A stretch of 64,000 nucleotides of DNA. Source: an uncultured Spirochaetota bacterium. GTDB taxonomy: Bacteria; Spirochaetota; Spirochaetia; SZUA-6; Fen-1364. Where the stretch lies: the NCBI GenBank assembly GCA_963734545.1, contig CAVTHO010000007.1, forward strand, positions 320,001 through 384,000, in the 5' to 3' direction. A program made the position numbers and the translations under genes. Of the stretch, positions 1 to 64,000 are shown piece by piece (within the stretch, counting starts at the first letter, position 1; each line of letters opens with the position of its first letter). The notes under the pieces were generated by a model. The model had not been told where the DNA came from, searched no databases, and worked only from the letters and a program-made list of their open reading frames with translations.

Positions 1-3000
1 CCTTCCGACCTGTCGAAGATTTCATATCGGTTCAATGCAAAATCTTCGAGCGCGGCGCTGCCCACCGGCCTCATTTTTCAAAGCATCCCCACGGAAGTCC
101 GGTTCATGGTTCTTGTGGACCGCAATCTCACAGGCACGAACAGGTTCAGGAATTTCTTCCCCTTCGAGGACGCAAGCACGGATCCTGATGGTCTCCTGTA
201 CGGCCCGAAAAGGGATTCGCTGACTGGCAGCCTTCCGTTCGATATCTTCTACCAGTTCCTGTCACCTGTCTCGGACATGACCCTCGAGGCAAACATTGTC
301 CCCGGATCCGTCAGCGTGCAGGTCAACGGAACGTCCGAATCCCGTATTGAAGTGGATCCGGTCTCGGGGCGCCTTACCATACTTGCCGAAGTTCTTCCCA
401 CGGACCGTATCGTCGTCACGTACAGCAAAGTCGAGCAGGGAGTTGCAGGCGGGGACATCCTGTTCGCGTGGCGGGACAAGATCCCTCTTTCCGATTCGGT
501 GAACCTTTTCTTTTCAACCGGGATCCGGTGGAACGCCAATCCATGGACGTTCTCCCAGGAGGCCTATTCGAAGTCGGGGACCATCATCGCCACGGCAGGA
601 ATCGACGGAAAGGGCGAGAACCTGTCGTACTCCGCGGAGGCGGGGATCGCGTACACAAACCCTGATACCACGGGAATCCTCAGGCTGTTCGGCATGGAAG
701 GCAACTCCACTTCGATCGACCTTTCGGAGGAAAATGCTTTCCCCGCGAGCGCGCCCTATACCTCCCTCGTCACTGAAATACCCGGACTCACGCCGGCGAA
801 TGCCCGAGGCTTGCTCTATTACCGCGATTATCGCTCGTATGGAGCGTTTGGCTCCTCGACACTCAATACGATCGACTACACAGGCTCGACGTTGATTCCC
901 TATTCGAACGGCAATCGGATGGGTCCCTACAACGTGAAAGGAAGCAGTGGCAACCTCAATTCAGAGAGCCTCGTTCTGGATTACAGGCTCGCCAGTAACG
1001 AGTGGGTGGGCACGCAGCTTCCGATCTCGCCGGGGTCCGACGCGGATCTTTCAGGTGCCCGGGCAATCACGATCCGGTTGCGGGCGCTGAACATGTCGGG
1101 CAGCAGCGTGAACGTCTCCCTCCAGATAGGCAGTGTCTCGGAGGACCTCGACGGTTCAGGCGTGCTCAAGGCTGAGACATCCTCGACACAGACGGGATTC
1201 TCATTTGTCGATCAGTCCCATGCAGGGATAACGCTCAAGGTCGGCGCAGGCCCCAAGCTGGAAGGCAACAGCAGGCTGGACTCTGAGGACCGAAACGGGA
1301 ACACCATCCTCGACCTGGAGGACGCGACCCGGGTACTGACCGCGGCGTCTTCTTCGTTCCCTATTGCTTCCGGGTCACTGAGCTCAACCTGGGCACCCTT
1401 CACGCTGCAATTGAATGACGCCGACAGGCAGAAACTCCTCCAGGCGCGCGGCGTGCGAGTGATCATCCAGGAATCGGGCGGAGGCACGGCCACGGGCCAG
1501 ATCCTTATCGATTCGATCACGATCCAGGGAACGCCGTTCTGGCCGCAGACCGCTGCCGTGGACCGCCCCAATGTCCACGTGCAGGAAGTTTCTGAGAATT
1601 TGGTCGGAACTGCCGCGGACCTGGAATCCAGGTACCCGGACAGCCTCAAGCGGTTCCATCCCGACGGAGAGCCGAACCAGGTGCTGGAGACAAGCTGGGG
1701 ATCCCCTGCCGCCGTGACAGCGCCGTTCACCGTGCAGGGCTTCGTTCCGCAGGGCACGGGCGGAATCCAATACAACACCATCGTTTCGTATGTTCGCAGC
1801 AATACAGTGGGCGCGACGTACACGTTTTCTCTCCTGGATTCCCAGTCAACGCCGCGCGGCGTTTCCTGGTCCGTGGCCGTTTCCGACAATGTGTGGCACG
1901 AGATCAAGGTCTCCCGCAATGACGGCACGGTCCGCATGGACGGCACCGTCATTGGGAGCCCTCTCAGGTTCGATTCATCCTATGAAAACCTGGCTCAGCT
2001 TACCGTCGTGGTGTCGGGCGTCCCTGTCACCGACCCTCCGCCCGGGAGCGGTCTGCTCTACATTGACGAGATCTACTGTACGGACCCCCAGGGGAGCGTC
2101 GGTGTCGCTTTCGTCGGCAATCTTTCAGCCAAGTTCCCCGGCACCGTGCTCGCTGCCGGGAATGTTCCCCTGGTCTCGAATGTGGCGCTGCGCCAGGACG
2201 TATCCCTTGTGTCAGCGGGATTCGCGCCGCTCTATGGCATTCCTTCTCCTTCGGAAGATCTCTCATCGCGTACTCAGGCGGATGCGGACCTCCTCTTCGT
2301 GCGCACGAGCGTGGACGTCCGGCTGAGGGAGGCCGCGGGGTCATTCAGCGCATCGGGGGGCCACCGGGTGAAGATCCCGGCTGATTCCTTTCCCGTGACC
2401 GTGGTCGACGCCTTTTCTCTCAACTGGGCGGGCGGGTTCTCGCGGGAGAATATGCTCGTTCTCACCCCCGGTTCCTTCCTCACATTGTCCCTCGGTACGA
2501 CCGCCAACGCAGACCCGGATGAAAGCGTCGGCACGGGACTCCTCAACCAATCCTGGCAGGCGAGCATGGCGCTGAGTCCCTTTTCGCCCCTGACGGTCAA
2601 TTCCACCCTGTCATTCTCCCAGGCGGTATCCGGATACCGGCTCCCGCTCGAATGGTACGGCGAGCGATGGGCGAGGGAGGCGGCGCTTGTGGTCCCATGG
2701 TTCGGCGGCTCGGATGTTCTGCGCAGCGAGCAGCTCGGATTCAAGACCGGGATCCCCGCGGCCCCCTTCGGCTTCAGCCTCGAAGCGGAGGCGAACACGG
2801 CGAGGAAGGAGGACAGCACGCTGACCGGGCTCAGCCAGCAGAACGACCTGTCCCTCTCCGCGGCCCTCCTGCTGCGCCTTGCCCAGGGCGGGGCATCGGA
2901 CATGAGTCTGAGCCTTGCCTACAGGAGGTTCGTCTCCGTGACGACCTCTCCTGTGCCGGGGCCCCGATTCTCCGCGGAGGCAAATGAGTACTTCGACGTT

Positions 3001-3819
3001 CTCTCGTCGCAGGCATATCTGCTGACTGCACCGCCGTTCCAGGAGCTCCTCTCCAACAACTCCGACGGGGTGCTTGCCGCCTGGGAGTCTGCAGGCGCAA
3101 CCCAGGGAATCTACAGCCCCTCCGTGCTCCTCTCGTTCCAGCGCGGCTTCGGCGCGCGGCTCATCGACCTGGTGGTGCCTTCCACGGCCGAGGTCGCGGT
3201 CGGTCAGGACCTCAAGAAGATAGCGGACCTCTCCCAGACGACCATGTACGTGCGTCCCAAGATCGGAATGAGGGCAGTGAACCTTTTCGGGCAGCTGGGC
3301 GTGTATCCGCTGCTTCCGATGGTGCGTACCGATGAGTACAGCATCAGCATGAGCGGGTCAGTGGATGGAGGCCCCGGGCTTCCGACACGTCTCTCCACCA
3401 TCTCCGCCGAGGTGTTTGCCAGCCTGACGGGCACCGGAGACGGAACCCTCACCTTCGTGGAAACCTTTCGGAGAGACCAGGCCACCACCATCACCCTGTC
3501 CAACGACTCGCAGGTGCTTCTGGAGTGGACCACCCGTCCGGAGGGAGGAGTCATTCTGCCTCTCATTCCGAAGGACATCGGCAAGACAGGATACTTCGCG
3601 CACCGTGAAAGCGTCGATGCCACGGTCAGCTACAACGACACAGGTGCTTTCCACCCGTTTACTCTCGTGCTCGGACACTCGAGCTCGATCGTGTACGACG
3701 AGCACGGGTCCATCAAGGCGAGCCTCAATCTCGGCATGGACGTTGAAGACCTCGGCGGCGCGGGGATCGCCTGGCGCCTCGCCTTCCGCGCGGCGCTGGA
3801 GGCCAAATTGACGTTCTAG
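1..3819 (+). CDS. Very large predicted outer-membrane protein with SprA-like motifs, 5' truncated by the window edge
   Basis: Frame is open from base 1 to TAG at 3817-3819 (>1270 aa). Motifs NIVPGSVSVQVNG...VDPVSGRLTI, QIGSVSEDLDG and EGNSRLDSEDRNGNTILD; amphipathic beta-strand-rich C-terminal half; ends in Phe (AKLTF). CDS is secure, the SprA link is inference. Confidence 0.75.
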   Translation, partial: PSDLSKISYRFNAKSSSAALPTGLIFQSIPTEVRFMVLVDRNLTGTNRFRNFFPFEDASTDPDGLLYGPKRDSLTGSLPFDIFYQFLSPVSDMTLEANIVPGSVSVQVNGTSESRIEVDPVSGRLTILAEVLPTDRIVVTYSKVEQGVAGGDILFAWRDKIPLSDSVNLFFSTGIRWNANPWTFSQEAYSKSGTIIATAGIDGKGENLSYSAEAGIAYTNPDTTGILRLFGMEGNSTSIDLSEENAFPASAPYTSLVTEIPGLTPANARGLLYYRDYRSYGAFGSSTLNTIDYTGSTLIPYSNGNRMGPYNVKGSSGNLNSESLVLDYRLASNEWVGTQLPISPGSDADLSGARAITIRLRALNMSGSSVNVSLQIGSVSEDLDGSGVLKAETSSTQTGFSFVDQSHAGITLKVGAGPKLEGNSRLDSEDRNGNTILDLEDATRVLTAASSSFPIASGSLSSTWAPFTLQLNDADRQKLLQARGVRVIIQESGGGTATGQILIDSITIQGTPFWPQTAAVDRPNVHVQEVSENLVGTAADLESRYPDSLKRFHPDGEPNQVLETSWGSPAAVTAPFTVQGFVPQGTGGIQYNTIVSYVRSNTVGATYTFSLLDSQSTPRGVSWSVAVSDNVWHEIKVSRNDGTVRMDGTVIGSPLRFDSSYENLAQLTVVVSGVPVTDPPPGSGLLYIDEIYCTDPQGSVGVAFVGNLSAKFPGTVLAAGNVPLVSNVALRQDVSLVSAGFAPLYGIPSPSEDLSSRTQADADLLFVRTSVDVRLREAAGSFSASGGHRVKIPADSFPVTVVDAFSLNWAGGFSRENMLVLTPGSFLTLSLGTTANADPDESVGTGLLNQSWQASMALSPFSPLTVNSTLSFSQAVSGYRLPLEWYGERWAREAALVVPWFGGSDVLRSEQLGFKTGIPAAPFGFSLEAEANTARKEDSTLTGLSQQNDLSLSAALLLRLAQGGASDMSLSLAYRRFVSVTTSPVPGPRFSAEANEYFDVLSSQAYLLTAPPFQELLSNNSDGVLAAWESAGATQGIYSPSVLLSFQRGFGARLIDLVVPSTAEVAVGQDLKKIADLSQTTMYVRPKIGMRAVNLFGQLGVYPLLPMVRTDEYSISMSGSVDGGPGLPTRLSTISAEVFASLTGTGDGTLTFVETFRRDQATTITLSNDSQVLLEWTTRPEGGVILPLIPKDIGKTGYFAHRESVDATVSYNDTGAFHPFTLVLGHSSSIVYDEHGSIKASLNLGMDVEDLGGAGIAWRLAFRAALEAKLTF

Positions 3820-3820
3820 G

Positions 3821-3918
3821 GCGCCGCGGTATTCCGCGGATTAAGGGCATTGTGGTACACCACGGATTTCCAGCACCGCGGTATTCCGCGGATTTAGCGC
3901 ATCGCGGCACTCCGCGGA
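3821..3918. repeat. Four degenerate 26-bp tandem copies of the CCGCGG-TAYW-CCGCGG hairpin repeat
   Basis: Units start at 3821, 3847, 3873 and 3899, e.g. GCGCCGCGGTATTCCGCGGATT, right after the stop codon. Confidence 0.9.
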
Positions 3919-3956
3919 CCCGGTATGCCGCGATAGCTTTCTGGGGAAGCGGGAGA

Positions 3957-3983
3957 TATAATATTCACGGGTTTTCAAGGAGG
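3957..3983 (+). promoter_or_regulatory. -10 box and ribosome-binding site
   Basis: TATAAT at 3957-3962; AAGGAGG at 3977-3983, 5 nt before ATG 3989. Confidence 0.55.
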
Positions 3984-3988
3984 TCTCC

Positions 3989-5322
3989 ATGCCTGCAGTT
4001 CTCAGACGTTGTGCGGTCATTCTGGTCCTTTGCGGTTTCGCAGTCGGACCGGCCTTCTCCCAGGAAACGCCTCCCGCCGACAGCCTCGGGTTCAAAATGT
4101 CCATGGGCATCGGTATTCAGAACTTTCACGGCCCGGTAGAGCCGGGCACGTTTTCATCGATCGGGCTCGCGCCGGATATCTCATTCGGTAAATTCGGGAT
4201 CGGCCTGGACCTGACGATCAACTACAACACGGAAAACGGCTCGCTCTATATCCGGAGGGCCGACTGGGTCGTCAACAGCTTTCAGAATTTCCTGGAGGTG
4301 TATCTCCCCAAGATCGCGTACATCCGATACGGCGTGAAGGGCGATCCTTTGTTCCTGAAGCTCGGCTCTTTCGCGGATGCGACCCTCGGCGATGGTTTCA
4401 TCATGGGAAACTACAATAACATGCTGTTCATGCCCGGACCAGCGCCACTTCGGTCTGCAGGCGGATCTGGATGGAAGACTTTTCAACGCGCCCTTCTTCG
4501 GCTTCGAATCTGTCATCGGAAATCTCGCCCGGATGGACGTGATGGGCGGGCGCTTGTATGTGCGGCCCCTTGCCGGTACCGGACCTGCCGGTTCTGAACA
4601 ACCTGGAAGTCGGTTTCACCGCAGCGATGGACACCGACCCTTTCTTCGGCACCATGTCTGTCGGCAATCCTTCCCCGATCGGCGTGATGGGCGGCGATAT
4701 TCGCGTCCCCATCGTCGACATCAAGGACGCGTTCTCTCTGCTCGCGTTCACCGATGTCGCCACCATCCAGACCAAGAGCTGGGGCGGCATGGTAGGGGTG
4801 AGCGGCAGGATCATCAGCATCTTCACGTACGGTCTCCAGCTGCGCGCGCTCGGTGAGGACTTCATCCCCGACTACTTCGGTCCCACGTACGACCTTCTGC
4901 GGGACCAGCAGTACCTCATCGTGCGGACCGGAGGATTCTCACCGGCCATGCTGGGGTGGCTGGCAAGCGTGGGCACGTCCTTCCTTGGGGACACGATTGT
5001 GTTCAGAGTCACCCTCGATGGCCCGTTCGCCCCGAGCCCCTTCACCAATCGCCTTCTGAGATACCCTCACCTGCGTGGTATATTCACAATCGCGGAGGGG
5101 GTCGTGCCGGGGATTTCATTCGATTTCAGCTACGACAAGAAAGCCCTCGCGACGCTCCCTGACCTGGTCAGCGCAGAAGATGCCGCCATTCAGGCGCAGC
5201 TCAACTTCAGGACGGGCCCCGCGGTCATATCCTTCCTCTACAAGATCGTATTCGACCCGACCCAATCCCCGCACCCGTGGCGCGTCACTTCCGGGCTGCA
5301 GAGCTCGATTGCGCTCTTCTAG
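3989..5322 (+). CDS. Exported predicted beta-barrel protein, paralogue of the C-terminal part of the next gene; two apparent frameshifts (~4435, ~4580)
   Basis: ORF pieces 3989-4597, 4377-4856 and 4558-5322 join into one protein. Signal peptide (…GPAFS-QE); C-terminal Phe (SSIALF). Confidence 0.8.
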
Positions 5323-5337
5323 GAAACGGAGGACAGT

Positions 5338-7545
5338 ATGAGGATCAGAGCCACTCTCGCGGTACTGGCAGCCCTCCTGGCGCTGCCGGGCCTGCTTTTT
5401 GCGCAGTCGGCACCTGCGGCGGCAAAGCCGCCGGCCATATCCGTGACCCTCGCCTATCACGAAGACAACAGCGGCACGTTCGACGTCAAGGACGGGAAGG
5501 GCGCATCCGTCACCATGCAGGACGGGGACGACATGCAGCTCGGCTGGACCGTGGTCACCGGCAAGGGAGACCTGGCCGAGCTGAAACTGAACCATACGGG
5601 CACGATCATCAAGATCGCCCAGAACACCAATTTCACTCTCACGCAATTGCGCTCAGAGACGGGAGGCCAGGATGTGTTCAGCCTGGCCTTCGGAAAAGTC
5701 CGTACGGTTGCCGGCAGGGCGTCCGGCAAGGACCAGTACCAGATCAGGACCCAGTCGGCGGTGTGCGGTGTGCGCGGTTCCGACATCGTGTTCGAGTACC
5801 AGGAAGGTGCTTTCGCCCGGCTCTTCACCCTCGAAGGGACGGGCTGGATCCAGAACGCCGCGGGAAACGCGATCGACGTGGCGCAGGGACTGTTCGCGGA
5901 CGCGCTGGGCGCCGCATTCACCGCGGTGCAGATCGCTCCGGACGTGCTCGGCGGTCTGGTCAGCGAGATGAAGTTCAACAGGCTGGATGTGAACGAAACC
6001 ATGGCCGTCAACAAGGCTTACCAGGAAACGCTCGGGACCCCGGCAACGGAGCCGGCACCGGGCCCGACCACGCCCCCGGCGCCGAAGACCAACTCGGCCC
6101 TGGACAACTTCATGACGGCGCTGCGCGACATCATGGGCCTCGAGATCGGCTCCGTCACCATTGGCGGCACCACGTGGGCAAAGGTGGTGCTGCAGCCGAC
6201 ATTCAAGACGGGCAATCTGAAGGCCGCGCTCTATCTGCCCCTCATCTACCACGACGACATGTTCAATCCGAGCGACTACTACAGGCCGGCGGGCAACAGG
6301 GAGTGGAGCTTCGGAACGGATCAACCGAATACCATCGCCGGCGTCGAGGACTTTGCCGTGGACGTCCTTCTCAAGATCAAGTACATCGAGTGGGGACGGC
6401 AGAGAGATCCCTTCTTCTTCAAGGTAGGAAACCTCAACGACATCACCATCGGGCACGGCCTGATCATGCGTGATTTCGCCAACGACGCCGACTTCCCCTC
6501 GGTGCGCCGCATCGGCGTGAATCTCGGCCTGGACCTCGGCGGCTTCGGAGTGGAGGCGATGGTCAACGACGCGGCAGATCCCGAGGTCTTCGGCGGCAGG
6601 ATGTACATCCGTCCGATTCCGGGCGTCAGGGCGGCTCTCGGCTTCTCGACTCTTGTGGACATCAATCCCGCCCGGGACTTCATCGATATTCCCGCCGGCG
6701 CTGTCGGTCCGGTCCCGGCGGGAAGTCCCATCTTCATCAGTCCGGGCATCGACCTTGACCTGCCGTTTGTGGAGAGTGATCCTTTCAGCCTGGTGGCTTT
6801 TGCAGACGGAGCGCTCATGCTGCCGTACTTCCGCTCCTCCCCGAGCATCGGCCTCACGGGCGGCACGGTGATCAATTCGGGGTTTGCCTCCGACGCGGTC
6901 TATGACAAGTCGGCTGCCATGCCCTTCAAGAACTGGGGATTCGCCACGGGGCTGTTTGGAAACCTGATCATCCGCGACTTGACCTGGCGGCTGGAGTTCC
7001 GTGACTACACCGGCGTATTCGTCCCGCAGTTCTACAGCTCCGGCTATGAGCGGCAGCGGAACACGCTCGTGCACAATGTGCTCGCCTACCTGCACGACCC
7101 GGCTGACCCGGTCTGGAATACCCAGAATATGGGCATCTTCGGCGAAGGCGGCATCTCGCTGGACCGGCTCTTCAGCCTCAAGCTCAGCTACTTCTGGCCC
7201 TGGGACAGGAACTCGGCGGGCGATTTCACATTCCTGAATGACGATTTCGCCGTGAAGTTCATCCTGCAGAAGGGCGTCATCCCTGTGGTCAACATCTGGG
7301 GATCCATCTCGTACGAGAGGACGAACTTCGTCCGTTCGATCCAGCACGGTGTGAATCTGTTCGATGCAAACACGGTGGTGAGCACATCGATCAATTACCC
7401 CGTGACGGATAATCTCGACGTGACGCTGCTGTACACCACCACGGCGCAGCGGGACTCGTCGGGCAACCTGGTCTATGCGAGCGCGGGAGACCTGCTGCCG
7501 AAGCTGGACACGTCGCTCTCCATCCAGATGCAGGTCCACCTCTAG
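5338..7545 (+). CDS. FecR-domain protein fused through a Pro/Thr linker to a predicted beta-barrel
   Basis: Signal peptide; FecR-type motif IRTQSAVCGVRGS; linker PATEPAPGPTTPPAP; GGAGG RBS. Confidence 0.85.
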   Translation: MRIRATLAVLAALLALPGLLFAQSAPAAAKPPAISVTLAYHEDNSGTFDVKDGKGASVTMQDGDDMQLGWTVVTGKGDLAELKLNHTGTIIKIAQNTNFTLTQLRSETGGQDVFSLAFGKVRTVAGRASGKDQYQIRTQSAVCGVRGSDIVFEYQEGAFARLFTLEGTGWIQNAAGNAIDVAQGLFADALGAAFTAVQIAPDVLGGLVSEMKFNRLDVNETMAVNKAYQETLGTPATEPAPGPTTPPAPKTNSALDNFMTALRDIMGLEIGSVTIGGTTWAKVVLQPTFKTGNLKAALYLPLIYHDDMFNPSDYYRPAGNREWSFGTDQPNTIAGVEDFAVDVLLKIKYIEWGRQRDPFFFKVGNLNDITIGHGLIMRDFANDADFPSVRRIGVNLGLDLGGFGVEAMVNDAADPEVFGGRMYIRPIPGVRAALGFSTLVDINPARDFIDIPAGAVGPVPAGSPIFISPGIDLDLPFVESDPFSLVAFADGALMLPYFRSSPSIGLTGGTVINSGFASDAVYDKSAAMPFKNWGFATGLFGNLIIRDLTWRLEFRDYTGVFVPQFYSSGYERQRNTLVHNVLAYLHDPADPVWNTQNMGIFGEGGISLDRLFSLKLSYFWPWDRNSAGDFTFLNDDFAVKFILQKGVIPVVNIWGSISYERTNFVRSIQHGVNLFDANTVVSTSINYPVTDNLDVTLLYTTTAQRDSSGNLVYASAGDLLPKLDTSLSIQMQVHL

Positions 7546-7553
7546 GCGGGCGC

Positions 7554-9248
7554 ATGCCAGTCAACACCCCTCAGCCCCGGAGGATCCGGATCCTCCGGGA
7601 CGAGGTCTCCCGAAAGATAGCGGCCGGCGAGGTGATCGACCGGCCGTTTTCCATTGTGAGGGAGCTCCTCGACAATGCAATCGACGCGGGCAGCCGTGCC
7701 GTCGACGTCCACCTGGAGGCGGGCGGACTCTCACGGGTGCGTGTCGTGGACGACGGAGCGGGCATGCCTCCGGATGACCTTGCGCTCTGCTGGCAGCCGC
7801 ACGCGACCTCGAAGATCGAAACGGAAGACGACCTGCTGCGCGTGTCCAGCCTCGGTTTCCGGGGGGAGGCGCTTTCCAGCATCGCGGTCTGCAGCCGGCT
7901 CGAGGTGGTGAGCTGTCCGGGAGGGGATGAGCCGGCGCACCGCCTGGAGGTCCGAGGCGGCAGACAGGTGCGCATGGAAGCCTGCCAGGGCCGGAAGGGG
8001 ACCGTGGTCGATGTGACCGAGCTCTTCTACAATTACCCCGCCCGGAAGAAATTCCTGCGCAGCGTTTCGGCCGAGTCCGGTCTCTGCAGGGCCATGTTCA
8101 TCGACAGGGCCGTGGCCCACCCGGGAATCGCGTTTCGCCTGGTCATCGACAATGAAATGAAGCTTTCCCTTCCCGTGGCGGAGACGGTCGACAGGATCGG
8201 GCTCGCCTACGCACAGCTCCTCGATTCGCGGATGCTGGGGCATGCGCGCGTGGACGGAGACGGTTTCAGCGTGAGGCTCGTCGCAGGCCGGCCGGAGCTG
8301 CGTCGCAGGGACCGGAGGCTTCTGCAGTGTTTTGTCAACGGGAGGCGGGTGTCGGAGTTTTCCCTCCTGCAAGCCGCCGAATACGGCTACGCGGGCTACG
8401 TGCCCGGCGGCTGGCATCCGGTGGCGTTTGTGTTCGTGGATGTGGATCCCGGGCTCATCGACTTCAACATCCACCCGGCCAAGAAAGAAGTCAGGTTCCG
8501 CAATCTTCCTGAGGTGCACAAGGCGGTCGTCGAAGCGGCCCGCATTCTGCTTGCGCCCGAGCCGGGGATGCCTGCCACGGGCGGCACGCCTTCGCGTTCC
8601 CCGTACCCTGCCGCGCAGCCGATCCGCGCCGCACAGGGGTTTTCGCTGCCTGTATCGCGTAATGCTGCGCCCGCGCCGATGCCGCAGGAAGACGGCATCA
8701 GGTTCCTCGGACAGGTTTTCGGCGTCTTTCTGGTCTTCGAGCTACCCGGCCGGCTCCTGGTTCTGGACCAGCACGCGGCGCACGAGCGGATCATTTTCGA
8801 GCGCCTCAGCGCGCGCGCGCCCGCGATGCAGGAAATGCTCTTCCCCCTCTGCTTTGACGTGTCGGAGGAGGAGGAAGCGCGCATTGTTGGCGCCGCGCAG
8901 GAGCTCGAAGAAATGGGAATCGCGGTCAGGCGCGCGGGCGCGCGCGCGTTCGAGCTGACGGCGCTCTCCGCGGACTTCCAGGCGCTGGCTGAAGAGCGGC
9001 TCGTAGAGCTCGTGCGCGGCGCGGGCGGGGAGCAGTGGCAGCACGCGTTCCGCGCCATGGCGGCCTGCAAGCTTGCCCTCAGGGAGGGAGACCGCGTGGA
9101 TCCGGTCACCGCTCATGAGCTGTGCGCGCAGGCCCTGCGGCTGCCCGTGCCGCGCTGCCCGCACGGCCGTCCCATATGGCACGAGCTGTCCGAGGAGACC
9201 CTTCTCCGCCTGGTCGACAGGCCGGCGCGGGAGAAGCCTCGAGACTGA
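7554..9248 (+). CDS. mutL: DNA mismatch repair endonuclease MutL
   Basis: KIAAGEVIDRP, ELLDNAIDAG, GFRGEALSSI; endonuclease motifs DQHAAHER and CPHGRP. Confidence 0.97.
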   Translation: MPVNTPQPRRIRILRDEVSRKIAAGEVIDRPFSIVRELLDNAIDAGSRAVDVHLEAGGLSRVRVVDDGAGMPPDDLALCWQPHATSKIETEDDLLRVSSLGFRGEALSSIAVCSRLEVVSCPGGDEPAHRLEVRGGRQVRMEACQGRKGTVVDVTELFYNYPARKKFLRSVSAESGLCRAMFIDRAVAHPGIAFRLVIDNEMKLSLPVAETVDRIGLAYAQLLDSRMLGHARVDGDGFSVRLVAGRPELRRRDRRLLQCFVNGRRVSEFSLLQAAEYGYAGYVPGGWHPVAFVFVDVDPGLIDFNIHPAKKEVRFRNLPEVHKAVVEAARILLAPEPGMPATGGTPSRSPYPAAQPIRAAQGFSLPVSRNAAPAPMPQEDGIRFLGQVFGVFLVFELPGRLLVLDQHAAHERIIFERLSARAPAMQEMLFPLCFDVSEEEEARIVGAAQELEEMGIAVRRAGARAFELTALSADFQALAEERLVELVRGAGGEQWQHAFRAMAACKLALREGDRVDPVTAHELCAQALRLPVPRCPHGRPIWHELSEETLLRLVDRPAREKPRD

Positions 9249-9284
9249 CCCTGCGGCCGGCCCCGCTCTCTCCGGCTGGTTCCT

Positions 9285-11192
9285 CTACTTGAGCTGATCC
9301 AGTAGTTTCTGCGCCTCGTCCTTGACGTCCGGCTTGGGATTCTTGGCGAGCAGCCGTGTGAGAAGGTCCTTTGCGTCCCTGTTGTTGCCCTCTTTCACGA
9401 ATATCCGGGCAAGCTTGATGTACACGTCCTGGTTGGTGGGATCCTTTGACAGCACGTTCAGAAACGCCCTTTTCGCCTCCGGGAGCTGGCCGGTTTCAGC
9501 GTATGCGAGGGCGAGATTGTACTCGGTGACCTTCGAATCTGGCTGGATGGACAAGGCCTTCGAGAGGTGCGTGATGCTGTCCTGGTACTGCTGCTGGTGC
9601 AGATAGACATTGCCCAGATTGTTCTGCACTTCGTAGGACTCGGGAAGAACCTCCTGCGCCGTGAGGAGGAGGGGAAGCGCCTTGTCCGGCATGCCGCGGC
9701 TGTCGTACATCCCTCCGAGATTGATCAATGCAGGCGCGAACCTCGGGTCCTTCTCCACCGCAATGCCGTAGTATTTCAGCGCGTCATCCACGTTGCCCAG
9801 TTTTTCGTTCGCCAGCCCGAGGATGTAGTTGCCGGATGATGAATTGGGGTCGCGGTCCACCGCTTTCTGCGCGAAGGCGAGGGCCTCCCGCGGCTTTCCC
9901 AGCTTTATTTTCACTGATGCCATGTTGTAGTTGGCCACGGTGCTGTCAGGTTCCTGCGCAAGGGCACGGGTGAATGTGCTCTCCGCGCCGGCGAAATCGC
10001 CGCGCGCCATGTAGGTGGCGCCCAGCTCGCGCATGTACCCGGCGTTGTCCGGCGCGTACTGCGCGGCGAGCTTGAACTCATCCAGCGCGCCGGCAATGTC
10101 GCCCTTGTCGCGGAGGAGGTAGCCGACCATGTAATGGGAGTCGGCGTCGTCTTTTTTCGTCGCGATGGCGGATTTGAAAGCGTCCACTGCCCGCGCCTTG
10201 TCACCGAGCTGCACAAGACTCATGCCGCGGTTGAAATGAGCACGGGTGAAATCGGGACGCAGCGCCACGCATCCCTCGAAAGATTTCTGGGCGTCCGAAA
10301 AAAGCCTGGCGCGATACTGCAGCTTGCCGAGCGCGTACAGGGCGTCCGCGTCGCTGGGATTGAGGCGCGCGGCGGCCTTGTATTCCCGCATGGCGTCCTC
10401 GGAGAGCTTGCGGCTGTCATAGATCTCTCCCAGCGTCTTGTGCGGGAGCCAATTGTCGGGATTCTTGTCGATGGCCTTCTTGGAGAGATCGACCGCTTTC
10501 TGCACGCCTGCCGAATCCGAAGGATTCTCCCTCCACCAGGAAAGCCCTGCAAACGCAAGAGCGTCCGAGTTGTCGGGAGCCAGGGCAACGGCCTGCTCGA
10601 AGGTCTTCCGCGCCTCGTTATACCGGCCCGCATTGAAGGCGGCGGCGCCCTTTTCCATCAGGTCATGGATCTTTTTCTGCAGCTCCTTTTCCTTCGTGGA
10701 GGCGCCTTCGGGCGGCGGCGTGGTCGTCTGCTGAACCACGATCTTCTGCTGCTGGTTTTTCAGCGTGTCAGTGAGTTGCGCGAGCCCTGCCTTGAGCTGG
10801 TCCTGCTGCGCTTTCAGCGCGGCAAGCTCGTTCTGTTTTGCCGCTTCCGCCGCGGCCTTTTTCCGTGCCAGGACATCGTCCAGGGCCGCTTTCACTCTCG
10901 GATCATCGATGCTGAGCTCGTTCAAGACCTTGAGCGCTTCCTCGAACTCGCCCTTTCCGGCGTAATAATCGGCACGCTTCAGGCCCTCAACCACGTTTGG
11001 TCCCGCGGGGGCGGAAACGGGAGGGCGGGTGACCAGGTAAGTCCCGACTGCCACAAGCAGGCAGATTGCCACGATGAGGCCGACCAGCAGAGGCGTGGAG
11101 AGTCTTCGGCCGGATTGGGTGTCCCGTCTCGGTGCGCGCGGCGCGGGGGAGCGGCCGGTGGACCGGCCTTTGTCGTGCGAGGGTGTCTGCAT
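9285..11192 (-). CDS. Membrane-anchored protein with many TPR repeats
   Basis: One N-terminal TM helix (LLVGLIVAICLLVAVGTYLV), a coiled coil, then >10 TPR-type repeats. Confidence 0.9.
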   Translation of the reverse strand: MQTPSHDKGRSTGRSPAPRAPRRDTQSGRRLSTPLLVGLIVAICLLVAVGTYLVTRPPVSAPAGPNVVEGLKRADYYAGKGEFEEALKVLNELSIDDPRVKAALDDVLARKKAAAEAAKQNELAALKAQQDQLKAGLAQLTDTLKNQQQKIVVQQTTTPPPEGASTKEKELQKKIHDLMEKGAAAFNAGRYNEARKTFEQAVALAPDNSDALAFAGLSWWRENPSDSAGVQKAVDLSKKAIDKNPDNWLPHKTLGEIYDSRKLSEDAMREYKAAARLNPSDADALYALGKLQYRARLFSDAQKSFEGCVALRPDFTRAHFNRGMSLVQLGDKARAVDAFKSAIATKKDDADSHYMVGYLLRDKGDIAGALDEFKLAAQYAPDNAGYMRELGATYMARGDFAGAESTFTRALAQEPDSTVANYNMASVKIKLGKPREALAFAQKAVDRDPNSSSGNYILGLANEKLGNVDDALKYYGIAVEKDPRFAPALINLGGMYDSRGMPDKALPLLLTAQEVLPESYEVQNNLGNVYLHQQQYQDSITHLSKALSIQPDSKVTEYNLALAYAETGQLPEAKRAFLNVLSKDPTNQDVYIKLARIFVKEGNNRDAKDLLTRLLAKNPKPDVKDEAQKLLDQLK

Positions 11193-11197
11193 GTGTC

Positions 11198-11887
11198 TCA
11201 GTCCTTGATATCGACGTCCACCGGATCGGTCCGGCCCTTGATTGAATCCACTGACAGGTTTTTCGTATCTTCCCCGGCATTGTTCAGGCTGTTCAGCACT
11301 TCGTTCATCAGCGCCTGCTGCCTGGCAAGGGCGGCCTGCCGGGCCTGCTCCTGATCATCCTGGGCCTGACGGAGGAGGGCGATCAGCTTCTCGATGCTCG
11401 GCCTTTGCGGATCCTGGGGGAGGAGCTGGAGAAAAAGGGTGTAGTCGGCAACGGCACCGCTGTAATTCTGGAGCTGCAGGCGAGCCTGGGCCCGGTTGAG
11501 GTAGCCTTTTGCCAGATCCTTGTTGGCCGCAAGAGCGCTGTTGTACATTTCCTCCGCGAAGGCGAACTCCTTGCGGCTGAAGAAGTCATTTCCCATGTTG
11601 TAATAGAAAAGGTCCTTGAAGGAGGTGGCGACGTTCAATCCCCTCTTGAGGATATCGATTGCCTTCTGCGGGTCTCCGAGCTGCTGGTAGATGATCCCGA
11701 GGTAGAGGTAGATCTTCTCGTTTGAAGGATCTTCATTCAGGGCGCTTTCGAGGAGCGGCTGGGCGTCCCGGGGCTTGTTCTGGACGAATAGCGCCTCGCC
11801 CTTGTCGAAAAAAGCGGAAACGGCGAAGACTGCCCCGCAGGAAAAGAGAAGAAAACCGGCCAGGGTCAATCGCTTTGTCATCTGCAT
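11198..11887 (-). CDS. Exported TPR protein
   Basis: Signal peptide, TPR repeats, C-terminal coiled coil; TATACT -10 box at 11898-11903. Confidence 0.88.
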   Translation of the reverse strand: MQMTKRLTLAGFLLFSCGAVFAVSAFFDKGEALFVQNKPRDAQPLLESALNEDPSNEKIYLYLGIIYQQLGDPQKAIDILKRGLNVATSFKDLFYYNMGNDFFSRKEFAFAEEMYNSALAANKDLAKGYLNRAQARLQLQNYSGAVADYTLFLQLLPQDPQRPSIEKLIALLRQAQDDQEQARQAALARQQALMNEVLNSLNNAGEDTKNLSVDSIKGRTDPVDVDIKD

Positions 11888-12033
11888 GTCCCCTTAGAGT
11901 ATACCGCGCCGCAGGGCACGCGTCGCGCGCGATGATGCACGGAATGCCCTCGTTTCTATCGTCGGTACGGGGTGGGAGAGCTTGACCGTTTTCAACGGGC
12001 GGACAGGCTCCGGGAGGGCCAGGTGCAGGCTTG

Positions 12034-12312
12034 CTACTGCTCCTGGGCGCGCAGATGATCCTGCGCTGTGGCCTGCATGCGCTCATGGATGAAGTCGACC
12101 GTGTCGGATATCTTCTGGATCTTCTCGCCTGCGTCATCCGCGATCGAAATGCCGAATGCTGCCTCGATTTCGTAGACAATCTCGGCAACGTCCAGTGAAT
12201 CCAGGCCAAGGTCGAATTTGAGATGCTTGTCGGGACTCAATGATGCCCGCTCCATCGAGGTGTGTTTCGAGAGGATATCGATCAGTTTCTCCTGAATCTC
12301 AATTTTATCCAT
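12034..12312 (-). CDS. acpP: Acyl carrier protein
   Basis: DLGLDSLD phosphopantetheine attachment motif; acidic, 92 aa; GAGGAG RBS. Confidence 0.92.
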   Translation of the reverse strand: MDKIEIQEKLIDILSKHTSMERASLSPDKHLKFDLGLDSLDVAEIVYEIEAAFGISIADDAGEKIQKISDTVDFIHERMQATAQDHLRAQEQ

Positions 12313-12342
12313 AAACTGACTCCTCGACTCTGATCTTCTGCA

Positions 12343-12371
12343 TGTATATACGAGTTCCGCATCTTTGTCAA
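12343..12371 (-). promoter_or_regulatory. sigma70-like promoter of acpP
   Basis: Minus strand TTGACA-N17-TATACA. Confidence 0.55.
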
Positions 12372-12427
12372 AGGCCGCGCGGCGCGTTGCACCAGGGTGC
12401 CCGATTCACTATATTCGTGAGCAAGCA

Positions 12428-13099
12428 ATGAGACTCCTCTGCATAGCCGACCATGTGGACCCGCTGATCTACAGCACGGGCCTCAAGACCCGGTACGGCA
12501 ATGTCGACCTGGTCTTGAGCGCGGGAGACCTCACGCTCGACTACTATGACTTCATCGTCAGCACGCTGAACAAGCCGCTGTACTTCGTGTACGGAAACCA
12601 TCACCTGGAAGGGCGGAATGAGGAAGGGATTGCAGCGGATCCCTTCGACAAGAACCGAAACTGCGAGCCGGGGACAGCCTCGGCATGCGGGGCGACATGC
12701 CTGGAGGGAAAAGTCGTGCGGAAGAAGGGGCTCATCCTGGCCGGACTGGGAGGGAGCATCTGGTACAATGGGGGAGAAAACCAGTACACCGACTTCACCA
12801 TGTTTCTCGTCATCCTGCGGATGGTGCCCCGCCTTCTCTGGCACAGGATCATGCACGGAAAGTTTCTGGATATCCTGGTCACCCATTCGCCTCCGTACGG
12901 GATAAATGACCTGCCCGATCCCTGTCACACGGGGTTTCGTGTCTTTCTCTGGTTCATGAGGACATTCAAGCCGAGCTACCTCGTGCACGGACACGTGCAT
13001 TTGTACGACAGGAACGCTGCCCGGGAGGCGCATTACGGAGCAACGACGATTATAAACGCGTATGACCACATCATGATCGATCTGGGGAACACAACATGA
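12428..13099 (+). CDS. Calcineurin-like metallophosphoesterase
   Basis: Motifs ADH, AGDL, GNH, THSPP, HGHVH; start moved to ATG 12428. Confidence 0.9.
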   Translation: MRLLCIADHVDPLIYSTGLKTRYGNVDLVLSAGDLTLDYYDFIVSTLNKPLYFVYGNHHLEGRNEEGIAADPFDKNRNCEPGTASACGATCLEGKVVRKKGLILAGLGGSIWYNGGENQYTDFTMFLVILRMVPRLLWHRIMHGKFLDILVTHSPPYGINDLPDPCHTGFRVFLWFMRTFKPSYLVHGHVHLYDRNAAREAHYGATTIINAYDHIMIDLGNTT

Positions 13100-14028
13100 G
13101 CGACCGAATGTACCAGACCCTTGCGCGCAATGACTTCAGCAAGCTGCGGACGCAGCAGTCCTTCAGGAAGATACTCTCCCTGCTCAAGGCGCAGAAGGAC
13201 GAAATGCTCTCCCTGGGGGACGTACGCTCTCTGCTGCGGCCCGATTCGGAGGTCTACCGGGGAATGCAGACCGTTGCCATCGCGAAGATCATTGGCAGCG
13301 AAGGGCGGTACAGGGATTTCGACAGGGCGTTCCTGCCCCGGCACGACAAGCTGATGGGCCGCTGGATGAGGGTGGACCTGGCGCACTACCAGAATGTCCC
13401 CCTGCCGCCGATACAGCTTTTCGAGATTGGCGGCGTGTACTTCGTGCGCGACGGCAATCACCGGGTGTCCGTGGCCAAGTCGCAGGGGGCGGAGTTCATC
13501 GACGCCGAGGTGATCTCCCTTTCATCGGAGATTTCTCTCTCCTCCCACATGACGCTGGAGGAGCTCAAGCGCGCCGTCATCGACTTCGAGAAGCGCAGGT
13601 TCTTCGAGACCACCCGGCTCGACATCCATCGGCCGGACTGCGTCCTGGAGTTCACCGAGGTAGGGCGCTACGATGAGCTGCTCTGTCACATCAGCGAGCA
13701 CAAGTGGTACATCAATCTCAAGAAGACCGAAGAGATCCCCTTCGAGCAGGCCGCGGTTTCCTGGTACGACCATGTGTACTTCCCGATCATCTCGATCCTG
13801 CGCGAGGCGAAGCTCCTCGCCGCCTGCCCGCAGGCCACGGAGGCGGACCTGTACGTGTTCATCGGCAAGCACTGGAGCGAGCTGAACAGGCGCTATGGAC
13901 CCCTCTTCACGCTGGAGGAGGCGGCCGAGGATTTCACGGTGAGCTCACAGAAGTCCGGTCTCCCGGGAAGGGCCCGCGTGATGTGGGGAAGGCTGAAAAG
14001 CGCGCTGCGGCTCCTCTTCCGCCGCTGA
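13096..14028 (+). CDS. ParB/Srx-like domain protein (DUF4032-type)
   Basis: PPIQLFEIGGVYFVRDGNHRVS ParB/Srx signature; ATGA overlap with the phosphoesterase gene. Confidence 0.8.
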   Translation: MSDRMYQTLARNDFSKLRTQQSFRKILSLLKAQKDEMLSLGDVRSLLRPDSEVYRGMQTVAIAKIIGSEGRYRDFDRAFLPRHDKLMGRWMRVDLAHYQNVPLPPIQLFEIGGVYFVRDGNHRVSVAKSQGAEFIDAEVISLSSEISLSSHMTLEELKRAVIDFEKRRFFETTRLDIHRPDCVLEFTEVGRYDELLCHISEHKWYINLKKTEEIPFEQAAVSWYDHVYFPIISILREAKLLAACPQATEADLYVFIGKHWSELNRRYGPLFTLEEAAEDFTVSSQKSGLPGRARVMWGRLKSALRLLFRR

Positions 14029-14032
14029 CGCG

Positions 14033-14407
14033 TCACCCTCCCTGGACGTAGGCCTCGTATTCCTTTTCCGTCAGCAGGTTCTGAAGCTCGTCCGGGTTTT
14101 TCATCTCGAGCACGATCAGCCAGCCTTCGCCGAGGGGATCCTTGTTGATGAGGGCGCAGCTTTCCTCCGAAGCGAGAACTGCATTCACCTGGGCAACGGT
14201 GCCCGAGACCGGGGCGTAGATCTCGCTCGAGGATTTCAGGGAATCCACCGTGCAGGCCACCTCTCCACGCTCGAGGCGCCGGCCCGGCGCGGGGAGCTCG
14301 ACATAGGCGATATCGCCCAGCTCCCGCTGAGCGAAATCCGAGATGCCGACCTTCGCGCGGCTGCCTTCTGTGAGCACCCAGGTATGGTCTTTCGTGTAGA
14401 ACAGCAT
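14033..14407 (-). CDS. gcvH: Glycine cleavage system H protein (lipoyl carrier)
   Basis: YTKDHTW, VGISDFAQRELGDI, lipoyl-Lys in VDSLKSSSEIYAPVSG, INKDPLGEGW. Confidence 0.93.
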   Translation of the reverse strand: MLFYTKDHTWVLTEGSRAKVGISDFAQRELGDIAYVELPAPGRRLERGEVACTVDSLKSSSEIYAPVSGTVAQVNAVLASEESCALINKDPLGEGWLIVLEMKNPDELQNLLTEKEYEAYVQGG

Positions 14408-14416
14408 GTGTCTGCC

Positions 14417-16900
14417 TCAGTCGAGCAGAGGATTGCCGCCGGAAGCGCCCCCCGGCTCTGAACCGGGACCTCCCCCGTCCAGCGGCTGGCCCGCCATGCC
14501 GCCTCCCCCCTGGAGGTCCGGATTGGCAAGCAGGGAGTTCTTCAGATTCTCCAGCGTCGAGGTCGCCTGGGTGGAATTGTATTCGTCCAGCTCGTCAAAG
14601 GTCTTCGGTTCCGTGCCGGCGAGGAAGACCTCGGTGATGGTTTTCTTGGTGTAGGCGGTCGGCAGGAGCCCGGAGGTCGCGCTGACCACCATGTCCACGA
14701 GCCCCGTTTCGGGCCGGGAAAACCTCTTGGGCGGCAGGTCCTTGTGTATTGCCTTCATGAATCTGGCCCAGGTGGGACCGGCGATGGCGGCTCCCGTCAG
14801 CGCGGTGCCGAGGGACCGGTTTCCCTGGTCGAACCCGTACCAGACAGCGGTGGTGACGTAGGGGGAGAAGCCGACGGTCCAGGCGTCCGACCAGTTCTGG
14901 GTGGTTCCCGTCTTGGCCGCAAAGGGCTGGCCCTTGTCGTTCCAGATGTCGAGCATGCCGCCGACGCCGCCGAGTGTCCCTTCCTTGATGGTGCTTTGCA
15001 GGATGCTCGTCATGATGTAGGCCGTCTGCCTGCTCATGATCTGCGCCGAATCGCCCTTCCTGCTCTCTTTGGCCAGGATCTCCTTTGCCGGCTCCAGGAT
15101 GATTTTTCCATTCCTGTCTTCTATGTACCGGATGGACACCGGCACGACCTCGCGGCCGCCCGTGGCGAAAACAGAGTACGCGCGCGCCATCTCGAGCGGG
15201 GAGACGGTGATGATCCCCAGGCCGAGGGGATAGTACCGCGGAAACCGGCGATCGATCTCCGCCGGGTCCGTGACACCCAGCATCCGGCTCGCTCTCTGGA
15301 TTGCCGCGTCGAACCCGATGCCGTCCAGGACCCTGAGGGAGGGCACATTCATGGATTCCGCCAGGGCGTCACGCAGCAGCACCCTGCCGTGCCATTGTCC
15401 CTTGTAGTTGAGGGGCTCGTAGAGTGTCCCGTCGGCGTTGGTGAACACCACGGGAGCATCCATGATCATCGTCGCGGGCGTGAATTTGCGGGAGTCGATG
15501 GCCGCCGAATAGTAGAGGGGCTTGAAAGCCGATCCCGGCTCGACCTCCGACTGCGTGGCCCGGTTGAACTGGTCCGCGCTGGAGAACTGCCGTCCTCCCA
15601 CCATGGCGAGGATGTATCCATTGGAGGGGTCGATGGAGACCAGCGCACCCTGCACCTGGGTCTTGCGCGTGACGGCGAGGCCCGAATCGATTCCCGAGGA
15701 CACGATGGCCTGCGCCTTCTGGAGGGAGAAAAGCGACGCGACCATCTCCACGACAGGCCCCATCTTCCTGGCATAGTCCCGCTTGGCGTTCCCGGTGGCG
15801 TTCCGGTTGCGGTACATCAGGTCATCGATGTCGAAGGAAAGCCCGAGCATGTCGATGAGCGGAAGGTATGACGCGTTGGAAGCCGCGATCTTGGCCCCGG
15901 AGCTGGAGAGATAGAGGGAGTTCACCTTGTCGATGTCTTCCGCCATTCTCTTGTCCGCTTCCCTCTGGTAGTCGAGGTTGAGCGTGGTGTGCACCACCAG
16001 GCCGTCGGTGAGATAGTTGTACGATCCGACCAGGAGGTCCTCCAGCTGGCCCCTGATGTACTCGCTGAAGTACGGTGCCTTGTCTTCCCTGTCGAGAAAC
16101 GCGCTGCTGTTGGACCGCGTATAGTCGTACTTTGTCCAATACTCGTCGAAGGAGTCGTCCGCCTCCTTCTTTGCCACGTAGCCCAGCTTGACCATCTGGT
16201 CGAGAATTTCCCGCTGGAGACGCCGCGCCCGCTGCGGGTTCTTGATGGGGGAGTTGACCGACGGGCTGGCAAGCTGGATGACGAGCATGGCGGATTCCGC
16301 GACCGTGTCCTCCTCGACGGGATGCTTGAAAAAGAACTTGCTGGCCGCCTGAACGCCCTGGGTCCCGGCCCCGAAGGGCATCTCATTGAGGTACATCTCC
16401 ATGATCTCTTGCTTGGTGTAGCGCCGCTCCATCTGGATGGCCCACCACAGCTCCACCAGCTTGCGCTTGATGGAAATGTCCGTCCTGTCCGCATAGAGCC
16501 TGCCGGCGAGCTGCTGGGTGATGGTGCTCGCGCCGGAGACGTATCGGCCCGTCATGATGTTGAAAAGCGCCCGGGTCAGACCACGGAGGCTGAACCCGTG
16601 GTGGGAATAGAAGTTCCTGTCCTCCCGGGTCAGCAGGGCGTCAACGAGGTGCTGGGGCACCTGGTCGATCGTGATCGGCTCCCGGCTCTGCTCGCCGAAG
16701 AACTGCGTAATCTCCCTGTCGTTGATGTCGAGTATCTTCGTGGGGAGGGCGGGCTGATGCTCGCCGAACTGCTCTTTCACGGAAATGTTGCGCGTGGCCG
16801 CCAGGGCGATGCCCAGTGTCACTCCCAGAAGAATGGCCACTGCAAAAGACACTATCAACAATGTCTCGAAGACCGTGTTCTTTTTCGGGTTCAGATGCAC
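14417..16900 (-). CDS. mrcA: Class A penicillin-binding protein (PBP1A family)
   Basis: TM anchor; transglycosylase motifs EDRNFYSHHG, GASTITQQ; transpeptidase motifs SAFK, SMN, KTG. Confidence 0.93.
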   Translation of the reverse strand: MHLNPKKNTVFETLLIVSFAVAILLGVTLGIALAATRNISVKEQFGEHQPALPTKILDINDREITQFFGEQSREPITIDQVPQHLVDALLTREDRNFYSHHGFSLRGLTRALFNIMTGRYVSGASTITQQLAGRLYADRTDISIKRKLVELWWAIQMERRYTKQEIMEMYLNEMPFGAGTQGVQAASKFFFKHPVEEDTVAESAMLVIQLASPSVNSPIKNPQRARRLQREILDQMVKLGYVAKKEADDSFDEYWTKYDYTRSNSSAFLDREDKAPYFSEYIRGQLEDLLVGSYNYLTDGLVVHTTLNLDYQREADKRMAEDIDKVNSLYLSSSGAKIAASNASYLPLIDMLGLSFDIDDLMYRNRNATGNAKRDYARKMGPVVEMVASLFSLQKAQAIVSSGIDSGLAVTRKTQVQGALVSIDPSNGYILAMVGGRQFSSADQFNRATQSEVEPGSAFKPLYYSAAIDSRKFTPATMIMDAPVVFTNADGTLYEPLNYKGQWHGRVLLRDALAESMNVPSLRVLDGIGFDAAIQRASRMLGVTDPAEIDRRFPRYYPLGLGIITVSPLEMARAYSVFATGGREVVPVSIRYIEDRNGKIILEPAKEILAKESRKGDSAQIMSRQTAYIMTSILQSTIKEGTLGGVGGMLDIWNDKGQPFAAKTGTTQNWSDAWTVGFSPYVTTAVWYGFDQGNRSLGTALTGAAIAGPTWARFMKAIHKDLPPKRFSRPETGLVDMVVSATSGLLPTAYTKKTITEVFLAGTEPKTFDELDEYNSTQATSTLENLKNSLLANPDLQGGGGMAGQPLDGGGPGSEPGGASGGNPLLD

Positions 16901-16906
16901 TCAAAA

Positions 16907-16936
16907 AGAATAAGAAGCTTGGGGGGGGCATGTCAA
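16907..16936 (-). promoter_or_regulatory. sigma70-like promoter of PBP1A, probably leaderless
   Basis: Minus strand TTGACA-N18-TATTCT, ending 6 nt before GTG 16900. Confidence 0.6.
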
Positions 16937-16970
16937 TGGTGCGAGGGCCCTGTCACGCCCTTCACTGTGT

Positions 16971-17081
16971 GCGGAGTACCGCTCAAATCACCGGGAGCGG
17001 CCTCCGGCCGCGGTCGTGATTTGTGCGGGTACCGCTCAAATCACCGGGAGCAGCCTGCGGCTGCCGGTCGTGATTTGTGCG
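16971..17081. repeat. Two tandem ~48-bp nested palindromic units (period 53)
   Basis: 16980-17027 and 17033-17081: CGCTCAAATCAC…GTGATTTGTGCG outer arms with inner GCGGCC/GGCCGC or GCAGCC/GGCTGC stems. Confidence 0.9.
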
Positions 17082-17085
17082 CGAC

Positions 17086-17119
17086 AAAAAAAGAGGCCGA
17101 CTCCCGAAGGAGCCGGCCT
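17086..17119 (-). terminator. Rho-independent terminator
   Basis: Minus strand AGGCCGGCTCC-TTCG-GGAGTCGGCCT followed by C and T7. Confidence 0.9.
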
Positions 17120-17183
17120 GCCTGATGTGGTGCCTTTCGACATAGTAAACTGGGAGGGGAACTACATCTAGGACACCAACACC
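17086..17183 (-). ncRNA. Candidate small RNA: long hairpin with C-rich loop plus terminator
   Basis: TGGTGTC/GGCACCA and GATGTAGT/ACTATGTC stems around loop TCCCCTCCCAGTTT; no ORF; promoter-like motif directly upstream. Confidence 0.55.
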
Positions 17184-17187
17184 TTTC

Positions 17188-17216
17188 TTATCGTCATTAA
17201 GTTCCCGTCAACTTTA
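17188..17216 (-). promoter_or_regulatory. sigma28 (FliA)-like promoter
   Basis: Minus strand TAAA-N17-GACGATAA versus consensus TAAA-N15/16-GCCGATAA; spacing is 1-2 nt long. Confidence 0.4.
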
Positions 17217-18134
17217 ATTCTTTTTCATGGCGAGCAGCTGGTAGGGATCCCGCGTCCCTGCCTTTGTCCGCATTTCGAAGTGCAAATGGGGACCCGTTGC
17301 GCGCCCCGTCCGGCCCACGGATCCGATGATCGCTCCTGTGGTGACCTTCTGTTTCATAGTAACACAAATCGAGGAAAGGTGTCCATAGACCGTCTGATAG
17401 CCGCCGGGATGGGTAATGACCACGAAATTGCCCAGAACGTCGTTTGCGCCCACCTCATCCACGGTTCCGTCGCGCGCCGCATGCACCCCGGTTCCATCGG
17501 AAGCTCCGAAATCCATGCCGCTGTGAAACTCCGGGCTCCCCGTGAACGGGTCCTTGCGCCAGCCGTACATCGAGGTGATCTGCGGCTTGTCAATGGGAAG
17601 CCGGAAGAGGATACCTAGGAAATAGGATCGCTCCATGGGAGTAAATGCTTCTCCCGGGAAGAAATACACGGCATCCGCCCGCCCGTCCCGCATGACGACC
17701 AGCGACTGGGCCTTTTTCCCGTCGGCGATCCGGGTGGCGAGCATCATGTTCTCGAGGTCTCCGCGCGGGGGGTTGCTGAGGAACAGGCCTTCCTGGCTGG
17801 GAATCAGAATTCGTGATTTTGCCCCGAATGCGGCTTTTCCCGCCGTTCCGTTCAGGGTCGCAAGAGTGTCATAACGCATCCCCATCCGGGCATTGAGGGA
17901 GAACAGATCATCCGCGCCTCTCTTGGGATACTCGAAGATGTCCACCGGAGGGAAAACCACCTCGCCCCTGATCTGGGAAAGCCTGCGAAACTCCTCCAGC
18001 GCCGACTGCTGCTGGACGAAAAGGGCGTCATCCCGGCTCAGCGCGCGAATCTCGGGGTACTCATGCGCGGCGGCGCCTGCGGACGCGATCTGGAGACAGC
18101 AGAACAGGGTGGTGAGGGCGACCGTGCGTTTCAC
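17214..18134 (-). CDS. M23 family peptidoglycan metallopeptidase
   Basis: Signal peptide; HSGMDF, YGHL, TGPHLHFE. Confidence 0.92.
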   Translation of the reverse strand: MKRTVALTTLFCCLQIASAGAAAHEYPEIRALSRDDALFVQQQSALEEFRRLSQIRGEVVFPPVDIFEYPKRGADDLFSLNARMGMRYDTLATLNGTAGKAAFGAKSRILIPSQEGLFLSNPPRGDLENMMLATRIADGKKAQSLVVMRDGRADAVYFFPGEAFTPMERSYFLGILFRLPIDKPQITSMYGWRKDPFTGSPEFHSGMDFGASDGTGVHAARDGTVDEVGANDVLGNFVVITHPGGYQTVYGHLSSICVTMKQKVTTGAIIGSVGRTGRATGPHLHFEMRTKAGTRDPYQLLAMKKN

Positions 18135-18602
18135 TCACTTCCATTCTCGGCAGGATTCAGCCCCTCCTTGTGTCTCTTCGAAGCGCGCCGCGCGAGCCCG
18201 AGGGCCCAGAGCAGGCCCGCCCACACGGCGAGCGCCGGGACCGCCAGGATCCACATTCCCCTGTAGAGCAGAACGGCAGCGACATATCCGCCCGCAAGCG
18301 CGACGATTGTGAGCAGGATCGTCAGAATCACGGAAAGAACCGTGCGCCGCGGCCTGCCCGGGTCCCGGGGGGACGCGCGGCTCCTGATGAGTCTCCTGAC
18401 TGCCAACGCGAGCAGGCCCCCGCCGGGCAATGCAGAAAGCGAAGATCGTATATGCCTGTCGCTGTGAAGTTGCGAAAAGCCACAGCGGCCAGGCTATTGC
18501 GAACCCGAACACGGCGCTGCCGACCAGGAGGAGAATCAGGAACCCGACCTTGCGGAGGGCCTCGAGCCAGCTCTCGAGTCTCTTTTGCAATCCTCCTCTC
18601 AC
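18131..18602 (-). CDS. Small integral membrane protein, apparent frameshift near 18425
   Basis: Hydrophobic helices split across ORFs 18135-18602 and 18131-18430; overlaps both neighbours by 4 nt. Confidence 0.7.
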
Positions 18603-19525
18603 GGCGTCCCCAGGTCGGCGAGGGATTTGCGGTACCCGTCGGCTTCGGTGGATCTTCCAAGGGCGTCCGTGGCTGCAATGAGCTCTACCAGGGCTTTTCG
18701 CATGCCGGGCTTGGATCCGAGGGTGACGAACACCAGGTATGAGCGCCGGAAATAGTCGTATGCCGCGGCCTGGTCCTTGCGCCGCGTGGCAATCAGGCCC
18801 AGCGCGTAAAGATCCTGCGCGATACCGGGCGGGCTTTCGATCTTCTTGTCGAGCGACAGCGCAGTCTCCGCGCTCTTCACCGCTTCGTCATACCGTGCCT
18901 GCAGGGAGTACACGGAGGCGATCATGTAGTGATCCGCCGCCGCTGATTCGACAAGCTTGTTGGCCGTGTTGATTTCCAGCGATTTGTTGAAATACTCGAG
19001 GGCCCCGGCGAGGTTGCCCAGGGTCTTCTGGGCAGTGCCCAGGTTGTGGTAGAGCTGGGCCGTCTGGGCGGGTGTGCGGGAGCTCGCCGGCTTTGCGAGC
19101 GCCTCCTCGAAAACTGCCAGCGCCTTCTGCGGATCCCCCTTTGCGAGGTACAGCTCCCCGAGACTGCCGGACGCCAGGAAGAAAAGGGAAGGGCTGGCTG
19201 TCCGGGCGCGTTCCCGGGCTTTGAAAAGAATGTCTTCCGCCATGTCGAGGGAGCCCATGGCCATGTAGGTTTTCCCGATGGCCACGTACGACTGAGTGAT
19301 CCCGTCCCCGTTGTCGATCGAGGTGTTCTGGTTCAGCGACTGGGTGAAGAACTGCAGGGCAAGGTCGTACCGTCCCTGTCGGAAATAGGCCTCCGCGTAG
19401 CTGCTGTTCTGCGCCGCCTGGTCTCTCACGGTCGTGACGGTGTCCGATTTCGGCGGCGCGGACGAGCAGGAGACAATCAGGGAGAGGCACAGCCCGATGC
19501 CCGCCCGGAGAAGCTTCTCTTTCAT
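18599..19525 (-). CDS. TPR lipoprotein
   Basis: Spirochaete-type lipobox LIVS-C; TPR repeats. Confidence 0.88.
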   Translation of the reverse strand: MKEKLLRAGIGLCLSLIVSCSSAPPKSDTVTTVRDQAAQNSSYAEAYFRQGRYDLALQFFTQSLNQNTSIDNGDGITQSYVAIGKTYMAMGSLDMAEDILFKARERARTASPSLFFLASGSLGELYLAKGDPQKALAVFEEALAKPASSRTPAQTAQLYHNLGTAQKTLGNLAGALEYFNKSLEINTANKLVESAAADHYMIASVYSLQARYDEAVKSAETALSLDKKIESPPGIAQDLYALGLIATRRKDQAAAYDYFRRSYLVFVTLGSKPGMRKALVELIAATDALGRSTEADGYRKSLADLGTP

Positions 19526-20654
19526 CAGAAGTTTTCGTCCCTGTAGCTGTTCAGCGGCGATGTCTGCTGCGGCCGGGGCGGCACGCCCCCTTTGAGAAGG
19601 GGATTGTTCTTCGCCGCCTGGAGCACGTCAGTTGCATTGTCCAGCGTCGTGCTGCCCTTTTCCAGGATGCTCGAGACCTGCGGCTGGGTCTGGTTGATGA
19701 ACTCGGCGAAACCGCGAAGCTGCGCGATGATGGCGTTTGCGTTCTTGAGCGCCGTGTCCACCTGGTTGTAGAGCTCATTCGAGTCGTTGAGGAAAGTGTC
19801 GATCGAACCCTTTGGATCCAGCAGTCGTTTCGCCAGCCCCTGCGTGTTCTTCAGATCCGCGGTCATTGACTTCAGGTTCTGCGAGATTTCGTCCAGATTC
19901 GTCGAAAGGTCACCGACGACCCCTCGTGTCTTCACGGAAATGTCGGCGATGTTGTCCGAGATGACGGTGATCCTGTCCAGCAGCGTGTTGATCTTCGCGC
20001 TCATGTCGTCGACGGCGCGGTTCACCTTTCCGGGGGTGACCGACAGGTTGTTCACCATGGTTCCCAGGGGCCCGCTCCTGCCTTCGATTGCGTCATCCAC
20101 GGAGGTCGCCACCCTCCTGATCTCACCCACCGTCAGGCGCGCCTCGTCCAGCAGGGGATTGAGCTTGGCGATGACGGATCCGATCACGTCCTCTCCCTTG
20201 GGAATCTCCACAAGGTTCTGTTCGACGAGACGGCGGCCCTCTTCGCTGTCCAGGGCGGGTATGAACGCGCCCTCGGGCTGCGGCGGCAGACTGGTTGCTG
20301 CCGGGGTGGAACCTGAGCGACACGCCCAGCCCGATGGAGCTGGATGTCAGCTCCAGGACCGAGTTGGGCTTCACCCTGTCGTAGTACGTGTCCTGCACGT
20401 AGAAGCGCACGTCCACCTGGTTCTGCGCATTCGAGCGATATGCGCGAGATCTTGCCGATCTCGAAGCCCTTCAGCATGATCGGCATGCCGGATGTCAGGC
20501 CGTCCCCGGAGGCGAACCGGCTCGTGAAGGAGTAGTTCTTGGCGAACCACCGCTGGTTGATCCCGATCGAAATGAGAATCACCGCGACACAGACAATCGC
20601 GACAAGCACGAAGATGCCCACGATCTGGTCTGCGAATCGGATCTTGAACTTCAT
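19525..20654 (-). CDS. mlaD: MlaD/MCE family protein, two apparent frameshifts (~20270, ~20425)
   Basis: N-terminal TM; FASGDGLTSGMPIMLKGFEIGKI MCE motif; long helical C-terminus; pieces 20184-20654, 20123-20416, 19525-20211. Confidence 0.85.
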
Positions 20655-20664
20655 TCGCTTTTCG

Positions 20665-20694
20665 ATCCTATCCTTCCCGTGCGCCCGCTGTCAA
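20665..20694 (-). promoter_or_regulatory. Internal sigma70-like promoter ahead of mlaD
   Basis: Minus strand TTGACA-N18-TAGGAT. Confidence 0.45.
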
Positions 20695-21494
20695 TTCTGG
20701 CCGTCCTGCTGGTCCCCGCCCAGCAGCTCGAGGAGGTCGGTATCGTAGGAAGCGATCTCTCCCAGGACCTGGGAAAGGATCGCGCGGGCCCGCACGTTCC
20801 GCGTTCTTTTCACCTCGTCGAACTCACCCGTCACGAGGACATTTCCCTGGTCCATGACCACGAGCCTGTCCGCCAGGGTGGCCGTGAGCTGCGGGTCATG
20901 GGTCACGGCGATGATCGTGCTGCCGCGCGCCTTGAGGTCATGGATCATGCGGATGATTCTTTCGGTCATGCTGAAGTCGATGGAAAGCGTCGGCTCGTCC
21001 AGGAACACGAGGGAGGGCTCGGTCACCAGGGCGCGCAGGAAGGAGGCGATCTTTCTTTCCCCGCCGGAAAGGGCGGCAGGCCGCTGGCCGGCTGATTCCT
21101 CCATGCCGACCCTCTCCAGGGCGCGCGCGACCCGCTTCGTGATATCGGTGCGCGAAAGCCCTGGAAAATGAACTTCGAGGGGAAGGGAAAGATTCTCGAA
21201 CAGGGTCTTGTTCTCCCAGAGCGCGCCGTCCTGGAACACGAACCCGTTGGACTTGCGCAGCTCGCGGACTCCCCGCTCGGAAAGGAGGAAAATGTCCTGT
21301 CCCCGCAGGAGAACCTTGCCCGTGTCGGGAGGGATGAGGCCGGCGGCAACCTTCAGCAGGGTGCTCTTTCCGCAGCCCGACGGTCCCATGATCACCGTGC
21401 TCCTCCCCTCGGGGAAAGCCACGTTGATGCCGCGCAGGGCTTCATAGGTGCCGAGGGTGAGCCGCACGTCGACCAGGCTGATCGCATCATCCAT
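20691..21494 (-). CDS. mlaF: ABC ATP-binding protein, MlaF type
   Basis: GPSGCGKS, LSGGE, LDEPT; lies between mlaE and mlaD. Confidence 0.9.
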   Translation of the reverse strand: MDDAISLVDVRLTLGTYEALRGINVAFPEGRSTVIMGPSGCGKSTLLKVAAGLIPPDTGKVLLRGQDIFLLSERGVRELRKSNGFVFQDGALWENKTLFENLSLPLEVHFPGLSRTDITKRVARALERVGMEESAGQRPAALSGGERKIASFLRALVTEPSLVFLDEPTLSIDFSMTERIIRMIHDLKARGSTIIAVTHDPQLTATLADRLVVMDQGNVLVTGEFDEVKRTRNVRARAILSQVLGEIASYDTDLLELLGGDQQDGQN

Positions 21495-21506
21495 GCCGCG
21501 CCGTCC

Positions 21507-22283
21507 TCATACGTAGTAGATCAGCGTGATCAGGGCGTCGGCCAGGAAGCACAACACGAAGCCCTGGCCGACCGCCTTGATGGCGGCGCGGGGTATCTCC
21601 GTGACGGACGTGCTCACCTTGAAACCCTGGAAGGTGGCCACCACGGAGATGATGACCCCGAAAACGAAGCTCTTGACCACCGTGGACACGATGTCGCGGA
21701 GCTGGATCGTGGCGAGCAGCGCCCGGAAGTATTCGACGAACGGCACCGGCTTGATGAGCTGGGACACGAGGAACGAGCCGAACAGCCCGAAGAAGTTGAA
21801 GTAGATCGTGAGCGCCATCACGGAAATCGTCACCCCGAGGACCCGGGGCACGACGAGGTACGAGACGGGATTGATGCCCACCGATATGTAGGCCTCGATC
21901 TCGTGGGACACCACCATGTTGCCCAGCTCGGTCGCGATGGCGGTGCCCGAACGCGCGATGATGATGAACGCGGTGAGGATCGGTCCCAGCTCTCGCGTGA
22001 TCACGACGATGAGGATCGAATAGAGAAGGCTCGTCTGGCCGAATCGCGGCAGGATGCTCCCGCCTTCCACGATGATGACCGCGCCGATGGACAGCGCGAT
22101 CAGCGACACGATGCTCAGAGCCTCGACGCCGGTGAAGAGAATCTGCAATACCAGGACCTTGAAGGCCACCTGCCTGCGGCGGACGAAAAGGATCGTCTCC
22201 TTCAGGACCTGAAACAGGAACCCCAGAGCGTACGCGTAGTCACGGGTCTTCCTGTTGGCCCACCTGCCGAGCGTCGCGACCAT
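21507..22283 (-). CDS. mlaE: ABC permease, MlaE type
   Basis: RELGPILTAFIIIARSGTAIATELG; LVVPRV. Confidence 0.92.
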   Translation of the reverse strand: MVATLGRWANRKTRDYAYALGFLFQVLKETILFVRRRQVAFKVLVLQILFTGVEALSIVSLIALSIGAVIIVEGGSILPRFGQTSLLYSILIVVITRELGPILTAFIIIARSGTAIATELGNMVVSHEIEAYISVGINPVSYLVVPRVLGVTISVMALTIYFNFFGLFGSFLVSQLIKPVPFVEYFRALLATIQLRDIVSTVVKSFVFGVIISVVATFQGFKVSTSVTEIPRAAIKAVGQGFVLCFLADALITLIYYV

Positions 22284-22299
22284 CGCCGGCGAGTATAGT

Positions 22300-23142
22300 T
22301 CAGGCGGCAGGGTGATGCAATGGAAGCGCCTCGAGAAAGGCGTCGGGAATCTCGCGGCCCCCCGCGCTGCGGCCGAGCACCCGCTGCGGTATGTGTTCTC
22401 CGTGAAAATCCGACCCGCCGGTGACGATCATGCCGAGGCTGCGGCCCAGACGGTCAAACCGCCTGCACTCTCTGACCGGCTGGTTGGGATGCCATGCCTC
22501 TATCCCGGACACGCCCTGCTCCTTGCAGGCGGCAAGGTGCGTGCGGAGAGCGGGCCCGCGCAGACCCAGGGAAATCGGGTGGGCGATCACCGCCACACCG
22601 CCCGCGGCCCTGATAAGGTCGGTTGCTTCCCTCAGCCCGAGACACTCGCGCGGCTCGTAGAACTCCATGCCTTTGCCGATGAACCGCTTGAACGCGGCGT
22701 CGATCGAGTGCACGACCTTTTTCCGCACGAGAAGCCGGGCAAAGTGGGCCCTGCTCACGATGTCGCCGCCCGCCACCTCGGCCAGCTCCTCCATGGTCAG
22801 CGGAATGCCCGCCCGCTGGAACTTCTCCACCATCCGACCATTCCGCCCGCGCCTGCCGGTTTGCACCCGGGTTAGTGCCGCTTCCAGATTCTCGCGGTGC
22901 GCGCCCAGTGCGAGGCCGAGCAGGTGGAATTCTCCCACTGCGCTCTCGATCTCGATCTCCACGCCGGCGATGAAGATCATCCCCGTGCCCTCGGCAGCTC
23001 GGCGGGCCGTTTCCACGCCCGCCAGCGTGTCGTGATCCGTGAGCGCCAGGGCCTTGAGCTCCAGAGACAGCGCAAGCTCGACGAGCCGCTCCGGCGTGCA
23101 GGAGCCGTCGGACGCCGTGGAGTGCGTGTGGAGATCTATCAT
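22300..23142 (-). CDS. PHP-domain phosphoesterase
   Basis: DLHTHSTASDG, TDHD, AHP, GGSDFHG. Confidence 0.93.
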   Translation of the reverse strand: MIDLHTHSTASDGSCTPERLVELALSLELKALALTDHDTLAGVETARRAAEGTGMIFIAGVEIEIESAVGEFHLLGLALGAHRENLEAALTRVQTGRRGRNGRMVEKFQRAGIPLTMEELAEVAGGDIVSRAHFARLLVRKKVVHSIDAAFKRFIGKGMEFYEPRECLGLREATDLIRAAGGVAVIAHPISLGLRGPALRTHLAACKEQGVSGIEAWHPNQPVRECRRFDRLGRSLGMIVTGGSDFHGEHIPQRVLGRSAGGREIPDAFLEALPLHHPAA

Positions 23143-23179
23143 TTGACATCAATATAACTCATTGCGTAATCTCAGGTCC

Positions 23180-24475
23180 ATGGACCCGACCTTCCGTGCT
23201 CCCCGCGGGTTGGGCGGGCTGTACATCCCGCCGCCCGATAAATCGATCACGCACAGGGCGCTCATGCTTGCGGCCGTCGCTTCGACGGCGAGCCGGATCG
23301 GGAACCCGCTTGCCACCGGTGATTGCATCTCCACGCGGCGCTGCCTGGAGGCCCTCGGCGCGGTCTTCGACGCGGTGGACGGCAGGTGGGAGGCGCACGG
23401 CGTCGGCCTCCGCGGTCTTCACGAGCCGCGTCGCGCGCTGGACGCGGAAAACTCCGGCACGACCACGCGCGTCATTTCCGGCCTGCTCGCCGGGCAGCCG
23501 GTGTTCGCCGTGCTGACAGGTGATGACTCGCTGCTGGGCAGACCGATGATACGCGTGGTGGACCCTTTGCGGTCAATGGGCGCGAGAGTGGAGGGCAGGG
23601 AGGGCGGCAGATTCGCTCCCCTCTGTTTCCTGCCCGGCCCAGGCACCTTGAAGCCCCTCTCCTGGACCCTCCCCGTTGCCAGCGCGCAGGTGAAGAGCTG
23701 TCTGCTGCTCGCCGCGCTCCGCGCGGCGGGCCCCAGCAGGATCGGAGGGCGGATCGGGTCACGGGATCATACGGAGAGAATGCTCCGGGCGCTTGGAGTG
23801 CGCGTGGAGGAGATCGACGGAGGCTTGTCCATCGAGCCGGTGGAGTCTCTGCCCGGATTCGACATGGAGGTCCCGGGAGACATCTCCTCCTCCGCTTTTT
23901 TCATCGCGGCGGCCCTCATATCGGGCCGCGATCTCAGCATCCGTGACTGCGGCGTCAATCCCACCCGCTGCGGATTCCTGGAGGTCGTGCGCCGCATGGG
24001 CGCAACCGTCGACGTGCAGGAGGAGCGCACTTCGCTCGGAGAACCCGTGGGAACGATCACCGTCGCGCCCGGAACCCTTCGGGGGACCCGGGTCACGGCG
24101 CCGGAGATCCCTGATTTGATAGACGAGGTGCCCCTCATCGCCGTTCTCGGCCTCTTCGCGCAGGGCGTGACCGAGGTGAGAGGCGCGGAGGAGCTTCGTC
24201 TCAAGGAGAGCGACCGTCTTGCCATGATCGGGCGCATGGCGGCAAGCCTGGGGGGAAAAGTGGAGCTGTTCGAGGACGGCTTTTCGGTCGAAGGCCCGCA
24301 GGCGCTCCGCCCGGGTCACGTGGATCCCCGCGGTGATCATCGCATCGCAATGGCGGCCGCGGTCGCATCGATCGGTATCAGGGACGGGGTGCGGATCCGG
24401 GGCTTCGAGTGCGCGCAGGTCTCCTATCCGGACTTCATCCGGGATTTTGCCGCGCTCGGCGGGGAGAAAGCGTGA
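23180..24475 (+). CDS. aroA: EPSP synthase
   Basis: PDKSITHRA, NSGTT, SAQVKS, KESDR, DHRIAM; ATG 23180 preferred, behind TTGACA at 23143. Confidence 0.95.
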   Translation: MDPTFRAPRGLGGLYIPPPDKSITHRALMLAAVASTASRIGNPLATGDCISTRRCLEALGAVFDAVDGRWEAHGVGLRGLHEPRRALDAENSGTTTRVISGLLAGQPVFAVLTGDDSLLGRPMIRVVDPLRSMGARVEGREGGRFAPLCFLPGPGTLKPLSWTLPVASAQVKSCLLLAALRAAGPSRIGGRIGSRDHTERMLRALGVRVEEIDGGLSIEPVESLPGFDMEVPGDISSSAFFIAAALISGRDLSIRDCGVNPTRCGFLEVVRRMGATVDVQEERTSLGEPVGTITVAPGTLRGTRVTAPEIPDLIDEVPLIAVLGLFAQGVTEVRGAEELRLKESDRLAMIGRMAASLGGKVELFEDGFSVEGPQALRPGHVDPRGDHRIAMAAAVASIGIRDGVRIRGFECAQVSYPDFIRDFAALGGEKA

Positions 24476-25492
24476 GCAGCACGCTCTCCTTCACCATCGG
24501 CGGCGTACGGACGGAGGTTGTCTTCAGCTCGCGCGTCGCGTTCGGCAATCCTTCCGTGACGGTTTTCGATTCGCACACGTACCCGCTGTTCGGCGCCGGC
24601 ACGGCGAACCCTGTCACCCTCCCTGCCGGGGAAGCGTCGAAGAGCTGGCTGAGCGTCCAGGCGGTCCTCGAGGGGTGCACCGCGAGCGGCATGGGCCGGG
24701 ACGAGGAGATCGCGGGCGTGGGCGGCGGTGTGGTGTGTGATATCACCGCCTTCGCGGCCTCTCTCTACATGCGGGGATGCGGGCTCACCCTGGTGCCCAC
24801 CACTCTGCTTGCCATGGTGGATGCCGCACTCGGCGGCAAGACGGGTATCGATTTCCTGGGATTCAAGAATCTCGTCGGCACATACTATCCGGCTTCGCGA
24901 ATCATCATTGCCGCCTCCGCGGTGCGGAGCCTTCCGGACCGCGAGTACCTCTCGGGTCTGGCGGAGGTCATCAAAACGGCGCTGGTAGGGGACAGTGAGC
25001 TCTTCGCGCTTCTTGCGGCCGAACGACCTGCCGTGATGGCGCGGGAGCCGACAGATCGTGGAGGAGATGATCCGCCGGAGCCTGCTCGTCAAAGGAAAGA
25101 TCGTGGAAGAGGACCCGAGAGAATCGGGCATCCGTGCCGTCCTGAATCTGGGGCACACCTTTGGACATGCCCTCGAGACGGCCACCGGGTTCAACGGGTG
25201 GACACACGGGGAGGCGGTTGCGTGGGGCATGGGAAGGGCGCTGGCTGCCGGCGTGCGCATGGGGATCACGGATCCCGGGTTCGCGCACCAGGTCCAGTCG
25301 CTCCTGCGGGCGTACGGGTTCAGGCTGGAGGCGCCGGTGACCTACGAAGCGCTTCTCCCCGGTCTTCAGCACGACAAGAAACGGCGCGGGGGCGGCCTCA
25401 GGCTCGTCATCCCGTGCGGCGCGGGCGATGTGCGGATCCGCGAGGCGGTCGAGGAGGATCTTGCCGCGGTGCTGAAGGACGGACACGCATAG
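24472..25492 (+). CDS. aroB: 3-dehydroquinate synthase, apparent frameshift near 25053
   Basis: [22 protein letters not shown] in the first frame; [18 protein letters not shown] in the second. Confidence 0.92.
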
Positions 25493-25514
25493 GGAAAAAG
25501 GAGCGGGCGGATTC

Positions 25515-26150
25515 ATGAAAATCGACAAGAGCACATTCGACAGGCACGTGCGCTTCTTCGGCCAGGGAGCGGTGATCTTCAAGGAAGACGAGGAAGGCAA
25601 CGAGATGTTCATCATCATCCAGGGCGAGGTGGAGATCCGCAAGGCCACGGGTACTTCCTCCAGCAAGATCCTGACCACGCTCCACAACGGCGACATGTTC
25701 GGAGAGATGGCCGTGATAGAAAAGCAGTCCCGGTCGGCAACCGCGGTGGCCGTGCAGCCCACCAAGGTCCTCGTGCTCAACGAAAAGCTGTATGAATCGA
25801 TGGTCGGCACCAATCCCGATTTCGCGCGCAAGATGAACCGCGTCCTCTCGGAGCGGATCCGAAGGGCGGACGCGATCATCCAGAATATCATGACCACGAA
25901 CAGGCAGAACCAGCTCTGGTCCGGCCTGGTGCAGTACGCGCGGGAGCGCGGCGTTTCGACATTCAAGGGGAGCAGGGTCAATGCAGCCGAGTTCACCGTG
26001 TGGGCCGTCGAGCACCTGGGGATCAGCGAAAAGGACGTCCAGGCCCTCCTCGCCCAGCTCATCAAGCGCGAGGCGCTGACCTATTCCGCGCGGGGCAAGG
26101 ACGAGATACTCATCGAGCTCAAGGAAGGCACGGTCTTCCCGGAGAGCTGA
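25515..26150 (+). CDS. Cyclic-nucleotide-binding (Crp/Fnr-type) protein
   Basis: GDMFGEMA…RSATA cNMP pocket; possible C-terminal winged helix. Confidence 0.88.
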   Translation: MKIDKSTFDRHVRFFGQGAVIFKEDEEGNEMFIIIQGEVEIRKATGTSSSKILTTLHNGDMFGEMAVIEKQSRSATAVAVQPTKVLVLNEKLYESMVGTNPDFARKMNRVLSERIRRADAIIQNIMTTNRQNQLWSGLVQYARERGVSTFKGSRVNAAEFTVWAVEHLGISEKDVQALLAQLIKREALTYSARGKDEILIELKEGTVFPES

Positions 26151-26162
26151 CAGCAATCCGCA

Positions 26163-26192
26163 GCGCCTTGCACGGGGTACGGTGCAAGGCGC
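26163..26192. terminator. 11-bp hairpin between convergent genes, related to the dispersed repeat family
   Basis: GCGCCTTGCAC-GGGGTACG-GTGCAAGGCGC; no U-tract. Confidence 0.5.
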
Positions 26193-26206
26193 AGCGGCGC
26201 GAAGCG

Positions 26207-28675
26207 CTACTGCTCCAGCATGTCAGAAATGAGGTGGTAGAGGCGGGACGCCGTCTCCCGGTCCTCCGGGGAAAGAATGTCACCCGGTTCGTCGGCAAGA
26301 TTCTCCAGGCTCGCCAGGGTTTCCGTGCGCGCAGTGAGGAGACTTTTCTCCGACTTGAACCAATAGCTGGTCTTCCAATCCGTGTACAGCGTGAGAAATC
26401 CCAGCCGCCTCGACTTCCTCTGAAGCGGGCAGAGGCAGAGCAGGCGCGGCAGGTGGGAGCAGAGCTCCTTCCCCTCCGAGGCGAAAGAGAAGGTCCTGCC
26501 CTCCGGCCACTCCTCCCACACGCCCTCCTCGGTGTGCAGAAACGGCGCGAGCGTGAGAACGGTGCCCAGCTTCATGCCCGCGAATATTTCGCGCCCCGAC
26601 CAGACGATGGTCCCCCTCAGGTTTCTGTAGCTCGGGAGGTTCGCCGGCGATATCTCCTGCAGCACCGGCCGCAGGCTCTCCCATTCCATGGTCACCAGCT
26701 TCCTGCCGCCCTTGATCGTGCGGATCGGGAATACGCGCTCCCCGATCTTGATCTGGTTCGTGAAATCCCGCGCTCTCTCCTTCTCCGCCGGCGCGGCCAC
26801 GCCGCGGACAAAGGCACCGTGCAGGAGGGGTGAGATCCGCGCCAGCATCTGCTTCTTCAGGGGCGAGACGGAGCGGGCGTACATCCGGGAGGTGCGCACG
26901 ACCTCTCCGGCGACGATGTAGGGCGGGTTCTCGCGGAACATGAGGGAGCCCGGGTGGATCTGGATGCGGTCCGCCGTGAGGCTGCGGTAGATCCCCTTGC
27001 CGGTGCGCTCGCAGACGAACTGGATGAGGCCGCGTGCCACCGCGCACAGGAAATCGTCCCAGGAGCCGCCGGATCCGATGGGTACCCCCATTGCGCTCAC
27101 GATCTCCTCGAGCTGGCCCCTGATGTTTGCGATCTCGTTCATCGTGCGCAGATCGAGGTAGTAGTTGTCGCAGAACCGGCCCTTGTTTCCCGATCGGAGA
27201 AACGCCTCGAAGATCCGCTGATAGGACACGAAGTCCCCCAGGGGATCGCGGAAGGTGTGGTGCGCGCGCCGCGCCTCCAGCTCCTCGCCTGCCGGGAGCA
27301 GGAACGGGGAGTTCACGGAGAGGAACGTGGCGGCGATGATGACTTCCGCCGTCACCGAGGGGTATGCGCGGATGGCCTCCACGATCATGCGCGCGTGCTT
27401 GGGCAGGATGGGGAACTTGCACATCATCGTGCCGATTTCGGTGAGGCCGCGCTCCTCGTTCAGGGCATCCAGCAGGCGGAGGGTCTCGACCGCCGCCCGG
27501 ATGCCCTCCTGCCCCGGCGGGGAAAGGAAATCGAAGGACTCGAAGTCGCGGATGCCCAGCTCCGCCATGCGCAGCACCACTTCCGAAAGGTCGGTGCGCA
27601 GGATTTCTTCCATCGTGTACATCGGCCGGGCTTCATAGTCCTTGTGCGTATAGAGCCGATGGCAGACCCCGGGGGCGGTGCGGCCCGCCCTTCCGCGGCG
27701 CTGATTGCAGGAGGCCTTGGAGACGGGCACCTCGATCAGTGACTCCGTGAAAGTGCGGGGACTGTAGAAGTTCACCTTGCCGAGGCCGGAGTCGATGACG
27801 TGCACCACGCCGTCGATCGTAATGCTCGTTTCCGCGATGTTCGTGGACACGATGACCTTCCGTTTGCCCGGGAACTCGAGGAAGACGCGTCCCTGGTCCT
27901 CGTGGGAAAGCCGCGCGTACAGGGGGAGAAGGGCCAGCTCATTGCCCGTGTCCAGGTCCGCCAGCATCTGCACGCAATCCTTGATCGCCAGCTCGCCGGG
28001 AAGAAAAATCAGGATGTCGCCCGCCTCCTTCTTCCGCATGATCTGGGCCACGATGTCGCGGATCCTGAGCTGCAGGCTTTCGTTGTCTCCCTCGATCTCG
28101 GGGGGCGTGTAGCGGAGCTCCACGGGGAACATGGGGGCATCGATGCCCACGATGGGGCACCCGTCGAAGTACTCCGAAAAGACCTCCACGTTGATCGTTG
28201 CGGAGGACACGATGACGCGGAACTCCGGCCGGGCCTCGAGGATGCTTTTCAGCATTCCCAGGATGAAATCGATGTTGAGGCTGCGTTCGTGCGCCTCGTC
28301 GACCATGAGAACGCCGTACCGTGAGAGGAGCCGGTCCCCCTTCAGCTCCTGGAGCAGGATGCCGTCCGTCATGATCTTGATCTCGGTGCGCGGGTCCGTC
28401 CGATCCTCGAATCGCATCGTGTAGCCGATCGTGTCCGGAATGGTTTTTCCCATCTGGCGCGCGATGAACTCGGAAACGGATACCGCGGCGATCCTCCGCG
28501 GCTGCGTGACTCCCACGATGCCCCGCCGCGTGTAGCCCGCCTCGTGCAGGATCAGGGGAATCTGGGTCGTCTTGCCGGATCCCGTGGGGCTCTCCACGAC
28601 GATGACCTGGTGGCTCTCGAGGGCGGCCAGGATCTTTTCTCTCTGCTGGTAGACCGGCAGCTGGTAGGGGTCCAT
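26207..28675 (-). CDS. hrpA: DEAH-box RNA helicase HrpA
   Basis: TGSGKTT, TQPRRIAA, DEAH, SAT, STNIAETS, QRRGRAGR. Confidence 0.95.
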   Translation of the reverse strand: MDPYQLPVYQQREKILAALESHQVIVVESPTGSGKTTQIPLILHEAGYTRRGIVGVTQPRRIAAVSVSEFIARQMGKTIPDTIGYTMRFEDRTDPRTEIKIMTDGILLQELKGDRLLSRYGVLMVDEAHERSLNIDFILGMLKSILEARPEFRVIVSSATINVEVFSEYFDGCPIVGIDAPMFPVELRYTPPEIEGDNESLQLRIRDIVAQIMRKKEAGDILIFLPGELAIKDCVQMLADLDTGNELALLPLYARLSHEDQGRVFLEFPGKRKVIVSTNIAETSITIDGVVHVIDSGLGKVNFYSPRTFTESLIEVPVSKASCNQRRGRAGRTAPGVCHRLYTHKDYEARPMYTMEEILRTDLSEVVLRMAELGIRDFESFDFLSPPGQEGIRAAVETLRLLDALNEERGLTEIGTMMCKFPILPKHARMIVEAIRAYPSVTAEVIIAATFLSVNSPFLLPAGEELEARRAHHTFRDPLGDFVSYQRIFEAFLRSGNKGRFCDNYYLDLRTMNEIANIRGQLEEIVSAMGVPIGSGGSWDDFLCAVARGLIQFVCERTGKGIYRSLTADRIQIHPGSLMFRENPPYIVAGEVVRTSRMYARSVSPLKKQMLARISPLLHGAFVRGVAAPAEKERARDFTNQIKIGERVFPIRTIKGGRKLVTMEWESLRPVLQEISPANLPSYRNLRGTIVWSGREIFAGMKLGTVLTLAPFLHTEEGVWEEWPEGRTFSFASEGKELCSHLPRLLCLCPLQRKSRRLGFLTLYTDWKTSYWFKSEKSLLTARTETLASLENLADEPGDILSPEDRETASRLYHLISDMLEQ

Positions 28676-28741
28676 TCTCTTGTTGCCTCACTTGTCCGCG
28701 CGTTCGCCGGGACAGTACACTATAGTACGGAGGGAAGGAGG

Positions 28742-29887
28742 ACGGCTATCCTCACACCGGGCAAGAAAGGGGCGCGCACGGAGCGCTTCGACCAGGAAGT
28801 CGCATCCTTCGTGCGCACCATTCCCGTCATGCTTCCCCGCGAGATCGAATCCCACGTCGCGGCGTGCGGGTACGTGGGCCAGGGAAAAGCAGTCCGCGCG
28901 ATCGCCCTGGGCGCGTACCGGCACGTGAGCCGCCTGCGCAAAGTCTGGCTGGAGGGGGCCCGCAGGGAGAGTCTTCCCCCCAAGACCACCATGCTGTTCG
29001 TCGGTCCGACGGGCTGCGGCAAGACCTATCTCGTGGAGATACTCTTTCGTGACATCCTGCGGCTGCCGACGGTCGTGATCGACATGACCGGATTCTCCGA
29101 GACCGGATATGTCGGCCAGGATGTCAATTCCATCCTCACCCGTCTCCTGTATGCGGCCGACATGAGCCTCGCCTACGCGGCAATCGGGATCGTCTGCCTG
29201 GACGAGTTCGACAAGCTGGCCTCGGGTCAGAACAGCGCGGTCTTCTCAGGGGCAGGCACGACAAAGGACGTATCGGGGCTCGGCGTGCAGCGCGAGCTCC
29301 TGAAAATGCTCGAATCCATCGAGATACCGGTGCCCCTGGAGTACACACATTCGGACTATGCGCCCAAGGCCATGATGTCCACGCAGGATGTCGGTTTCGT
29401 CGCCTGCGGCGCTTTTTCCGGTCTGAAAGGCATGATCGAGCAGACGGGGACCGAGCACATCGGCTTCGGCCGCGCGCCACTCTCCGGCGAACAGGAGAGG
29501 ATCGCGGTTTCCTACACGGAAGAGGACGTGATGCTCGCCCGCAACTTCATGAGCTACGGTTTCCTCCCCGAGCTGATCGGGAGATTTCGCAGGATCGTCC
29601 CCTTCGAGGCCCTGACCCGGGAGCAGCTCGCGCTGATCCTCCGCACGACCCTTCTGCCGCAGTACACCAACGAGTTTCTGCTGGAGGGGAAGGAGCTCGA
29701 GGTTTCCGACGCTGTTCTCGACCGGATCGTGGAGGAAAGCCTGAAGAAGGAGACGGGCGCGCGCGCCCTGGAGGCGAGCTTCATGCGCTACCTTGAGGAT
29801 GCCGCATTCGAAGCGTTCTCCGAACCGGCCGCCCGCAAGGTGTCCTTGAGCGTGCGCGAGAACGAAATTGTCCACGACATCTCCTGA
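28742..29887 (+). CDS. ClpX-like AAA+ ATPase without the N-terminal zinc-binding domain
   Basis: GPTGCGKT, ETGYVGQDV, LDEFDK, DVSGLGVQRELLK, IGF loop, TGARAL; start uncertain (28742, 28811 or 28829). Confidence 0.85.
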   Translation, partial: TAILTPGKKGARTERFDQEVASFVRTIPVMLPREIESHVAACGYVGQGKAVRAIALGAYRHVSRLRKVWLEGARRESLPPKTTMLFVGPTGCGKTYLVEILFRDILRLPTVVIDMTGFSETGYVGQDVNSILTRLLYAADMSLAYAAIGIVCLDEFDKLASGQNSAVFSGAGTTKDVSGLGVQRELLKMLESIEIPVPLEYTHSDYAPKAMMSTQDVGFVACGAFSGLKGMIEQTGTEHIGFGRAPLSGEQERIAVSYTEEDVMLARNFMSYGFLPELIGRFRRIVPFEALTREQLALILRTTLLPQYTNEFLLEGKELEVSDAVLDRIVEESLKKETGARALEASFMRYLEDAAFEAFSEPAARKVSLSVRENEIVHDIS

Positions 29888-29922
29888 TCGGGAGACGGAG
29901 CCCCCGGGCCCCTCCGCGGCCG

Positions 29923-30792
29923 ATGATTTCCCGGATCTCGGCGGCGGGCCGCGAGATCCTGAGCCTCGTGGAGGATCAGGTGGCCCTCGGACCGCGCGCG
30001 CCCGGAACAGAGCCGCACGATCAGCTTGCCCGGCGGTTGGAGCTGCACCTGCGGGAGAATGGCGCGGAAGTGACGGTGCAGGAGTTCGCGGTCAGTTTTC
30101 GGGAACGCACCCTGCACTGCGCGAATATCGTGGGAGTCTTCAGGGCGCGCCTGCACCTGTCGGGCGGGGGCCCCCCGATCCTTGCAGGCACGCACTATGA
30201 CACGCGCATCCGAGCGGACCGGGAGGCTGACCCCGCACGGCGGGAATGTCCGATCCCCGGGGCGAACGACGGTGGATCCGGCACGGCGGTCCTTCTCCAC
30301 ATGCTGCCGTGGCTTTCTCGCGCGGATCTGGCGCGCGATGTGGCCATCGCATTCTTCGACGCGGAGGATCTGGGGAATATCGACGGGAAAGACTTTTCCC
30401 TTGGAGCGGAGTGGTGCGCCGCGCATCCGGTGGCCGGCTTCGCGCCCATGGAAATGGTGGCCCTGGACATGGTGGGCGGACGGGACATGGTGCTCGACAT
30501 CGACGCGTACTCTCTCGAGCACCAGGCCAGCCTGAATCTGACTAGGGACATGTTCCGGCTGGGGCTGGCCCGGGGGTGGGAACCGTTCACCCGGGACAAG
30601 CCGGAGCGCGTCAAATACATCGTCTCGGACCACTATCCGTTTGTCCGCCGGGGGACCGCTTCCTGTATTCTCATCGATATCGACTACCCTCAGTGGCACA
30701 CGCAGGAGGACCTGCCGGGGGCGCTGTCCGCGGATTCCCTCGGGATCATCGAAGCAGCGCTGCGGCTTTTTCTGTCGCGGCCGCCAGGCTGA
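29923..30792 (+). CDS. M28 family metallopeptidase (glutaminyl-cyclase-like)
   Basis: HYDTR, GANDGGSG, FDAED, LDMVG, DHYPF, WHT. Confidence 0.9.
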   Translation: MISRISAAGREILSLVEDQVALGPRAPGTEPHDQLARRLELHLRENGAEVTVQEFAVSFRERTLHCANIVGVFRARLHLSGGGPPILAGTHYDTRIRADREADPARRECPIPGANDGGSGTAVLLHMLPWLSRADLARDVAIAFFDAEDLGNIDGKDFSLGAEWCAAHPVAGFAPMEMVALDMVGGRDMVLDIDAYSLEHQASLNLTRDMFRLGLARGWEPFTRDKPERVKYIVSDHYPFVRRGTASCILIDIDYPQWHTQEDLPGALSADSLGIIEAALRLFLSRPPG

Positions 30793-32053
30793 GCCGATCG
30801 TAGGTCTGCCGGGACCGCAGGTCTTTCAGGTTGACCACGCCGACCTTTTCCTCTTCCTCTCCGCACACCAGAGCGAGCGGGATTCCCTTCTTTTCCGCAT
30901 AGGCGAACTGGATCGCAAGCTTCTTTTTCTCCGGAAAGACTTCGGCGGCCACGCCGGCGGTACGAAGGGCTTCGGCGAACCGATGATAGGTGCCCAGGAG
31001 ACGCTCCTCCAGGTTCAGGATGAGCACGGACGCGGCGGTCCCCGGCCCGGTCAGCAGGCCTAATTCCTCCATGGCGGTCATGAGCCGGTCCACCCCGATT
31101 GATGCGCCCACACCCGGCACGCTCTGCCTGGTGTAGAGGGCGGCGAGGTCGTTGTACCGTCCGCCCGAGCACACTGAGCCGATGTCGGGCAGGTCGGAGA
31201 GGAAAGTCTCGAACACGATCCCCGTGTAATAGTCGAGCCCCCGGGTGATCGAGGGATCAAGGACATAGGAACGGGAGACGCCAAGCTGGTCCAGGCAGTC
31301 AGCGACCGTGGTGAGGCGCCGCACCGCTTCGTGCGTTTCACCCACCGCGGCGCCCAGCTTTGCCACCGTCAGCGCGGAGGTTGGCTCGACCCGCGTGAAA
31401 TCGAGGATGCGCCCGGCGTTCTCCTCACCGGCAATCTCCGCGAGCATCTCCCGTGCCTTTTCCTCTCCGACCTTGCGCCGCTTGTCGATTGCGCGCAGCA
31501 CGTCCGTGGAGCGCGCCTCGAGGCCGTGACGCGCGAGGAAGGCGTTGAATACGCCCCGATGCGCGTAATGGATGGCGAACTTTTCGATTCCCAGCATCCT
31601 CATGCTCTCCCGCATCAGGAGGAGAATCTCCAGGTCCGCCGACGCAGTGTCCGTGCCGACCACGTCGAAGTCCACCTGCATGAACTCCCGGTAGCGGCCG
31701 CGCTGCGTGTTCTCGCCTCTCCAGACCTTTGCCGCATGCCATCTGCGAAAGGGGAGGGCGAGCTCCGAAAGGTGGGCCGCGATGAACCGGGCAAAGGGGA
31801 CGGTGAGATCGAACCGCATCGCCAGCTCGCGCCCGCCGTGATCCGTGAACCGATAGACCTCTTTGTCCGTTTCACCGCCGCCCTTGCCCAGCAGCACTTC
31901 GGCGAATTCGAGCACCGGTGTGTCGATGGGGGCGTAGCCGAACAGGCGGAATGCCTGCGACAGGCGCTGGATGATCGAGAGCCTCCGCGCTTCCCTGTCG
32001 GGAAGGAAATCGCGGAAGCCCTTGGGGACCCTTGGCTCGATGAGATCCTTCAT
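30746..32053 (-). CDS. hisS: Histidine--tRNA ligase
   Basis: PKGFRD, RFDLTVP, GRYREFMQ, RGLDYYTG, SGGRY. Confidence 0.96.
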   Translation of the reverse strand: MKDLIEPRVPKGFRDFLPDREARRLSIIQRLSQAFRLFGYAPIDTPVLEFAEVLLGKGGGETDKEVYRFTDHGGRELAMRFDLTVPFARFIAAHLSELALPFRRWHAAKVWRGENTQRGRYREFMQVDFDVVGTDTASADLEILLLMRESMRMLGIEKFAIHYAHRGVFNAFLARHGLEARSTDVLRAIDKRRKVGEEKAREMLAEIAGEENAGRILDFTRVEPTSALTVAKLGAAVGETHEAVRRLTTVADCLDQLGVSRSYVLDPSITRGLDYYTGIVFETFLSDLPDIGSVCSGGRYNDLAALYTRQSVPGVGASIGVDRLMTAMEELGLLTGPGTAASVLILNLEERLLGTYHRFAEALRTAGVAAEVFPEKKKLAIQFAYAEKKGIPLALVCGEEEEKVGVVNLKDLRSRQTYDRLSLAAATEKAAALLR

Positions 32054-33186
32054 TCTGAAAGGTCCTTTCGATAGATGCGCCACGTGCGGTAGCGCTCCAC
32101 GGGCATCCTTACCAGCGAGCTGATCATCGGCTCATTGTTCTCCACGATCATCGACGCCTCGACCTCGTCCACGCCCCTGCGGAGCCCTTCCTCGATCACG
32201 TGCGTGTAGAGCGCGATTTCGATGCCCTGCCGGCGGTACTCTTCCAGCACGCCCATGAGAATCAGCCTGACCCTGCGCGTCTTCCTCATTGTGGCCAGCA
32301 GGGTGATGAACCCGAACGGGAACAGCCGCCCGTTGATCTTCTTGACTGCCTGGTTTGCATCGTAAAGGGAAAGCGCGAATCCGATGGGTTTTCCTTCCAG
32401 CTCGACTATGAAGGAAAGCTCCTCTACGACCGTCTGCTTCACGCCGTCCTTCAAGCGCAGGAACTCGCCGTCCGAGAGCGGAACGTGTCCCCAGTTCCTG
32501 TTCCACGCGGTGGCAAAAATGTTCTGGACGATCTTCGCTTCACGTTCCAGATGATGCCGAATGTCAATTTCCCGGACTGAGATTCCATCCCGCTTGAGCA
32601 CTCTCTGGGTAAGGCTGAAGTAGCGGGGGTCGAGCTCCTTCTGGAACGTGGCCGCTTTTCCGCGAAACGCGTACCAGTCGATGGATTTTTCCCAGCCGGA
32701 TGACTCGAAAAGCTGCTGGTAGTACGCCGGATTGTGGGACGTGAGGATGTAGGGGTCCGTGTCGAAGCCCTCGATCAGGATTCCCAGCTCGTCGTAGACG
32801 CCGAAGCTCAACGGACCTTCCGCCTCGTGTCTTCCTTTCGCCCGCAGCCAGTTGCAGGCGCAGGTAAAGAGAGCGGCCGCGGTTGAAGGATCATTCTCGC
32901 ACTCGAAAAAGCCCACGAATCCCTTGTTGCCCCCGAAGACCTCATCGTAGCGGCGGTTGATGTGCGCGGAGATGCGCCCGACGGGCTCGGCGCCCCTGTA
33001 GGCGAGGAAAAGCTCGGCTTCGCCGTGCTGAAAGAAGACCCCCTTCGACGGATCGATGAACCTCGTCTGGTCACCGATGAGGGGCGGGACCCAATGGCTG
33101 TCCTCGCGGTAAAACCGCCAGGCCATCCTTACGAACACCGCCCTGTCCCCGGCCGTGCGCACGCGGCGGATCTCGATAGGCAGCAT
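32050..33186 (-). CDS. Tandem-GNAT N-acyltransferase of the YghO / bacterial ceramide synthase-like family
   Basis: WVPPL, GRISA, GFFECEND, HNPAYY, NWGHVP, GVLEEYRRQGI acyl-CoA-binding motif. Confidence 0.8.
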   Translation of the reverse strand: MLPIEIRRVRTAGDRAVFVRMAWRFYREDSHWVPPLIGDQTRFIDPSKGVFFQHGEAELFLAYRGAEPVGRISAHINRRYDEVFGGNKGFVGFFECENDPSTAAALFTCACNWLRAKGRHEAEGPLSFGVYDELGILIEGFDTDPYILTSHNPAYYQQLFESSGWEKSIDWYAFRGKAATFQKELDPRYFSLTQRVLKRDGISVREIDIRHHLEREAKIVQNIFATAWNRNWGHVPLSDGEFLRLKDGVKQTVVEELSFIVELEGKPIGFALSLYDANQAVKKINGRLFPFGFITLLATMRKTRRVRLILMGVLEEYRRQGIEIALYTHVIEEGLRRGVDEVEASMIVENNEPMISSLVRMPVERYRTWRIYRKDLSE

Positions 33187-33200
33187 GCAGTCTCCTTCAA

Positions 33201-33287
33201 AGCGCCGCGGTATTCCCGCGGATTTCTTAGAGCGCCGCGGTATTCCCGCGGATTTCCAATAGCGCCGCGGTATTCCCGCGGATTTTT
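33201..33287. repeat. Three 30-bp tandem hairpin repeats
   Basis: AGCGCCGCGGTATTCCCGCGGATTT at 33201, 33231 and 33261. Confidence 0.93.
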
Positions 33288-33395
33288 ACGTGATGGACAA
33301 GTTAATGCGCAGGATGATCGCGATGTCAAGGATGTCCGGATTCTCGGCCCGGCATGCGTATTGACATTCGGCGTTGTCAGGATACGATGGGGCCA

Positions 33396-33441
33396 GAATC
33401 CGCGGAGTACCGCGGCGCGAATCCGTGGAATACCGCGGCGC
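33396..33441. repeat. Two 23-bp copies of the same hairpin repeat in inverted orientation
   Basis: GAATCCGCGGAGTACCGCGGCGC and GAATCCGTGGAATACCGCGGCGC, downstream of TTGACA-N16-TACGAT (33361-33388). Confidence 0.9.
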
Positions 33442-33470
33442 ACACCCTTACCAACACCTGGGATTGCAGA

Positions 33471-34708
33471 TTGCTGTTCAGATACGGCGCAACGGAAAAC
33501 GGCACCATAGAAAAGAAGGCACACATCTACACGATGGCGGAGCACGGGATCGATCCGCGCCTCGTGGACCCCGACGCAATGTGGGTGGTGCGCGGGCTGC
33601 GCAAGGAGGGCTTCCACGTCTATGTCGTCGGAGGCGCTGTCCGTGACCTGATCGTGGGCCGGGTACCCAACGACTTCGACGTCGCCACCGATGCCCACCC
33701 CCACCAGATACGCAGGATCTTCCGGTCGGCGCGAATAATCGGAAGAAGGTTCCGTCTCGTCCACGTCTATTGCGGGCGGGAGAAGTACATCGAGGTCAGC
33801 ACCTTCCGTTCGCGGGGCGCAGTCGGCACGGCGGAAAACACGGACAGCAGGGAGCAGAACAACCTCTTCGGCACCATGGAGGAGGACGCTGAGCGGCGGG
33901 ACTTCACGATCAACGCCCTGTACTATTCTCCCATCGACAAGCAGGTGATCGACTACGTCGGCGGCTTTCCGGATCTCCGCCGCCGACGGTTGCGCACTCT
34001 CGTTTCCGCGGAGACCTCCTTTGCTGAAGACCCCGTCCGCATGATCCGGGCGGTCAAATACGCCAGCCTCCTGGGGTTCCCCATTCCGCTGTCAATGGCG
34101 GGATCTGATCAGACGGATGCGCGAGTCGATCCTCACCTGCTCGCGGGAACGGGTGACCGAGGAGGTCTACAAGATCCTTTCCTCGGGCTTCGCGGGGGAG
34201 ATTCTGGAGCTCTCTCACCGGCTGCGTCTGTTCGAAGTGATTTTTCCGCGCCTCGCGGACACGCATCGCGAATCCCGGAAGAAATTCGACGAGCATTCCC
34301 TCGGGCAGAGGTTGAAAGAGCTGGATCGCCGCGCCCGGGAGGGCAAGGTCCTGGATCGGAACGACATGTTCGGGTTCCTCTTCCGTGATCTCGTGCTGGA
34401 AAGGAAGGATCTGTTCGAGGAAATCGCCCCGGCTCTTCCCATCCAGCAGTTCATCCGCGGCGCCTCGGAGCCGCTCTTCCCTTCGAAGAAGGACCTCGCT
34501 ATTGCCGCTGATTCTCTGCTCAGGGAAGTGCGGCCGCTGCACAAGCCGCGGCCTGCCCGGCCGCGCGCACGGAGGGCACCCGGGCGCGCCGCATGACGCG
34601 GGCATTCAGAAAGATGCGAGGGTGAGACACCGCAGGCGGAGGCGGGGTCGGGGCAGACGCCCGGGTCCTGGTCCCGGCCAGGGCCCTGCCCCCCTGCAGA
34701 AGCCGTAG
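33471..34708 (+). CDS. pcnB: Poly(A) polymerase PcnB, apparent frameshift near 34105 and possibly near 34550
   Basis: VGGAVRD, DFDVAT, IIGRRFRLVHV PAP signature, RRDFTINAL, EDPVRMIRA; true 3' end is 34596 or 34708. Confidence 0.9.
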
Positions 34709-34732
34709 CGAGGTGACCGGGTTTTCAGGGCT

Positions 34733-35954
34733 CTACTTTGCGCTTTCGATCCGCTTCAACAATGCGTCGACCCGCTCACCGTAGGTTGCCTTGTCTGCCT
34801 GCTTGGCGAGCGTCAGGTACTTGGTTGCATCGGCGTTTTTTCCCGCGGCGAATGAGTTGACCCCCAGTGCGTAGTTGATGACCCCCGCGTTGGCTCCCAG
34901 CTGGAACGCCTTCATGTACTGTTCCTCCGCCCGGGGATAATTCTTGCGCGAATACTCTATGAGTCCCAGATAGTAGGTGGCGGTCCCGCTGGCGGGCTCC
35001 TGCGCGAGCGACTTTCGTGAAGGAGAGCTCGGCGTTCGCCATGTCTCCCCGGCTGTACAGGTCGATCCCGTCTTTTACCAGCTCGACTGCCGTCTTGAGA
35101 GACAGCATGTAGCCCTGGAAATCCTGGAAAAGCTGCTGGTCGGTCACCCACGAGAAACCCTTCTTCTGCGCCTTCTGCGAGTTGTCTTCCAGCGTGGCCT
35201 TCGGGTCGAGCGCGACGATGCTGTCCCACAAAACCCGGCTGTACGAACGGTCGACCGCGTTCAGCAGAAACTGCACCAGACCCCACGATTCGGGAGCGAA
35301 GACATCCATCTGGGCCTGCGCCTGCTCGCGCGTGATGGTGAGCAGGTCGGCGAGCGGGATGAGCTTGTTCGGAGTCTCACCGCGGATGATGGATTTCAGG
35401 GTATCCAGCCATGCGAGGTTCGGCCCCGGCGTGAAGGAGCCGGCCGCGGGGTCCCAGAGAGAGCCGTCGAGGTAGGTCGCCACGCCTTCGCGCAGCCAGA
35501 CGGGTGGGTTGTCGATGAAACCCTTGACGAACTGGATGCAGCCCTGGTGGAGCAGGGACGCGGTGAACGCCTTGTCCTCCTTGGGGAAGGTGAGCAGCTC
35601 GGATCTCTCCGGGTCCGACCACGCGACGAATACGAAGTCCGTGCGTGTCTGGGAAAGGACCTTGTCGAGGTAGACATTGAAACTGCCCAGATCACGAAAC
35701 ACCTTCACTCTGAATTTCGTGGCAAGCTGGGAAAGATCGAAATGGAAGATGCTGTTGTACAGCGCGAGGGCGGCCTCCATCCTCCTGGCAACGTCCTCCG
35801 CCTGGGTCTGGCTCGTCTCGGCGAATACGCGGTAGTGCTCGGTTTCCGCAGTGAACGTAAACTCCACGGTGGCTCCCGGTGCCGGGGCCGCATCCTGGGC
35901 AAAAGCGAGCATCGAGACGCATAGAAAGAAGGCGGGGAAGAGGGATTTCCGCAT
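34733..35954 (-). CDS. Exported peptidase-MA-like protein with C-terminal TPRs, apparent frameshift near 35010
   Basis: Signal peptide; PVWLREGVATY; TPR tail in ORF 34733-34915. Confidence 0.75.
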
Positions 35955-35958
35955 ACAG

Positions 35959-36000
35959 CCTCCTCATTTCGATCATATTCAGGCTGTTCGGAGCTGTCAA
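35959..36000 (-). promoter_or_regulatory. sigma70-like promoter and RBS
   Basis: Minus strand TTGACA-N17-TATGAT, then GAGGAGG. Confidence 0.7.
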
Positions 36001-36028
36001 ATGTATTTTGGGCCTTCGCGGGGCTCTC

Positions 36029-36670
36029 CTACTTGGCCGGAGGGCCCTGGGGCAGCGGCTTTCTGCCTTTGCCGTATTCCGGGCGTACCACGGTCTTCTC
36101 GATGATCTCGTCCGCGCTGCCGCGGAGCCCCTTCTTGGCCTTGAGCAGTATCTTCACTGACTCGAAGAATATGTGGGGGTAGCTCCGTTTGATCTCCACG
36201 GCCGGCACAGGAATGATGTGCTTGCCCTGTTCGGCCCGGATTTTGAGCGCGCGGGCAATCTCCTCGCGCGTGGACACCTCTTCTATCGGGATGACCCGAT
36301 GGAGGGGCAGCAGATCCAGGGTCGCGGCGATGCGCTGGATCATTTTCCGCGAGGTGCCGATGATGAGCACCCGTCCATACGTCTGTGCGGCAAGTGTTCG
36401 CTTGACTTCATCGATCTGGTCGGCATTGGCGAACACGGCGGTCTTGATGGCACTGAGGATGCCCTTTTCCTTTTTCGCGGATTTGCCGGCGATGATCTTC
36501 TGTCCGCGTATGAGCAGCCCGTCGTCGATGATCAAGTCGATGCGGAACCTGCGCGCCACCTGGCGCGCCTTGAAGCTCTTGCCCGTCCCGCTCTTGCCGA
36601 CAAGCGCGTACGTGCTCGGTTTTCGAACCAGCCAGGGGAAGAGCCGGCGGAGTGGTGTGAGAGCTCTCAT
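36029..36670 (-). CDS. Small P-loop NTPase of unknown function
   Basis: GKSGTGKS, IIDDGLLI, GKHIIPVP. Confidence 0.8.
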   Translation of the reverse strand: MRALTPLRRLFPWLVRKPSTYALVGKSGTGKSFKARQVARRFRIDLIIDDGLLIRGQKIIAGKSAKKEKGILSAIKTAVFANADQIDEVKRTLAAQTYGRVLIIGTSRKMIQRIAATLDLLPLHRVIPIEEVSTREEIARALKIRAEQGKHIIPVPAVEIKRSYPHIFFESVKILLKAKKGLRGSADEIIEKTVVRPEYGKGRKPLPQGPPAK

Positions 36671-36794
36671 GCGCGGGTGCCTGATCCTCGCTCAGAGGAT
36701 ATACCGCGCCGGGTCGAAGTGAAAGCGGGGCGAATGTCACCAGGCTCCGCCCAGCTCCGCCAGGAGCGGAAGGAAGCGGAAGGAGTGACCGCGA

Positions 36795-38204
36795 TCAGGT
36801 GAGCGCGGGAGCGGGTCTCAGCAGCCGCAGGAGGCGCAGGTAATCCTTTTCCTGCAATTGCCACCGCTTGTTCAGGGCCCGCGCATAGACACCGACGATG
36901 AATCCGGCCACGCGCCCCCGCAGGAGCCTCGCGACAACGTGAACGGGGGAATAGAAGCGCGAATGTGCCTCGATCTGCATGCGCTGAAGGTCCCAGGGGG
37001 TGAAGCCGCGCGGCAGGAATTTCACGTGGTGTGCGTCGTACGTATCCCACTGCGTGTCGATGATTCTCTTCTCGGCGAGCATGCGGTCGTAGAAACCCGA
37101 TCCGGGGAGCGGTGTGAGGATAAGGAACTGCGCGGAATCGACCTTCTCTTCCAGCGCGAAGCGGACCGTGGCGCGCGTGCTTGCGACCGTGTCCGAGTCG
37201 AAACCGAACACGAACATCCCATGCACGTGGATCTTTCTCTTCCGTATTTCGCGGATTGCGCGGCGGATTTCTTCCACGCTCTGGTTCTTTTTCATTTCCT
37301 TCAGCGCCACGGGGTCGACCGACTCGAATCCGATGAAAAGAGTGACGCATCCCGCTTCGGCCATGAGGTCGAGCAGCTCGCTGTCCTTCGCGATGTCTGA
37401 ACGCACCTGTGTCGACCACTTGAAGCCGAGCTGGAGACGGATCATCTCCCGGAGAAGCTCCTTTGTCCTTCGGGGGTTGGCGGCAAAATTGTCGTCGTAG
37501 AAGAAGATGTTGCTCTGCTTCGGATTGTAGAGCGAGACCTCGGCGATGATATTCTCCATGGACCTGTAGCGATAGCGGTGTCCGAACATGCCCGTCACGG
37601 AACAGAAGGTGCAATCGAATGGGCATCCGCGGGATGTCTGGATGGGGATCGTCGTCTTCCCGAATCCCATTGTGCCCAGTCGTGCTCCCGTGCTCATGGT
37701 GAGAAGGCTGAAATCAGGGAAGGGAAGACCGTCCAGGTCCTCGATCGGAGCAGCGGCCGGGTTGCGCCGGATGCGGCCGTTTTCACGCCACACGAGGCCC
37801 GGGACCTCTTCGAGGCTGCCGTTCCCGTTCAACGCCTCCACAAGCAGAGGAAAGCCCGTCTCGCCTTCTCCCGTGATGCAGAAGTCGGCGTGCGCGAGCG
37901 CCTCTTCGGGCAGGAAGCTCACGTGAGGGCCTCCGAAGACCACGGGGATGCCCCTTGTCCTGAGGTCGTCGGCAATGGCATATGCGCCGATCGCGGTGGC
38001 CGTGATGGTGGAGATGCCGGCCAGGTCGGTCTCGATGCGGCGCGCAAGGATGTCCTTGGTCTGCATGAAGACAGATGACGCCTCGAAACCCCTGTCCTGC
38101 ATGATGGTCGCGAGCAGAATGCTGCCGAGTCGGGGAAGCTCGAACTTGGAAAAGATATGAAGGTGATCGTTCTTCGGCTCGATAAAAGTGATTCGCCTTA
38201 TCAT
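36795..38204 (-). CDS. B12-binding radical SAM protein
   Basis: GGPH and GEGE cobalamin domain; SRGCPFDCTFC; DDNF; TPLPGS. Confidence 0.92.
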   Translation of the reverse strand: MIRRITFIEPKNDHLHIFSKFELPRLGSILLATIMQDRGFEASSVFMQTKDILARRIETDLAGISTITATAIGAYAIADDLRTRGIPVVFGGPHVSFLPEEALAHADFCITGEGETGFPLLVEALNGNGSLEEVPGLVWRENGRIRRNPAAAPIEDLDGLPFPDFSLLTMSTGARLGTMGFGKTTIPIQTSRGCPFDCTFCSVTGMFGHRYRYRSMENIIAEVSLYNPKQSNIFFYDDNFAANPRRTKELLREMIRLQLGFKWSTQVRSDIAKDSELLDLMAEAGCVTLFIGFESVDPVALKEMKKNQSVEEIRRAIREIRKRKIHVHGMFVFGFDSDTVASTRATVRFALEEKVDSAQFLILTPLPGSGFYDRMLAEKRIIDTQWDTYDAHHVKFLPRGFTPWDLQRMQIEAHSRFYSPVHVVARLLRGRVAGFIVGVYARALNKRWQLQEKDYLRLLRLLRPAPALT

Positions 38205-38252
38205 GGCCGTCCCTCCCACTCAAACGTGATCGAATAGGTTTAGATGAGGGAC

Positions 38253-38281
38253 AAGATATACGTATACGTACAGTTTGTCAA
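38253..38281 (-). promoter_or_regulatory. sigma70-like promoter with a palindromic candidate operator
   Basis: Minus strand TTGACA-N17-TATCTT; perfect palindrome TACGTATACGTA at 38259-38270. Confidence 0.6.
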
Positions 38282-38306
38282 TAGGGCCGGTCGGGCCAAT
38301 CTTCCC

Positions 38307-39251
38307 TTATTTTGTCTCGAAAATAGTGCTCACTCCCTGAACGATCTTCTGGGTGTCCCGGGTCACGGTGAGCAGCTCCTTCGAGATTGCCTCCAGGTTC
38401 TTCACGGTCGTTTCCAGGCTTTTCGCCGTGTCGGGGGCGCCCAGCGTCGAAATAACGGAGTTCTTTGCCGTCAGCTCCGCCACGGCGGTCTGGATATCCG
38501 CGGTGCTCTGACGGATCGATTTCATGGAGGCTGCCAGGTCATCGGAGCTCGACGAGAGGTTGCCTTCCAGCTTTGCGAGCAGCTTCTTTGTGGTCTGGGA
38601 GACATCCGTTGCGGCTGACTGGAGCTGGTCGACAGAGGAGGTGATTGCAGCGGTCATATCGGGAACCGACTGCGTCAGCTCGACCGCCCTGTCGGTCACG
38701 ATCCGCACGTTCTGCGCCGTCTTGGCAATATCCTTGAGGGAGCTCTCCAGCACGCCCTGATTTTTCTTGAGGAGGTCCACGATGCCCTTGATGCTGCTGG
38801 CCAGATCGGTGACCATGCCCATCGTATCTCCGCCGAGAAGATCCGTGATATTGAATGCGGGCTGGCCTTCGAAAAGGTAACCCGATCCGACCTGGGGCGA
38901 TTCCTTGGGCCCCGGGTTCTGCTCGATATACATGTCACCGAGGATGCCCTTCGCAATCAGGGCGAATTTGTCGTCCCTTCGGACGGTCTTCCCGGGACGA
39001 AAGGTGAGGGTGGCCATGATGGTCTTCTCGTCGTCCGCCGGCTCGAGCCGGGTGACCGATCCGACTTTCAGCCCTGCCTTTCGCACCCATGCGCCCGTGT
39101 TCAGGTCTCCCACGCTGGTGAAATGAACACGCACCTCCACCCCGCGCGTGAACTGAAAGTTGTTGACGAGGAGGTAGAGGAGGGCGGAAGCGGCGACCGC
39201 GAAGATGATAATGACGATGACGCGGATGATCTTGCTTGCTCTAACTGGCAT
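38307..39251 (-). CDS. mlaD: MlaD/MCE family protein (second system)
   Basis: TM; FTSVGDLNTGAWVRKAGLKVGSV; GILGDMYI. Confidence 0.9.
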   Translation of the reverse strand: MPVRASKIIRVIVIIIFAVAASALLYLLVNNFQFTRGVEVRVHFTSVGDLNTGAWVRKAGLKVGSVTRLEPADDEKTIMATLTFRPGKTVRRDDKFALIAKGILGDMYIEQNPGPKESPQVGSGYLFEGQPAFNITDLLGGDTMGMVTDLASSIKGIVDLLKKNQGVLESSLKDIAKTAQNVRIVTDRAVELTQSVPDMTAAITSSVDQLQSAATDVSQTTKKLLAKLEGNLSSSSDDLAASMKSIRQSTADIQTAVAELTAKNSVISTLGAPDTAKSLETTVKNLEAISKELLTVTRDTQKIVQGVSTIFETK

Positions 39252-39990
39252 TTTCCTGGCGGATCCTTTCTCTCTTTTCTATAAAGTGATCGTACACCGC
39301 CGAGGTTTTGCTGAACGCCTCGTCGCGTTCCTCGAGGGTGACAATGCGCCCGTCCTCCAGGAGCGCGATCCTGTCGGCGATATACCGGGTGAGGTCGATG
39401 TCGTGCGTCACGACCAGGGAGGTGATTGCGCGCTCCGTCTGCAGGCGCCTGATCATGGACTCCACGATGGCCGAGCTGGCCGGGTCGAGACCCGACGTCG
39501 GCTCGTCATACAGAAGGTAGCGCGGCTCCAGTATCATCGCGCGCGCCACCGCGACCTTTCTCTTCATTCCCCCCGAGAGCTCGCGCGGCATGGCGGTCAT
39601 GGACTCCCGCATGCCGACGAGGTCCAGGTATGCGTGCACCTTTTTCTCGATCTCCCGGGCGGAGCACGACTTGTGGTAGGCGAGGGGAAAGGCGACATTC
39701 TCGAACACGTTCATCGAGTCGAAAAGCGCGCCCTCCTGGAAGAGCATCCCTATCTTTTTCCTGATGAGGTACAGCCGGCGGCGGTCCGCGCCGACGACCT
39801 CGTCCCCGTCTATGATGATGCTGCCTGACTGCGGCCGCAGCAGTCCGGTGATGCACTTCAGAAGCACGGACTTGCCGATCCCGCTCGCGCCGATGATGAC
39901 GGTGGTGAGCGATTCTGCCACCTCGACGCTGAGACCGTCCAGCACAGGGCGCTCGGGAAACGCGAAGCACACATCCCGCACTCGGATCAC
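39241..39990 (-). CDS. mlaF: ABC ATP-binding protein, MlaF type
   Basis: GASGIGKS, LSGGMKRKV, YDEPTSGLDP; GTG start at 39990 overlaps the mlaE stop. Confidence 0.92.
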   Translation of the reverse strand: MIRVRDVCFAFPERPVLDGLSVEVAESLTTVIIGASGIGKSVLLKCITGLLRPQSGSIIIDGDEVVGADRRRLYLIRKKIGMLFQEGALFDSMNVFENVAFPLAYHKSCSAREIEKKVHAYLDLVGMRESMTAMPRELSGGMKRKVAVARAMILEPRYLLYDEPTSGLDPASSAIVESMIRRLQTERAITSLVVTHDIDLTRYIADRIALLEDGRIVTLEERDEAFSKTSAVYDHFIEKRERIRQENAS

Positions 39991-40769
39991 ACGACGCTCC
40001 AGCCGGTGATCTGGTCCACCACTCCGAAGATCGAATCCACGACGATGACCACGATCAGGTTGATGACGATCGACTTCGTGGTGGTCTTGCCCAGCTCGAC
40101 GGCACCGCCCTGGAAGTAGAAGCCGAGTCCGCAGGCGTTGATGGCGATGAAGAACGCCATGATCATGCAGCGGACGTATGAGGTCGTCAGGATAGGATGC
40201 CGCAGGACCTCGAAGACGTGCTGGAGGAATATCGCGGGGGAGATGCCGAACCACCATTGCATGCAGGCGATGGCTGTACCGATGGCCACCACGTCACTGA
40301 GTGCCTTGAGGATGGGCAGGCTGATGATCGCGGCGAGCACCCGCGGGATGACGATCTGCTGAGAGGGCTCCACCGCCATGAGACGCAGCGCATCGAGCTG
40401 CCCGCTCATGTGCATGGATCCGATTTCCACCGTGAAGGCGGTGCCGATCCGCGCGGCAAACATCATCGAACCGATGATCGTGGTGCTTTCCGACAGCAGC
40501 AGGTAGACGACGATTGACCCGGTCCAGTTGATGACGCTGAATCTGCTGCCGTCCCACCCGCCCAGCCAGGCGAAGAGTCCCCCCTGCACGACCCCGGTGA
40601 TCATCATCGCGCCGAACGCTTCCAGTATGACGCGCACGATCTGCTGGCCGAGCTGGGCAACCGGAAACGGCTCGCGGAGAAGCCAGAAGAAGAAGTTGCC
40701 GTACATGCTGACTATGGACCTGGCGGCGAGTGACCACTCCTGAGATTCTTCGCTTTTTGCCCTGGACAT
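39987..40769 (-). CDS. mlaE: ABC permease, MlaE type (divergent)
   Basis: AARIGTAFTVEIGSM…QLDAL…PRV; promoter TTGACA-N17-TACTAT at 40779-40807. Confidence 0.88.
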   Translation of the reverse strand: MSRAKSEESQEWSLAARSIVSMYGNFFFWLLREPFPVAQLGQQIVRVILEAFGAMMITGVVQGGLFAWLGGWDGSRFSVINWTGSIVVYLLLSESTTIIGSMMFAARIGTAFTVEIGSMHMSGQLDALRLMAVEPSQQIVIPRVLAAIISLPILKALSDVVAIGTAIACMQWWFGISPAIFLQHVFEVLRHPILTTSYVRCMIMAFFIAINACGLGFYFQGGAVELGKTTTKSIVINLIVVIVVDSIFGVVDQITGWSVV

Positions 40770-40891
40770 GCTGCGGTGATAGTAGTTACGGCGCAGGAGG
40801 GTGTCAAGGATTTGGGCTCCGCCGTCTGAAAGGGACACGGAATACCGTGTCTGGCTTGACAAATGCGGAGGCCTCAAGGGACACTCTCTCG

Positions 40892-41374
40892 ATGCTTTCC
40901 CACCGCGCCGTCGACATTCTCGCCAGGGCCCTGTCGAACCCTGTCTTCCTTTCCGCGCTCTCGAGCTGGCTCATCGCCCAGATCCTCAAGTCCTGCATCA
41001 TGTTGTTCCGCAATCGGCCGCAGACCGCAAAGGAAATACTCCTGAACCTGTTCTGGACCACCGGTGGCATGCCCAGCAGCCACTCGGCCGTCGTTGCCTC
41101 GCTCGCCACGTCGGCGGGATTCGTGGAAGGCCCTGATTCCACCCTGTTCATTGTGACCCTGTTCTATGCGGTGCTCACCTTCCGGGACGCGCTGGGCGTG
41201 CGCCGCGCCGCCGGCGCGCAGGCAAAGGTGCTGAACCAGCTCATTCGCGACCTGTCCGTGCATTTTTCGCTTCGCAGCAGACCCGTGAAGGAGATCCACG
41301 GTCACACGATGTCCGAGGTATTCGTCGGCGCCTTGCTGGGGTTCTTTATCGCCCTGGCCTACTGCACACTCTGA
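40892..41374 (+). CDS. Divergent PAP2 family (DUF212) membrane protein
   Basis: GGMPSSHS, DALGVRR, GHT motifs. Confidence 0.92.
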   Translation: MLSHRAVDILARALSNPVFLSALSSWLIAQILKSCIMLFRNRPQTAKEILLNLFWTTGGMPSSHSAVVASLATSAGFVEGPDSTLFIVTLFYAVLTFRDALGVRRAAGAQAKVLNQLIRDLSVHFSLRSRPVKEIHGHTMSEVFVGALLGFFIALAYCTL

Positions 41375-43044
41375 TGGCGCGCGGCAGTCCCGTCCGTCCC
41401 GCGGCGCGCGCGTCGCATCGCACCACGGCCCGGCATTCTTCGTCTCCGCCCGCGCGCCGTACGACCAGGCGGCGGGCGGCCCGGCGTCCTCCCGCGCCGG
41501 CGCCTGCCAGGAGTGAGGTGCCGCGGGCCGCGATTCTCCTTCCCCTGATTCTCCTGCTTGCGGCCGCCCTGCTTCTGCTGCCTTCGGCGGGGCGGATTTC
41601 TCCGAAGCCCACGTCCATCTGGCGCGGCTTCCAGACCCTCCTGGTGCGGGGAAGCGCCGCGAAAGCGGAATCCATGTCAGCGCTTGCCGTTCGGCTCGGG
41701 CCGGGAGTCGTCTCCGAAGTCACCGCGCCGTTTGAGTTCTGGGACTTTACCGGTCTCTCCACGGCGACCTACCGGGACCTGAATCTTCGACTGGATCCAC
41801 AGGACCCGCGTCGGGACAGATTCATCGATGGCGCGGTCGGGTATTTCCTTGCTGCCGACAGGCAGGGGGAGTGGCACATCCTCTACATCCCCGCGGTGCA
41901 AACTAGCTTCCGTCTCTGGATTCGGATCTCGGGTGCGCTGGGGCTCCCCTTCCGGGGAGAATGGCGGTTGGTCGAGTTTGATCCCTTGGGCAAATTGCTT
42001 TCGCTCGGAGCGCTGTTCGGGCTTGCTGTTCTGCTCGCGCTCGCGCAGGAGGAGAGAAGACGCGCCGCGCTCGCCTTCGCCCTTGCCGGCGCGCTTCTGT
42101 GGACGCCCTTCCTCCTGTCGGGCGGGTTGGCCCGGTTTGCACTTACCTTGATTCTCCTGCCGGCCTGGTTCCCCCTGACCGGGGCCGACATCTCCCTGGC
42201 CGGAGACGCCAGGGAGTTCGCCCGATTGAAAAGACCGCTCCTCATCTACGGCAGCGCCGCCGTCTTGTCGTGTGGGCTTCTTCTGGTCACTTCCGGTGTT
42301 TCCGGTTCAAATCTCGCGGGCTTTCTCTCGCCGTTTGCCGTTTCGATTCTGATGCTCCTGCTGCCGGCGGTCATGCGGGGAAAAGGTCGCCGGTACAGCG
42401 GCCGCATGATATTCGAGCCGGTGCCCATTGTGCGGCCGAGGAGCGACGCCCTTCGAAGCCGGCCGCTGGCGCTCATGTGCGCCGCGGCAAGCCTCGTTCT
42501 CATCGGTCTTCTCTTCTTCGTGCGGGGGCCGGCGCTTCCCACTCCGTTGCCGGTCGCACGTGCCACGGACTTTTCCTGGGGCGCCCTGGACAGGATGAAA
42601 CGGGCGAGCCCCGCCCCGGTGCTGCCCGACTTTCTCGGCCTCGTGACTCATGCGGCGTTCCAGGAAACCATTGCATTCGGGAGACCCTGGAGACCACCGG
42701 AAATGGACGAGCGGGTGTACATTCGCGAGTTCACTCTGAACCCCCTGACGGGCGCCACGATGGCACGCCAGAGGATCGTCAAGGTATTCGACGCGACATG
42801 GCTCGCGAGCGTGCAGCGGCGTTCGACGCCGGGAAGCCTGGGCGCGTTATTCTACGCACAGGGGCGTCCCACGATAACCGCGTTGCGCGGTCCGGAGAGC
42901 GCCTCCCTGCGCGAGCTGCCCGCCGCGTTCGTGGTGCTCATGGCGTTCCTCGCGTGGCTGCGGAGGGACCTCATCCGTGGACCCTTGATCCGCGCCAATC
43001 TTCTGCGCTTAAATAGCTCGGCGCGGCGAAACCAGGCTCAATGA
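41374..43044 (+). CDS. Polytopic membrane protein of unknown function
   Basis: About 8 hydrophobic helices and two soluble domains; overlaps both neighbouring genes. Confidence 0.75.
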   Translation: MARGSPVRPAARASHRTTARHSSSPPARRTTRRRAARRPPAPAPARSEVPRAAILLPLILLLAAALLLLPSAGRISPKPTSIWRGFQTLLVRGSAAKAESMSALAVRLGPGVVSEVTAPFEFWDFTGLSTATYRDLNLRLDPQDPRRDRFIDGAVGYFLAADRQGEWHILYIPAVQTSFRLWIRISGALGLPFRGEWRLVEFDPLGKLLSLGALFGLAVLLALAQEERRRAALAFALAGALLWTPFLLSGGLARFALTLILLPAWFPLTGADISLAGDAREFARLKRPLLIYGSAAVLSCGLLLVTSGVSGSNLAGFLSPFAVSILMLLLPAVMRGKGRRYSGRMIFEPVPIVRPRSDALRSRPLALMCAAASLVLIGLLFFVRGPALPTPLPVARATDFSWGALDRMKRASPAPVLPDFLGLVTHAAFQETIAFGRPWRPPEMDERVYIREFTLNPLTGATMARQRIVKVFDATWLASVQRRSTPGSLGALFYAQGRPTITALRGPESASLRELPAAFVVLMAFLAWLRRDLIRGPLIRANLLRLNSSARRNQAQ

Positions 43045-44351
43045 CACACGCGAACAGTCTCCTCAGGGGCGGGGTGAACCCGCCGGACACCAGCCTCATC
43101 TCCCGGGAGGCGGCGATTGCGAACGCGGTCGTGCCGTCTGTCGCCGTGATCCCGATGCTTCAGCATGCCGGTCGCGCGGCCATCTGCGTCGTGAAGCCCG
43201 GTGATCTCGTGCGCGAGGGAATGCTCATCGGCAGGGCGGACGGGATACGTTCCGCAAACGTCCACTCATCGATCCCGGGGCGGGTCGTGGAAGTACGGCG
43301 CCTCCCGCAGCCGGCAGGATGTGATGCGGCAGTGATCGAGCTCGGCGGCGAGTTCGACAGATCCGGAAAGCCGCGGACGCTCCACGGCTGGGAGAAGCTT
43401 TCGCGCATCGATCTGCTGGGCAGGATTCAATCGGCGGGCGTCGTCGGTCTCGGGGGTGAGCTCGTTCCCACGCACCTGAAGCTCGCAACCATGGCCGGCA
43501 AGGCAGGCTCCCTCCTTGTCGCAAACGGAATCGATTGTGAGCCCTCCCTCAGCGCGGACTTCGCGCTCATGCGGGAAAAACCCGTTGAGATCGTCGAGGC
43601 CCTGCGCATCTGCCAGGCCCTTGTGGGCGCGGCGCGGGTCGTGCTCGCCCTGGGCGAGGATGCGGAAGGGCTGGTGCCGGAGTTCGAGCGCGCGTTCAAG
43701 AGGGCCGGCCTGCCGGGCGAGACAGCGCTGATGCCCTCGCGCTATCCGCAGGGAAACGAGCAGCTCGTTCTGTCCTCCCTCGACGGGGTGCGGCCGTCCG
43801 GACCCCGCGCGCCGTCCGTTGTGCTCAATGTCGCCACGCTCTTTGCCGTCTACGAAGCTGTCGTCATGGACAAGCCGCTGATCGAGCGAGTGCTCACGGT
43901 GACGGGAACGTCCGTGGCGGCACCGCGCAACCTCAAGGCCAGGCTGGGCACTCCGGTCGGTGACCTCTTCGATGACTGTGGAGGCCTCACGACGCCGGCC
44001 GGCAAGATCGTCGTCGGCGGCCCGATGAGGGGGGTGGCAATTGCCTCCCTGGACGTCCCCGTGACCAAAGGCACTGCCGGCGTCACCGTTTTTGCAGGCG
44101 CAGAGGCGCGCACCCGCAAGGAATGGCCGTGCATCCATTGCGGGATCTGCGTGGAGGTCTGCCCCTGGGAGCTGGTTCCCACACGGCTCCACAAGCTCAT
44201 CCAGCAGGGAGAAATCGAGACCGCGATGAGTGAAGGCCTGGGTCACTGCACGGAATGCGGATGCTGCGCGTTCGCCTGCCCGTCCCACATCCCGCTCGTG
44301 GATATCCTGCGGACCGGGAAGCGGTCCCGAGGGCGAGTGGTCGATGGCTGA
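43041..44351 (+). CDS. rnfC: Rnf subunit C, divergent
   Basis: VHSSIPG, RYPQG, GGPMRG, two CxxCxxCxxxCP motifs. Confidence 0.92.
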   Translation: MTHANSLLRGGVNPPDTSLISREAAIANAVVPSVAVIPMLQHAGRAAICVVKPGDLVREGMLIGRADGIRSANVHSSIPGRVVEVRRLPQPAGCDAAVIELGGEFDRSGKPRTLHGWEKLSRIDLLGRIQSAGVVGLGGELVPTHLKLATMAGKAGSLLVANGIDCEPSLSADFALMREKPVEIVEALRICQALVGAARVVLALGEDAEGLVPEFERAFKRAGLPGETALMPSRYPQGNEQLVLSSLDGVRPSGPRAPSVVLNVATLFAVYEAVVMDKPLIERVLTVTGTSVAAPRNLKARLGTPVGDLFDDCGGLTTPAGKIVVGGPMRGVAIASLDVPVTKGTAGVTVFAGAEARTRKEWPCIHCGICVEVCPWELVPTRLHKLIQQGEIETAMSEGLGHCTECGCCAFACPSHIPLVDILRTGKRSRGRVVDG

Positions 44352-45460
44352 TACGAGCACCACGCGCGCGCCCGGCAGGCTTATCCTGTCTCCCGCGCCC
44401 CATCTCGGCGCCCCCACATCCGCCGCACGCATGACGTGGCTTGTCAGCCTGTCGCTGATTCCCGCGTCAGTCTGGGGCAGTGTTTCTCTTCGGGTTTCCC
44501 GCCGTGCGGGTCATCCTGGCTTCGCTCTGCGCCGCGCTCATCGCGGAGGTCGCTTCCTCGGCTCTGTTCCGTCGGTTCACTCTCGGGGACGGCAGCGCGT
44601 TCCTCACCGGATTGCTCGTGGGCCTCCTGATGCCTGCCGGCGTGCCATTGTACGTGCCGGCAGCTGCCGCCGCATTCGCCATTCTCGTCGTCAAGCAAAG
44701 CTTCGGGGGCCTGGGCCGGAACTGGATGAACCCGGCCCTGGGAGGCGTGGTGTTCGCCCTGCTCTCGTGGAGCAGCTCAATGACGCGCTGGGCGCCCGTG
44801 GGGGACGCTTCCGCGGGCACGGCCGCCGTGCCGCCGCTGGAAGCCCTGCGTTCTTGGCTCGTCGGCTTCGGGCGCGGTCGGGAGACCTCTGGATGTCCTT
44901 GCGAGCCACGGATATGTCTTCAGCGGCCTGGACGGGAGGATCGTTTCCTGGCTCAACGCGCACATACTTTCGCCGATCCATGCCGACCCTGGCCGCAGGT
45001 TCTTTCGACATTCTCGTCGGGTACGTGCCCGGGCCGCATAGGCGAGGTGTCCGCTCCCCTGCTTCTGCTGGGCGCGGCATTCCTTGTTTCGAGGCGAATC
45101 GTGCGCTGGCAGGTGCCGGTCGCCTATGTCGGCTCATTTGCCCTTCTCACCCTGGTTTTCGGCGGTTTTGCCGGGGGACAAGGCTGGTTTTCCGGAGGCG
45201 CCCTGTTTCACGTTCTTTCCGGCAGTCTCATCCTCGGCGCATTCTTCATGGCGGGAGACCCGGTGACTTCGCCCCTGGCGCCAACAGGAAAGTGGATCTA
45301 TGGGATCGGACTCGGCCTGTTCACTTTCCTGCTCCGCTTCTACGGCGCTCTGGGGGACGGGGTGGCTGTCTCCGTCCTCCTGGGCAACTGCGCGGTGCCG
45401 TTCCTCGACAGGCTTCTTCAGCCGCGCGCGCCTGCCGGCGCGCGGGAGGGCAGTGCATGA
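44344..45460 (+). CDS. rnfD: Rnf subunit D, several apparent frameshifts
   Basis: SPAPH, KQSFGGLGRNWMNPAL, GRIGEVSA, FFMAGDPVTSP. Confidence 0.88.
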
Positions 45461-46105
45461 CCCCGAGTGAAGTATTGAGCAGAGGGATCGCCCGGGAGAA
45501 CCCGACCGCAGTGCTTCTCCTCGGCCTGTGCCCCGCGGCTGCCGTGTCGGTGCGAGTCATCGACTCCCTCTGGATGTCGGCAGGTGTCTTTTCGATCATG
45601 CTGCTGTCCAGTCTCTGCATGACCCTCATCGCGCCGAGAAGAACGGACGCGGATGAGAAGGGGCCTGCGGCGGCTGCCGGAGGATGGCTGGCCGCGCTCG
45701 TGCTTTCCTCCTTTCTCACGGCATCATTCGAGCTCGTGCTCCTCGGGGTCGCCCCGGAGGCAAGCGCCACCCTGGGTATCTATGCCCCCCTGATCGCGGT
45801 GAACTGCCTGGTCCTCACGGTGATCGACGAGAGCGCGCGCGGCCCCCTCAACGGGACGTGCACTCCTGGACGCGGCCGGCAAGGGAGCGGGATTCGCCGC
45901 CTGCCTTCTCCTCATCGGCGTGGTCCGTGAAGTGCTGGGCGCCGGGACGATCACCCTCTTTCCTCTCCCGGGGTTTTCGGGGACCTTTGTGATCGGCTCC
46001 CTTTCCCGTGACCCGGCGCGCGCCCTCAGCTTTGCCGGCGGCGGCCTGCTCTGCCTTGGCTACCTCGCGGCCCTGGCGCGCGTGGTGAAGGGACGGCGGC
46101 TGTGA
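45457..46105 (+). CDS. rnfE: Rnf subunit E, apparent frameshift near 45850-45870
   Basis: ENPTAVLLLGLCP, PLIAVNC, VREVLGAG. Confidence 0.88.
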
Positions 46106-46695
46106 GCTGGGTGGGGATCATCCTCCTGTTTGCCCTGGTCGACAACGTCATTCTCTCGCGTCTGCTCGGCATCTGCCCGCGTGTGGGGGGCGCAGGGAAC
46201 ATGCGCGCCGTTCTGGCGATCGGCGTATCGACAGCCGTGCTCATGGCCGTCTCCGCCCTCGCCGGTTGGGCTATCGACACGCTGGTGCTGGATCCGCTTC
46301 GGGTCGGCTTCCTCCGCACCCCCGCGTTCGTGCTGGCGGTCGCGGGTCTCGCGTTCTTTCTCCAGGCAATGGCTTCCCGCATTTCGCCCGTTCTCGTGCG
46401 CACTTCCGGCTTCTCCCTGCCGGGCGTGGCCATCAACTGCGCCACGCTCGGGATCGTCCTCATCACGACGCGCGGGGGGTACACGGCCGCCGAGAGTCTC
46501 ATCGCGGGACTCGCGGCAGGGCTCGGCTTCATGCTCGTGCGTGCCCTGATGTCCGCCATCAGCGAACGGCTGGCAATCGAGCGGATTCCCCGGGCCTTGA
46601 GCGGGTTTCCGCTCGAATTGATATCGGCGGGTCTCATGGCATACGCGTTCATGGCATTCGACCGCGCGTTTCTTGCGCGTATCCTCGGCGGATAG
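46102..46695 (+). CDS. rnfA: Rnf subunit A
   Basis: DNVILSRLLGICP, INCATLG, GLMAYAF. Confidence 0.9.
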   Translation: MSWVGIILLFALVDNVILSRLLGICPRVGGAGNMRAVLAIGVSTAVLMAVSALAGWAIDTLVLDPLRVGFLRTPAFVLAVAGLAFFLQAMASRISPVLVRTSGFSLPGVAINCATLGIVLITTRGGYTAAESLIAGLAAGLGFMLVRALMSAISERLAIERIPRALSGFPLELISAGLMAYAFMAFDRAFLARILGG

Positions 46696-46705
46696 GATCC
46701 GGATC

Positions 46706-48738
46706 ATGGGAAAGGTCGGAATCATCATCGGCACGCACAACCATCTGCCCCTGGGACTGGACCAGGCGGGTGCGGAGCTCCTGTACCAGCAGGCGTTCAA
46801 GCCCCTGCTGGCCGTCCTGTACCGCTACCCGGGATTCCCCGTCACTCTTCATTACAGCGGTATCCTGATGGAGTGGCTGGAGCAGCTTCATCCCGAGTTC
46901 CTGACCCTGCTCGCTGAAATGGTCAGACGCGGGCAGGTCGAGGTGCTGGGGGGAGGGTACTATGATCCCATCCTTCCCTTGATCCCGACGAATGACAAGC
47001 TCGGCCAGCTGGAGAAAATGACCACGCTGCTGCGCGTCCGGTTCGAAACGCGACCGCGCGGCTGCTGGATAGCGGAGAAGGTGTGGGAGCCGTCACTGGC
47101 CTCCGTGCTTCGCGCGAGCGGCATCGACTACACGTTCGTGGACGACGGCCAGTTCAGAATCGCGGGCGTGCCCGAGGCCGGACTCTGGCGGCCCTGCATC
47201 ACCGAAGACCAGGGAAAGACCATTTCTCTCCTTGCCGTCTCGGGGGCCCTGCCCGCCCTCGCCGCGAGCGCCGGCCCGGCGGAGGTAATAGCCTTTCTCA
47301 AGGAGCTGCCCCGGAGCGGCGATGGCAGCCCGGTGGCGGTGTATCTGGATGACGGGATTGCCGCGCCGAAAACCCTGCTCAGGAACGGCTGGCTGGAGGA
47401 GTTCATCGCGCGCGCGGCGGAGAACACCGACTGGCTGGAACCCTCCACCCCGGGACTCTATCTGAGAGGCAATCCTCCCACCCGCCGGATTTTCGTTCCG
47501 TCCAGCTCGTCGATGGAAATGATGCAGTGGGCGCTGTCTCGCGACCGCCGCACGGCATTCAAAGAGCTGCGCCAGCGCTCTGCGTCGCCGGAGCACGACC
47601 GCCAGTTCATGGTGGGAGGCCAGTTCCGGCAGTTCCTCATCCGCTATCCCGAAGCCTGGCTCATGTACGCCAAAATGATGAACACGCACGTACTCGTGAA
47701 TCAGGTACGGGGCGATAAATACAAGAAGAAAGCGGCGCAGAACGAGCTCTGGAAAGGGCAAAGCCACCATGCATACTGGCACGGCGGAAGCGGGGGAATC
47801 TACGAGAACGCCCTGCGCAAGTCGGTGTACCAGTCGCTGATCGAGGCGGAAAAGATCACCCGGGCCACGGAAATTTTCGCTCCTTCCATCATCAGCGTCG
47901 ACTACGACATGGACAATTGCAATGAGTACCTCTACCAGGGCTCGGAGCTCAACGCATACATCCATTCCCGCGGCGGGGCCATGTTCGAGCTGGATTTTCT
48001 GCCTTCTTCATGGAACTACCTCGACACCATGATGACCGGGAAGAAGAATGCGGCGAGGGGCTCGACGGCGTCTCACCCCGCGGGGAGGAGCCGTCCTGCG
48101 CGTATCAGAGGAAGGCTTTCATCGATCACTTTTTCACGGACGGCTGCGCGCTTCGGGATTTCGAGTCGGGGCGTCACACCGAGGCGGGGGATTTCGTGGC
48201 AGGGCTGTACGAGCTGGTGGATCTCAACCGCGCGCTGCCGGAGCTCCTCATGCGCCGCACGGGCTCCATTTCCGTCGGGGGCGTTGCCCAGGCGGCGGGC
48301 ATAGAAAAGCGATTCGTTTTCCGTCCCCGCTCGATCGACGTGTACTACCGGGTCTCCAATCTCGGTCCCGCCGACATCACGACACGATTCGGAGTCGAGA
48401 TCAACCTTTCGCTCGCCGCGCGATCCGCCGACTGCGGAAGGCTCTTTCTCCTCGACGAGGACAGGAAAAGGGAGATCGAATCTGAAGCCACCGAGATCGA
48501 GGGAGTGAAGGGCCTGCTGGTGCGCGACGTGCGAAACGAGGTCTCCGTCACCCTGTCGTCCGCCCGGGAGTTTCGCTGCTGGAGCATTCCCGTGGAGACC
48601 ATGACATCCGACACGGCTGCCGGCGCCCGCGTGTTCCAGTCGTACTGCTTCGTGCCGCAGTGGGATCTGCGGCTTGCGGTCGGAGAGGCATGGGAAAATC
48701 ACATGAGCGTCGGTTTCGAGAAGACTCAGGGGCCATAG
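46706..48738 (+). CDS. GH57 alpha-amylase / 4-alpha-glucanotransferase, apparent frameshift near 48040
   Basis: HNHLP, GGYYDPIL, WIAEKVW (nucleophile Glu), YPEA, YWHG; C-terminal beta domain in ORF 48010-48738. Confidence 0.9.
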
Positions 48739-48902
48739 CCATGGACGGCGAGGGCGAGCGAGTGCAGGGACGACACGAAAGCGAGGCCGTAGCCATGGAC
48801 GGCGAGGGCGAGCGAGTGCAGGGACGCACAAAAGTGAGCCCGTAGGCATGGACGGCGAGGGCGAGCGAGTGCAGGGATGCGCGTAAGGAAGAGCCCATAG
48901 GC
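48731..48902. repeat. Three 53-54-bp tandem repeats with an invariant 31-bp core, plus a partial fourth
   Basis: CATGGACGGCGAGGGCGAGCGAGTGCAGGGA at 48740, 48794 and 48847. Confidence 0.93.
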
Positions 48903-48926
48903 CGGCAGCCGCGCGTGCGCGGCGCA

Positions 48927-48950
48927 GAATCCGCGGAGTACCGCGGCGCG
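48927..48950. repeat. Single copy of the hairpin repeat just after a stop codon
   Basis: GAATCCGCGGAGTACCGCGGCGCG. Confidence 0.88.
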
Positions 48951-48951
48951 C

Positions 48952-50249
48952 TCAGTTGTCCGTCACCGCCAGCTTCTCGAAGCAGGCGTCCTTCCAGGAC
49001 TGCACTTCCGGGTAGTAATAGTCTTCGCTCAGAATGAACTCCATGAGCGCGTCGCGGGCCCTCTCCTGGAAGTAGTAGGTCTGACCGAGGTAGTACCGGG
49101 CATGCGCCTCGACCTGCGCGGTGCGCGGCAGACGCAGAAAATCAATCAGGCTCCTGGCAGGCTCCCGCCATGTCCCCCTCGCTGAAAGGACCCGTGATGA
49201 TAGCCTGCAAGCCGCGCAAGCTCGCCGTTGGGCAGTGGGCGTGGCATCCGAGGAAAGCACTTCCCGCGTCCGCTCCTTCACCGCGGGTGGCTGCACGTTT
49301 CTCATGAGGAGCCGGATCGATCTTTCTGTAGCGGGCGACACCTTTGTCTTTTCCGGGAGCTCCGGCAGCGTCGGGTCCGGCGAGCTGCAGCCCGTTCTGT
49401 ACGCCGAGGGTGACCACGAGGGACGGCAGAGGCATGGGCCTCCGCGCCGTGGGCAGCGAGGGGGAGGCCCTGCCGACTGAGACCGGGATCTGCACGGGGT
49501 CGACAGTCGTGTTGACTCCGCCTCACCAGTGTGGCCTGCCCGATTCTGTAGAGGCCGGCATCCATCACGGCAAACCAGTAGTCAACGCCGGGGAAGACCG
49601 GGAGAAAGTAGCTGGTTGTGCCCGGGTCGAGCTGCGTGACGGCTGTCGAGGTGAGGAGATCGTCGGGTTTCGAGAGGGGGGCAGTACCCCAGAAGAGGAG
49701 GAGATTACGGGCAGGGGAGGAGGAGGTGAAAGTGACGTCAACGCCATCTCCGACCGAGCTGACCCTGGCTTTGATGCCGCTTATCCGCGCGGCGAGCTCC
49801 TCTTCAGGCGCCGCTGACTGCCCCGATGCCGCCACGCTCGTCTTGTTGCGGTAGGGGATGAGAACAGGATAGAGGGTCCCGGCCGGGTCCTGGACGATGA
49901 CGGCGTAGAAATACCCCTTCTGATCGGGCGGCGTATCCACATAGAACTCCACCCCGGCATCCACTTTGGCTATGAGGAGCGCCTTCGAGAAACTCTGCGA
50001 CGTGATCTCCTCGGGCGACCGGTACACGACATAGAGGCCCTTGAGGTCCGGCGAGTCCTTCCAGGTCAGCTTGACCTGGAAGTCGATGACCTGGGCCTTC
50101 AGACGCGTGGCAAAAGGAGCGAAACCCGCTGTTTCCCGCTGGCCGGAGGGCGCTTCCTGGCCCGAAACAAGAATCGGGGCGAGGAGGAACGCGATCATGA
50201 CGATCGGGAACCGCATTCTGCCTGGTTTTCGGTCATGGTTCCCCCTCAT
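48952..50249 (-). CDS. Exported protein with two Fn3/Ig-like domains and a C-terminal TPR, apparent frameshifts (~49520, ~49380)
   Basis: Signal peptide; VKLTWKDS…YVVYRS…YFYAV; ARYYLGQTYY TPR; AAGGAG RBS before ATG 50249. Confidence 0.75.
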
Positions 50250-50271
50250 CCGTATCTCCTTCATACCAATG

Positions 50272-50298
50272 TTGTCGGCTTTCGGCGAGTTGTCTATA
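50272..50298 (-). promoter_or_regulatory. sigma28-like promoter
   Basis: Minus strand TATA-N15-GCCGACAA, one mismatch in each box versus TAAA-N15-GCCGATAA. Confidence 0.4.
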
Positions 50299-50384
50299 AG
50301 GGGCGTACGAGGTGCCGGGAGCCTCTGGTGGAGGCGGGTGAAGACTTTACACGTCCGGGCCAATGCCTTTACATTCATGGGAGT

Positions 50385-50658
50385 ATGTTTGTCGCTGTCG
50401 CCTGCGATTTTGCGAACGACGACCATCGAAAGTCCGGGTACGACCTGCTGGCGCAATACGGCTTCCGAAAGGTGCTGAAGGACGCCTTCGAGAGCGCTAC
50501 GGTCTCGGAAACCGCGCTGAACCGGCTGAAAAAGGACCTGGACAGGATCGCGGACTCGTATGACAGCATCCGCCTTTACCAGTATCCTGTTGATGGCACG
50601 CTTGCCATCACCGGTTCTGAAGGAAAAAAAGTGGCGGCGGCTGATCGTCAAGTCATGA
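50385..50658 (+). CDS. cas2: Stand-alone Cas2-like protein (~90 aa), one apparent extra base near 50613
   Basis: MFVAVACD (Asp after beta-1), LLAQYGFRKVLKDAFE, DSIRLYQ. Removing one base gives …ITVLKEKKWRRLIVKS*; uncorrected frame runs to 50720. Confidence 0.75.
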
Positions 50659-50660
50659 GC

Positions 50661-50714
50661 GCATGCACGGTACTCCGTGCATTTCTGTTAGCATGCACGG
50701 TATTCCGTGCGTGT
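50661..50714. repeat. Two 30-bp-period variant hairpin repeats
   Basis: ATGCACGG-TACT-CCGTGCAT and CATGCACGG-TATT-CCGTGCGTG. Confidence 0.88.
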
Positions 50715-50734
50715 ACGTGATAGAAAGGAAAGAC

Positions 50735-51913
50735 GTGTTAAGCGAGCTGGAACCAGAAACTGAACTCACTCGGCGCCCAGATCGAGGAAACCTGGAGGGG
50801 GCTTTGACCCGGAATCACTGACAAAGGAAATCGGGGAGATAGAAGCGCAGCACCGCGCAGCCTGATTTCTGGCAGGACAAGGACAAAGCGGGAGGGGCAC
50901 TCACGCGACTGAAGACGCTCAAGCGACGGTACGAACCATGGGTGAAGCTGCGCGCGGATATCGACGACCTCAAGGGAGATCTGGCGTCTCGCCGTCGAGG
51001 AGAAAGACGAATCACTGGAGGCGGATCTTCGCGGCAATTGGGAAATCGCTGGACAGAGCGATACGGTGAGTTGAAGGTCCTCGAGCTCCTCGGCGGTGAG
51101 AATGATGCCTCGTCCGCATTCGTCACCATCCATTCAGGCGCAGGCGGCACGGAGGCCTGCGACTGGGTCAGCATGCTCTACCGGACTGTACACGCGCTGG
51201 GCGGAACGGCACGACTACACGGTGCGACATCCTCGACATTCTTGAAGCAGAGGGCGGCATCAAGAGCGTCACCATGCAGGTGAACGGCCCGTACGCATAC
51301 GGCTACCTGAAGGCGGAAACGGGAATCCATCGACTCGTGCGCATTTCGCCGTTCGATTCGAACTCCCGGCGCCACACGTCCTTCGCCTCCGTCTTCTGCT
51401 TTCCGGTGCTCGACGACACGATCGAGCTGGACATCAGGCCCGAGGACCTGCGCATCGACACGTATCGCGCGGGCGGCGCGGGCGGCCAGCACGTCAACAA
51501 GACAGATTCCGCCGTACGGATCACCCACCTGCCCACGGGCATCGTCGTGCAGTGCCAGAACGAGAGAAGCCAGTACAAGAACAAGGCATTCGCCATGAAG
51601 GTGCTGCGCTCGCGCCTCTTCGAGTTCTACAAGAATGAGCGGGACAAGGACAGGGAAAAGCTCGAGATGGAAAAGAAGGACATTTCCTGGGGCAATCAGA
51701 TACGGTCGTACACTTTTCAGCCCTATACCCTGGTCAAGGATCACAGGACCAAGCACGAGGTCGGGAAACATCCAGTCGGTGATGGACGGCGATATCGACG
51801 TCTTCATCGAGGAATACCTGAAACAGCAATGGCTCGCGACGCGCGGCGACGCGAAATCAGGCGTGTCGCGCGGCCTCGCCCGCGGGAAAGAAAGATGGCG
51901 GTCAACGTACTGA
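50735..51913 (+). CDS. prfB: Peptide chain release factor 2, with a programmed +1 frameshift and several extra apparent indels
   Basis: [19 protein letters not shown] (SPF), [20 protein letters not shown]; 3' end approximate. Confidence 0.93.
50793..50808 (+). promoter_or_regulatory. prfB programmed +1 frameshift signal
   Basis: TGG AGG GGG CTT TGA C: internal SD followed by CTT-TGA-C at about codon 23. Confidence 0.92.
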
Positions 51914-52263
51914 TAGTTGATGACCTGGCCTTTATCAGGATCGTCCTCCGCGACATCCTGGAAAAGTCGGGTTTTCGCGTCGTGGGTGAAGCATCCGATG
52001 GCGGCCAGGCAATCACTCTCTATCAGGATACGCGCCCGGACGTGGTGCTCATGGACATCACCATGCCCGGGATGGACGGGTTGACCGCGCTGAAAAAGAT
52101 CAGGGAGCTTGATCCCGCCGCGCGCATCATAATGTGTTCCGCGCTCGGCCAGCAGCGGCTCATCGTGCAGGCGATTCAGCTGGGGGCCATGGAATTCATC
52201 ATCAAGCCGTTTCAGCCGCAGCGGGTCGTCTCGGCCCTCAAGAAGGCTCTCGACATTTCCTGA
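51895..52263 (+). CDS. cheY: CheY-like single-domain response regulator
   Basis: LIVDD, MDITMP, CSALGQ, IKPF. Confidence 0.9.
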
Positions 52264-53849
52264 TGAGAACCGCGGCGCCGCTCCTGATTCTTCTGTGCCT
52301 TCCCCTGCCGCTTGTGTGTGCGCAGACTCCGACGGGAGCCCCCGCACAATCGTTGCCGGCAGGCCGGGTCGACAGGTACCCCCAGCACGGCCTCCCCGGC
52401 GCCGCTGACACGGCCCCGGGCACGGGGACCACCGCTGCCCGGGCACGTCCGCCCCCGCGCGGAATCCGGCCATCCGGATCTGTCGATCCCGGTGGACACA
52501 GCCAAGCAGTGGACGGTGGGCTTCAGCGTGTTCGGCGCAGAGTACCTTTCAAAGGAGAATGCGTATCTGGCGTACAGCCTGCCCCTTCTGCTGAAGAACG
52601 AGGTAAGCGGACTGGAGGCGCATGCATTCACCTCGGAGGAGAGGGACCTGGCACGGAGCGCCATCATCTCCCGGGAAGGCTGCCCTGGCGGAGCAGACGA
52701 TCACGAAAATCCGCAAGGAAAGGGATTCCCTTGCCTTCGGTGCTGCCCCTCCGACCCCCTCCGCCCTGAAAGGGGTGGATGACAGGCTTGCCGCCGTGGT
52801 CGTGCGCAGGGAATTCCTGCAGATACTCGACTCGGCAAAGGTGGACGTGGCGGCGGAAAAGCCGGTCACGTTCAAGGAGGGAAGCGGCGTCGGGAAGCTT
52901 CTCGATCTGTCCGGGTGTCAGCGCGGCTGCATATTGCGCCAGCCAGGGGCTCGACCTTCTCGTGGGAGGCACTCTGAGGGAGGTCCAGGGATACCTCCTG
53001 CTGGAAGTCTGGGCATTCGATGCCACGAGGGGGAAGATCGTTCTTTCCTCCCGGGAGGCGGCGGAACGGGAGGAGATCTACGCTTTCATGCCCGCCGTCG
53101 GGAAAGAGCTTGCGGGCATCATACTGGGCCGCGAGTGGACGCAGCTCGTGTTCAATCCAGATCCTCCGGGCGCCTCGTTGTACGTCGATGATGCCCTCAT
53201 CGCTTCGGGTGTTTCGCCGGCCCTGTATCTTTCACCCGGGACCCGGGCAATCAGGGTCTCCGCGCAGGGCTACCGGGATGAATCCCGCACGGTGACCCTC
53301 GAGGCGGGACAGAAGTTCCCGCTGGATGTGAAGCTCGAAAAGGAGATCACGGGATCGGTGTCCGTCACGTCGGAACCGACGGGCGCGGACCTGTACGTGG
53401 ACTCGGTATGGAAGGGCAAGACACCCCTCTCGGTGGAAAGACCGCCGTCCCGGAGCAGGGGAGTCCTTTCCCTGGCCGGTTTCTACGATCTCCCATTCTC
53501 GATCGGGCAGGACTCGATGGAGCAGCTCTCGTTCTCTCTCCAGAAGGATATCGGGGCCCGGGATATTCTGCAGAAGCAGGCGCGAAACGACTTCTATGTC
53601 TCATTCGGGTGGTTCGCCGTTTCCATCGCGGTTCCCCTGTTTTCGTATGCGCTTGCCATTGATTCCGCCGTTCACGAAAACGAGTTCCTGCTGCAGAACA
53701 ACTTCTCGAAGGCTGCGAGCGCACACCTCAATTACCAGATTTTCCTGGGCGGCTACTATGGGGGCATGGCGGTCAGCGCCGTCCTGTTTACCTGGATGGT
53801 CTTCCGCATCGTTCACTATGTCGCGGTCTCCAATGGGACCGCGGGCTAG
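52263..53849 (+). CDS. PEGA-domain membrane protein, several apparent frameshifts
   Basis: Signal peptide; two PEGA repeats (PPGASLYVD, SEPTGADLYVDSVWKGKTP); two C-terminal TM helices. Confidence 0.8.
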
Positions 53850-53861
53850 GGAGGACTTTCA

Positions 53862-54740
53862 GTGCCCTGGAAGGGAATTGGCAGGCGGCTGCGCGAGCTG
53901 TTTCAGGCCCGTGAATTCGACGAGGGCTTCTTTCACGAGCTCGAAGACGCGATGATCGAGGCCGACCTGGGAGTTCGCATTGCGTCGGAGACCGTGGACG
54001 CTCTTCGAAAGATAGTGAAAGAAGAAGGGCTTCGGACCCGAGCGGATCTCCTTGCCGCCTCCAAGGCACGCCTGAAGTCCTTCCTCCGGGCGGATGAGCT
54101 GCGGTTGATGCCGGGAGCGCTCAATGTGTTTCTTGTTCTGGGTGTGAACGGAGTGGGCAAGACGACGACCATCGCCAAGCTCGCGCAGTATTTCCGTGCC
54201 CACCGCGGCGTGTCGAGAATCCTCCTTGCCGCGGGGGATACATTTCGTGCCGCCGCGATCGAGCAGTTGAAGCTCCTGGGGGAGAAACTGGCGCTGCCGG
54301 TGGTCGCACAGGACCACGGCGCGGACCCGGGCGCCGTCGTTTTCGATGCGATTGCGAGCGCCACTGCCCGGGGAGATGAGCTGCTCATCGTCGACACAGC
54401 GGGGCGGCTTCACAACAGGGATGCGCTGGTGAAGGAGCTTGCGAAGATCGATAAAATCGTGCGCGGCCGGATCGGGGACGGCTTTTACAAGAAGATACTC
54501 GTGCTGGACGCCACCACGGGGCAGAACTCGCTGGCCCAGGCGGAGGTCTTCCACAAGGCGGTAGGCATCGACTCGATCGTGCTTTCCAAATGTGACTCCA
54601 CGGCAAAGGGCGGCATGGTGGTGCCTGTCTGCCGGGACCTGGGAATCCCGATCTCCTTCATCGGTCTGGGCGAGAAGCTCGACGATCTGGAGGCATTCGA
54701 TCCGGACGGCTATCTGGATTCCCTGTTTGGAACGTCATGA
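53862..54740 (+). CDS. ftsY: SRP receptor FtsY (NG domain only)
   Basis: GVNGVGKTTT, DTFRAAA, DTAGR, DATTGQN, GLGE. Confidence 0.96.
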   Translation: MPWKGIGRRLRELFQAREFDEGFFHELEDAMIEADLGVRIASETVDALRKIVKEEGLRTRADLLAASKARLKSFLRADELRLMPGALNVFLVLGVNGVGKTTTIAKLAQYFRAHRGVSRILLAAGDTFRAAAIEQLKLLGEKLALPVVAQDHGADPGAVVFDAIASATARGDELLIVDTAGRLHNRDALVKELAKIDKIVRGRIGDGFYKKILVLDATTGQNSLAQAEVFHKAVGIDSIVLSKCDSTAKGGMVVPVCRDLGIPISFIGLGEKLDDLEAFDPDGYLDSLFGTS

Positions 54741-55822
54741 AGCTGCTCCTGCCGGCGCTCCTCCTGCTCTCGTGTGTTCTCCCGGGATTCGGCGATGCGC
54801 TGCTCTACAAGTCCAACGAGTTCGGGATGCTCCTGCAGCGCATCGAGCCCTACCGGCGCGACGAATCGCAGTGGGTCCTGGAGGTCAGCACGACGGGCGA
54901 GGACGAAGTGCGGCGCCTGTACGACCGGGGGAAAGAAGCGCGTCGGTGGGAGATTTCCTGGACGGAAGGCGGGACGAGAAAGGTGGAGCGCGAGCTTTCC
55001 GCGGGCGTCCTGTCCGCCAGAAGGCTGTATGACGGCGCGGGCGCATTGCTTCAGGAAGATCAGTATGACAACGGCGAGCTGGCGCAGAAGACTTTCCTGA
55101 CCTACACCGGGGGCCGGCTCACGCGCGTGCGGGTTCAGGCGGCGGACGGGAGCCTGAACTACGCGGAGCAATACGTGTACGGCATGAAGGGCACGCTGCG
55201 GGAAGTGAGGCGAACCGGGACCGGGTCGGAGGTGCGGACTTCCTCGTACGTTTTCGGATCTGCCGGTGTGTCGGAAGAGCGCACGAGCTCGAAGGACACG
55301 CTCTTCATCTCCCGCTATGATGCCCAGGGCAGGCTGGCGAGCCGCGAGAAGCGGAAGGGTGATCAAACGTTGTCCCGGGAGGATTTCTCGTACCGGCTCG
55401 AGACAGACGCTCTGGTGAAATCCACGGAAAGACTGCCCCAGGAAGGAAAGACCATTGAGCGACTATACGATGAGGCGGGCAGGCTCGCGTCCGAAGCCTC
55501 GACAGTGGGCGGCGCGGTCGTGGAGGAGAGCTTCTATGCCCGGAACGACAAGGGAGGATTGATCTCCCTGAGCCGCAGAAGCCCGCGCGGGATGGAATTG
55601 TGGAGGTACTCCCTCGACGACAAGGGGAAAGTGGGCCGGGAGGAGTACTTTCTGCGCGGAAGCCTTCAGAAGGTCACCGTGTATGGCCCGGGGAAGCTTC
55701 GCACGGAGGAAATCTACAAGGACGAGGAACTCTACCTGAAAGTGTATTTCGACGGAGATTCCCGGCTGAGGGAAGAAGTTTTTGCCGGAGGAAAGATCCT
55801 GCGGGAAAGGAAAGCCGATTGA
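54737..55822 (+). CDS. Exported protein with YD/MORN-like beta-hairpin repeats
   Basis: Signal peptide; repeated YDxxGRL motifs. Confidence 0.75.
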   Translation: MKLLLPALLLLSCVLPGFGDALLYKSNEFGMLLQRIEPYRRDESQWVLEVSTTGEDEVRRLYDRGKEARRWEISWTEGGTRKVERELSAGVLSARRLYDGAGALLQEDQYDNGELAQKTFLTYTGGRLTRVRVQAADGSLNYAEQYVYGMKGTLREVRRTGTGSEVRTSSYVFGSAGVSEERTSSKDTLFISRYDAQGRLASREKRKGDQTLSREDFSYRLETDALVKSTERLPQEGKTIERLYDEAGRLASEASTVGGAVVEESFYARNDKGGLISLSRRSPRGMELWRYSLDDKGKVGREEYFLRGSLQKVTVYGPGKLRTEEIYKDEELYLKVYFDGDSRLREEVFAGGKILRERKAD

Positions 55823-57225
55823 AGACACCGCTGTCGGTCCTTGTGGCGGCCAGGTACTTTCGCACGAAGCGCCGCGATACCGGCAACGCCTCCTCCCTTC
55901 TCTCGGTGGCCGGGATCGCCATTGGCGTCATGACGCTTACCGTGGTCCTCGCGGTGATGAACGGATTCCAGCTCGGATTCATCGACAGCATCGTGGAGAT
56001 CAGCTCGTATCATCTTCAATTGCGCGCGGAGCTTGCCGGGCAGCCGGGATGCCGCGGCGAGGAGCGGCCTGCCGCGCCGCGGTACTCCGCGGATTTTCCT
56101 CCCGCGCCGCGGTACTCCGCGGATTTTCCTCCCGCGCTGGATGCCGCGCTCATTGCGCGCATCCAGTCGGCCGTCGGAGTGACCGCGGTCGTGCCCTTCG
56201 TCGAGAGACAGGCGCTCGTCGAAGGGGTATTCCAGCGGCCGCGCGCGTGCTCGGTCCGCGCGGTACCCCCGGAGCTTTTGTCTCTCGACCCGGTGCAGGC
56301 GCGGATGCTCGCCCTTCGCCAGGGCTCATTCTCCTTGGGTGATCAGCGCTCCCTGGTGATCGGCTCCGAGCTTGCCGCCGCGATGGGCGCGCGCGTCGGC
56401 GACGCGCTTTCTCTCACCTCGTACGCGACAGGCGCGGGCGGCCGTCCCTCCCCGCGCCGCGACGAATTTCAGGTGTCGGGCATCTTCCATACCGGATACT
56501 ACGATTTCGATACGGGGCTCGTGTTCATGTCACTGGAGGCCGCAGACGCGCTCTATGGCGCGGGCCTGCCGCTGCCCCGCACGTGGGGAATAAAGATCGC
56601 CAACCGGTTCGACGACTCCCGGACGCTGCGCGCCGTGTCCGGCCTGCTCGCGGGGACCGGCTACGGTGCGGAGAGCTGGCGGACCTACAATCGGTCTTTC
56701 TTCGACGCGCTGTTCGTGGAAAAGCTCATGATGATGGTCCTGATCGGGATCATCTTCATCGTCGTCGGCTTCAACGTATACCATTCACTGCGCCGCAGCG
56801 TATTCGAGAGGATGGAAGAGATTGCCGTTCTCAAGGCGGTCGGCATTCCGCCCCGGCGCGTGCAGGCGATATTCATCCTCGAGGGGCTCTTCATCGGCCT
56901 GGCAGGGGGTGCAGCGGGGTTGATCGCGGGGCTGGTCCTCGCGGTGAATGTGAGCGGGGTATTCTCCGCCGTGGAAGGAGTGATCAACTGGGTTCTGCGC
57001 ACGGGGTCGCTCCTTCTCTCTCCTTTCGCCTCCGGGGAGGCGGCGGGCACCTTTGCGATATTCTCGCCCACGTATTTCTACCTGACGCAGGTGCCGTCCC
57101 ACGTGTATCTTCGGGAGGCATTCCTCGTCTCATTCTTTGCCGTGATGGCGTGCACCGGCGCTGCATGGGCCGCCACGCGCGCCATTTCCCGATTCCGACC
57201 CTCGGAGGTTCTGCGCTATGAGTGA
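55819..57225 (+). CDS. lolC: Lipoprotein-releasing ABC permease, LolC/E family
   Basis: GVMTLTVVLAVMNGF, FHTGYYDFD, EIAVLKAVG, PSEVLRYE; TTG start at 55819. Confidence 0.9.
   Translation: MKTPLSVLVAARYFRTKRRDTGNASSLLSVAGIAIGVMTLTVVLAVMNGFQLGFIDSIVEISSYHLQLRAELAGQPGCRGEERPAAPRYSADFPPAPRYSADFPPALDAALIARIQSAVGVTAVVPFVERQALVEGVFQRPRACSVRAVPPELLSLDPVQARMLALRQGSFSLGDQRSLVIGSELAAAMGARVGDALSLTSYATGAGGRPSPRRDEFQVSGIFHTGYYDFDTGLVFMSLEAADALYGAGLPLPRTWGIKIANRFDDSRTLRAVSGLLAGTGYGAESWRTYNRSFFDALFVEKLMMMVLIGIIFIVVGFNVYHSLRRSVFERMEEIAVLKAVGIPPRRVQAIFILEGLFIGLAGGAAGLIAGLVLAVNVSGVFSAVEGVINWVLRTGSLLLSPFASGEAAGTFAIFSPTYFYLTQVPSHVYLREAFLVSFFAVMACTGAAWAATRAISRFRPSEVLRYE
56072..56137 (+). repeat. Two 30-bp hairpin repeats in frame inside lolC
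   Basis: CCGCGCCGCGGTACTCCGCGGATTTTCCTC x2, encoding APRYSADFPP x2. Confidence 0.93.
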
Positions 57226-57928
57226 TTCGGCCGGCGCGATCAAGGACGCTGCCGCTCCCCTGGTGTCCGTGTCCTCACTGGTCCGACGCTTTGTCACGGG
57301 CGGGGAGACCCTGGAGGTGCTCAGGGACGTCAGCCTCTCCGTCCCGGAAGGCAGCACGGCCGCCATCAGCGGGGAAAGCGGATGCGGGAAAAGCACGCTG
57401 CTGGGACTCATCGGCGGCCTGGACCGGCCGACGGCGGGGAAGGTGAGCGTGGGAGGGAGGGACATTACCGAGCTCGGAGAATCGGATCTCAGCCGATACC
57501 GGAACCGTGAAGTCGGCTTTGTGTTCCAGTTCCACTTTCTGCTGAAGGACTTCACCGCGCTGGAAAACGTCATCATCCCCGGCATGCTGGGAAGCGAATC
57601 GGCGCGCGCGCTGCGTGAGCGCGGCCGGCAGCTTCTCGCCGAAGTGGGGCTCGACCAGAGGATGGACGCCTGGCCCCTGGAGCTCTCCGGCGGCGAGCGG
57701 CAGAGAGTCGCCGTGGCGCGCGCCCTCATCAACGAGCCACGGCTGCTCCTTGCGGACGAGCCGACAGGGAACCTTGACGAGCGCAATGCGCGCACGGTGG
57801 AGGACATGCTCTTTGCCCTGGTGCGGCGGCATGGCAGGACGATGATCATGGTCACCCATGACTCGGCCCTCGCATCACGGGCGGACAGCCGGTTCCTGCT
57901 CGCCACCGGCACCCTGAGCCGGGTATGA
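57218..57928 (+). CDS. lolD: Lipoprotein-releasing ABC ATPase
   Basis: GESGCGKS, GFVFQFH, LSGGE, ADEPTGNLD. Confidence 0.93.
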   Translation: MSDSAGAIKDAAAPLVSVSSLVRRFVTGGETLEVLRDVSLSVPEGSTAAISGESGCGKSTLLGLIGGLDRPTAGKVSVGGRDITELGESDLSRYRNREVGFVFQFHFLLKDFTALENVIIPGMLGSESARALRERGRQLLAEVGLDQRMDAWPLELSGGERQRVAVARALINEPRLLLADEPTGNLDERNARTVEDMLFALVRRHGRTMIMVTHDSALASRADSRFLLATGTLSRV

Positions 57929-59229
57929 ACTTTCGATTCGTGTTCTTTCTGGGCCGGCGCGTGCTCAGGGGCAGAGGCGGAACGGCGCGGTATCTGAAAG
58001 GAGCGGTCCTCGGAATCGCCCTGAGCCTCGTGCCACTTGTCGTGGTCATGGAGGTGTCGACGGGCATGATCAACGGGATCACGGCGCGCCTGCTGGAGGT
58101 CGGCACCTACCACCTGCAGATCGCCCTGCCGTCGAACACCTCGGAGACGCGGCTCGCGGAGATCGCCGCTGCGGTTGAAGGCGTCGACGATGTGGTGGCG
58201 GCCGTCCCGGAGAGGCAGGGAACCGCCATGCTCGTCTCGGCCCGAGGCGCTGCCGGGGTGAGCATCCGGTGCGTCCCCCCTGACGTCTTCTCACGCGACT
58301 CCGGCTTTCGCTCATTCGTCACGATCAGGGCCGGCAGCGCCGACCTTACGCGCGCGGACTCTCTTCTGGTGAGCTCCGCCCTGGCCGCCACACTGGGCAT
58401 TGCGCCCGGGGATGCGGTGAACGTTCTCACGACCTATGGAGAAGGAATGACCGGGCTGCCGAGGCTGACGCAACTCCGGGCGGTCGGCATCTACGAAACG
58501 GGATACCAGGACCTCGACAAGACCCTCGCGTACGCTCCGCTGGGCATCGCGTCGCGAATCCTTTCTCCGCGCGCAGCGAGAACGCTGATCGGCGTGAAAG
58601 TCAGGGATCCGTTCGGCGAGCTTGGCCCGATAGCCCGTACCATCGCCGGAGTGGCGGGGAACGACCTTCGCGTGGCCACATGGAACGAGATCGAATACGT
58701 GCGCCTTGCGAGCTTTCGCACCACGAAGGCGCTCCTGCTTTTCATCATGGCGCTTGTCGTGGCAGTCGCCTCGGTCAACGTGTCTTCCTCGGTGATCATG
58801 ATCATATTCGAGAGGCGGCATGACCTGGGAATCCTCAAAAGCGTGGGGGTTGCGCCGCGCTCGCTCTCCCTCTCGTTCCTGCTCGCCGGCTTCACCACGG
58901 GCCTGCTGGGCACGACTCTCGGTGTTGCCATCGGCCTGCTCGTGGCCGTGAATATCAATGAGGTCATCGCCGGTCTGGAATGGACCGTCAATCATATCCT
59001 TGCCCTCGCCTCGCTCGTGCGCTCCTCCTTCGTTCCTTCCGCGCCCGCCTTTGACGGCTTCACCCTTTTCAACAGCGCCTACTATCTGAAGTCGATCCCG
59101 ATAAGAATCCAGCCTCTCGAGGTGATCGCCGCGGCCGTTGCCGCGCTGCTCCTCTCCGCTGTCGCCTCCTACCTGCCCGCATCGCGCGCCGCGCGGACGC
59201 AACCGCTGGAAATACTCCGCAAGCTGTAA
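57925..59229 (+). CDS. lolE: Lipoprotein-releasing ABC permease, LolC/E family
   Basis: Four-TM FtsX-type layout; YETGYQDLD; YLPASRAA. Confidence 0.88.
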   Translation: MNFRFVFFLGRRVLRGRGGTARYLKGAVLGIALSLVPLVVVMEVSTGMINGITARLLEVGTYHLQIALPSNTSETRLAEIAAAVEGVDDVVAAVPERQGTAMLVSARGAAGVSIRCVPPDVFSRDSGFRSFVTIRAGSADLTRADSLLVSSALAATLGIAPGDAVNVLTTYGEGMTGLPRLTQLRAVGIYETGYQDLDKTLAYAPLGIASRILSPRAARTLIGVKVRDPFGELGPIARTIAGVAGNDLRVATWNEIEYVRLASFRTTKALLLFIMALVVAVASVNVSSSVIMIIFERRHDLGILKSVGVAPRSLSLSFLLAGFTTGLLGTTLGVAIGLLVAVNINEVIAGLEWTVNHILALASLVRSSFVPSAPAFDGFTLFNSAYYLKSIPIRIQPLEVIAAAVAALLLSAVASYLPASRAARTQPLEILRKL

Positions 59230-59307
59230 CTTTCCGCGGCCGAGGCTGCGCCGCGCACTGCCTCCCGTAGTATTCAAGGCGCATTTTATGTATAATTGGA
59301 TGTGGCC

Positions 59308-59802
59308 ATGAAATGTGAGATTTGCGGACTGAAAGACGCAGTCATTCATATCAGACAGATACAGAAGGACCTGGTGCATGAGCTCCATATCTGCGAGGAG
59401 TGCGCCCAGGAGAAGGGCCTGATCAGGGAGGAGGATTCGGAGCTTCCGATCGCTAACCTGCTCTCCGGCCTTCTGGAAGGGAAGGATGTTACAGGCGCCT
59501 CCGAGGTGAAGGACGTGTGCCCGAAGTGCGGATTGAAGGTTTCAGAGTTCCGCAAGCAGGGAAAGCTGGGTTGCCCGGAGTGCTTCCTGGCTTTCGAGAA
59601 AGATGTGCGCGCCATCGTTTCCCAGATGGCGGCCCGGCCCCGGCACACGGGGAAGCTGCCGCGAACCCTTGTCGTCGAGCACGCGGCCTCTGCGGAGGGC
59701 GACGGGCTGCGCGAGGAGCTGAGAGAGGCAGTCGAGCAGGAGGATTACGAGCTGGCGGCGCAGCTTCGCGACAAGCTGCGGGAGATGGAATCCAATGTTT
59801 GA
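59308..59802 (+). CDS. mcsA: Protein-arginine kinase activator McsA
   Basis: Four CxxC motifs and a UVR domain (EDYELAAQLRD); TATAAT at 59291-59296. Confidence 0.92.
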   Translation: MKCEICGLKDAVIHIRQIQKDLVHELHICEECAQEKGLIREEDSELPIANLLSGLLEGKDVTGASEVKDVCPKCGLKVSEFRKQGKLGCPECFLAFEKDVRAIVSQMAARPRHTGKLPRTLVVEHAASAEGDGLREELREAVEQEDYELAAQLRDKLREMESNV

Positions 59803-60889
59803 GTTCACCGGCCTGGCGGACATGAAGGGATGGATGCGCAATCCGACCGTGGAGGGGGCAACGACAGCCGCGGACTCCACCGGGTCCGTCGTGATTTCCA
59901 GCCGGGTCCGCCTGGCGCGCAATCTCTCCGCCTACTCCTACCCGGGACGAAGCCCCGCCGACCAGGAGAAGGAGTGCCGCGAGCGGATCGTGGCCGCCTT
60001 CCGTCGGTTGCCGAACGCGGAAGATTTTACGATTATCTATATGGAAGAGATCTCCGCTCTGGAGAGAAGGATTCTCTTCGAGAGAAACCTGGTTTCCCAG
60101 GGTTATTCAATAGAAAAGCAGAGGGCAATGGTTGTGAGCGGTGACGAATCCGTCACCGCGATCATCGGGGACGAGGATCACCTCCGTCTCGTCGGCATGC
60201 GGAGCGGCGCGTGCCTGGAGCCGCTGCTGGCGCGGCTGGATGCGCTGGATTCCCAGTTGGAGGAGATGCTCCCCTACGCTGCGTCACCCGAGTGGGGATA
60301 CCTGAATACGGCCATCACGAACCTCGGCACGGGGCTGAAGGCATCGATGATGCTGCACCTGCCCGCGCTCGCGATGAGCGGGCTCATGAAAAGGGCGGTC
60401 AAGGCCTCTGCGCAGCTCGGTCTTTCGATCAGGGGATTCTTCAGTGAGAGCATGGAATCTCTTGGTGACATGTACATCATTGCCAACGAGATCACCATCG
60501 GTCTGGCGGAGAAGGAAATCATCGGCAATCTGGGCAGGATTGCCGTGCAGCTTGCGGGGTACGAAAACCGCACAAGGGAGGAGCTGATGGAGAAAAGGAG
60601 GGTGGACATCGAAGACCGGGTCTTCCGCGCCTGGGGACTGCTCACCTGGTGCCGCTATGTCTCCCACCGTGAAGCCATCGAGGCTCTCTCCGCGCTCCGC
60701 CTGGGGGTGGCCCTCGGGCTCATCGGGACGGTGGATGCGCCCACCATTACGGCGCTCCTTTTCCTGTCCCAGAAATCGCATATCCAGCGGGTCCTCCAGT
60801 CACAGGCGGACGCGGTGGACAGCAAGCTGATCGACTATACGCGCGCCAAGATCATCCGAGACGCGCTCACGCCGGCGAGGGGAGGCTGA
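59795..60889 (+). CDS. mcsB: Protein-arginine kinase McsB-like
   Basis: [28 protein letters not shown]. Confidence 0.9.
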
Positions 60890-60893
60890 CGCC

Positions 60894-63425
60894 ATGTTCA
60901 AGGGTCTTACGCAGAGGGCACAGAAGGTACTCACCATCCTGGCTCAGGAGGAAGCAAAGCGCTTCCACTCCGACCAGCTGCTGCCCGAGCACATCATCCT
61001 TGCGCTGCTGAAAGACGGTGAAGGAGTCGCGGTCAAGGCATTGCAGCGGATCAAGGTGACCGGCTCGGAGATGCAGGCGGAAATCGAGAAAAGTCTTCCG
61101 AAGGGCAAGGGCGGCCTCATCCTCGGCGACGTGCCTCCGTCGAAGCGCGGACAGAAGATACTGGAAGATTCCGCCGAAGAAGCCCGCAGCATGGGCCACG
61201 AGTACATCGGCACGGAGCACCTGCTTCTCGCCGCGATCAAGGAGCAGGGGAGCATCGTGGCGCGCTATCTCGCGCGCTACAACATCACGCCGAACGGCCT
61301 GAGGGAAGCCATCCTGCAGATCAGCGGGACGGGAGACTACAAGGGCTCACCGGCCCAGACGGCAAAGAAGAAGCCGCAGTCGCCCACCAAGAAACCGACG
61401 CCGACCCTCGACGAGTTCGGCAGGGATCTCACCGCATTCGCCCGGGAAAACAAGCTGGACCCTGTCATCGGCCGTCAGAAAGAGATCCAGAGGGTCATCC
61501 AGATACTCGCGCGCAGGACGAAGAACAATCCCGTCCTCATCGGCGAACCGGGCGTGGGGAAGACGGCAATCGTGGAAGGCCTCGCGCAGAAGATCGTGGA
61601 CGGAACCGTCCCGGAAGTGCTGGTGGGCAAACGCGTGCTCACGCTCGACCTGGCCTCGCTCGTGGCAGGCACGAAGTACAGGGGCGAGTTCGAAGAGCGG
61701 CTGAAGAGGGTCATGAAGGAAATTCTTTCGGCGGGCAACGTGGTGTTGTTCATCGATGAGCTGCATACCATCATCGGAGCCGGTGGAGCGGAAGGCGCAA
61801 TCGACGCCTCCAACATGCTGAAGCCCTCACTCTCCCGGGGCGAGCTGCAGTGCATCGGCGCCACGACGCTGAACGAGTACAAGAAGCACATCGAAAAGGA
61901 CGCGGCCCTCGAGCGGAGGTTCCAGCCCATCTATGTGAGCGAACCCACGGTGGAGGAGACCGTAGAGATCCTCAAGGGCATCAAGAAGAATTACGAGGAG
62001 CACCACCGGGTGGTCTACACCCCGGCAGCCATCGAAGCCGCCTCCACCCTGTCGAGGCGCTATATCACGGAGCGCTACCTGCCCGACAAGGCGATCGATC
62101 TCATCGACGAATCCGGGTCCCGGCGCAGGATCAGGAACTCCATACGGCCCCGTGAGCTCGCCGATCTGGAAAAGGAGATCGAACGGCTCAATCTCGAGAA
62201 GACGAGCCTCGTGAACACGCAGAACTACGAGAAAGCGGCTGCGGTGCGTGACATGGTCCGCCAGCTCAAGGGCAAGGTGGACGAGATAAAGAAGACCTGG
62301 GAGAGCACGATCACCGTGGAAGAGAACGTGGTCGATGTGGAGGACATCCAGCAGGTCATCTCCGACATGACCGGCATCCCCCTGGCGCGCATCATCCAGA
62401 GCGAGTCGCAGAAGCTGCTCCACATCGAAGAGGAGCTGCACAAGAAAGTCATCGGCCAGGAAGAGGCCATCTCGGTCATTGCCTCGGCGATCCGCCGCTC
62501 GCGCACGGGACTCTCGTCGGCGCGCCGACCGCTGGGATCATTCGTTTTTCTTGGCCCCACGGGCGTGGGGAAAACGCTGGTCGCCAAGACGCTGGCGGAG
62601 TTCCTTTTCGGAGATGCGGACGCCCTGGTGCGCATCGACATGTCGGACTTCATGGAAAAGCACAATGTGTCCCGGCTGGTCGGGGCTCCCCCCGGGTACG
62701 TCGGCTACGAGGAGGGCGGGCTCCTCACGGAGAAGGTGCGGCGCAGGCCTTTCAGCGTCATCCTGCTTGATGAGATCGAGAAGGCGCACCCGGATGTCTT
62801 CAATATCCTTCTACAGGTACTGGAGGAGGGGCAGCTGTCGGACAACCTCGGCCATGCCGTCTCGTTCCGCAACTCGGTGCTCATCATGACCTCCAACCTC
62901 GGCGCCCGGGAAATCAACAAGGATTCCTCCCTCGGATTCCAGTCCGAAGAGGGGGCGGGCATGAACTTCAAGGACATCCGCAACTTCGTGATGGGCGAGG
63001 TGAAGCGGGCGTTCAACCCCGAGTTCATCAACCGCATAGACGAGATCGTGGTGTTCCATAACCTTGACAAGACCCACCTCACGCAGATTTTCGATCTGAT
63101 GGTGCAGGAAATCTCCAACCGGCTCGTCGAGCAGAAGATCACCATCTCCGTGCGCAAGAAGGCGCGGGAGTTCCTGATCGAGAAAGGGTTCGACGAGAAG
63201 TTCGGCGCGCGGCCCCTTCGCCGGCTCTTGCAGAAGGAAGTGGAAGATCCGCTGTCCCTGGAGATCCTGAAGGGCGCATTCGCGGCGGGGGACGCCATCG
63301 ACGTGGATATCAAGGGGGACAAGATCACTTTCCGCAAGCAGGCGTTGAAAAAGGAGCTCAACGCTCCCGATCAGCCCGCCGGGCTCCTGACCGGAGAGAA
63401 AGAGGCGGAGAAAGTCATCACATGA
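60894..63425 (+). CDS. clpC: Clp protease ATP-binding subunit ClpC
   Basis: Clp N-domain repeats, [11 protein letters not shown] middle domain, [11 protein letters not shown] loop. Confidence 0.96.
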
Positions 63426-64000
63426 GACCAGGCCCTGCCGCGCCTCCCGCTCTCCTTCGCTCGCGGCGATGGCGCGGGGGCGCGCGGCGGGGCGCCGCGG
63501 TACACCGCGGATTTTGGGGCGCCGCGGTACACCGCGGATTCTGGGGCGCCGCGGTACACCGCGGATTCTGGGGCGCCGCGGTACACCGCGGATTCTGGGG
63601 CGCCGCGGTACACCGCGGATTCTGGGGCGCCGCGGTACGGCGTACTCGCCGAACGGGTACGGCCTTCGGGCCGAGCGCGTGCTCGCGCACTCCCGTATTC
63701 CGCGGATTCTCCGCGGCGCGCCTTTGGGCCATCGTGGCGGCCATGCTCCTGTTCATTACTCCGTGTTTTGCCGAGCAGGCCCAGGGCCGAATGTCTCCGG
63801 AAGGGACCTTTCGGCTCGCCGGGGCAGCCTACCGGGCCGAGGATTACGCGCGTGCGCGTGATCTGTACGGAAAGATAGTCCTGGAATATCCGCTGACTCC
63901 ATTTGTCCGTGATTCGCTGTTCTTCCTGGCCGAATGTGAGCTTGCCCTGGGCAACAGCGCGGAAGCGGACAAGCGCTATCGCACCCTTCTCTCCCTTTAC
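63422..64000 (+). CDS. Exported TPR protein (BamD/CpoB-like), 3' truncated, with a repeat-encoded N-terminal extension
   Basis: ATG overlaps the clpC stop (ATGA); frame open to window end: (GAAVHRGFW)x5, signal-like [33 protein letters not shown]…SLFFLAEC. Not in the ORF track. Start uncertain. Confidence 0.8.
63489..63638. repeat. 5.5 tandem copies of a 27-bp hairpin repeat
   Basis: GGGGCGCCGCGGTACACCGCGGATTCT at 63489, 63516, 63543, 63570, 63597 and partial at 63624; further degenerate copy near 63690-63720. Confidence 0.95.

Follow-up and report, generated by a model that had tools for sequence, protein, structure and literature searches.

The window, by which we mean the whole 64 kb stretch of DNA analysed here, opens inside the gene of a giant SprA-like outer-membrane protein and holds its 3' part (1..3819, + strand), followed on the same strand by two genes for further outer-membrane proteins and by mutL. 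The giant open reading frame, as its translation shows, comprises 1272 codons plus a stop, is open at the 5' end of the window and finishes with ...EAKLTF*, in agreement with an earlier note on this DNA that had described more than 1270 aa and a terminal Phe. In alignment, window residue 1 corresponds to residue 367 of P0002, the closest relative, and this offset places about 366 N-terminal codons, the signal peptide among them, upstream of the window. If complete, the protein would count about 1,640 aa; complete relatives measure about 1,600-1,700 aa (83 relatives were retrieved). The N-termini of the full-length relatives look like signal peptides when judged by eye, and the terminal Phe is invariant in 36/36 aligned relatives, the window copy reading KLTF. 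The spirochaetal family possesses in this way both the Sec signal peptide and the C-terminal outer-membrane protein (OMP) signal that are features of SprA/Sov. Scans of the 64 kb window for tRNA genes and Rfam families returned no matches.

Three ordered motif blocks punctuate the N-terminal half of the encoded stretch. The first (292..381, +), a beta-sandwich-type insert, consists of NIVPGSVSVQVNG at nt 292-330 and VDPVSGRLTI at nt 352-381 and pairs in the hhalign alignment with the SprA block I.EGSERVTVNG...DY.INY..G.VTF (column confidence 8-9); it gives weak matches to phage tail proteins, both in the relatives and in the SprA proteins themselves. The second, LQIGSVSEDLDG (1120..1155, +), pairs with SprA IDLGSISED at confidence 9. 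The third, EGNSRLDSEDRNGNTILD (1261..1314, +), is an acidic Asp/Asn-rich loop, also aligned at confidence 9, with SprA G.PDTEDLNGNGVLD; we infer that it is a calcium-binding loop, and the equivalent stretch of the relative P0121 gives a weak FG-GAP_3 match (E 0.0056). The earlier note had placed these three blocks in this order and had likened them to those of SprA; both the blocks and their correspondences prove correct, and since all three fall in profile-profile columns of confidence 8-9 (of 9), the resemblance to SprA goes beyond chance. Further along, a laminin-G or lectin-like jelly-roll signal lies in a non-membrane insert (1855..1938, +; PF02210, E 0.11, weak and below cutoff). It recurs at the same spot in the relative P0013, neurexin is among the matches of the family profile, and the secondary Foldseek matches include the lectin domains of reelin, CBM and sialidase; on these weak signals the insert is probably part of an extracellular cap. 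The remainder (~2050..3816, +) is a strand-rich C-terminal barrel region, delimited by DSSP of an AlphaFold2 model, whose end, ...LEAKLTF, is an OMP-type signal.

The order giant gene, barrel gene, FecR-barrel gene is found in 27/28 loci with at least 1.5 kb of downstream sequence, down to 23-30% identity. The first neighbour is preceded by a promoter-like stretch (3919..3988, +), recognized by alignment with the intergenic DNA of 4 relatives, which contains TATAAT at 3957-3962 and the ribosome-binding site AAGGAGG at 3977-3983; transcription of the downstream genes may thus start independently here. The conserved TATAAT at 3957-3962 is not listed by the consensus promoter scan of the window. 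This neighbour (3989..5322, +), present in 27/28 of these loci and traced by tblastn in three frames, encodes a porin-like outer-membrane barrel of ~450 aa with a signal peptide and the end ...SIALF, and in its window copy the gene is broken where the reading frame changes twice, around 4435 and around 4550-4580. The AlphaFold2 model of its orthologue in locus L002 (pLDDT 71.6) has about 20 strands and retrieves generic 16-24-strand barrels in Foldseek (TMq <=0.36), headed by MOMP, FimD and AlgE. No PorV chain occurs in the 50 Foldseek ranks listed, where the FadL-type TodX stands at rank 31 with TMq 0.19; a role as PorV equivalent is ruled out by these generic barrels and by a PDB profile search that yields unrelated matches only (E>0.4). 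Weak matches to Leptospira ImpL63 (NCBIfam NF047543) occur in 13/23 orthologues (best E 3.9e-7); ImpL63, however, bears the name of a cytoplasmic-membrane protein, and the neighbour differs from it by its signal peptide and its predicted ~20-strand barrel.

The second neighbour (5338..7545, +; 735 aa), likewise present in 27/28 informative loci, begins with a signal peptide, carries a FecR domain (residues 71-167; Pfam PF04773, E 4.6e-8) and continues through a Pro-rich linker into a C-terminal barrel that is a paralogue of the first neighbour (25% identity, E 5e-23). After the three outer-membrane protein genes comes mutL (7554..9248, +), identified by Pfam and found downstream in 25/28 loci; it is a synteny anchor, hence context and no part of the machine.

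The relationship with SprA emerges at the level of profiles. A family profile built from 36 full-length relatives was searched against 5.8e9 sequences and gave 99 matches at E<=1, namely 93 family members and six proteins carrying PF14349 (E 2.8e-9, 5.9e-9, 4.2e-6, 4e-3, 0.13 and 0.77). Two of these six are named 'cell surface protein SprA', and all six pass TIGR04189 with 429-943 bits for a cutoff of 200. A second, independent profile made from 20 distant members gave 24 matches, 23 in the family and one PF14349 protein at E 2.5e-10. When the family is aligned with six SprA proteins by hhalign, the probability is 99.7% and the E-value 5.6e-27 over 859 columns; a laxer setting makes the alignment collinear end to end (1477 columns). 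The part encoded in the window reaches by itself 99.2% and E 1.6e-19 over 606 columns, compared with 1.0% and E 0.056 for the reversed-template control. The identity is 16-19%, and the column confidence is low across P0002 residues 1101-1400. In the ESM Atlas, 25 of the 30 nearest clusters lie within the PF14349-carrying set, and 12% of the members of one neighbouring 1623-aa cluster carry PF14349. The earlier note had proposed the homology, had called for a profile comparison and had named as its refutation the lack of any significant profile or structural match to SprA together with the lack of a large barrel in the predicted fold: the match obtained is significant in both kinds of profile search and in the structural search described below, and the proposal is supported.

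The curated models behave otherwise. TIGR04189 and the other NCBIfam models have no match in the window protein at E<=1, and in 7/41 full-length relatives TIGR04189 gives weak, collinear, N-terminal-only matches of 13-28 bits (best 27.7; cutoff 200). Pfam SprA_N (PF14349) matches neither the window protein nor any of two sets of relatives (0/8 and 0/30) nor the full-length protein of L005, and Pfam reports nothing in the window protein except the sub-threshold Laminin_G. Against PDB sequences, phmmer finds no match for the window protein, and the 36-relative profile HMM does not find SprA, its best matches being unrelated (E 0.77-2.3). As judged from these searches, the spirochaetal protein is a remote relative of SprA and not a member of the family by the curated Pfam and NCBIfam thresholds.

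The predicted structure points the same way. The AlphaFold2 model covers window 220-3816, that is, the C-terminal 1199 residues (model residue i being window residue i+73), from about residue 440 of the complete protein onwards; its pLDDT is 86.0 and its pTM 0.54. Foldseek, used against the SprA cryo-EM structures as the earlier note had suggested, ranks the SprA chains 8gl8_A, 8gl6_A, 6h3i_A and 6h3j_A first to fourth (E 2.2e-30 to 6.2e-23), with a moderate TMq of 0.43-0.45 and an rmsd of 14-16 A. The fifth rank is at E 4e-8 and TMq 0.09, so that the strong matches are SprA chains only. Within model residues 611-1197 DSSP finds ~25 long strands together with two helical inserts, which bears out the strand-rich C-terminal region described earlier (nt ~2050-3810); the whole modelled part has ~29 long strands, a total near 36 being an extrapolation. 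The model thus predicts a very large barrel with non-membrane inserts that bear the SprA-conserved blocks.

The family is spirochaetal, large and deeply conserved. All 37 genome loci belong to Spirochaetota by their record titles, the named protein matches all come from Spirochaetia or Spirochaetales MAGs, and the relative rows that name an organism read 'Spirochaetia bacterium' in 7/7 cases, as expected from the spirochaete host already suspected in the earlier note. There are 1193 cluster representatives (50% identity) at E<=1e-3 and 625 at E<=1e-30, and the family is single-locus and syntenic. Its members are labelled just 'hypothetical protein' or 'Uncharacterized protein' in every named source row, and the literature searched yielded no published account of a spirochaetal SprA homologue, a kind of record that supplementary listings might hold.

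The reading we favour, and regard as reasonably probable, is that the SprA superfamily has in these proteins a new branch, peculiar to spirochaetes, whose members are probably protein-conducting outer-membrane channels, with function and partners inferred. The SprA-like protein would be exported by Sec and its barrel inserted by the BAM machinery; the barrel would form a wide water-filled channel, as SprA does, through which folded periplasmic proteins would reach the cell surface. The partners of this channel would differ from the described T9SS set, the candidates being the two adjacent paralogous porin-like barrels, the second of which would expose its FecR domain to the periplasm. Carried further, this leads to a tentative and rather improbable proposal: free-living and symbiotic Spirochaetales would have an undescribed outer-membrane secretion pathway in which a slimmed-down SprA-type channel works without GldKLMN/PorV and relies instead on two dedicated paralogous barrels. 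On the periplasmic side the FecR-domain barrel would act as a gate or provide the coupling, and the plain barrel would be a carrier or a lateral gate.

The SprA fold might also serve a purpose other than protein export, as a large uptake channel or in the structure or biogenesis of the outer membrane in spirochaetes. FecR domains occur in uptake-linked signalling, the neighbouring barrels resemble general porins or exporters (MOMP, AlgE, ushers), the surrounding genes serve the envelope or housekeeping (mutL, PBP1, M23 peptidase, Mla-like and Lol ABC systems), and no substrate, motor or carrier has been identified, all of which would suit such a role. We nevertheless judge it unlikely: the blocks best conserved with SprA sit in non-membrane inserts and not in barrel strands alone, which favours a shared specific function over a mere shared scaffold, and all superfamily members characterised so far are secretion channels (PMC10994853).

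A canonical T9SS encoded elsewhere in the genome, complete with the GldK/L/M/N motor and ring, PorV, PorU, SprE and CTD-tagged substrates, would account equally for the SprA homology and the fold matches, the giant protein being its SprA subunit. No T9SS component (GldK/L/M/N, PorV, PorU, SprE, SprT) or CTD signal appears among the window ORFs scanned (20 and 24 with Pfam, 45 with NCBIfam), nor does any T9SS part turn up in the 9 conserved proteins from the flanks of locus L002. T9SS genes are dispersed through the genome in Bacteroidota according to PMC4793230, and their absence beside the spirochaetal gene therefore says little. Nevertheless, the survey of 2,484 genomes in PMC4793230 saw the T9SS in Bacteroidetes only, the spirochaetal protein falls far short of the SprA equivalog model and is about 30% shorter, and none of its conserved neighbours is a known T9SS part, so that we give this explanation a low probability. 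Finally, the explanation that short and common motifs of the beta-sandwich and acidic-loop type match by chance in an unrelated large surface protein, to which the weak phage tail-protein matches of the first block and the sub-threshold scores of the curated SprA models might lend colour, is hardly credible in the face of a collinear profile-profile alignment of 859-1477 columns (E 5.6e-27 against 0.056 for the reversed control) and of a Foldseek specificity for SprA that exceeds 20 orders of magnitude in E-value.

Returning to the spirochaetal branch with a probable protein-conducting channel, its existence would make the SprA fold older and wider in spread than the described T9SS. The family would offer a natural minimal version in which to look for the essential parts of SprA, and a concrete candidate for moving folded proteins across the outer membrane of some spirochaetes; the two-barrel pathway, if true, would be a candidate route of spirochaetal surface-protein export.

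In comparison with known systems, LptD and the FimD/PapC ushers, other very large barrels of the outer membrane, likewise end in an aromatic C-terminal signal, but LptD chains match the giant protein only at E 5e-5 to 3e-4 and TMq 0.16-0.18 in Foldseek, without sequence relationship. The closer reference is SprA of Flavobacterium johnsoniae (6H3I, 6H3J, 8GL6, 8GL8), or Sov of Porphyromonas gingivalis, the T9SS outer-membrane translocon defined by TIGR04189 and PF14349. To our knowledge, no larger outer-membrane barrel made of a single chain is known than SprA. It is a channel of 36 strands that has a cap and opens laterally (PMC10994853, PMC7463736), and PMC4793230, PMC10994853 and PMC7463736 regard SprA, like type IX secretion itself, as restricted to Bacteroidota and close allies. 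The spirochaetal proteins differ from SprA/Sov in their hosts, which are Spirochaetota and not Bacteroidota/FCB, in their conserved neighbours, in the absence of any T9SS partner from the window, and in size: the family measures about 1,600-1,700 aa against 1990-2537 aa in the compared SprA proteins, the spirochaetal protein being about 30% shorter than a standard SprA and about 350 aa shorter than the compared ones. Nothing in it corresponds to the N-terminal ~148 residues of the SprA compared, and many small indels set the two apart besides. Between the two stand the candidate-phylum SprA proteins (P0116, named Latescibacterota, 1990 aa; P0115-P0120 and P0273), which are the sequences that the family profiles reached: they score 429-943 bits with TIGR04189 where the spirochaetal family attains at most 27.7 bits, and, being below Flavobacterium SprA in length, they are nearer to the spirochaetal size. 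What the spirochaetal proteins share with SprA/Sov is the signal peptide, the C-terminal Phe, the giant strand-rich barrel predicted by the model, the lectin-like or beta-sandwich inserts, and a collinear profile-level alignment over most of their length, the three motif blocks included.

The giant open reading frame (1..3819, + strand), open at the 5' end of the window, has 1272 codons, a C-terminus reading ...RAALEAKLTF* and a G+C content (0.59-0.63) similar to that of the remainder of the window. It carries, on the same strand, block 1, NIVPGSVSVQVNG (nt 292-330) with its second half VDPVSGRLTI (nt 352-381), block 2, LQIGSVSEDLDG (nt 1120-1155), and block 3, the acidic loop EGNSRLDSEDRNGNTILD (nt 1261-1314); the earlier note, which proposed kinship with SprA from these motifs, had placed the frame, its terminal Phe and the motifs accurately. 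Among 5.8 billion proteins (8000 scored candidates), 83 relatives were found at E<=0.001: every named one is a 'hypothetical protein', none bears a precomputed Pfam domain, and the seven for which an organism is given are all assigned to 'Spirochaetia bacterium'. The complete relatives (~1,600-1,700 aa) display signal-peptide-like N-termini followed by a conserved P.PEAPTTIFSTKLGS block. Residue 367 of P0002, the closest relative (84% identity), pairs with residue 1 of the window protein, which places ~366 N-terminal residues upstream of the window.

The spirochaetal giant protein is outside the curated SprA family, neither curated model accepting it. The window protein gave no curated match in Pfam (the sole signal, Laminin_G_2, was sub-threshold at E 0.11) and none in NCBIfam or among PDB sequences, and Pfam SprA_N was absent from it, from 0/8 and 0/30 relatives and from the full-length protein of locus L005. 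The profile HMM built from A1, the alignment of 36 full-length relatives, did not recover SprA from the PDB sequences, where its top matches were unrelated (E 0.77-2.3). The first lead to SprA came from two full-length relatives with weak N-terminal matches to TIGR04189, the NCBIfam model of the T9SS outer-membrane translocon Sov/SprA (E 0.007-0.01, 13 bits; cutoff 200); such matches, at 13-27.7 bits and thus below the cutoff, occur in 7 of the 41 full-length relatives tested and are always collinear, at profile positions ~82-258. The databases already carry a hint of this kinship, as a 1623-aa ESM Atlas cluster neighbouring the giant family has PF14349 (SprA_N) annotated on 12% of its members.

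Profile searches did reach SprA. In the 5.8-billion set, the A1 profile retrieved 99 proteins at E<=1, namely 93 family members and six proteins with PF14349 (E 2.8e-9, 5.9e-9, 4.2e-6, 4e-3, 0.13 and 0.77), two of which are named 'cell surface protein SprA' at NCBI and all six of which pass TIGR04189 with 429-943 bits. A second profile, A6, made from 20 distant representatives of the giant family, gave 24 matches, of which 23 are family members and the other a 2282-aa PF14349 protein (E 2.5e-10). The comparison of A1 with A3, the alignment of six SprA proteins, yielded a probability of 99.7% and an E-value of 5.6e-27 over 859 columns (A1 33-962 / A3 153-1226), which became an end-to-end collinear alignment of 1477 columns at a laxer threshold; its confidence is high near P0002 residues 100-300, 450-520, 700-750 and 790-900, and low over residues 1101-1400. 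When the query was cut to the columns that the window covers, SprA was still matched (99.2%, E 1.6e-19, 606 columns), and the reversed SprA alignment used as control gave 1.0% and E 0.056. The three motifs pair, with confidence 8-9 in all blocks, with I.EGSERVTVNG...DY.INY..G.VTF, IDLGSISED and PDTEDLNGNGVLD of SprA, so that the correspondences proposed in the earlier note are borne out, as is its expectation of a significant profile match. These alignments, together with the predicted fold, support a common descent of the giant protein and SprA.

The fold of the part that follows the N-terminal ~440 residues (window 220-3816, 1199 residues, 59-row alignment) was predicted by AlphaFold2, and the model reached a mean pLDDT of 86.0 and a pTM of 0.54. 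Its four best Foldseek matches in the PDB are the SprA chains 8gl8_A (E 2.2e-30), 8gl6_A (1.1e-27), 6h3i_A (4.5e-27) and 6h3j_A (6.2e-23), all with probability 1.00, TMq 0.43-0.45 and rmsd 14-16 A, and the structural resemblance that the earlier note anticipated is thus found in the model. The fifth match falls to E 4.2e-8 and TMq 0.09, and the LptD chains reach TMq 0.16-0.18. Of the 92 matches at E<=0.001, those beyond the SprA chains are mostly lectin, CBM or reelin-type domains, which probably correspond to inserts of the modelled protein. DSSP assigns four long strands to model residues 79-147 and ~25 to residues 611-1197, and the helices and shorter strands of the middle region would fit beta-sandwich inserts; the ~29 predicted long strands are compatible with a barrel of the size of SprA, which has 36 (PMC10994853, PMC7463736), and do not prove one.

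The family is large. In an exhaustive HMMER search with the A5 profile (the N-terminal ~1190 residues; 21 locus-derived rows and the window row), the matching representatives of 50%-identity clusters numbered 1193 at E<=1e-3, of which 889 remained at E<=1e-10 and 625 at E<=1e-30; the best 150 of the 1193 are mostly 1,500-1,720 aa long, and the tail probably includes true SprA proteins. In GTDB, searched at one genome per species with two narrow peptide patterns, 59 stretches matched, 38 of which encode a relative and form 37 loci, a lower bound on the range given the narrowness of the patterns. All 37 titles belong to Spirochaetota: Spirochaetia, Spirochaetales or Spirochaetaceae MAGs, Sediminispirochaeta sp. 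and the Olavius algarvensis spirochete endosymbiont. No record from Treponema, Borrelia, Leptospira or Brachyspira is among these narrow-pattern loci, which is no evidence of absence there. The giant gene is in two ORFs in L002 (9953-12355 and 12571-15024), and a single full-length ORF is also missing in several other loci (L008, L013, L014, L021 and L030), so that frame breaks are common in these MAG assemblies.

Downstream on the + strand, a spacer of ~170 nt is followed by the gene of a ~450-aa barrel protein (3989-5322), that of a 735-aa protein (5338-7545), and mutL (7554-9248). In the 735-aa protein a signal peptide precedes a FecR domain at residues 71-167 (PF04773, E 4.6e-8), and a Pro-rich linker leads to a C-terminal barrel region, a paralogue of the ~450-aa protein (E 5e-23 at 25% identity). 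Among the 28 loci with at least 1.5 kb downstream, both barrel genes follow in this order at 27, and at 25 mutL as well, an order kept even where the giant members are only 23-30% identical to the window protein; in the sole exception, that of the Olavius endosymbiont (L036, 7428-14066), mutL directly follows the giant gene, without the barrel genes. Ahead of the ~450-aa gene, the spacers of four relatives conserve a promoter-like TATAAT (3957-3962 in the window) and the ribosome-binding site, so that transcription of the neighbours may be independent of that of the giant gene. Upstream, 27 of the 37 loci have a divergent pair encoding a 309-aa protein of no family and an Ion_trans protein (L002 8226-9962, - strand), a region that in the genome studied here would fall upstream of the window.

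The ~450-aa protein, modelled from its L002 orthologue (23-row alignment), is a predicted ~20-strand barrel (pLDDT 71.6, pTM 0.63) whose best PDB structure matches are generic (MOMP 5ldv, E 2e-6, FimD and AlgE, all TMq <=0.36). Its identification as PorV was rejected: the FadL-type TodX ranks no higher than 31 (TMq 0.19) and the best 50 matches include no PorV chain, so that the protein is not recognisable as PorV. A weak match to NF047543 'ImpL63' (best E 3.9e-7) occurs in 13 of 23 orthologues. In the ESM Atlas the protein lies among uncharacterised Spirochaetota clusters, and its structural neighbour there is a FecR-bearing cluster of 758 aa (TM 0.79 by query, 0.49 by that row) in which Fidelibacterota, of the FCB group, is the most frequent phylum. 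In the window this gene is spread over three frames (frame 2, 3977-4435; frame 3, 4434-4580; frame 1, 4549-5319), its orthologues elsewhere each being one uninterrupted ORF (449-483 aa). Each of the two frame changes coincides with a short C/G run, so that the gene is either misassembled or a pseudogene. A GH57 / 4-alpha-glucanotransferase gene (46673-48738) also seems split over two overlapping frames, with the N-terminal and middle domains in ORF 46673-48304 and the C-terminal domain in ORF 48010-48738, possibly another frame error of this assembly.

PorV/Q/U/Z, GldK/L/M/N, SprE/T, PorP/SprF and CTD models matched none of the window ORFs scanned (20 by Pfam; 45 by NCBIfam, E<=1e-6; 24 by Pfam, E<=1e-3) and none of nine conserved flank proteins of L002. 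Such a negative within the window says little, since T9SS genes are scattered in Bacteroidota (PMC4793230). The remaining window genes are of envelope or housekeeping type (mutL, PBP1, M23 peptidase, two Mla-like ABC sets, LolCDE, FtsY, Rnf, ClpB, McsAB). The two separate Mla-like lipid ABC sets (MCE/MlaD, MlaE, ATPase; 19525-22283 and 38307-40877) and the LolC/D/E-like set (55600-59229) indicate that several outer-membrane lipid/lipoprotein trafficking systems are encoded there. A dispersed 18-base palindrome-containing repeat, CGCGGTAYTCCGCGGATT and variants, has 13 copies at <=3 mismatches for 0.08 expected by chance (3825-3842, 3877-3894, 33397-33437, 48928-48945, 56078-56125, 63496-63621, 63691-63708); five copies with 27-base spacing occupy 63496-63621, and two lie within the spacer after the giant gene, where the aligned spacers of four relatives have none.

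None of the papers listed by the literature searches, supplements excluded, was seen to describe a SprA homologue from a spirochaete. The nearest item is a Brachyspira preprint noting a PorV/PorQ-family barrel (10.1101/2025.01.03.631275), and in Mixotricha the T9SS is attributed to the Bacteroidales symbiont rather than the spirochaete (PMC12483993). The giant family combines homology and fold similarity to SprA with an outer-membrane-type C-terminal signal, signal peptides in the complete relatives, strong conservation and a fixed neighbourhood. The profiles and the model support its interpretation as SprA-like, from which we infer its translocon function and the nature of its machine.

According to PMC10994853 and PMC7463736, the SprA barrel has 36 strands, is capped and filled with water, and opens laterally, folded substrates exiting by this opening bound to the carrier barrel PorV, the idle channel being shut by the Plug protein and the GldLM motor being the energy source. 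By analogy, the spirochaetal giant protein would form a wide channel for proteins, block 3, its conserved acidic loop, would lie in an extracellular insert as a putative calcium-binding site, and one or both neighbouring barrels would act together with it. Compared with SprA, the spirochaetal protein is ~30% shorter, and its family belongs to another phylum and has other conserved neighbours; the two come from a common stock, and the giant protein would, by analogy, work likewise.

Follow-up and report, generated by a model that had tools for sequence, protein, structure and literature searches.

The minus-strand DNA between an M23 peptidase gene and a PBP1A-family gene of an uncultured Spirochaetota most likely contains, on the sequence evidence gathered here, an undescribed sRNA gene lying within the 3' UTR of the M23 operon. 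In the window (the whole 64-kb stretch of DNA that was analysed), this element occupies positions 17216-17086 of the minus strand, with the M23 gene upstream and the PBP1A gene downstream, both of them cell-wall genes. That the minus strand specifies a functional RNA element at this place is very probable; the complete proposal, in which a single-copy sRNA gene has its own promoter and would act by base pairing through the loop of its hairpin, is about evenly balanced when all of its parts are taken jointly. The kinds of RNA to which it would belong are already known, namely 3'-UTR-embedded sRNAs with their own promoter and sRNAs with a C-rich loop; what we infer for this locus is transcription from the candidate promoter, the sigma factor, action in trans and the targets.

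In the proposed explanation, a promoter whose -35 block lies over the M23 stop codon would start transcription a few bases before 17183. The RNA would fold into a long, G-U-containing hairpin that exposes an invariant 14-nt loop, UCCCCUCCCAGUUU, and the transcript would end at the operon's own strong intrinsic terminator. By pairing with G-rich Shine-Dalgarno (SD) regions (GGGAGGGG-like), the loop would block ribosome binding to mRNAs encoded elsewhere in the genome. The promoter would be of the sigma-28 (FliA) type, so that the RNA would be made alongside the late flagellar genes. The features on which this proposal is built are the following.

17214-18134, minus strand: M23 peptidase gene (Pfam Peptidase_M23, 1.7e-30).
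17210..17216, minus strand: -35-like block TAAAGTT, overlapping the M23 TAA stop and invariant in all four sequences compared.
17196..17209, minus strand: promoter spacer, 14 nt from TAAAGTT to GACGATAA (n13 between the octamers), of constant length in all four sequences.
17188..17195, minus strand: -10-like block GACGATAA, invariant in all four sequences.
17086..17184, minus strand: predicted sRNA of about 95-100 nt (~98), with the 5' end placed a few bases past the -10 block and the 3' end in the T-run.
17124..17183, minus strand: hairpin 1, a predicted fold of 19 pairs, with an 11-pair lower stem, two small internal loops and an 8-pair upper stem.
17147..17160, minus strand: apical loop of hairpin 1, 14 nt, UCCCCUCCCAGUUU as RNA and TCCCCTCCCAGTTT as DNA, the presumed seed.
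17094..17119, minus strand: intrinsic terminator stem-loop, 11 pairs of which 8 are G-C, with a TTCG loop, common to the M23 operon and the sRNA.
17086..17092, minus strand: T7 tail of the terminator, 6-7 T across all four sequences.
14417-16900, minus strand, downstream of the element: PBP1A-family gene (TIGR02074, 1.5e-170).

Anatomy and predicted fold of the element

The M23 gene is the last in a closely packed minus-strand row (MlaD-like, coiled-coil, TPR, a 155-aa protein of no recognised family, M23), in a window of 62.6% G+C. Proteins encoded in the window give weak matches to Leptospira and spirochaete-specific NCBIfam models.

Read along the minus strand, the whole element has the order TAAAGTTG-n13-GACGATAA, hairpin, terminator, T7. 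The M23 stop codon, TAA at 17214-17216 (minus strand), is also the TAA that opens TAAAGTTG, and the four nucleotides GAAA separate the -10-like block from the hairpin, which opens with GGTGTTGG at 17183. Four of the 19 pairs of hairpin 1 are G-U in the window. Its apical loop contains CCUCC, which we take to be the core of the 16S anti-SD, with further C on its flanks, and the C-run of the loop has a predicted unpaired probability of at least 0.77 in each of the four sequences. The terminator that follows (17119-17094) is the strongest terminator-like site of either strand within 14000-23500, and the only strong minus-strand terminator downstream of M23.

When folded as minus-strand RNA, the 137-nt stretch reaches -54.4 kcal/mol (z -4.52) and hairpin 1 alone -21.6 kcal/mol (z -3.99), with none of 200 shuffles as good in either case. 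On the plus strand the stretch has z -2.58, a level reached by 2 of 200 shuffles, and the hairpin z -2.26, reached by 5 of 200; read on that strand, the four G-U pairs of hairpin 1 become A-C mismatches and the fold is worse. The sequence-only reading from which this work started had placed a minus-strand motif, a long hairpin with G-U pairs, a C-rich loop and a terminator with T7 at 17086..17216, and had held that the pairing works better as minus-strand RNA. Every one of these parts was recovered at these positions, and the difference between the strands, for the stretch and for the hairpin alike, bears out the preference.

Conservation in related loci

A scan of genome contigs with the M23 protein as query gave 39 candidate stretches, three of which were confirmed, all in spirochaete MAGs: L001 (Spirochaetaceae), L002 (Spirochaetia) and L003 (Spirochaetota). 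The comparison set is the window plus these three loci (n = 4). L001 and L003 are close relatives of the window (84% and 86-91% nucleotide identity, respectively), and L002 is at 71-76%; the L001 contig is only 1510 nt long. The gene order M23 - element - PBP1A is found in all three related loci, and PBP1A is on the same strand in all four sequences. The M23 protein of L003 shows 55% identity against 85% nucleotide identity of its CDS, a mismatch for which indels in the L003 assembly are the likeliest cause.

The four sequences are near-identical from TAAAGTT to the T-run and diverge on either side, with a mean column identity of 95% over the RNA part. In the alignment with L002, identity is 72.1% overall, 68.5% in the M23 CDS and 75.8% in the PBP1A CDS, but rises to 92.9% over the 98 nt at 17183-17086. 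In this comparison, no more than 0.22% of 98-nt segments reach the identity of the RNA, and the top 98-nt segment of the 8.3-kb alignment (17197-17100, 93.9%) falls on the element. Against L003 the contrast is small (94.9% versus 87.5%), placing the RNA merely in the top 6% of segments. The remaining intergenic region is 20-33% identical, and the part adjoining the element is at 20% against L002.

Within the element, the apical loop is invariant in all four sequences, and the terminator is kept in all four with one-sided changes and a 1-nt deletion in L003. The RNAalifold consensus of the four sequences gives the same two hairpins. All 19 pairs of hairpin 1 are kept in every sequence, and the three that vary do so on one side only, between G-U and G-C or A-U. 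Over the 33 consensus pairs, 27 are invariant, six show one-sided changes of the same type (G-U to or from G-C or A-U) and none is compensatory; each of the 131 pair cells holds a standard pair, pairing survives all six stem changes, and sliding the partners by 1-3 columns lowers pairing to 40-53%. A shuffle control of this pairing carried no information, as 500 of 500 shuffles matched the observed values. The structure is compatible with every substitution seen; since there are four sequences only, covariation cannot and does not provide proof of it. A covariance model built from the four sequences (R1, effective sequence number 0.68) and run over 84,868 bases with filters off recovered one copy per locus at 122.8-128.5 bits, and the next match had 16.5 bits.

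Conservation of loop and stem had been set beforehand as a point on which the sequence-only reading could fall. Both are kept in the three related loci, above the level of the flanking coding DNA, and the search for homologues after M23 orthologues that it had suggested found the element in all three, with the terminator and both promoter blocks retained.

A small protein-coding gene was also considered and rejected. No ORF of at least 20 aa lies wholly inside the element, and the longest minus-strand ORFs that overlap it (34-56 aa) extend into unconserved flanks or into the M23 CDS. A 9-codon frame whose ATG falls within the -10 block ends, by eye, at another stop in L002 and L003, and the proposed promoter would not transcribe it.

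A candidate promoter at the end of the M23 gene

The two invariant blocks enclose the least conserved piece within the element: seven of the 14 spacer positions vary, and the spacer is 50% identical to L002 versus 100% for both flanking blocks. In L002, M23 stops at a TAG and TAAAGTT begins 4 nt after it; because this stop lies upstream of the block, TAAAGTT is not retained merely as a stop codon. TAAA-N17-GACGATAA, at 17216-17188, is the single match to the pattern TAAA-N13..19-CGATAA when both strands of the 64 kb are searched; 0.06 matches were expected, and at least one occurred in 6 of 100 shuffles. The motif is found once in the window and once per related locus, always at the element. 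Two invariant blocks at a fixed distance, with a variable spacer between them, support an independent promoter, and the element probably has one.

Sigma-28 is the best available assignment for this candidate promoter, and dependence on it is a tentative proposal that we regard as somewhat doubtful. The E. coli sigma-28 consensus is TAAAGTTT-n11-GCCGATAA, as given in an excerpt of PMC2859248. Against this E. coli sequence, the -35 octamer matches TAAAGTTT at 7 of 8 positions in each locus (the window and L001 have TAAAGTTG, L002 and L003 TAAAGTTC), and the -10 octamer GACGATAA matches GCCGATAA at 7 of 8, with CGATAA exact. The spacer, however, is n13 in all four sequences and so two longer than the n11 of the E. 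coli consensus, although spirochaete spacing may differ. Sigma-28 control and a link to motility, as suggested earlier, are plausible; the two octamers agree with them, and the distance between the octamers speaks against them. Among spirochaetes, excerpted text describes a mapped sigma-28 promoter for flaB2 of T. denticola, with a -10 CCGATAA and a -35 TTAA (PMC9481697), and predicted sigma-28 sites before the flagellin genes of Leptospira (PMC5243855, likewise in excerpt). No flagellar gene, fliA or other sigma factor was recognised in the 64-kb window, and no flagellar promoter in the related loci.

Other sigma factors were tried on the same DNA. A promoter scanner gave no sigma-70-like site at 17188-17216; by eye, the relatives have TTGGCG or TTCACG in place of the TTGACG of the window, and at 16-18 nt downstream of it no acceptable -10 is present, so a sigma-70 reading was rejected. 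An ECF-type GGAAC was discarded as well; it is present in the window, L001 and L003 and reads GGTGAAG in L002.

Comparison with known RNA families and regulators

Rfam 15 gave no match at gathering score in the whole 64-kb window, in agreement with the sequence-only reading, which had called the RNA undescribed and proposed a cmscan-type check. Seven sub-threshold Rfam matches (E up to 10, 16700-17400) were set aside as chance or terminator-shape matches. The best of them, the Listeria sRNA sbrA (RF01489), is, like the element, one hairpin plus a terminator and was matched over 17088-17171; membership was rejected at 22.2 bits versus a gathering score of 45 (E 0.046 on 701 nt). 6C, RsaE/RoxS and RepG have no match at gathering score in the window and are absent among the seven matches with E<=10 in 16700-17400, and no Rfam riboswitch matches in the window at gathering score or in 16700-17400 at E<=10. 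The element has no match in the plasmid and phage collections. In the literature, we found no spirochaete sRNA described with this loop or at this locus; the experimental work on spirochaete sRNAs that we found concerns Borrelia, Leptospira and Treponema, and the Borrelia RNAs LdsR, MtrR and OspR, being lp54-encoded, are unrelated to the element by location. To our knowledge, hardly anything has been described of regulatory RNAs in free-living and uncultured spirochaetes.

Among described sRNAs, UhpU of E. coli comes closest. Like UhpU, the element is at the 3' end of a non-flagellar gene, has a sigma-28-type motif and a candidate promoter in or overlapping the end of the CDS, and would, by position, use the terminator of its host gene. 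The two have no sequence or Rfam relationship. UhpU is Hfq-associated and proteobacterial, and its fliA dependence was shown by experiment, whereas the element is known here from its sequence alone and has an n13 rather than an n11 spacer; the host gene encodes a transporter for UhpU and a cell-wall peptidase for the element. MicL and DapZ are further 3'-UTR-embedded sRNAs with their own promoter. A FliA-dependent sRNA, CJnc170 (FlmR), is described for Campylobacter jejuni in an excerpt of PMC11187230. If the sigma-28 assignment is right, CJnc170 and the element would both be sRNAs of the sigma-28 class that occur beyond the enterobacteria and go with the expression of late flagellar genes; for the element this parallel, with its link to motility, is drawn from the promoter motif, with no evidence of homology.

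A second set of likenesses concerns the loop. RsaE/RoxS of the Firmicutes and RepG of H. pylori have C-rich loops that pair with G-rich or SD sequences, and 6C and RsaE carry two or more C-rich loops. The element shares with 6C, RsaE/RoxS and RepG an unpaired C-run in a hairpin loop followed by an intrinsic terminator, and its proposed partner is likewise a G-rich ribosome-binding region. It differs from them in phylum, in matching none of their Rfam models and in that its targets are only proposed, and it has one C-rich loop versus two or more in 6C and RsaE. For 6C of Mycobacterium, excerpted text states that the C-rich loop pairs with G-rich SD regions (PMC6486639).

The C-rich loop and its possible targets

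Base pairing through the C-rich loop is an open call by our estimate, with equal weight on either side. The SDs in the window are of the GGAGG type, some of them G-extended (the Clp ATPase gene at 60894 is preceded by GGGGAGG, the ftsY-like gene at 53862 by AGGGAGGA). The pairing of a CCUCC loop with most SDs would be of moderate strength. The target sites to be sought over SDs would be CUGGGAGGGGAA-like.

The target search covered the 64-kb window, about 2% of the genome. A duplex scan of the 57 start regions in the window had its best value at -19.2 kcal/mol, with no outlier, and a sliding duplex scan of both strands (42,648 segments, mean -6.96, sd 3.71) revealed no convincing target; besides the element's own antisense, its top hits fall in coding or antisense DNA. 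With only about 2% of the genome searched, an absent target says little either way. The sequence AGGAGGGG, 27-34 nt upstream of the M23 start, was rejected as too distant from the start codon for an SD role.

Alternative explanations

The element could be purely a 3' UTR feature of the M23 operon without a promoter of its own, acting in mRNA stabilisation or decay, or an sRNA cut by a ribonuclease from the operon mRNA; we consider this unlikely, though not far-fetched. It would fit the location directly after the last gene of a packed minus-strand row, with use of the only strong terminator there, and processed 3' UTR sRNAs are described, in the excerpts available, for C. jejuni, where CJnc230 is cut from the flgE mRNA (PMC11187230), and for Borrelia (PMC13734083). 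A stabiliser hairpin, however, needs no invariant 14-nt loop, and the explanation does not account for invariant TAAAGTT and GACGATAA blocks at a fixed spacing with varying bases between them, nor for the retention of TAAAGTT in L002, where it is off the stop codon. Processing and independent transcription can moreover coexist, as the excerpt on Borrelia sRNAs indicates (PMC13734083). A structured 3' UTR of M23 had been offered as an alternative from the outset; because the element shares the operon's only strong terminator, this alternative is partly true in any case, and the bipartite promoter motif is what it leaves over. The other alternative offered then was an attenuator. In the form considered here, this would control read-through from the M23 operon into PBP1A, and hairpin 1 would serve as a cis-acting anti-antiterminator, its 5' arm alternatively pairing with the 5' arm of the terminator. 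PBP1A is indeed the next gene on the same strand in the four loci and, with the 3' arm of the terminator withheld, the window prefers the pairing between the two 5' arms (-26.4 kcal/mol), but this alternative fold is optimal in only one of the four sequences, hairpin 1 persists in the other three, and the full RNA favours the terminator fold by about 19 kcal/mol. PBP1A also has a promoter-like sequence of its own (TTGACA-n18-TATTCT-like), which is invariant in all four sequences and ends exactly 6 nt before the GTG, and there is no SD; the position of this predicted promoter and the missing SD suggest that the PBP1A mRNA is leaderless, and a read-through transcript would carry the same start as an internal, SD-less one. 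The loop-pairing energy of PBP1A is the weakest of the 57 start regions. Finally, the DNA between the terminator and the PBP1A promoter is unconserved and varies widely in length among the loci, the copy in the window carrying a 106-nt repeat insertion (an internal tandem repeat was the only match when the intergenic region was searched against the window by blastn). We hold an attenuator or leader to be very improbable.

An RNA that binds protein or acts as a sponge, its C-rich loop being recognised by an RNA-binding protein (e.g. of the KH-domain type) or titrating G-rich RNA, is an improbable reading, with some observations in its favour. All 98 nt are near-invariant (95% mean column identity), beyond what an sRNA needs for its seed only; no standout mRNA target emerged from the scans of the window; and the only papers in which a literature string search met UUCCCCUCCC, the loop sequence, concern hnRNP K, a KH protein of eukaryotes, as judged from excerpts of these papers. 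The link to bacterial KH proteins is speculation, however, and the missing target weighs little with about 2% of the genome searched. It is hardly credible that nothing beyond the terminator has a function and that hairpin and motif arose by chance in intergenic DNA that happens to diverge slowly. The closeness of two of the three relatives and the lack of compensatory covariation are in keeping with this; against it, the element includes the most conserved 98-nt segment of 8.3 kb in comparison with the 72%-identical L002, next to intergenic DNA at 20%, its fold z-scores are -4 to -4.5, and six of six stem substitutions keep pairing.

Discussion

The candidate sRNA gene is compact and well bounded; its presumed seed and its promoter motif are clear, its place in the genome is fixed, and it would suit RNA family databases. 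What it would mean depends on the sigma factor. Should the sigma-28 assignment fail, the element would be an ordinary yet previously unrecorded sRNA or 3' UTR element. Should it hold, sigma-28-controlled sRNAs would reach a third phylum beyond those of E. coli and Campylobacter, and would be found there next to cell-wall enzymes.

The flagella of spirochaetes sit in the periplasm, next to the peptidoglycan. A FliA-driven sRNA could couple late flagellar expression to the translation of envelope or cell-wall mRNAs through a loop that mimics the anti-Shine-Dalgarno sequence; we view this coupling as distinctly unlikely on present evidence. If true, it would reveal a sigma-28 promoter geometry with a spacer 2 bp above the canonical one, and flagellar assembly and wall remodelling in spirochaetes would for the first time be linked by an sRNA.

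A promoter-like site immediately upstream of PBP1A

The PBP1A gene, which lies beyond the candidate sRNA and its terminator, is preceded by a promoter-like site also seen in L001, L002 and L003, three spirochaete MAG loci with the same order of M23 peptidase gene, sRNA element and PBP1A.

16898-16936, minus strand: PBP1A promoter-like site, TTGACA-n18-TATTCT type (L001, 1385-1425; L002, 6020-6060; L003, 6116-6156)
16912-16925, minus strand: C-run on the coding strand, in the spacer of this promoter (L002, about 6030-6040)

The -35 is identical in all four sequences and exactly 6 nt separate the end of the site from the GTG start, where no Shine-Dalgarno sequence is found. From this arrangement, it seems likely that the PBP1A mRNA is leaderless. 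Among the 57 start regions scored in the window, that of PBP1A has the weakest pairing energy with the sRNA loop. The window and L001 both have C8 as the C-run in the promoter spacer. L003 has CCCCGCCC there, and L002 has CCCCTCCC, which is identical to the core of the sRNA loop. In the duplex scan, the plus-strand complement of the C-run was among the better partners of the loop (-21.5 kcal/mol). This likeness may be a coincidence.

L003 shows a discrepancy at 5001-5926 and about 6150-6500. Its DNA is 85-91% identical to the window, yet M23 protein identity by tblastn is only 55%, and on visual inspection the start region of PBP1A seems to have an interrupted reading frame. The mismatch, together with the apparent frame break, suggests indel errors in the MAG assembly or pseudogenes.

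A tandem repeat downstream of the terminator

16976-17081, minus strand: 53-54-nt unit present as a tandem pair, between the sRNA terminator and the PBP1A promoter

The two copies are 92% identical and each is predicted to fold into a long hairpin (both units together, -58.6 kcal/mol, z -4.43), with paired changes between copies in the inner stems (GCAGCC/GGCUGC vs GCGGCC/GGCCGC). Because the unit was found neither in L001-L003 nor elsewhere in the window, the repeat appears to be an insertion of REP- or MITE-like type.

ORFs without family match and a second promoter-like site

Many long ORFs of the window, including one directly upstream of the M23 gene, matched nothing in Pfam or NCBIfam at the search thresholds applied.

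106-3819: 1237-aa ORF without family match, at the window start
12365-14028 and 24971-26065: further examples of such long ORFs
18135-18602, minus strand: 155-aa ORF without family match, overlapping the M23 gene
20184-20654, minus strand: MlaD-like gene
20665-20694, minus strand: second promoter-like site, TTGACA-n18-TAGGAT, 10 nt upstream of the MlaD-like ATG

The five-gene operon whose end is the sRNA terminator may begin at this second site. If so, the operon leader would be very short, as for PBP1A.
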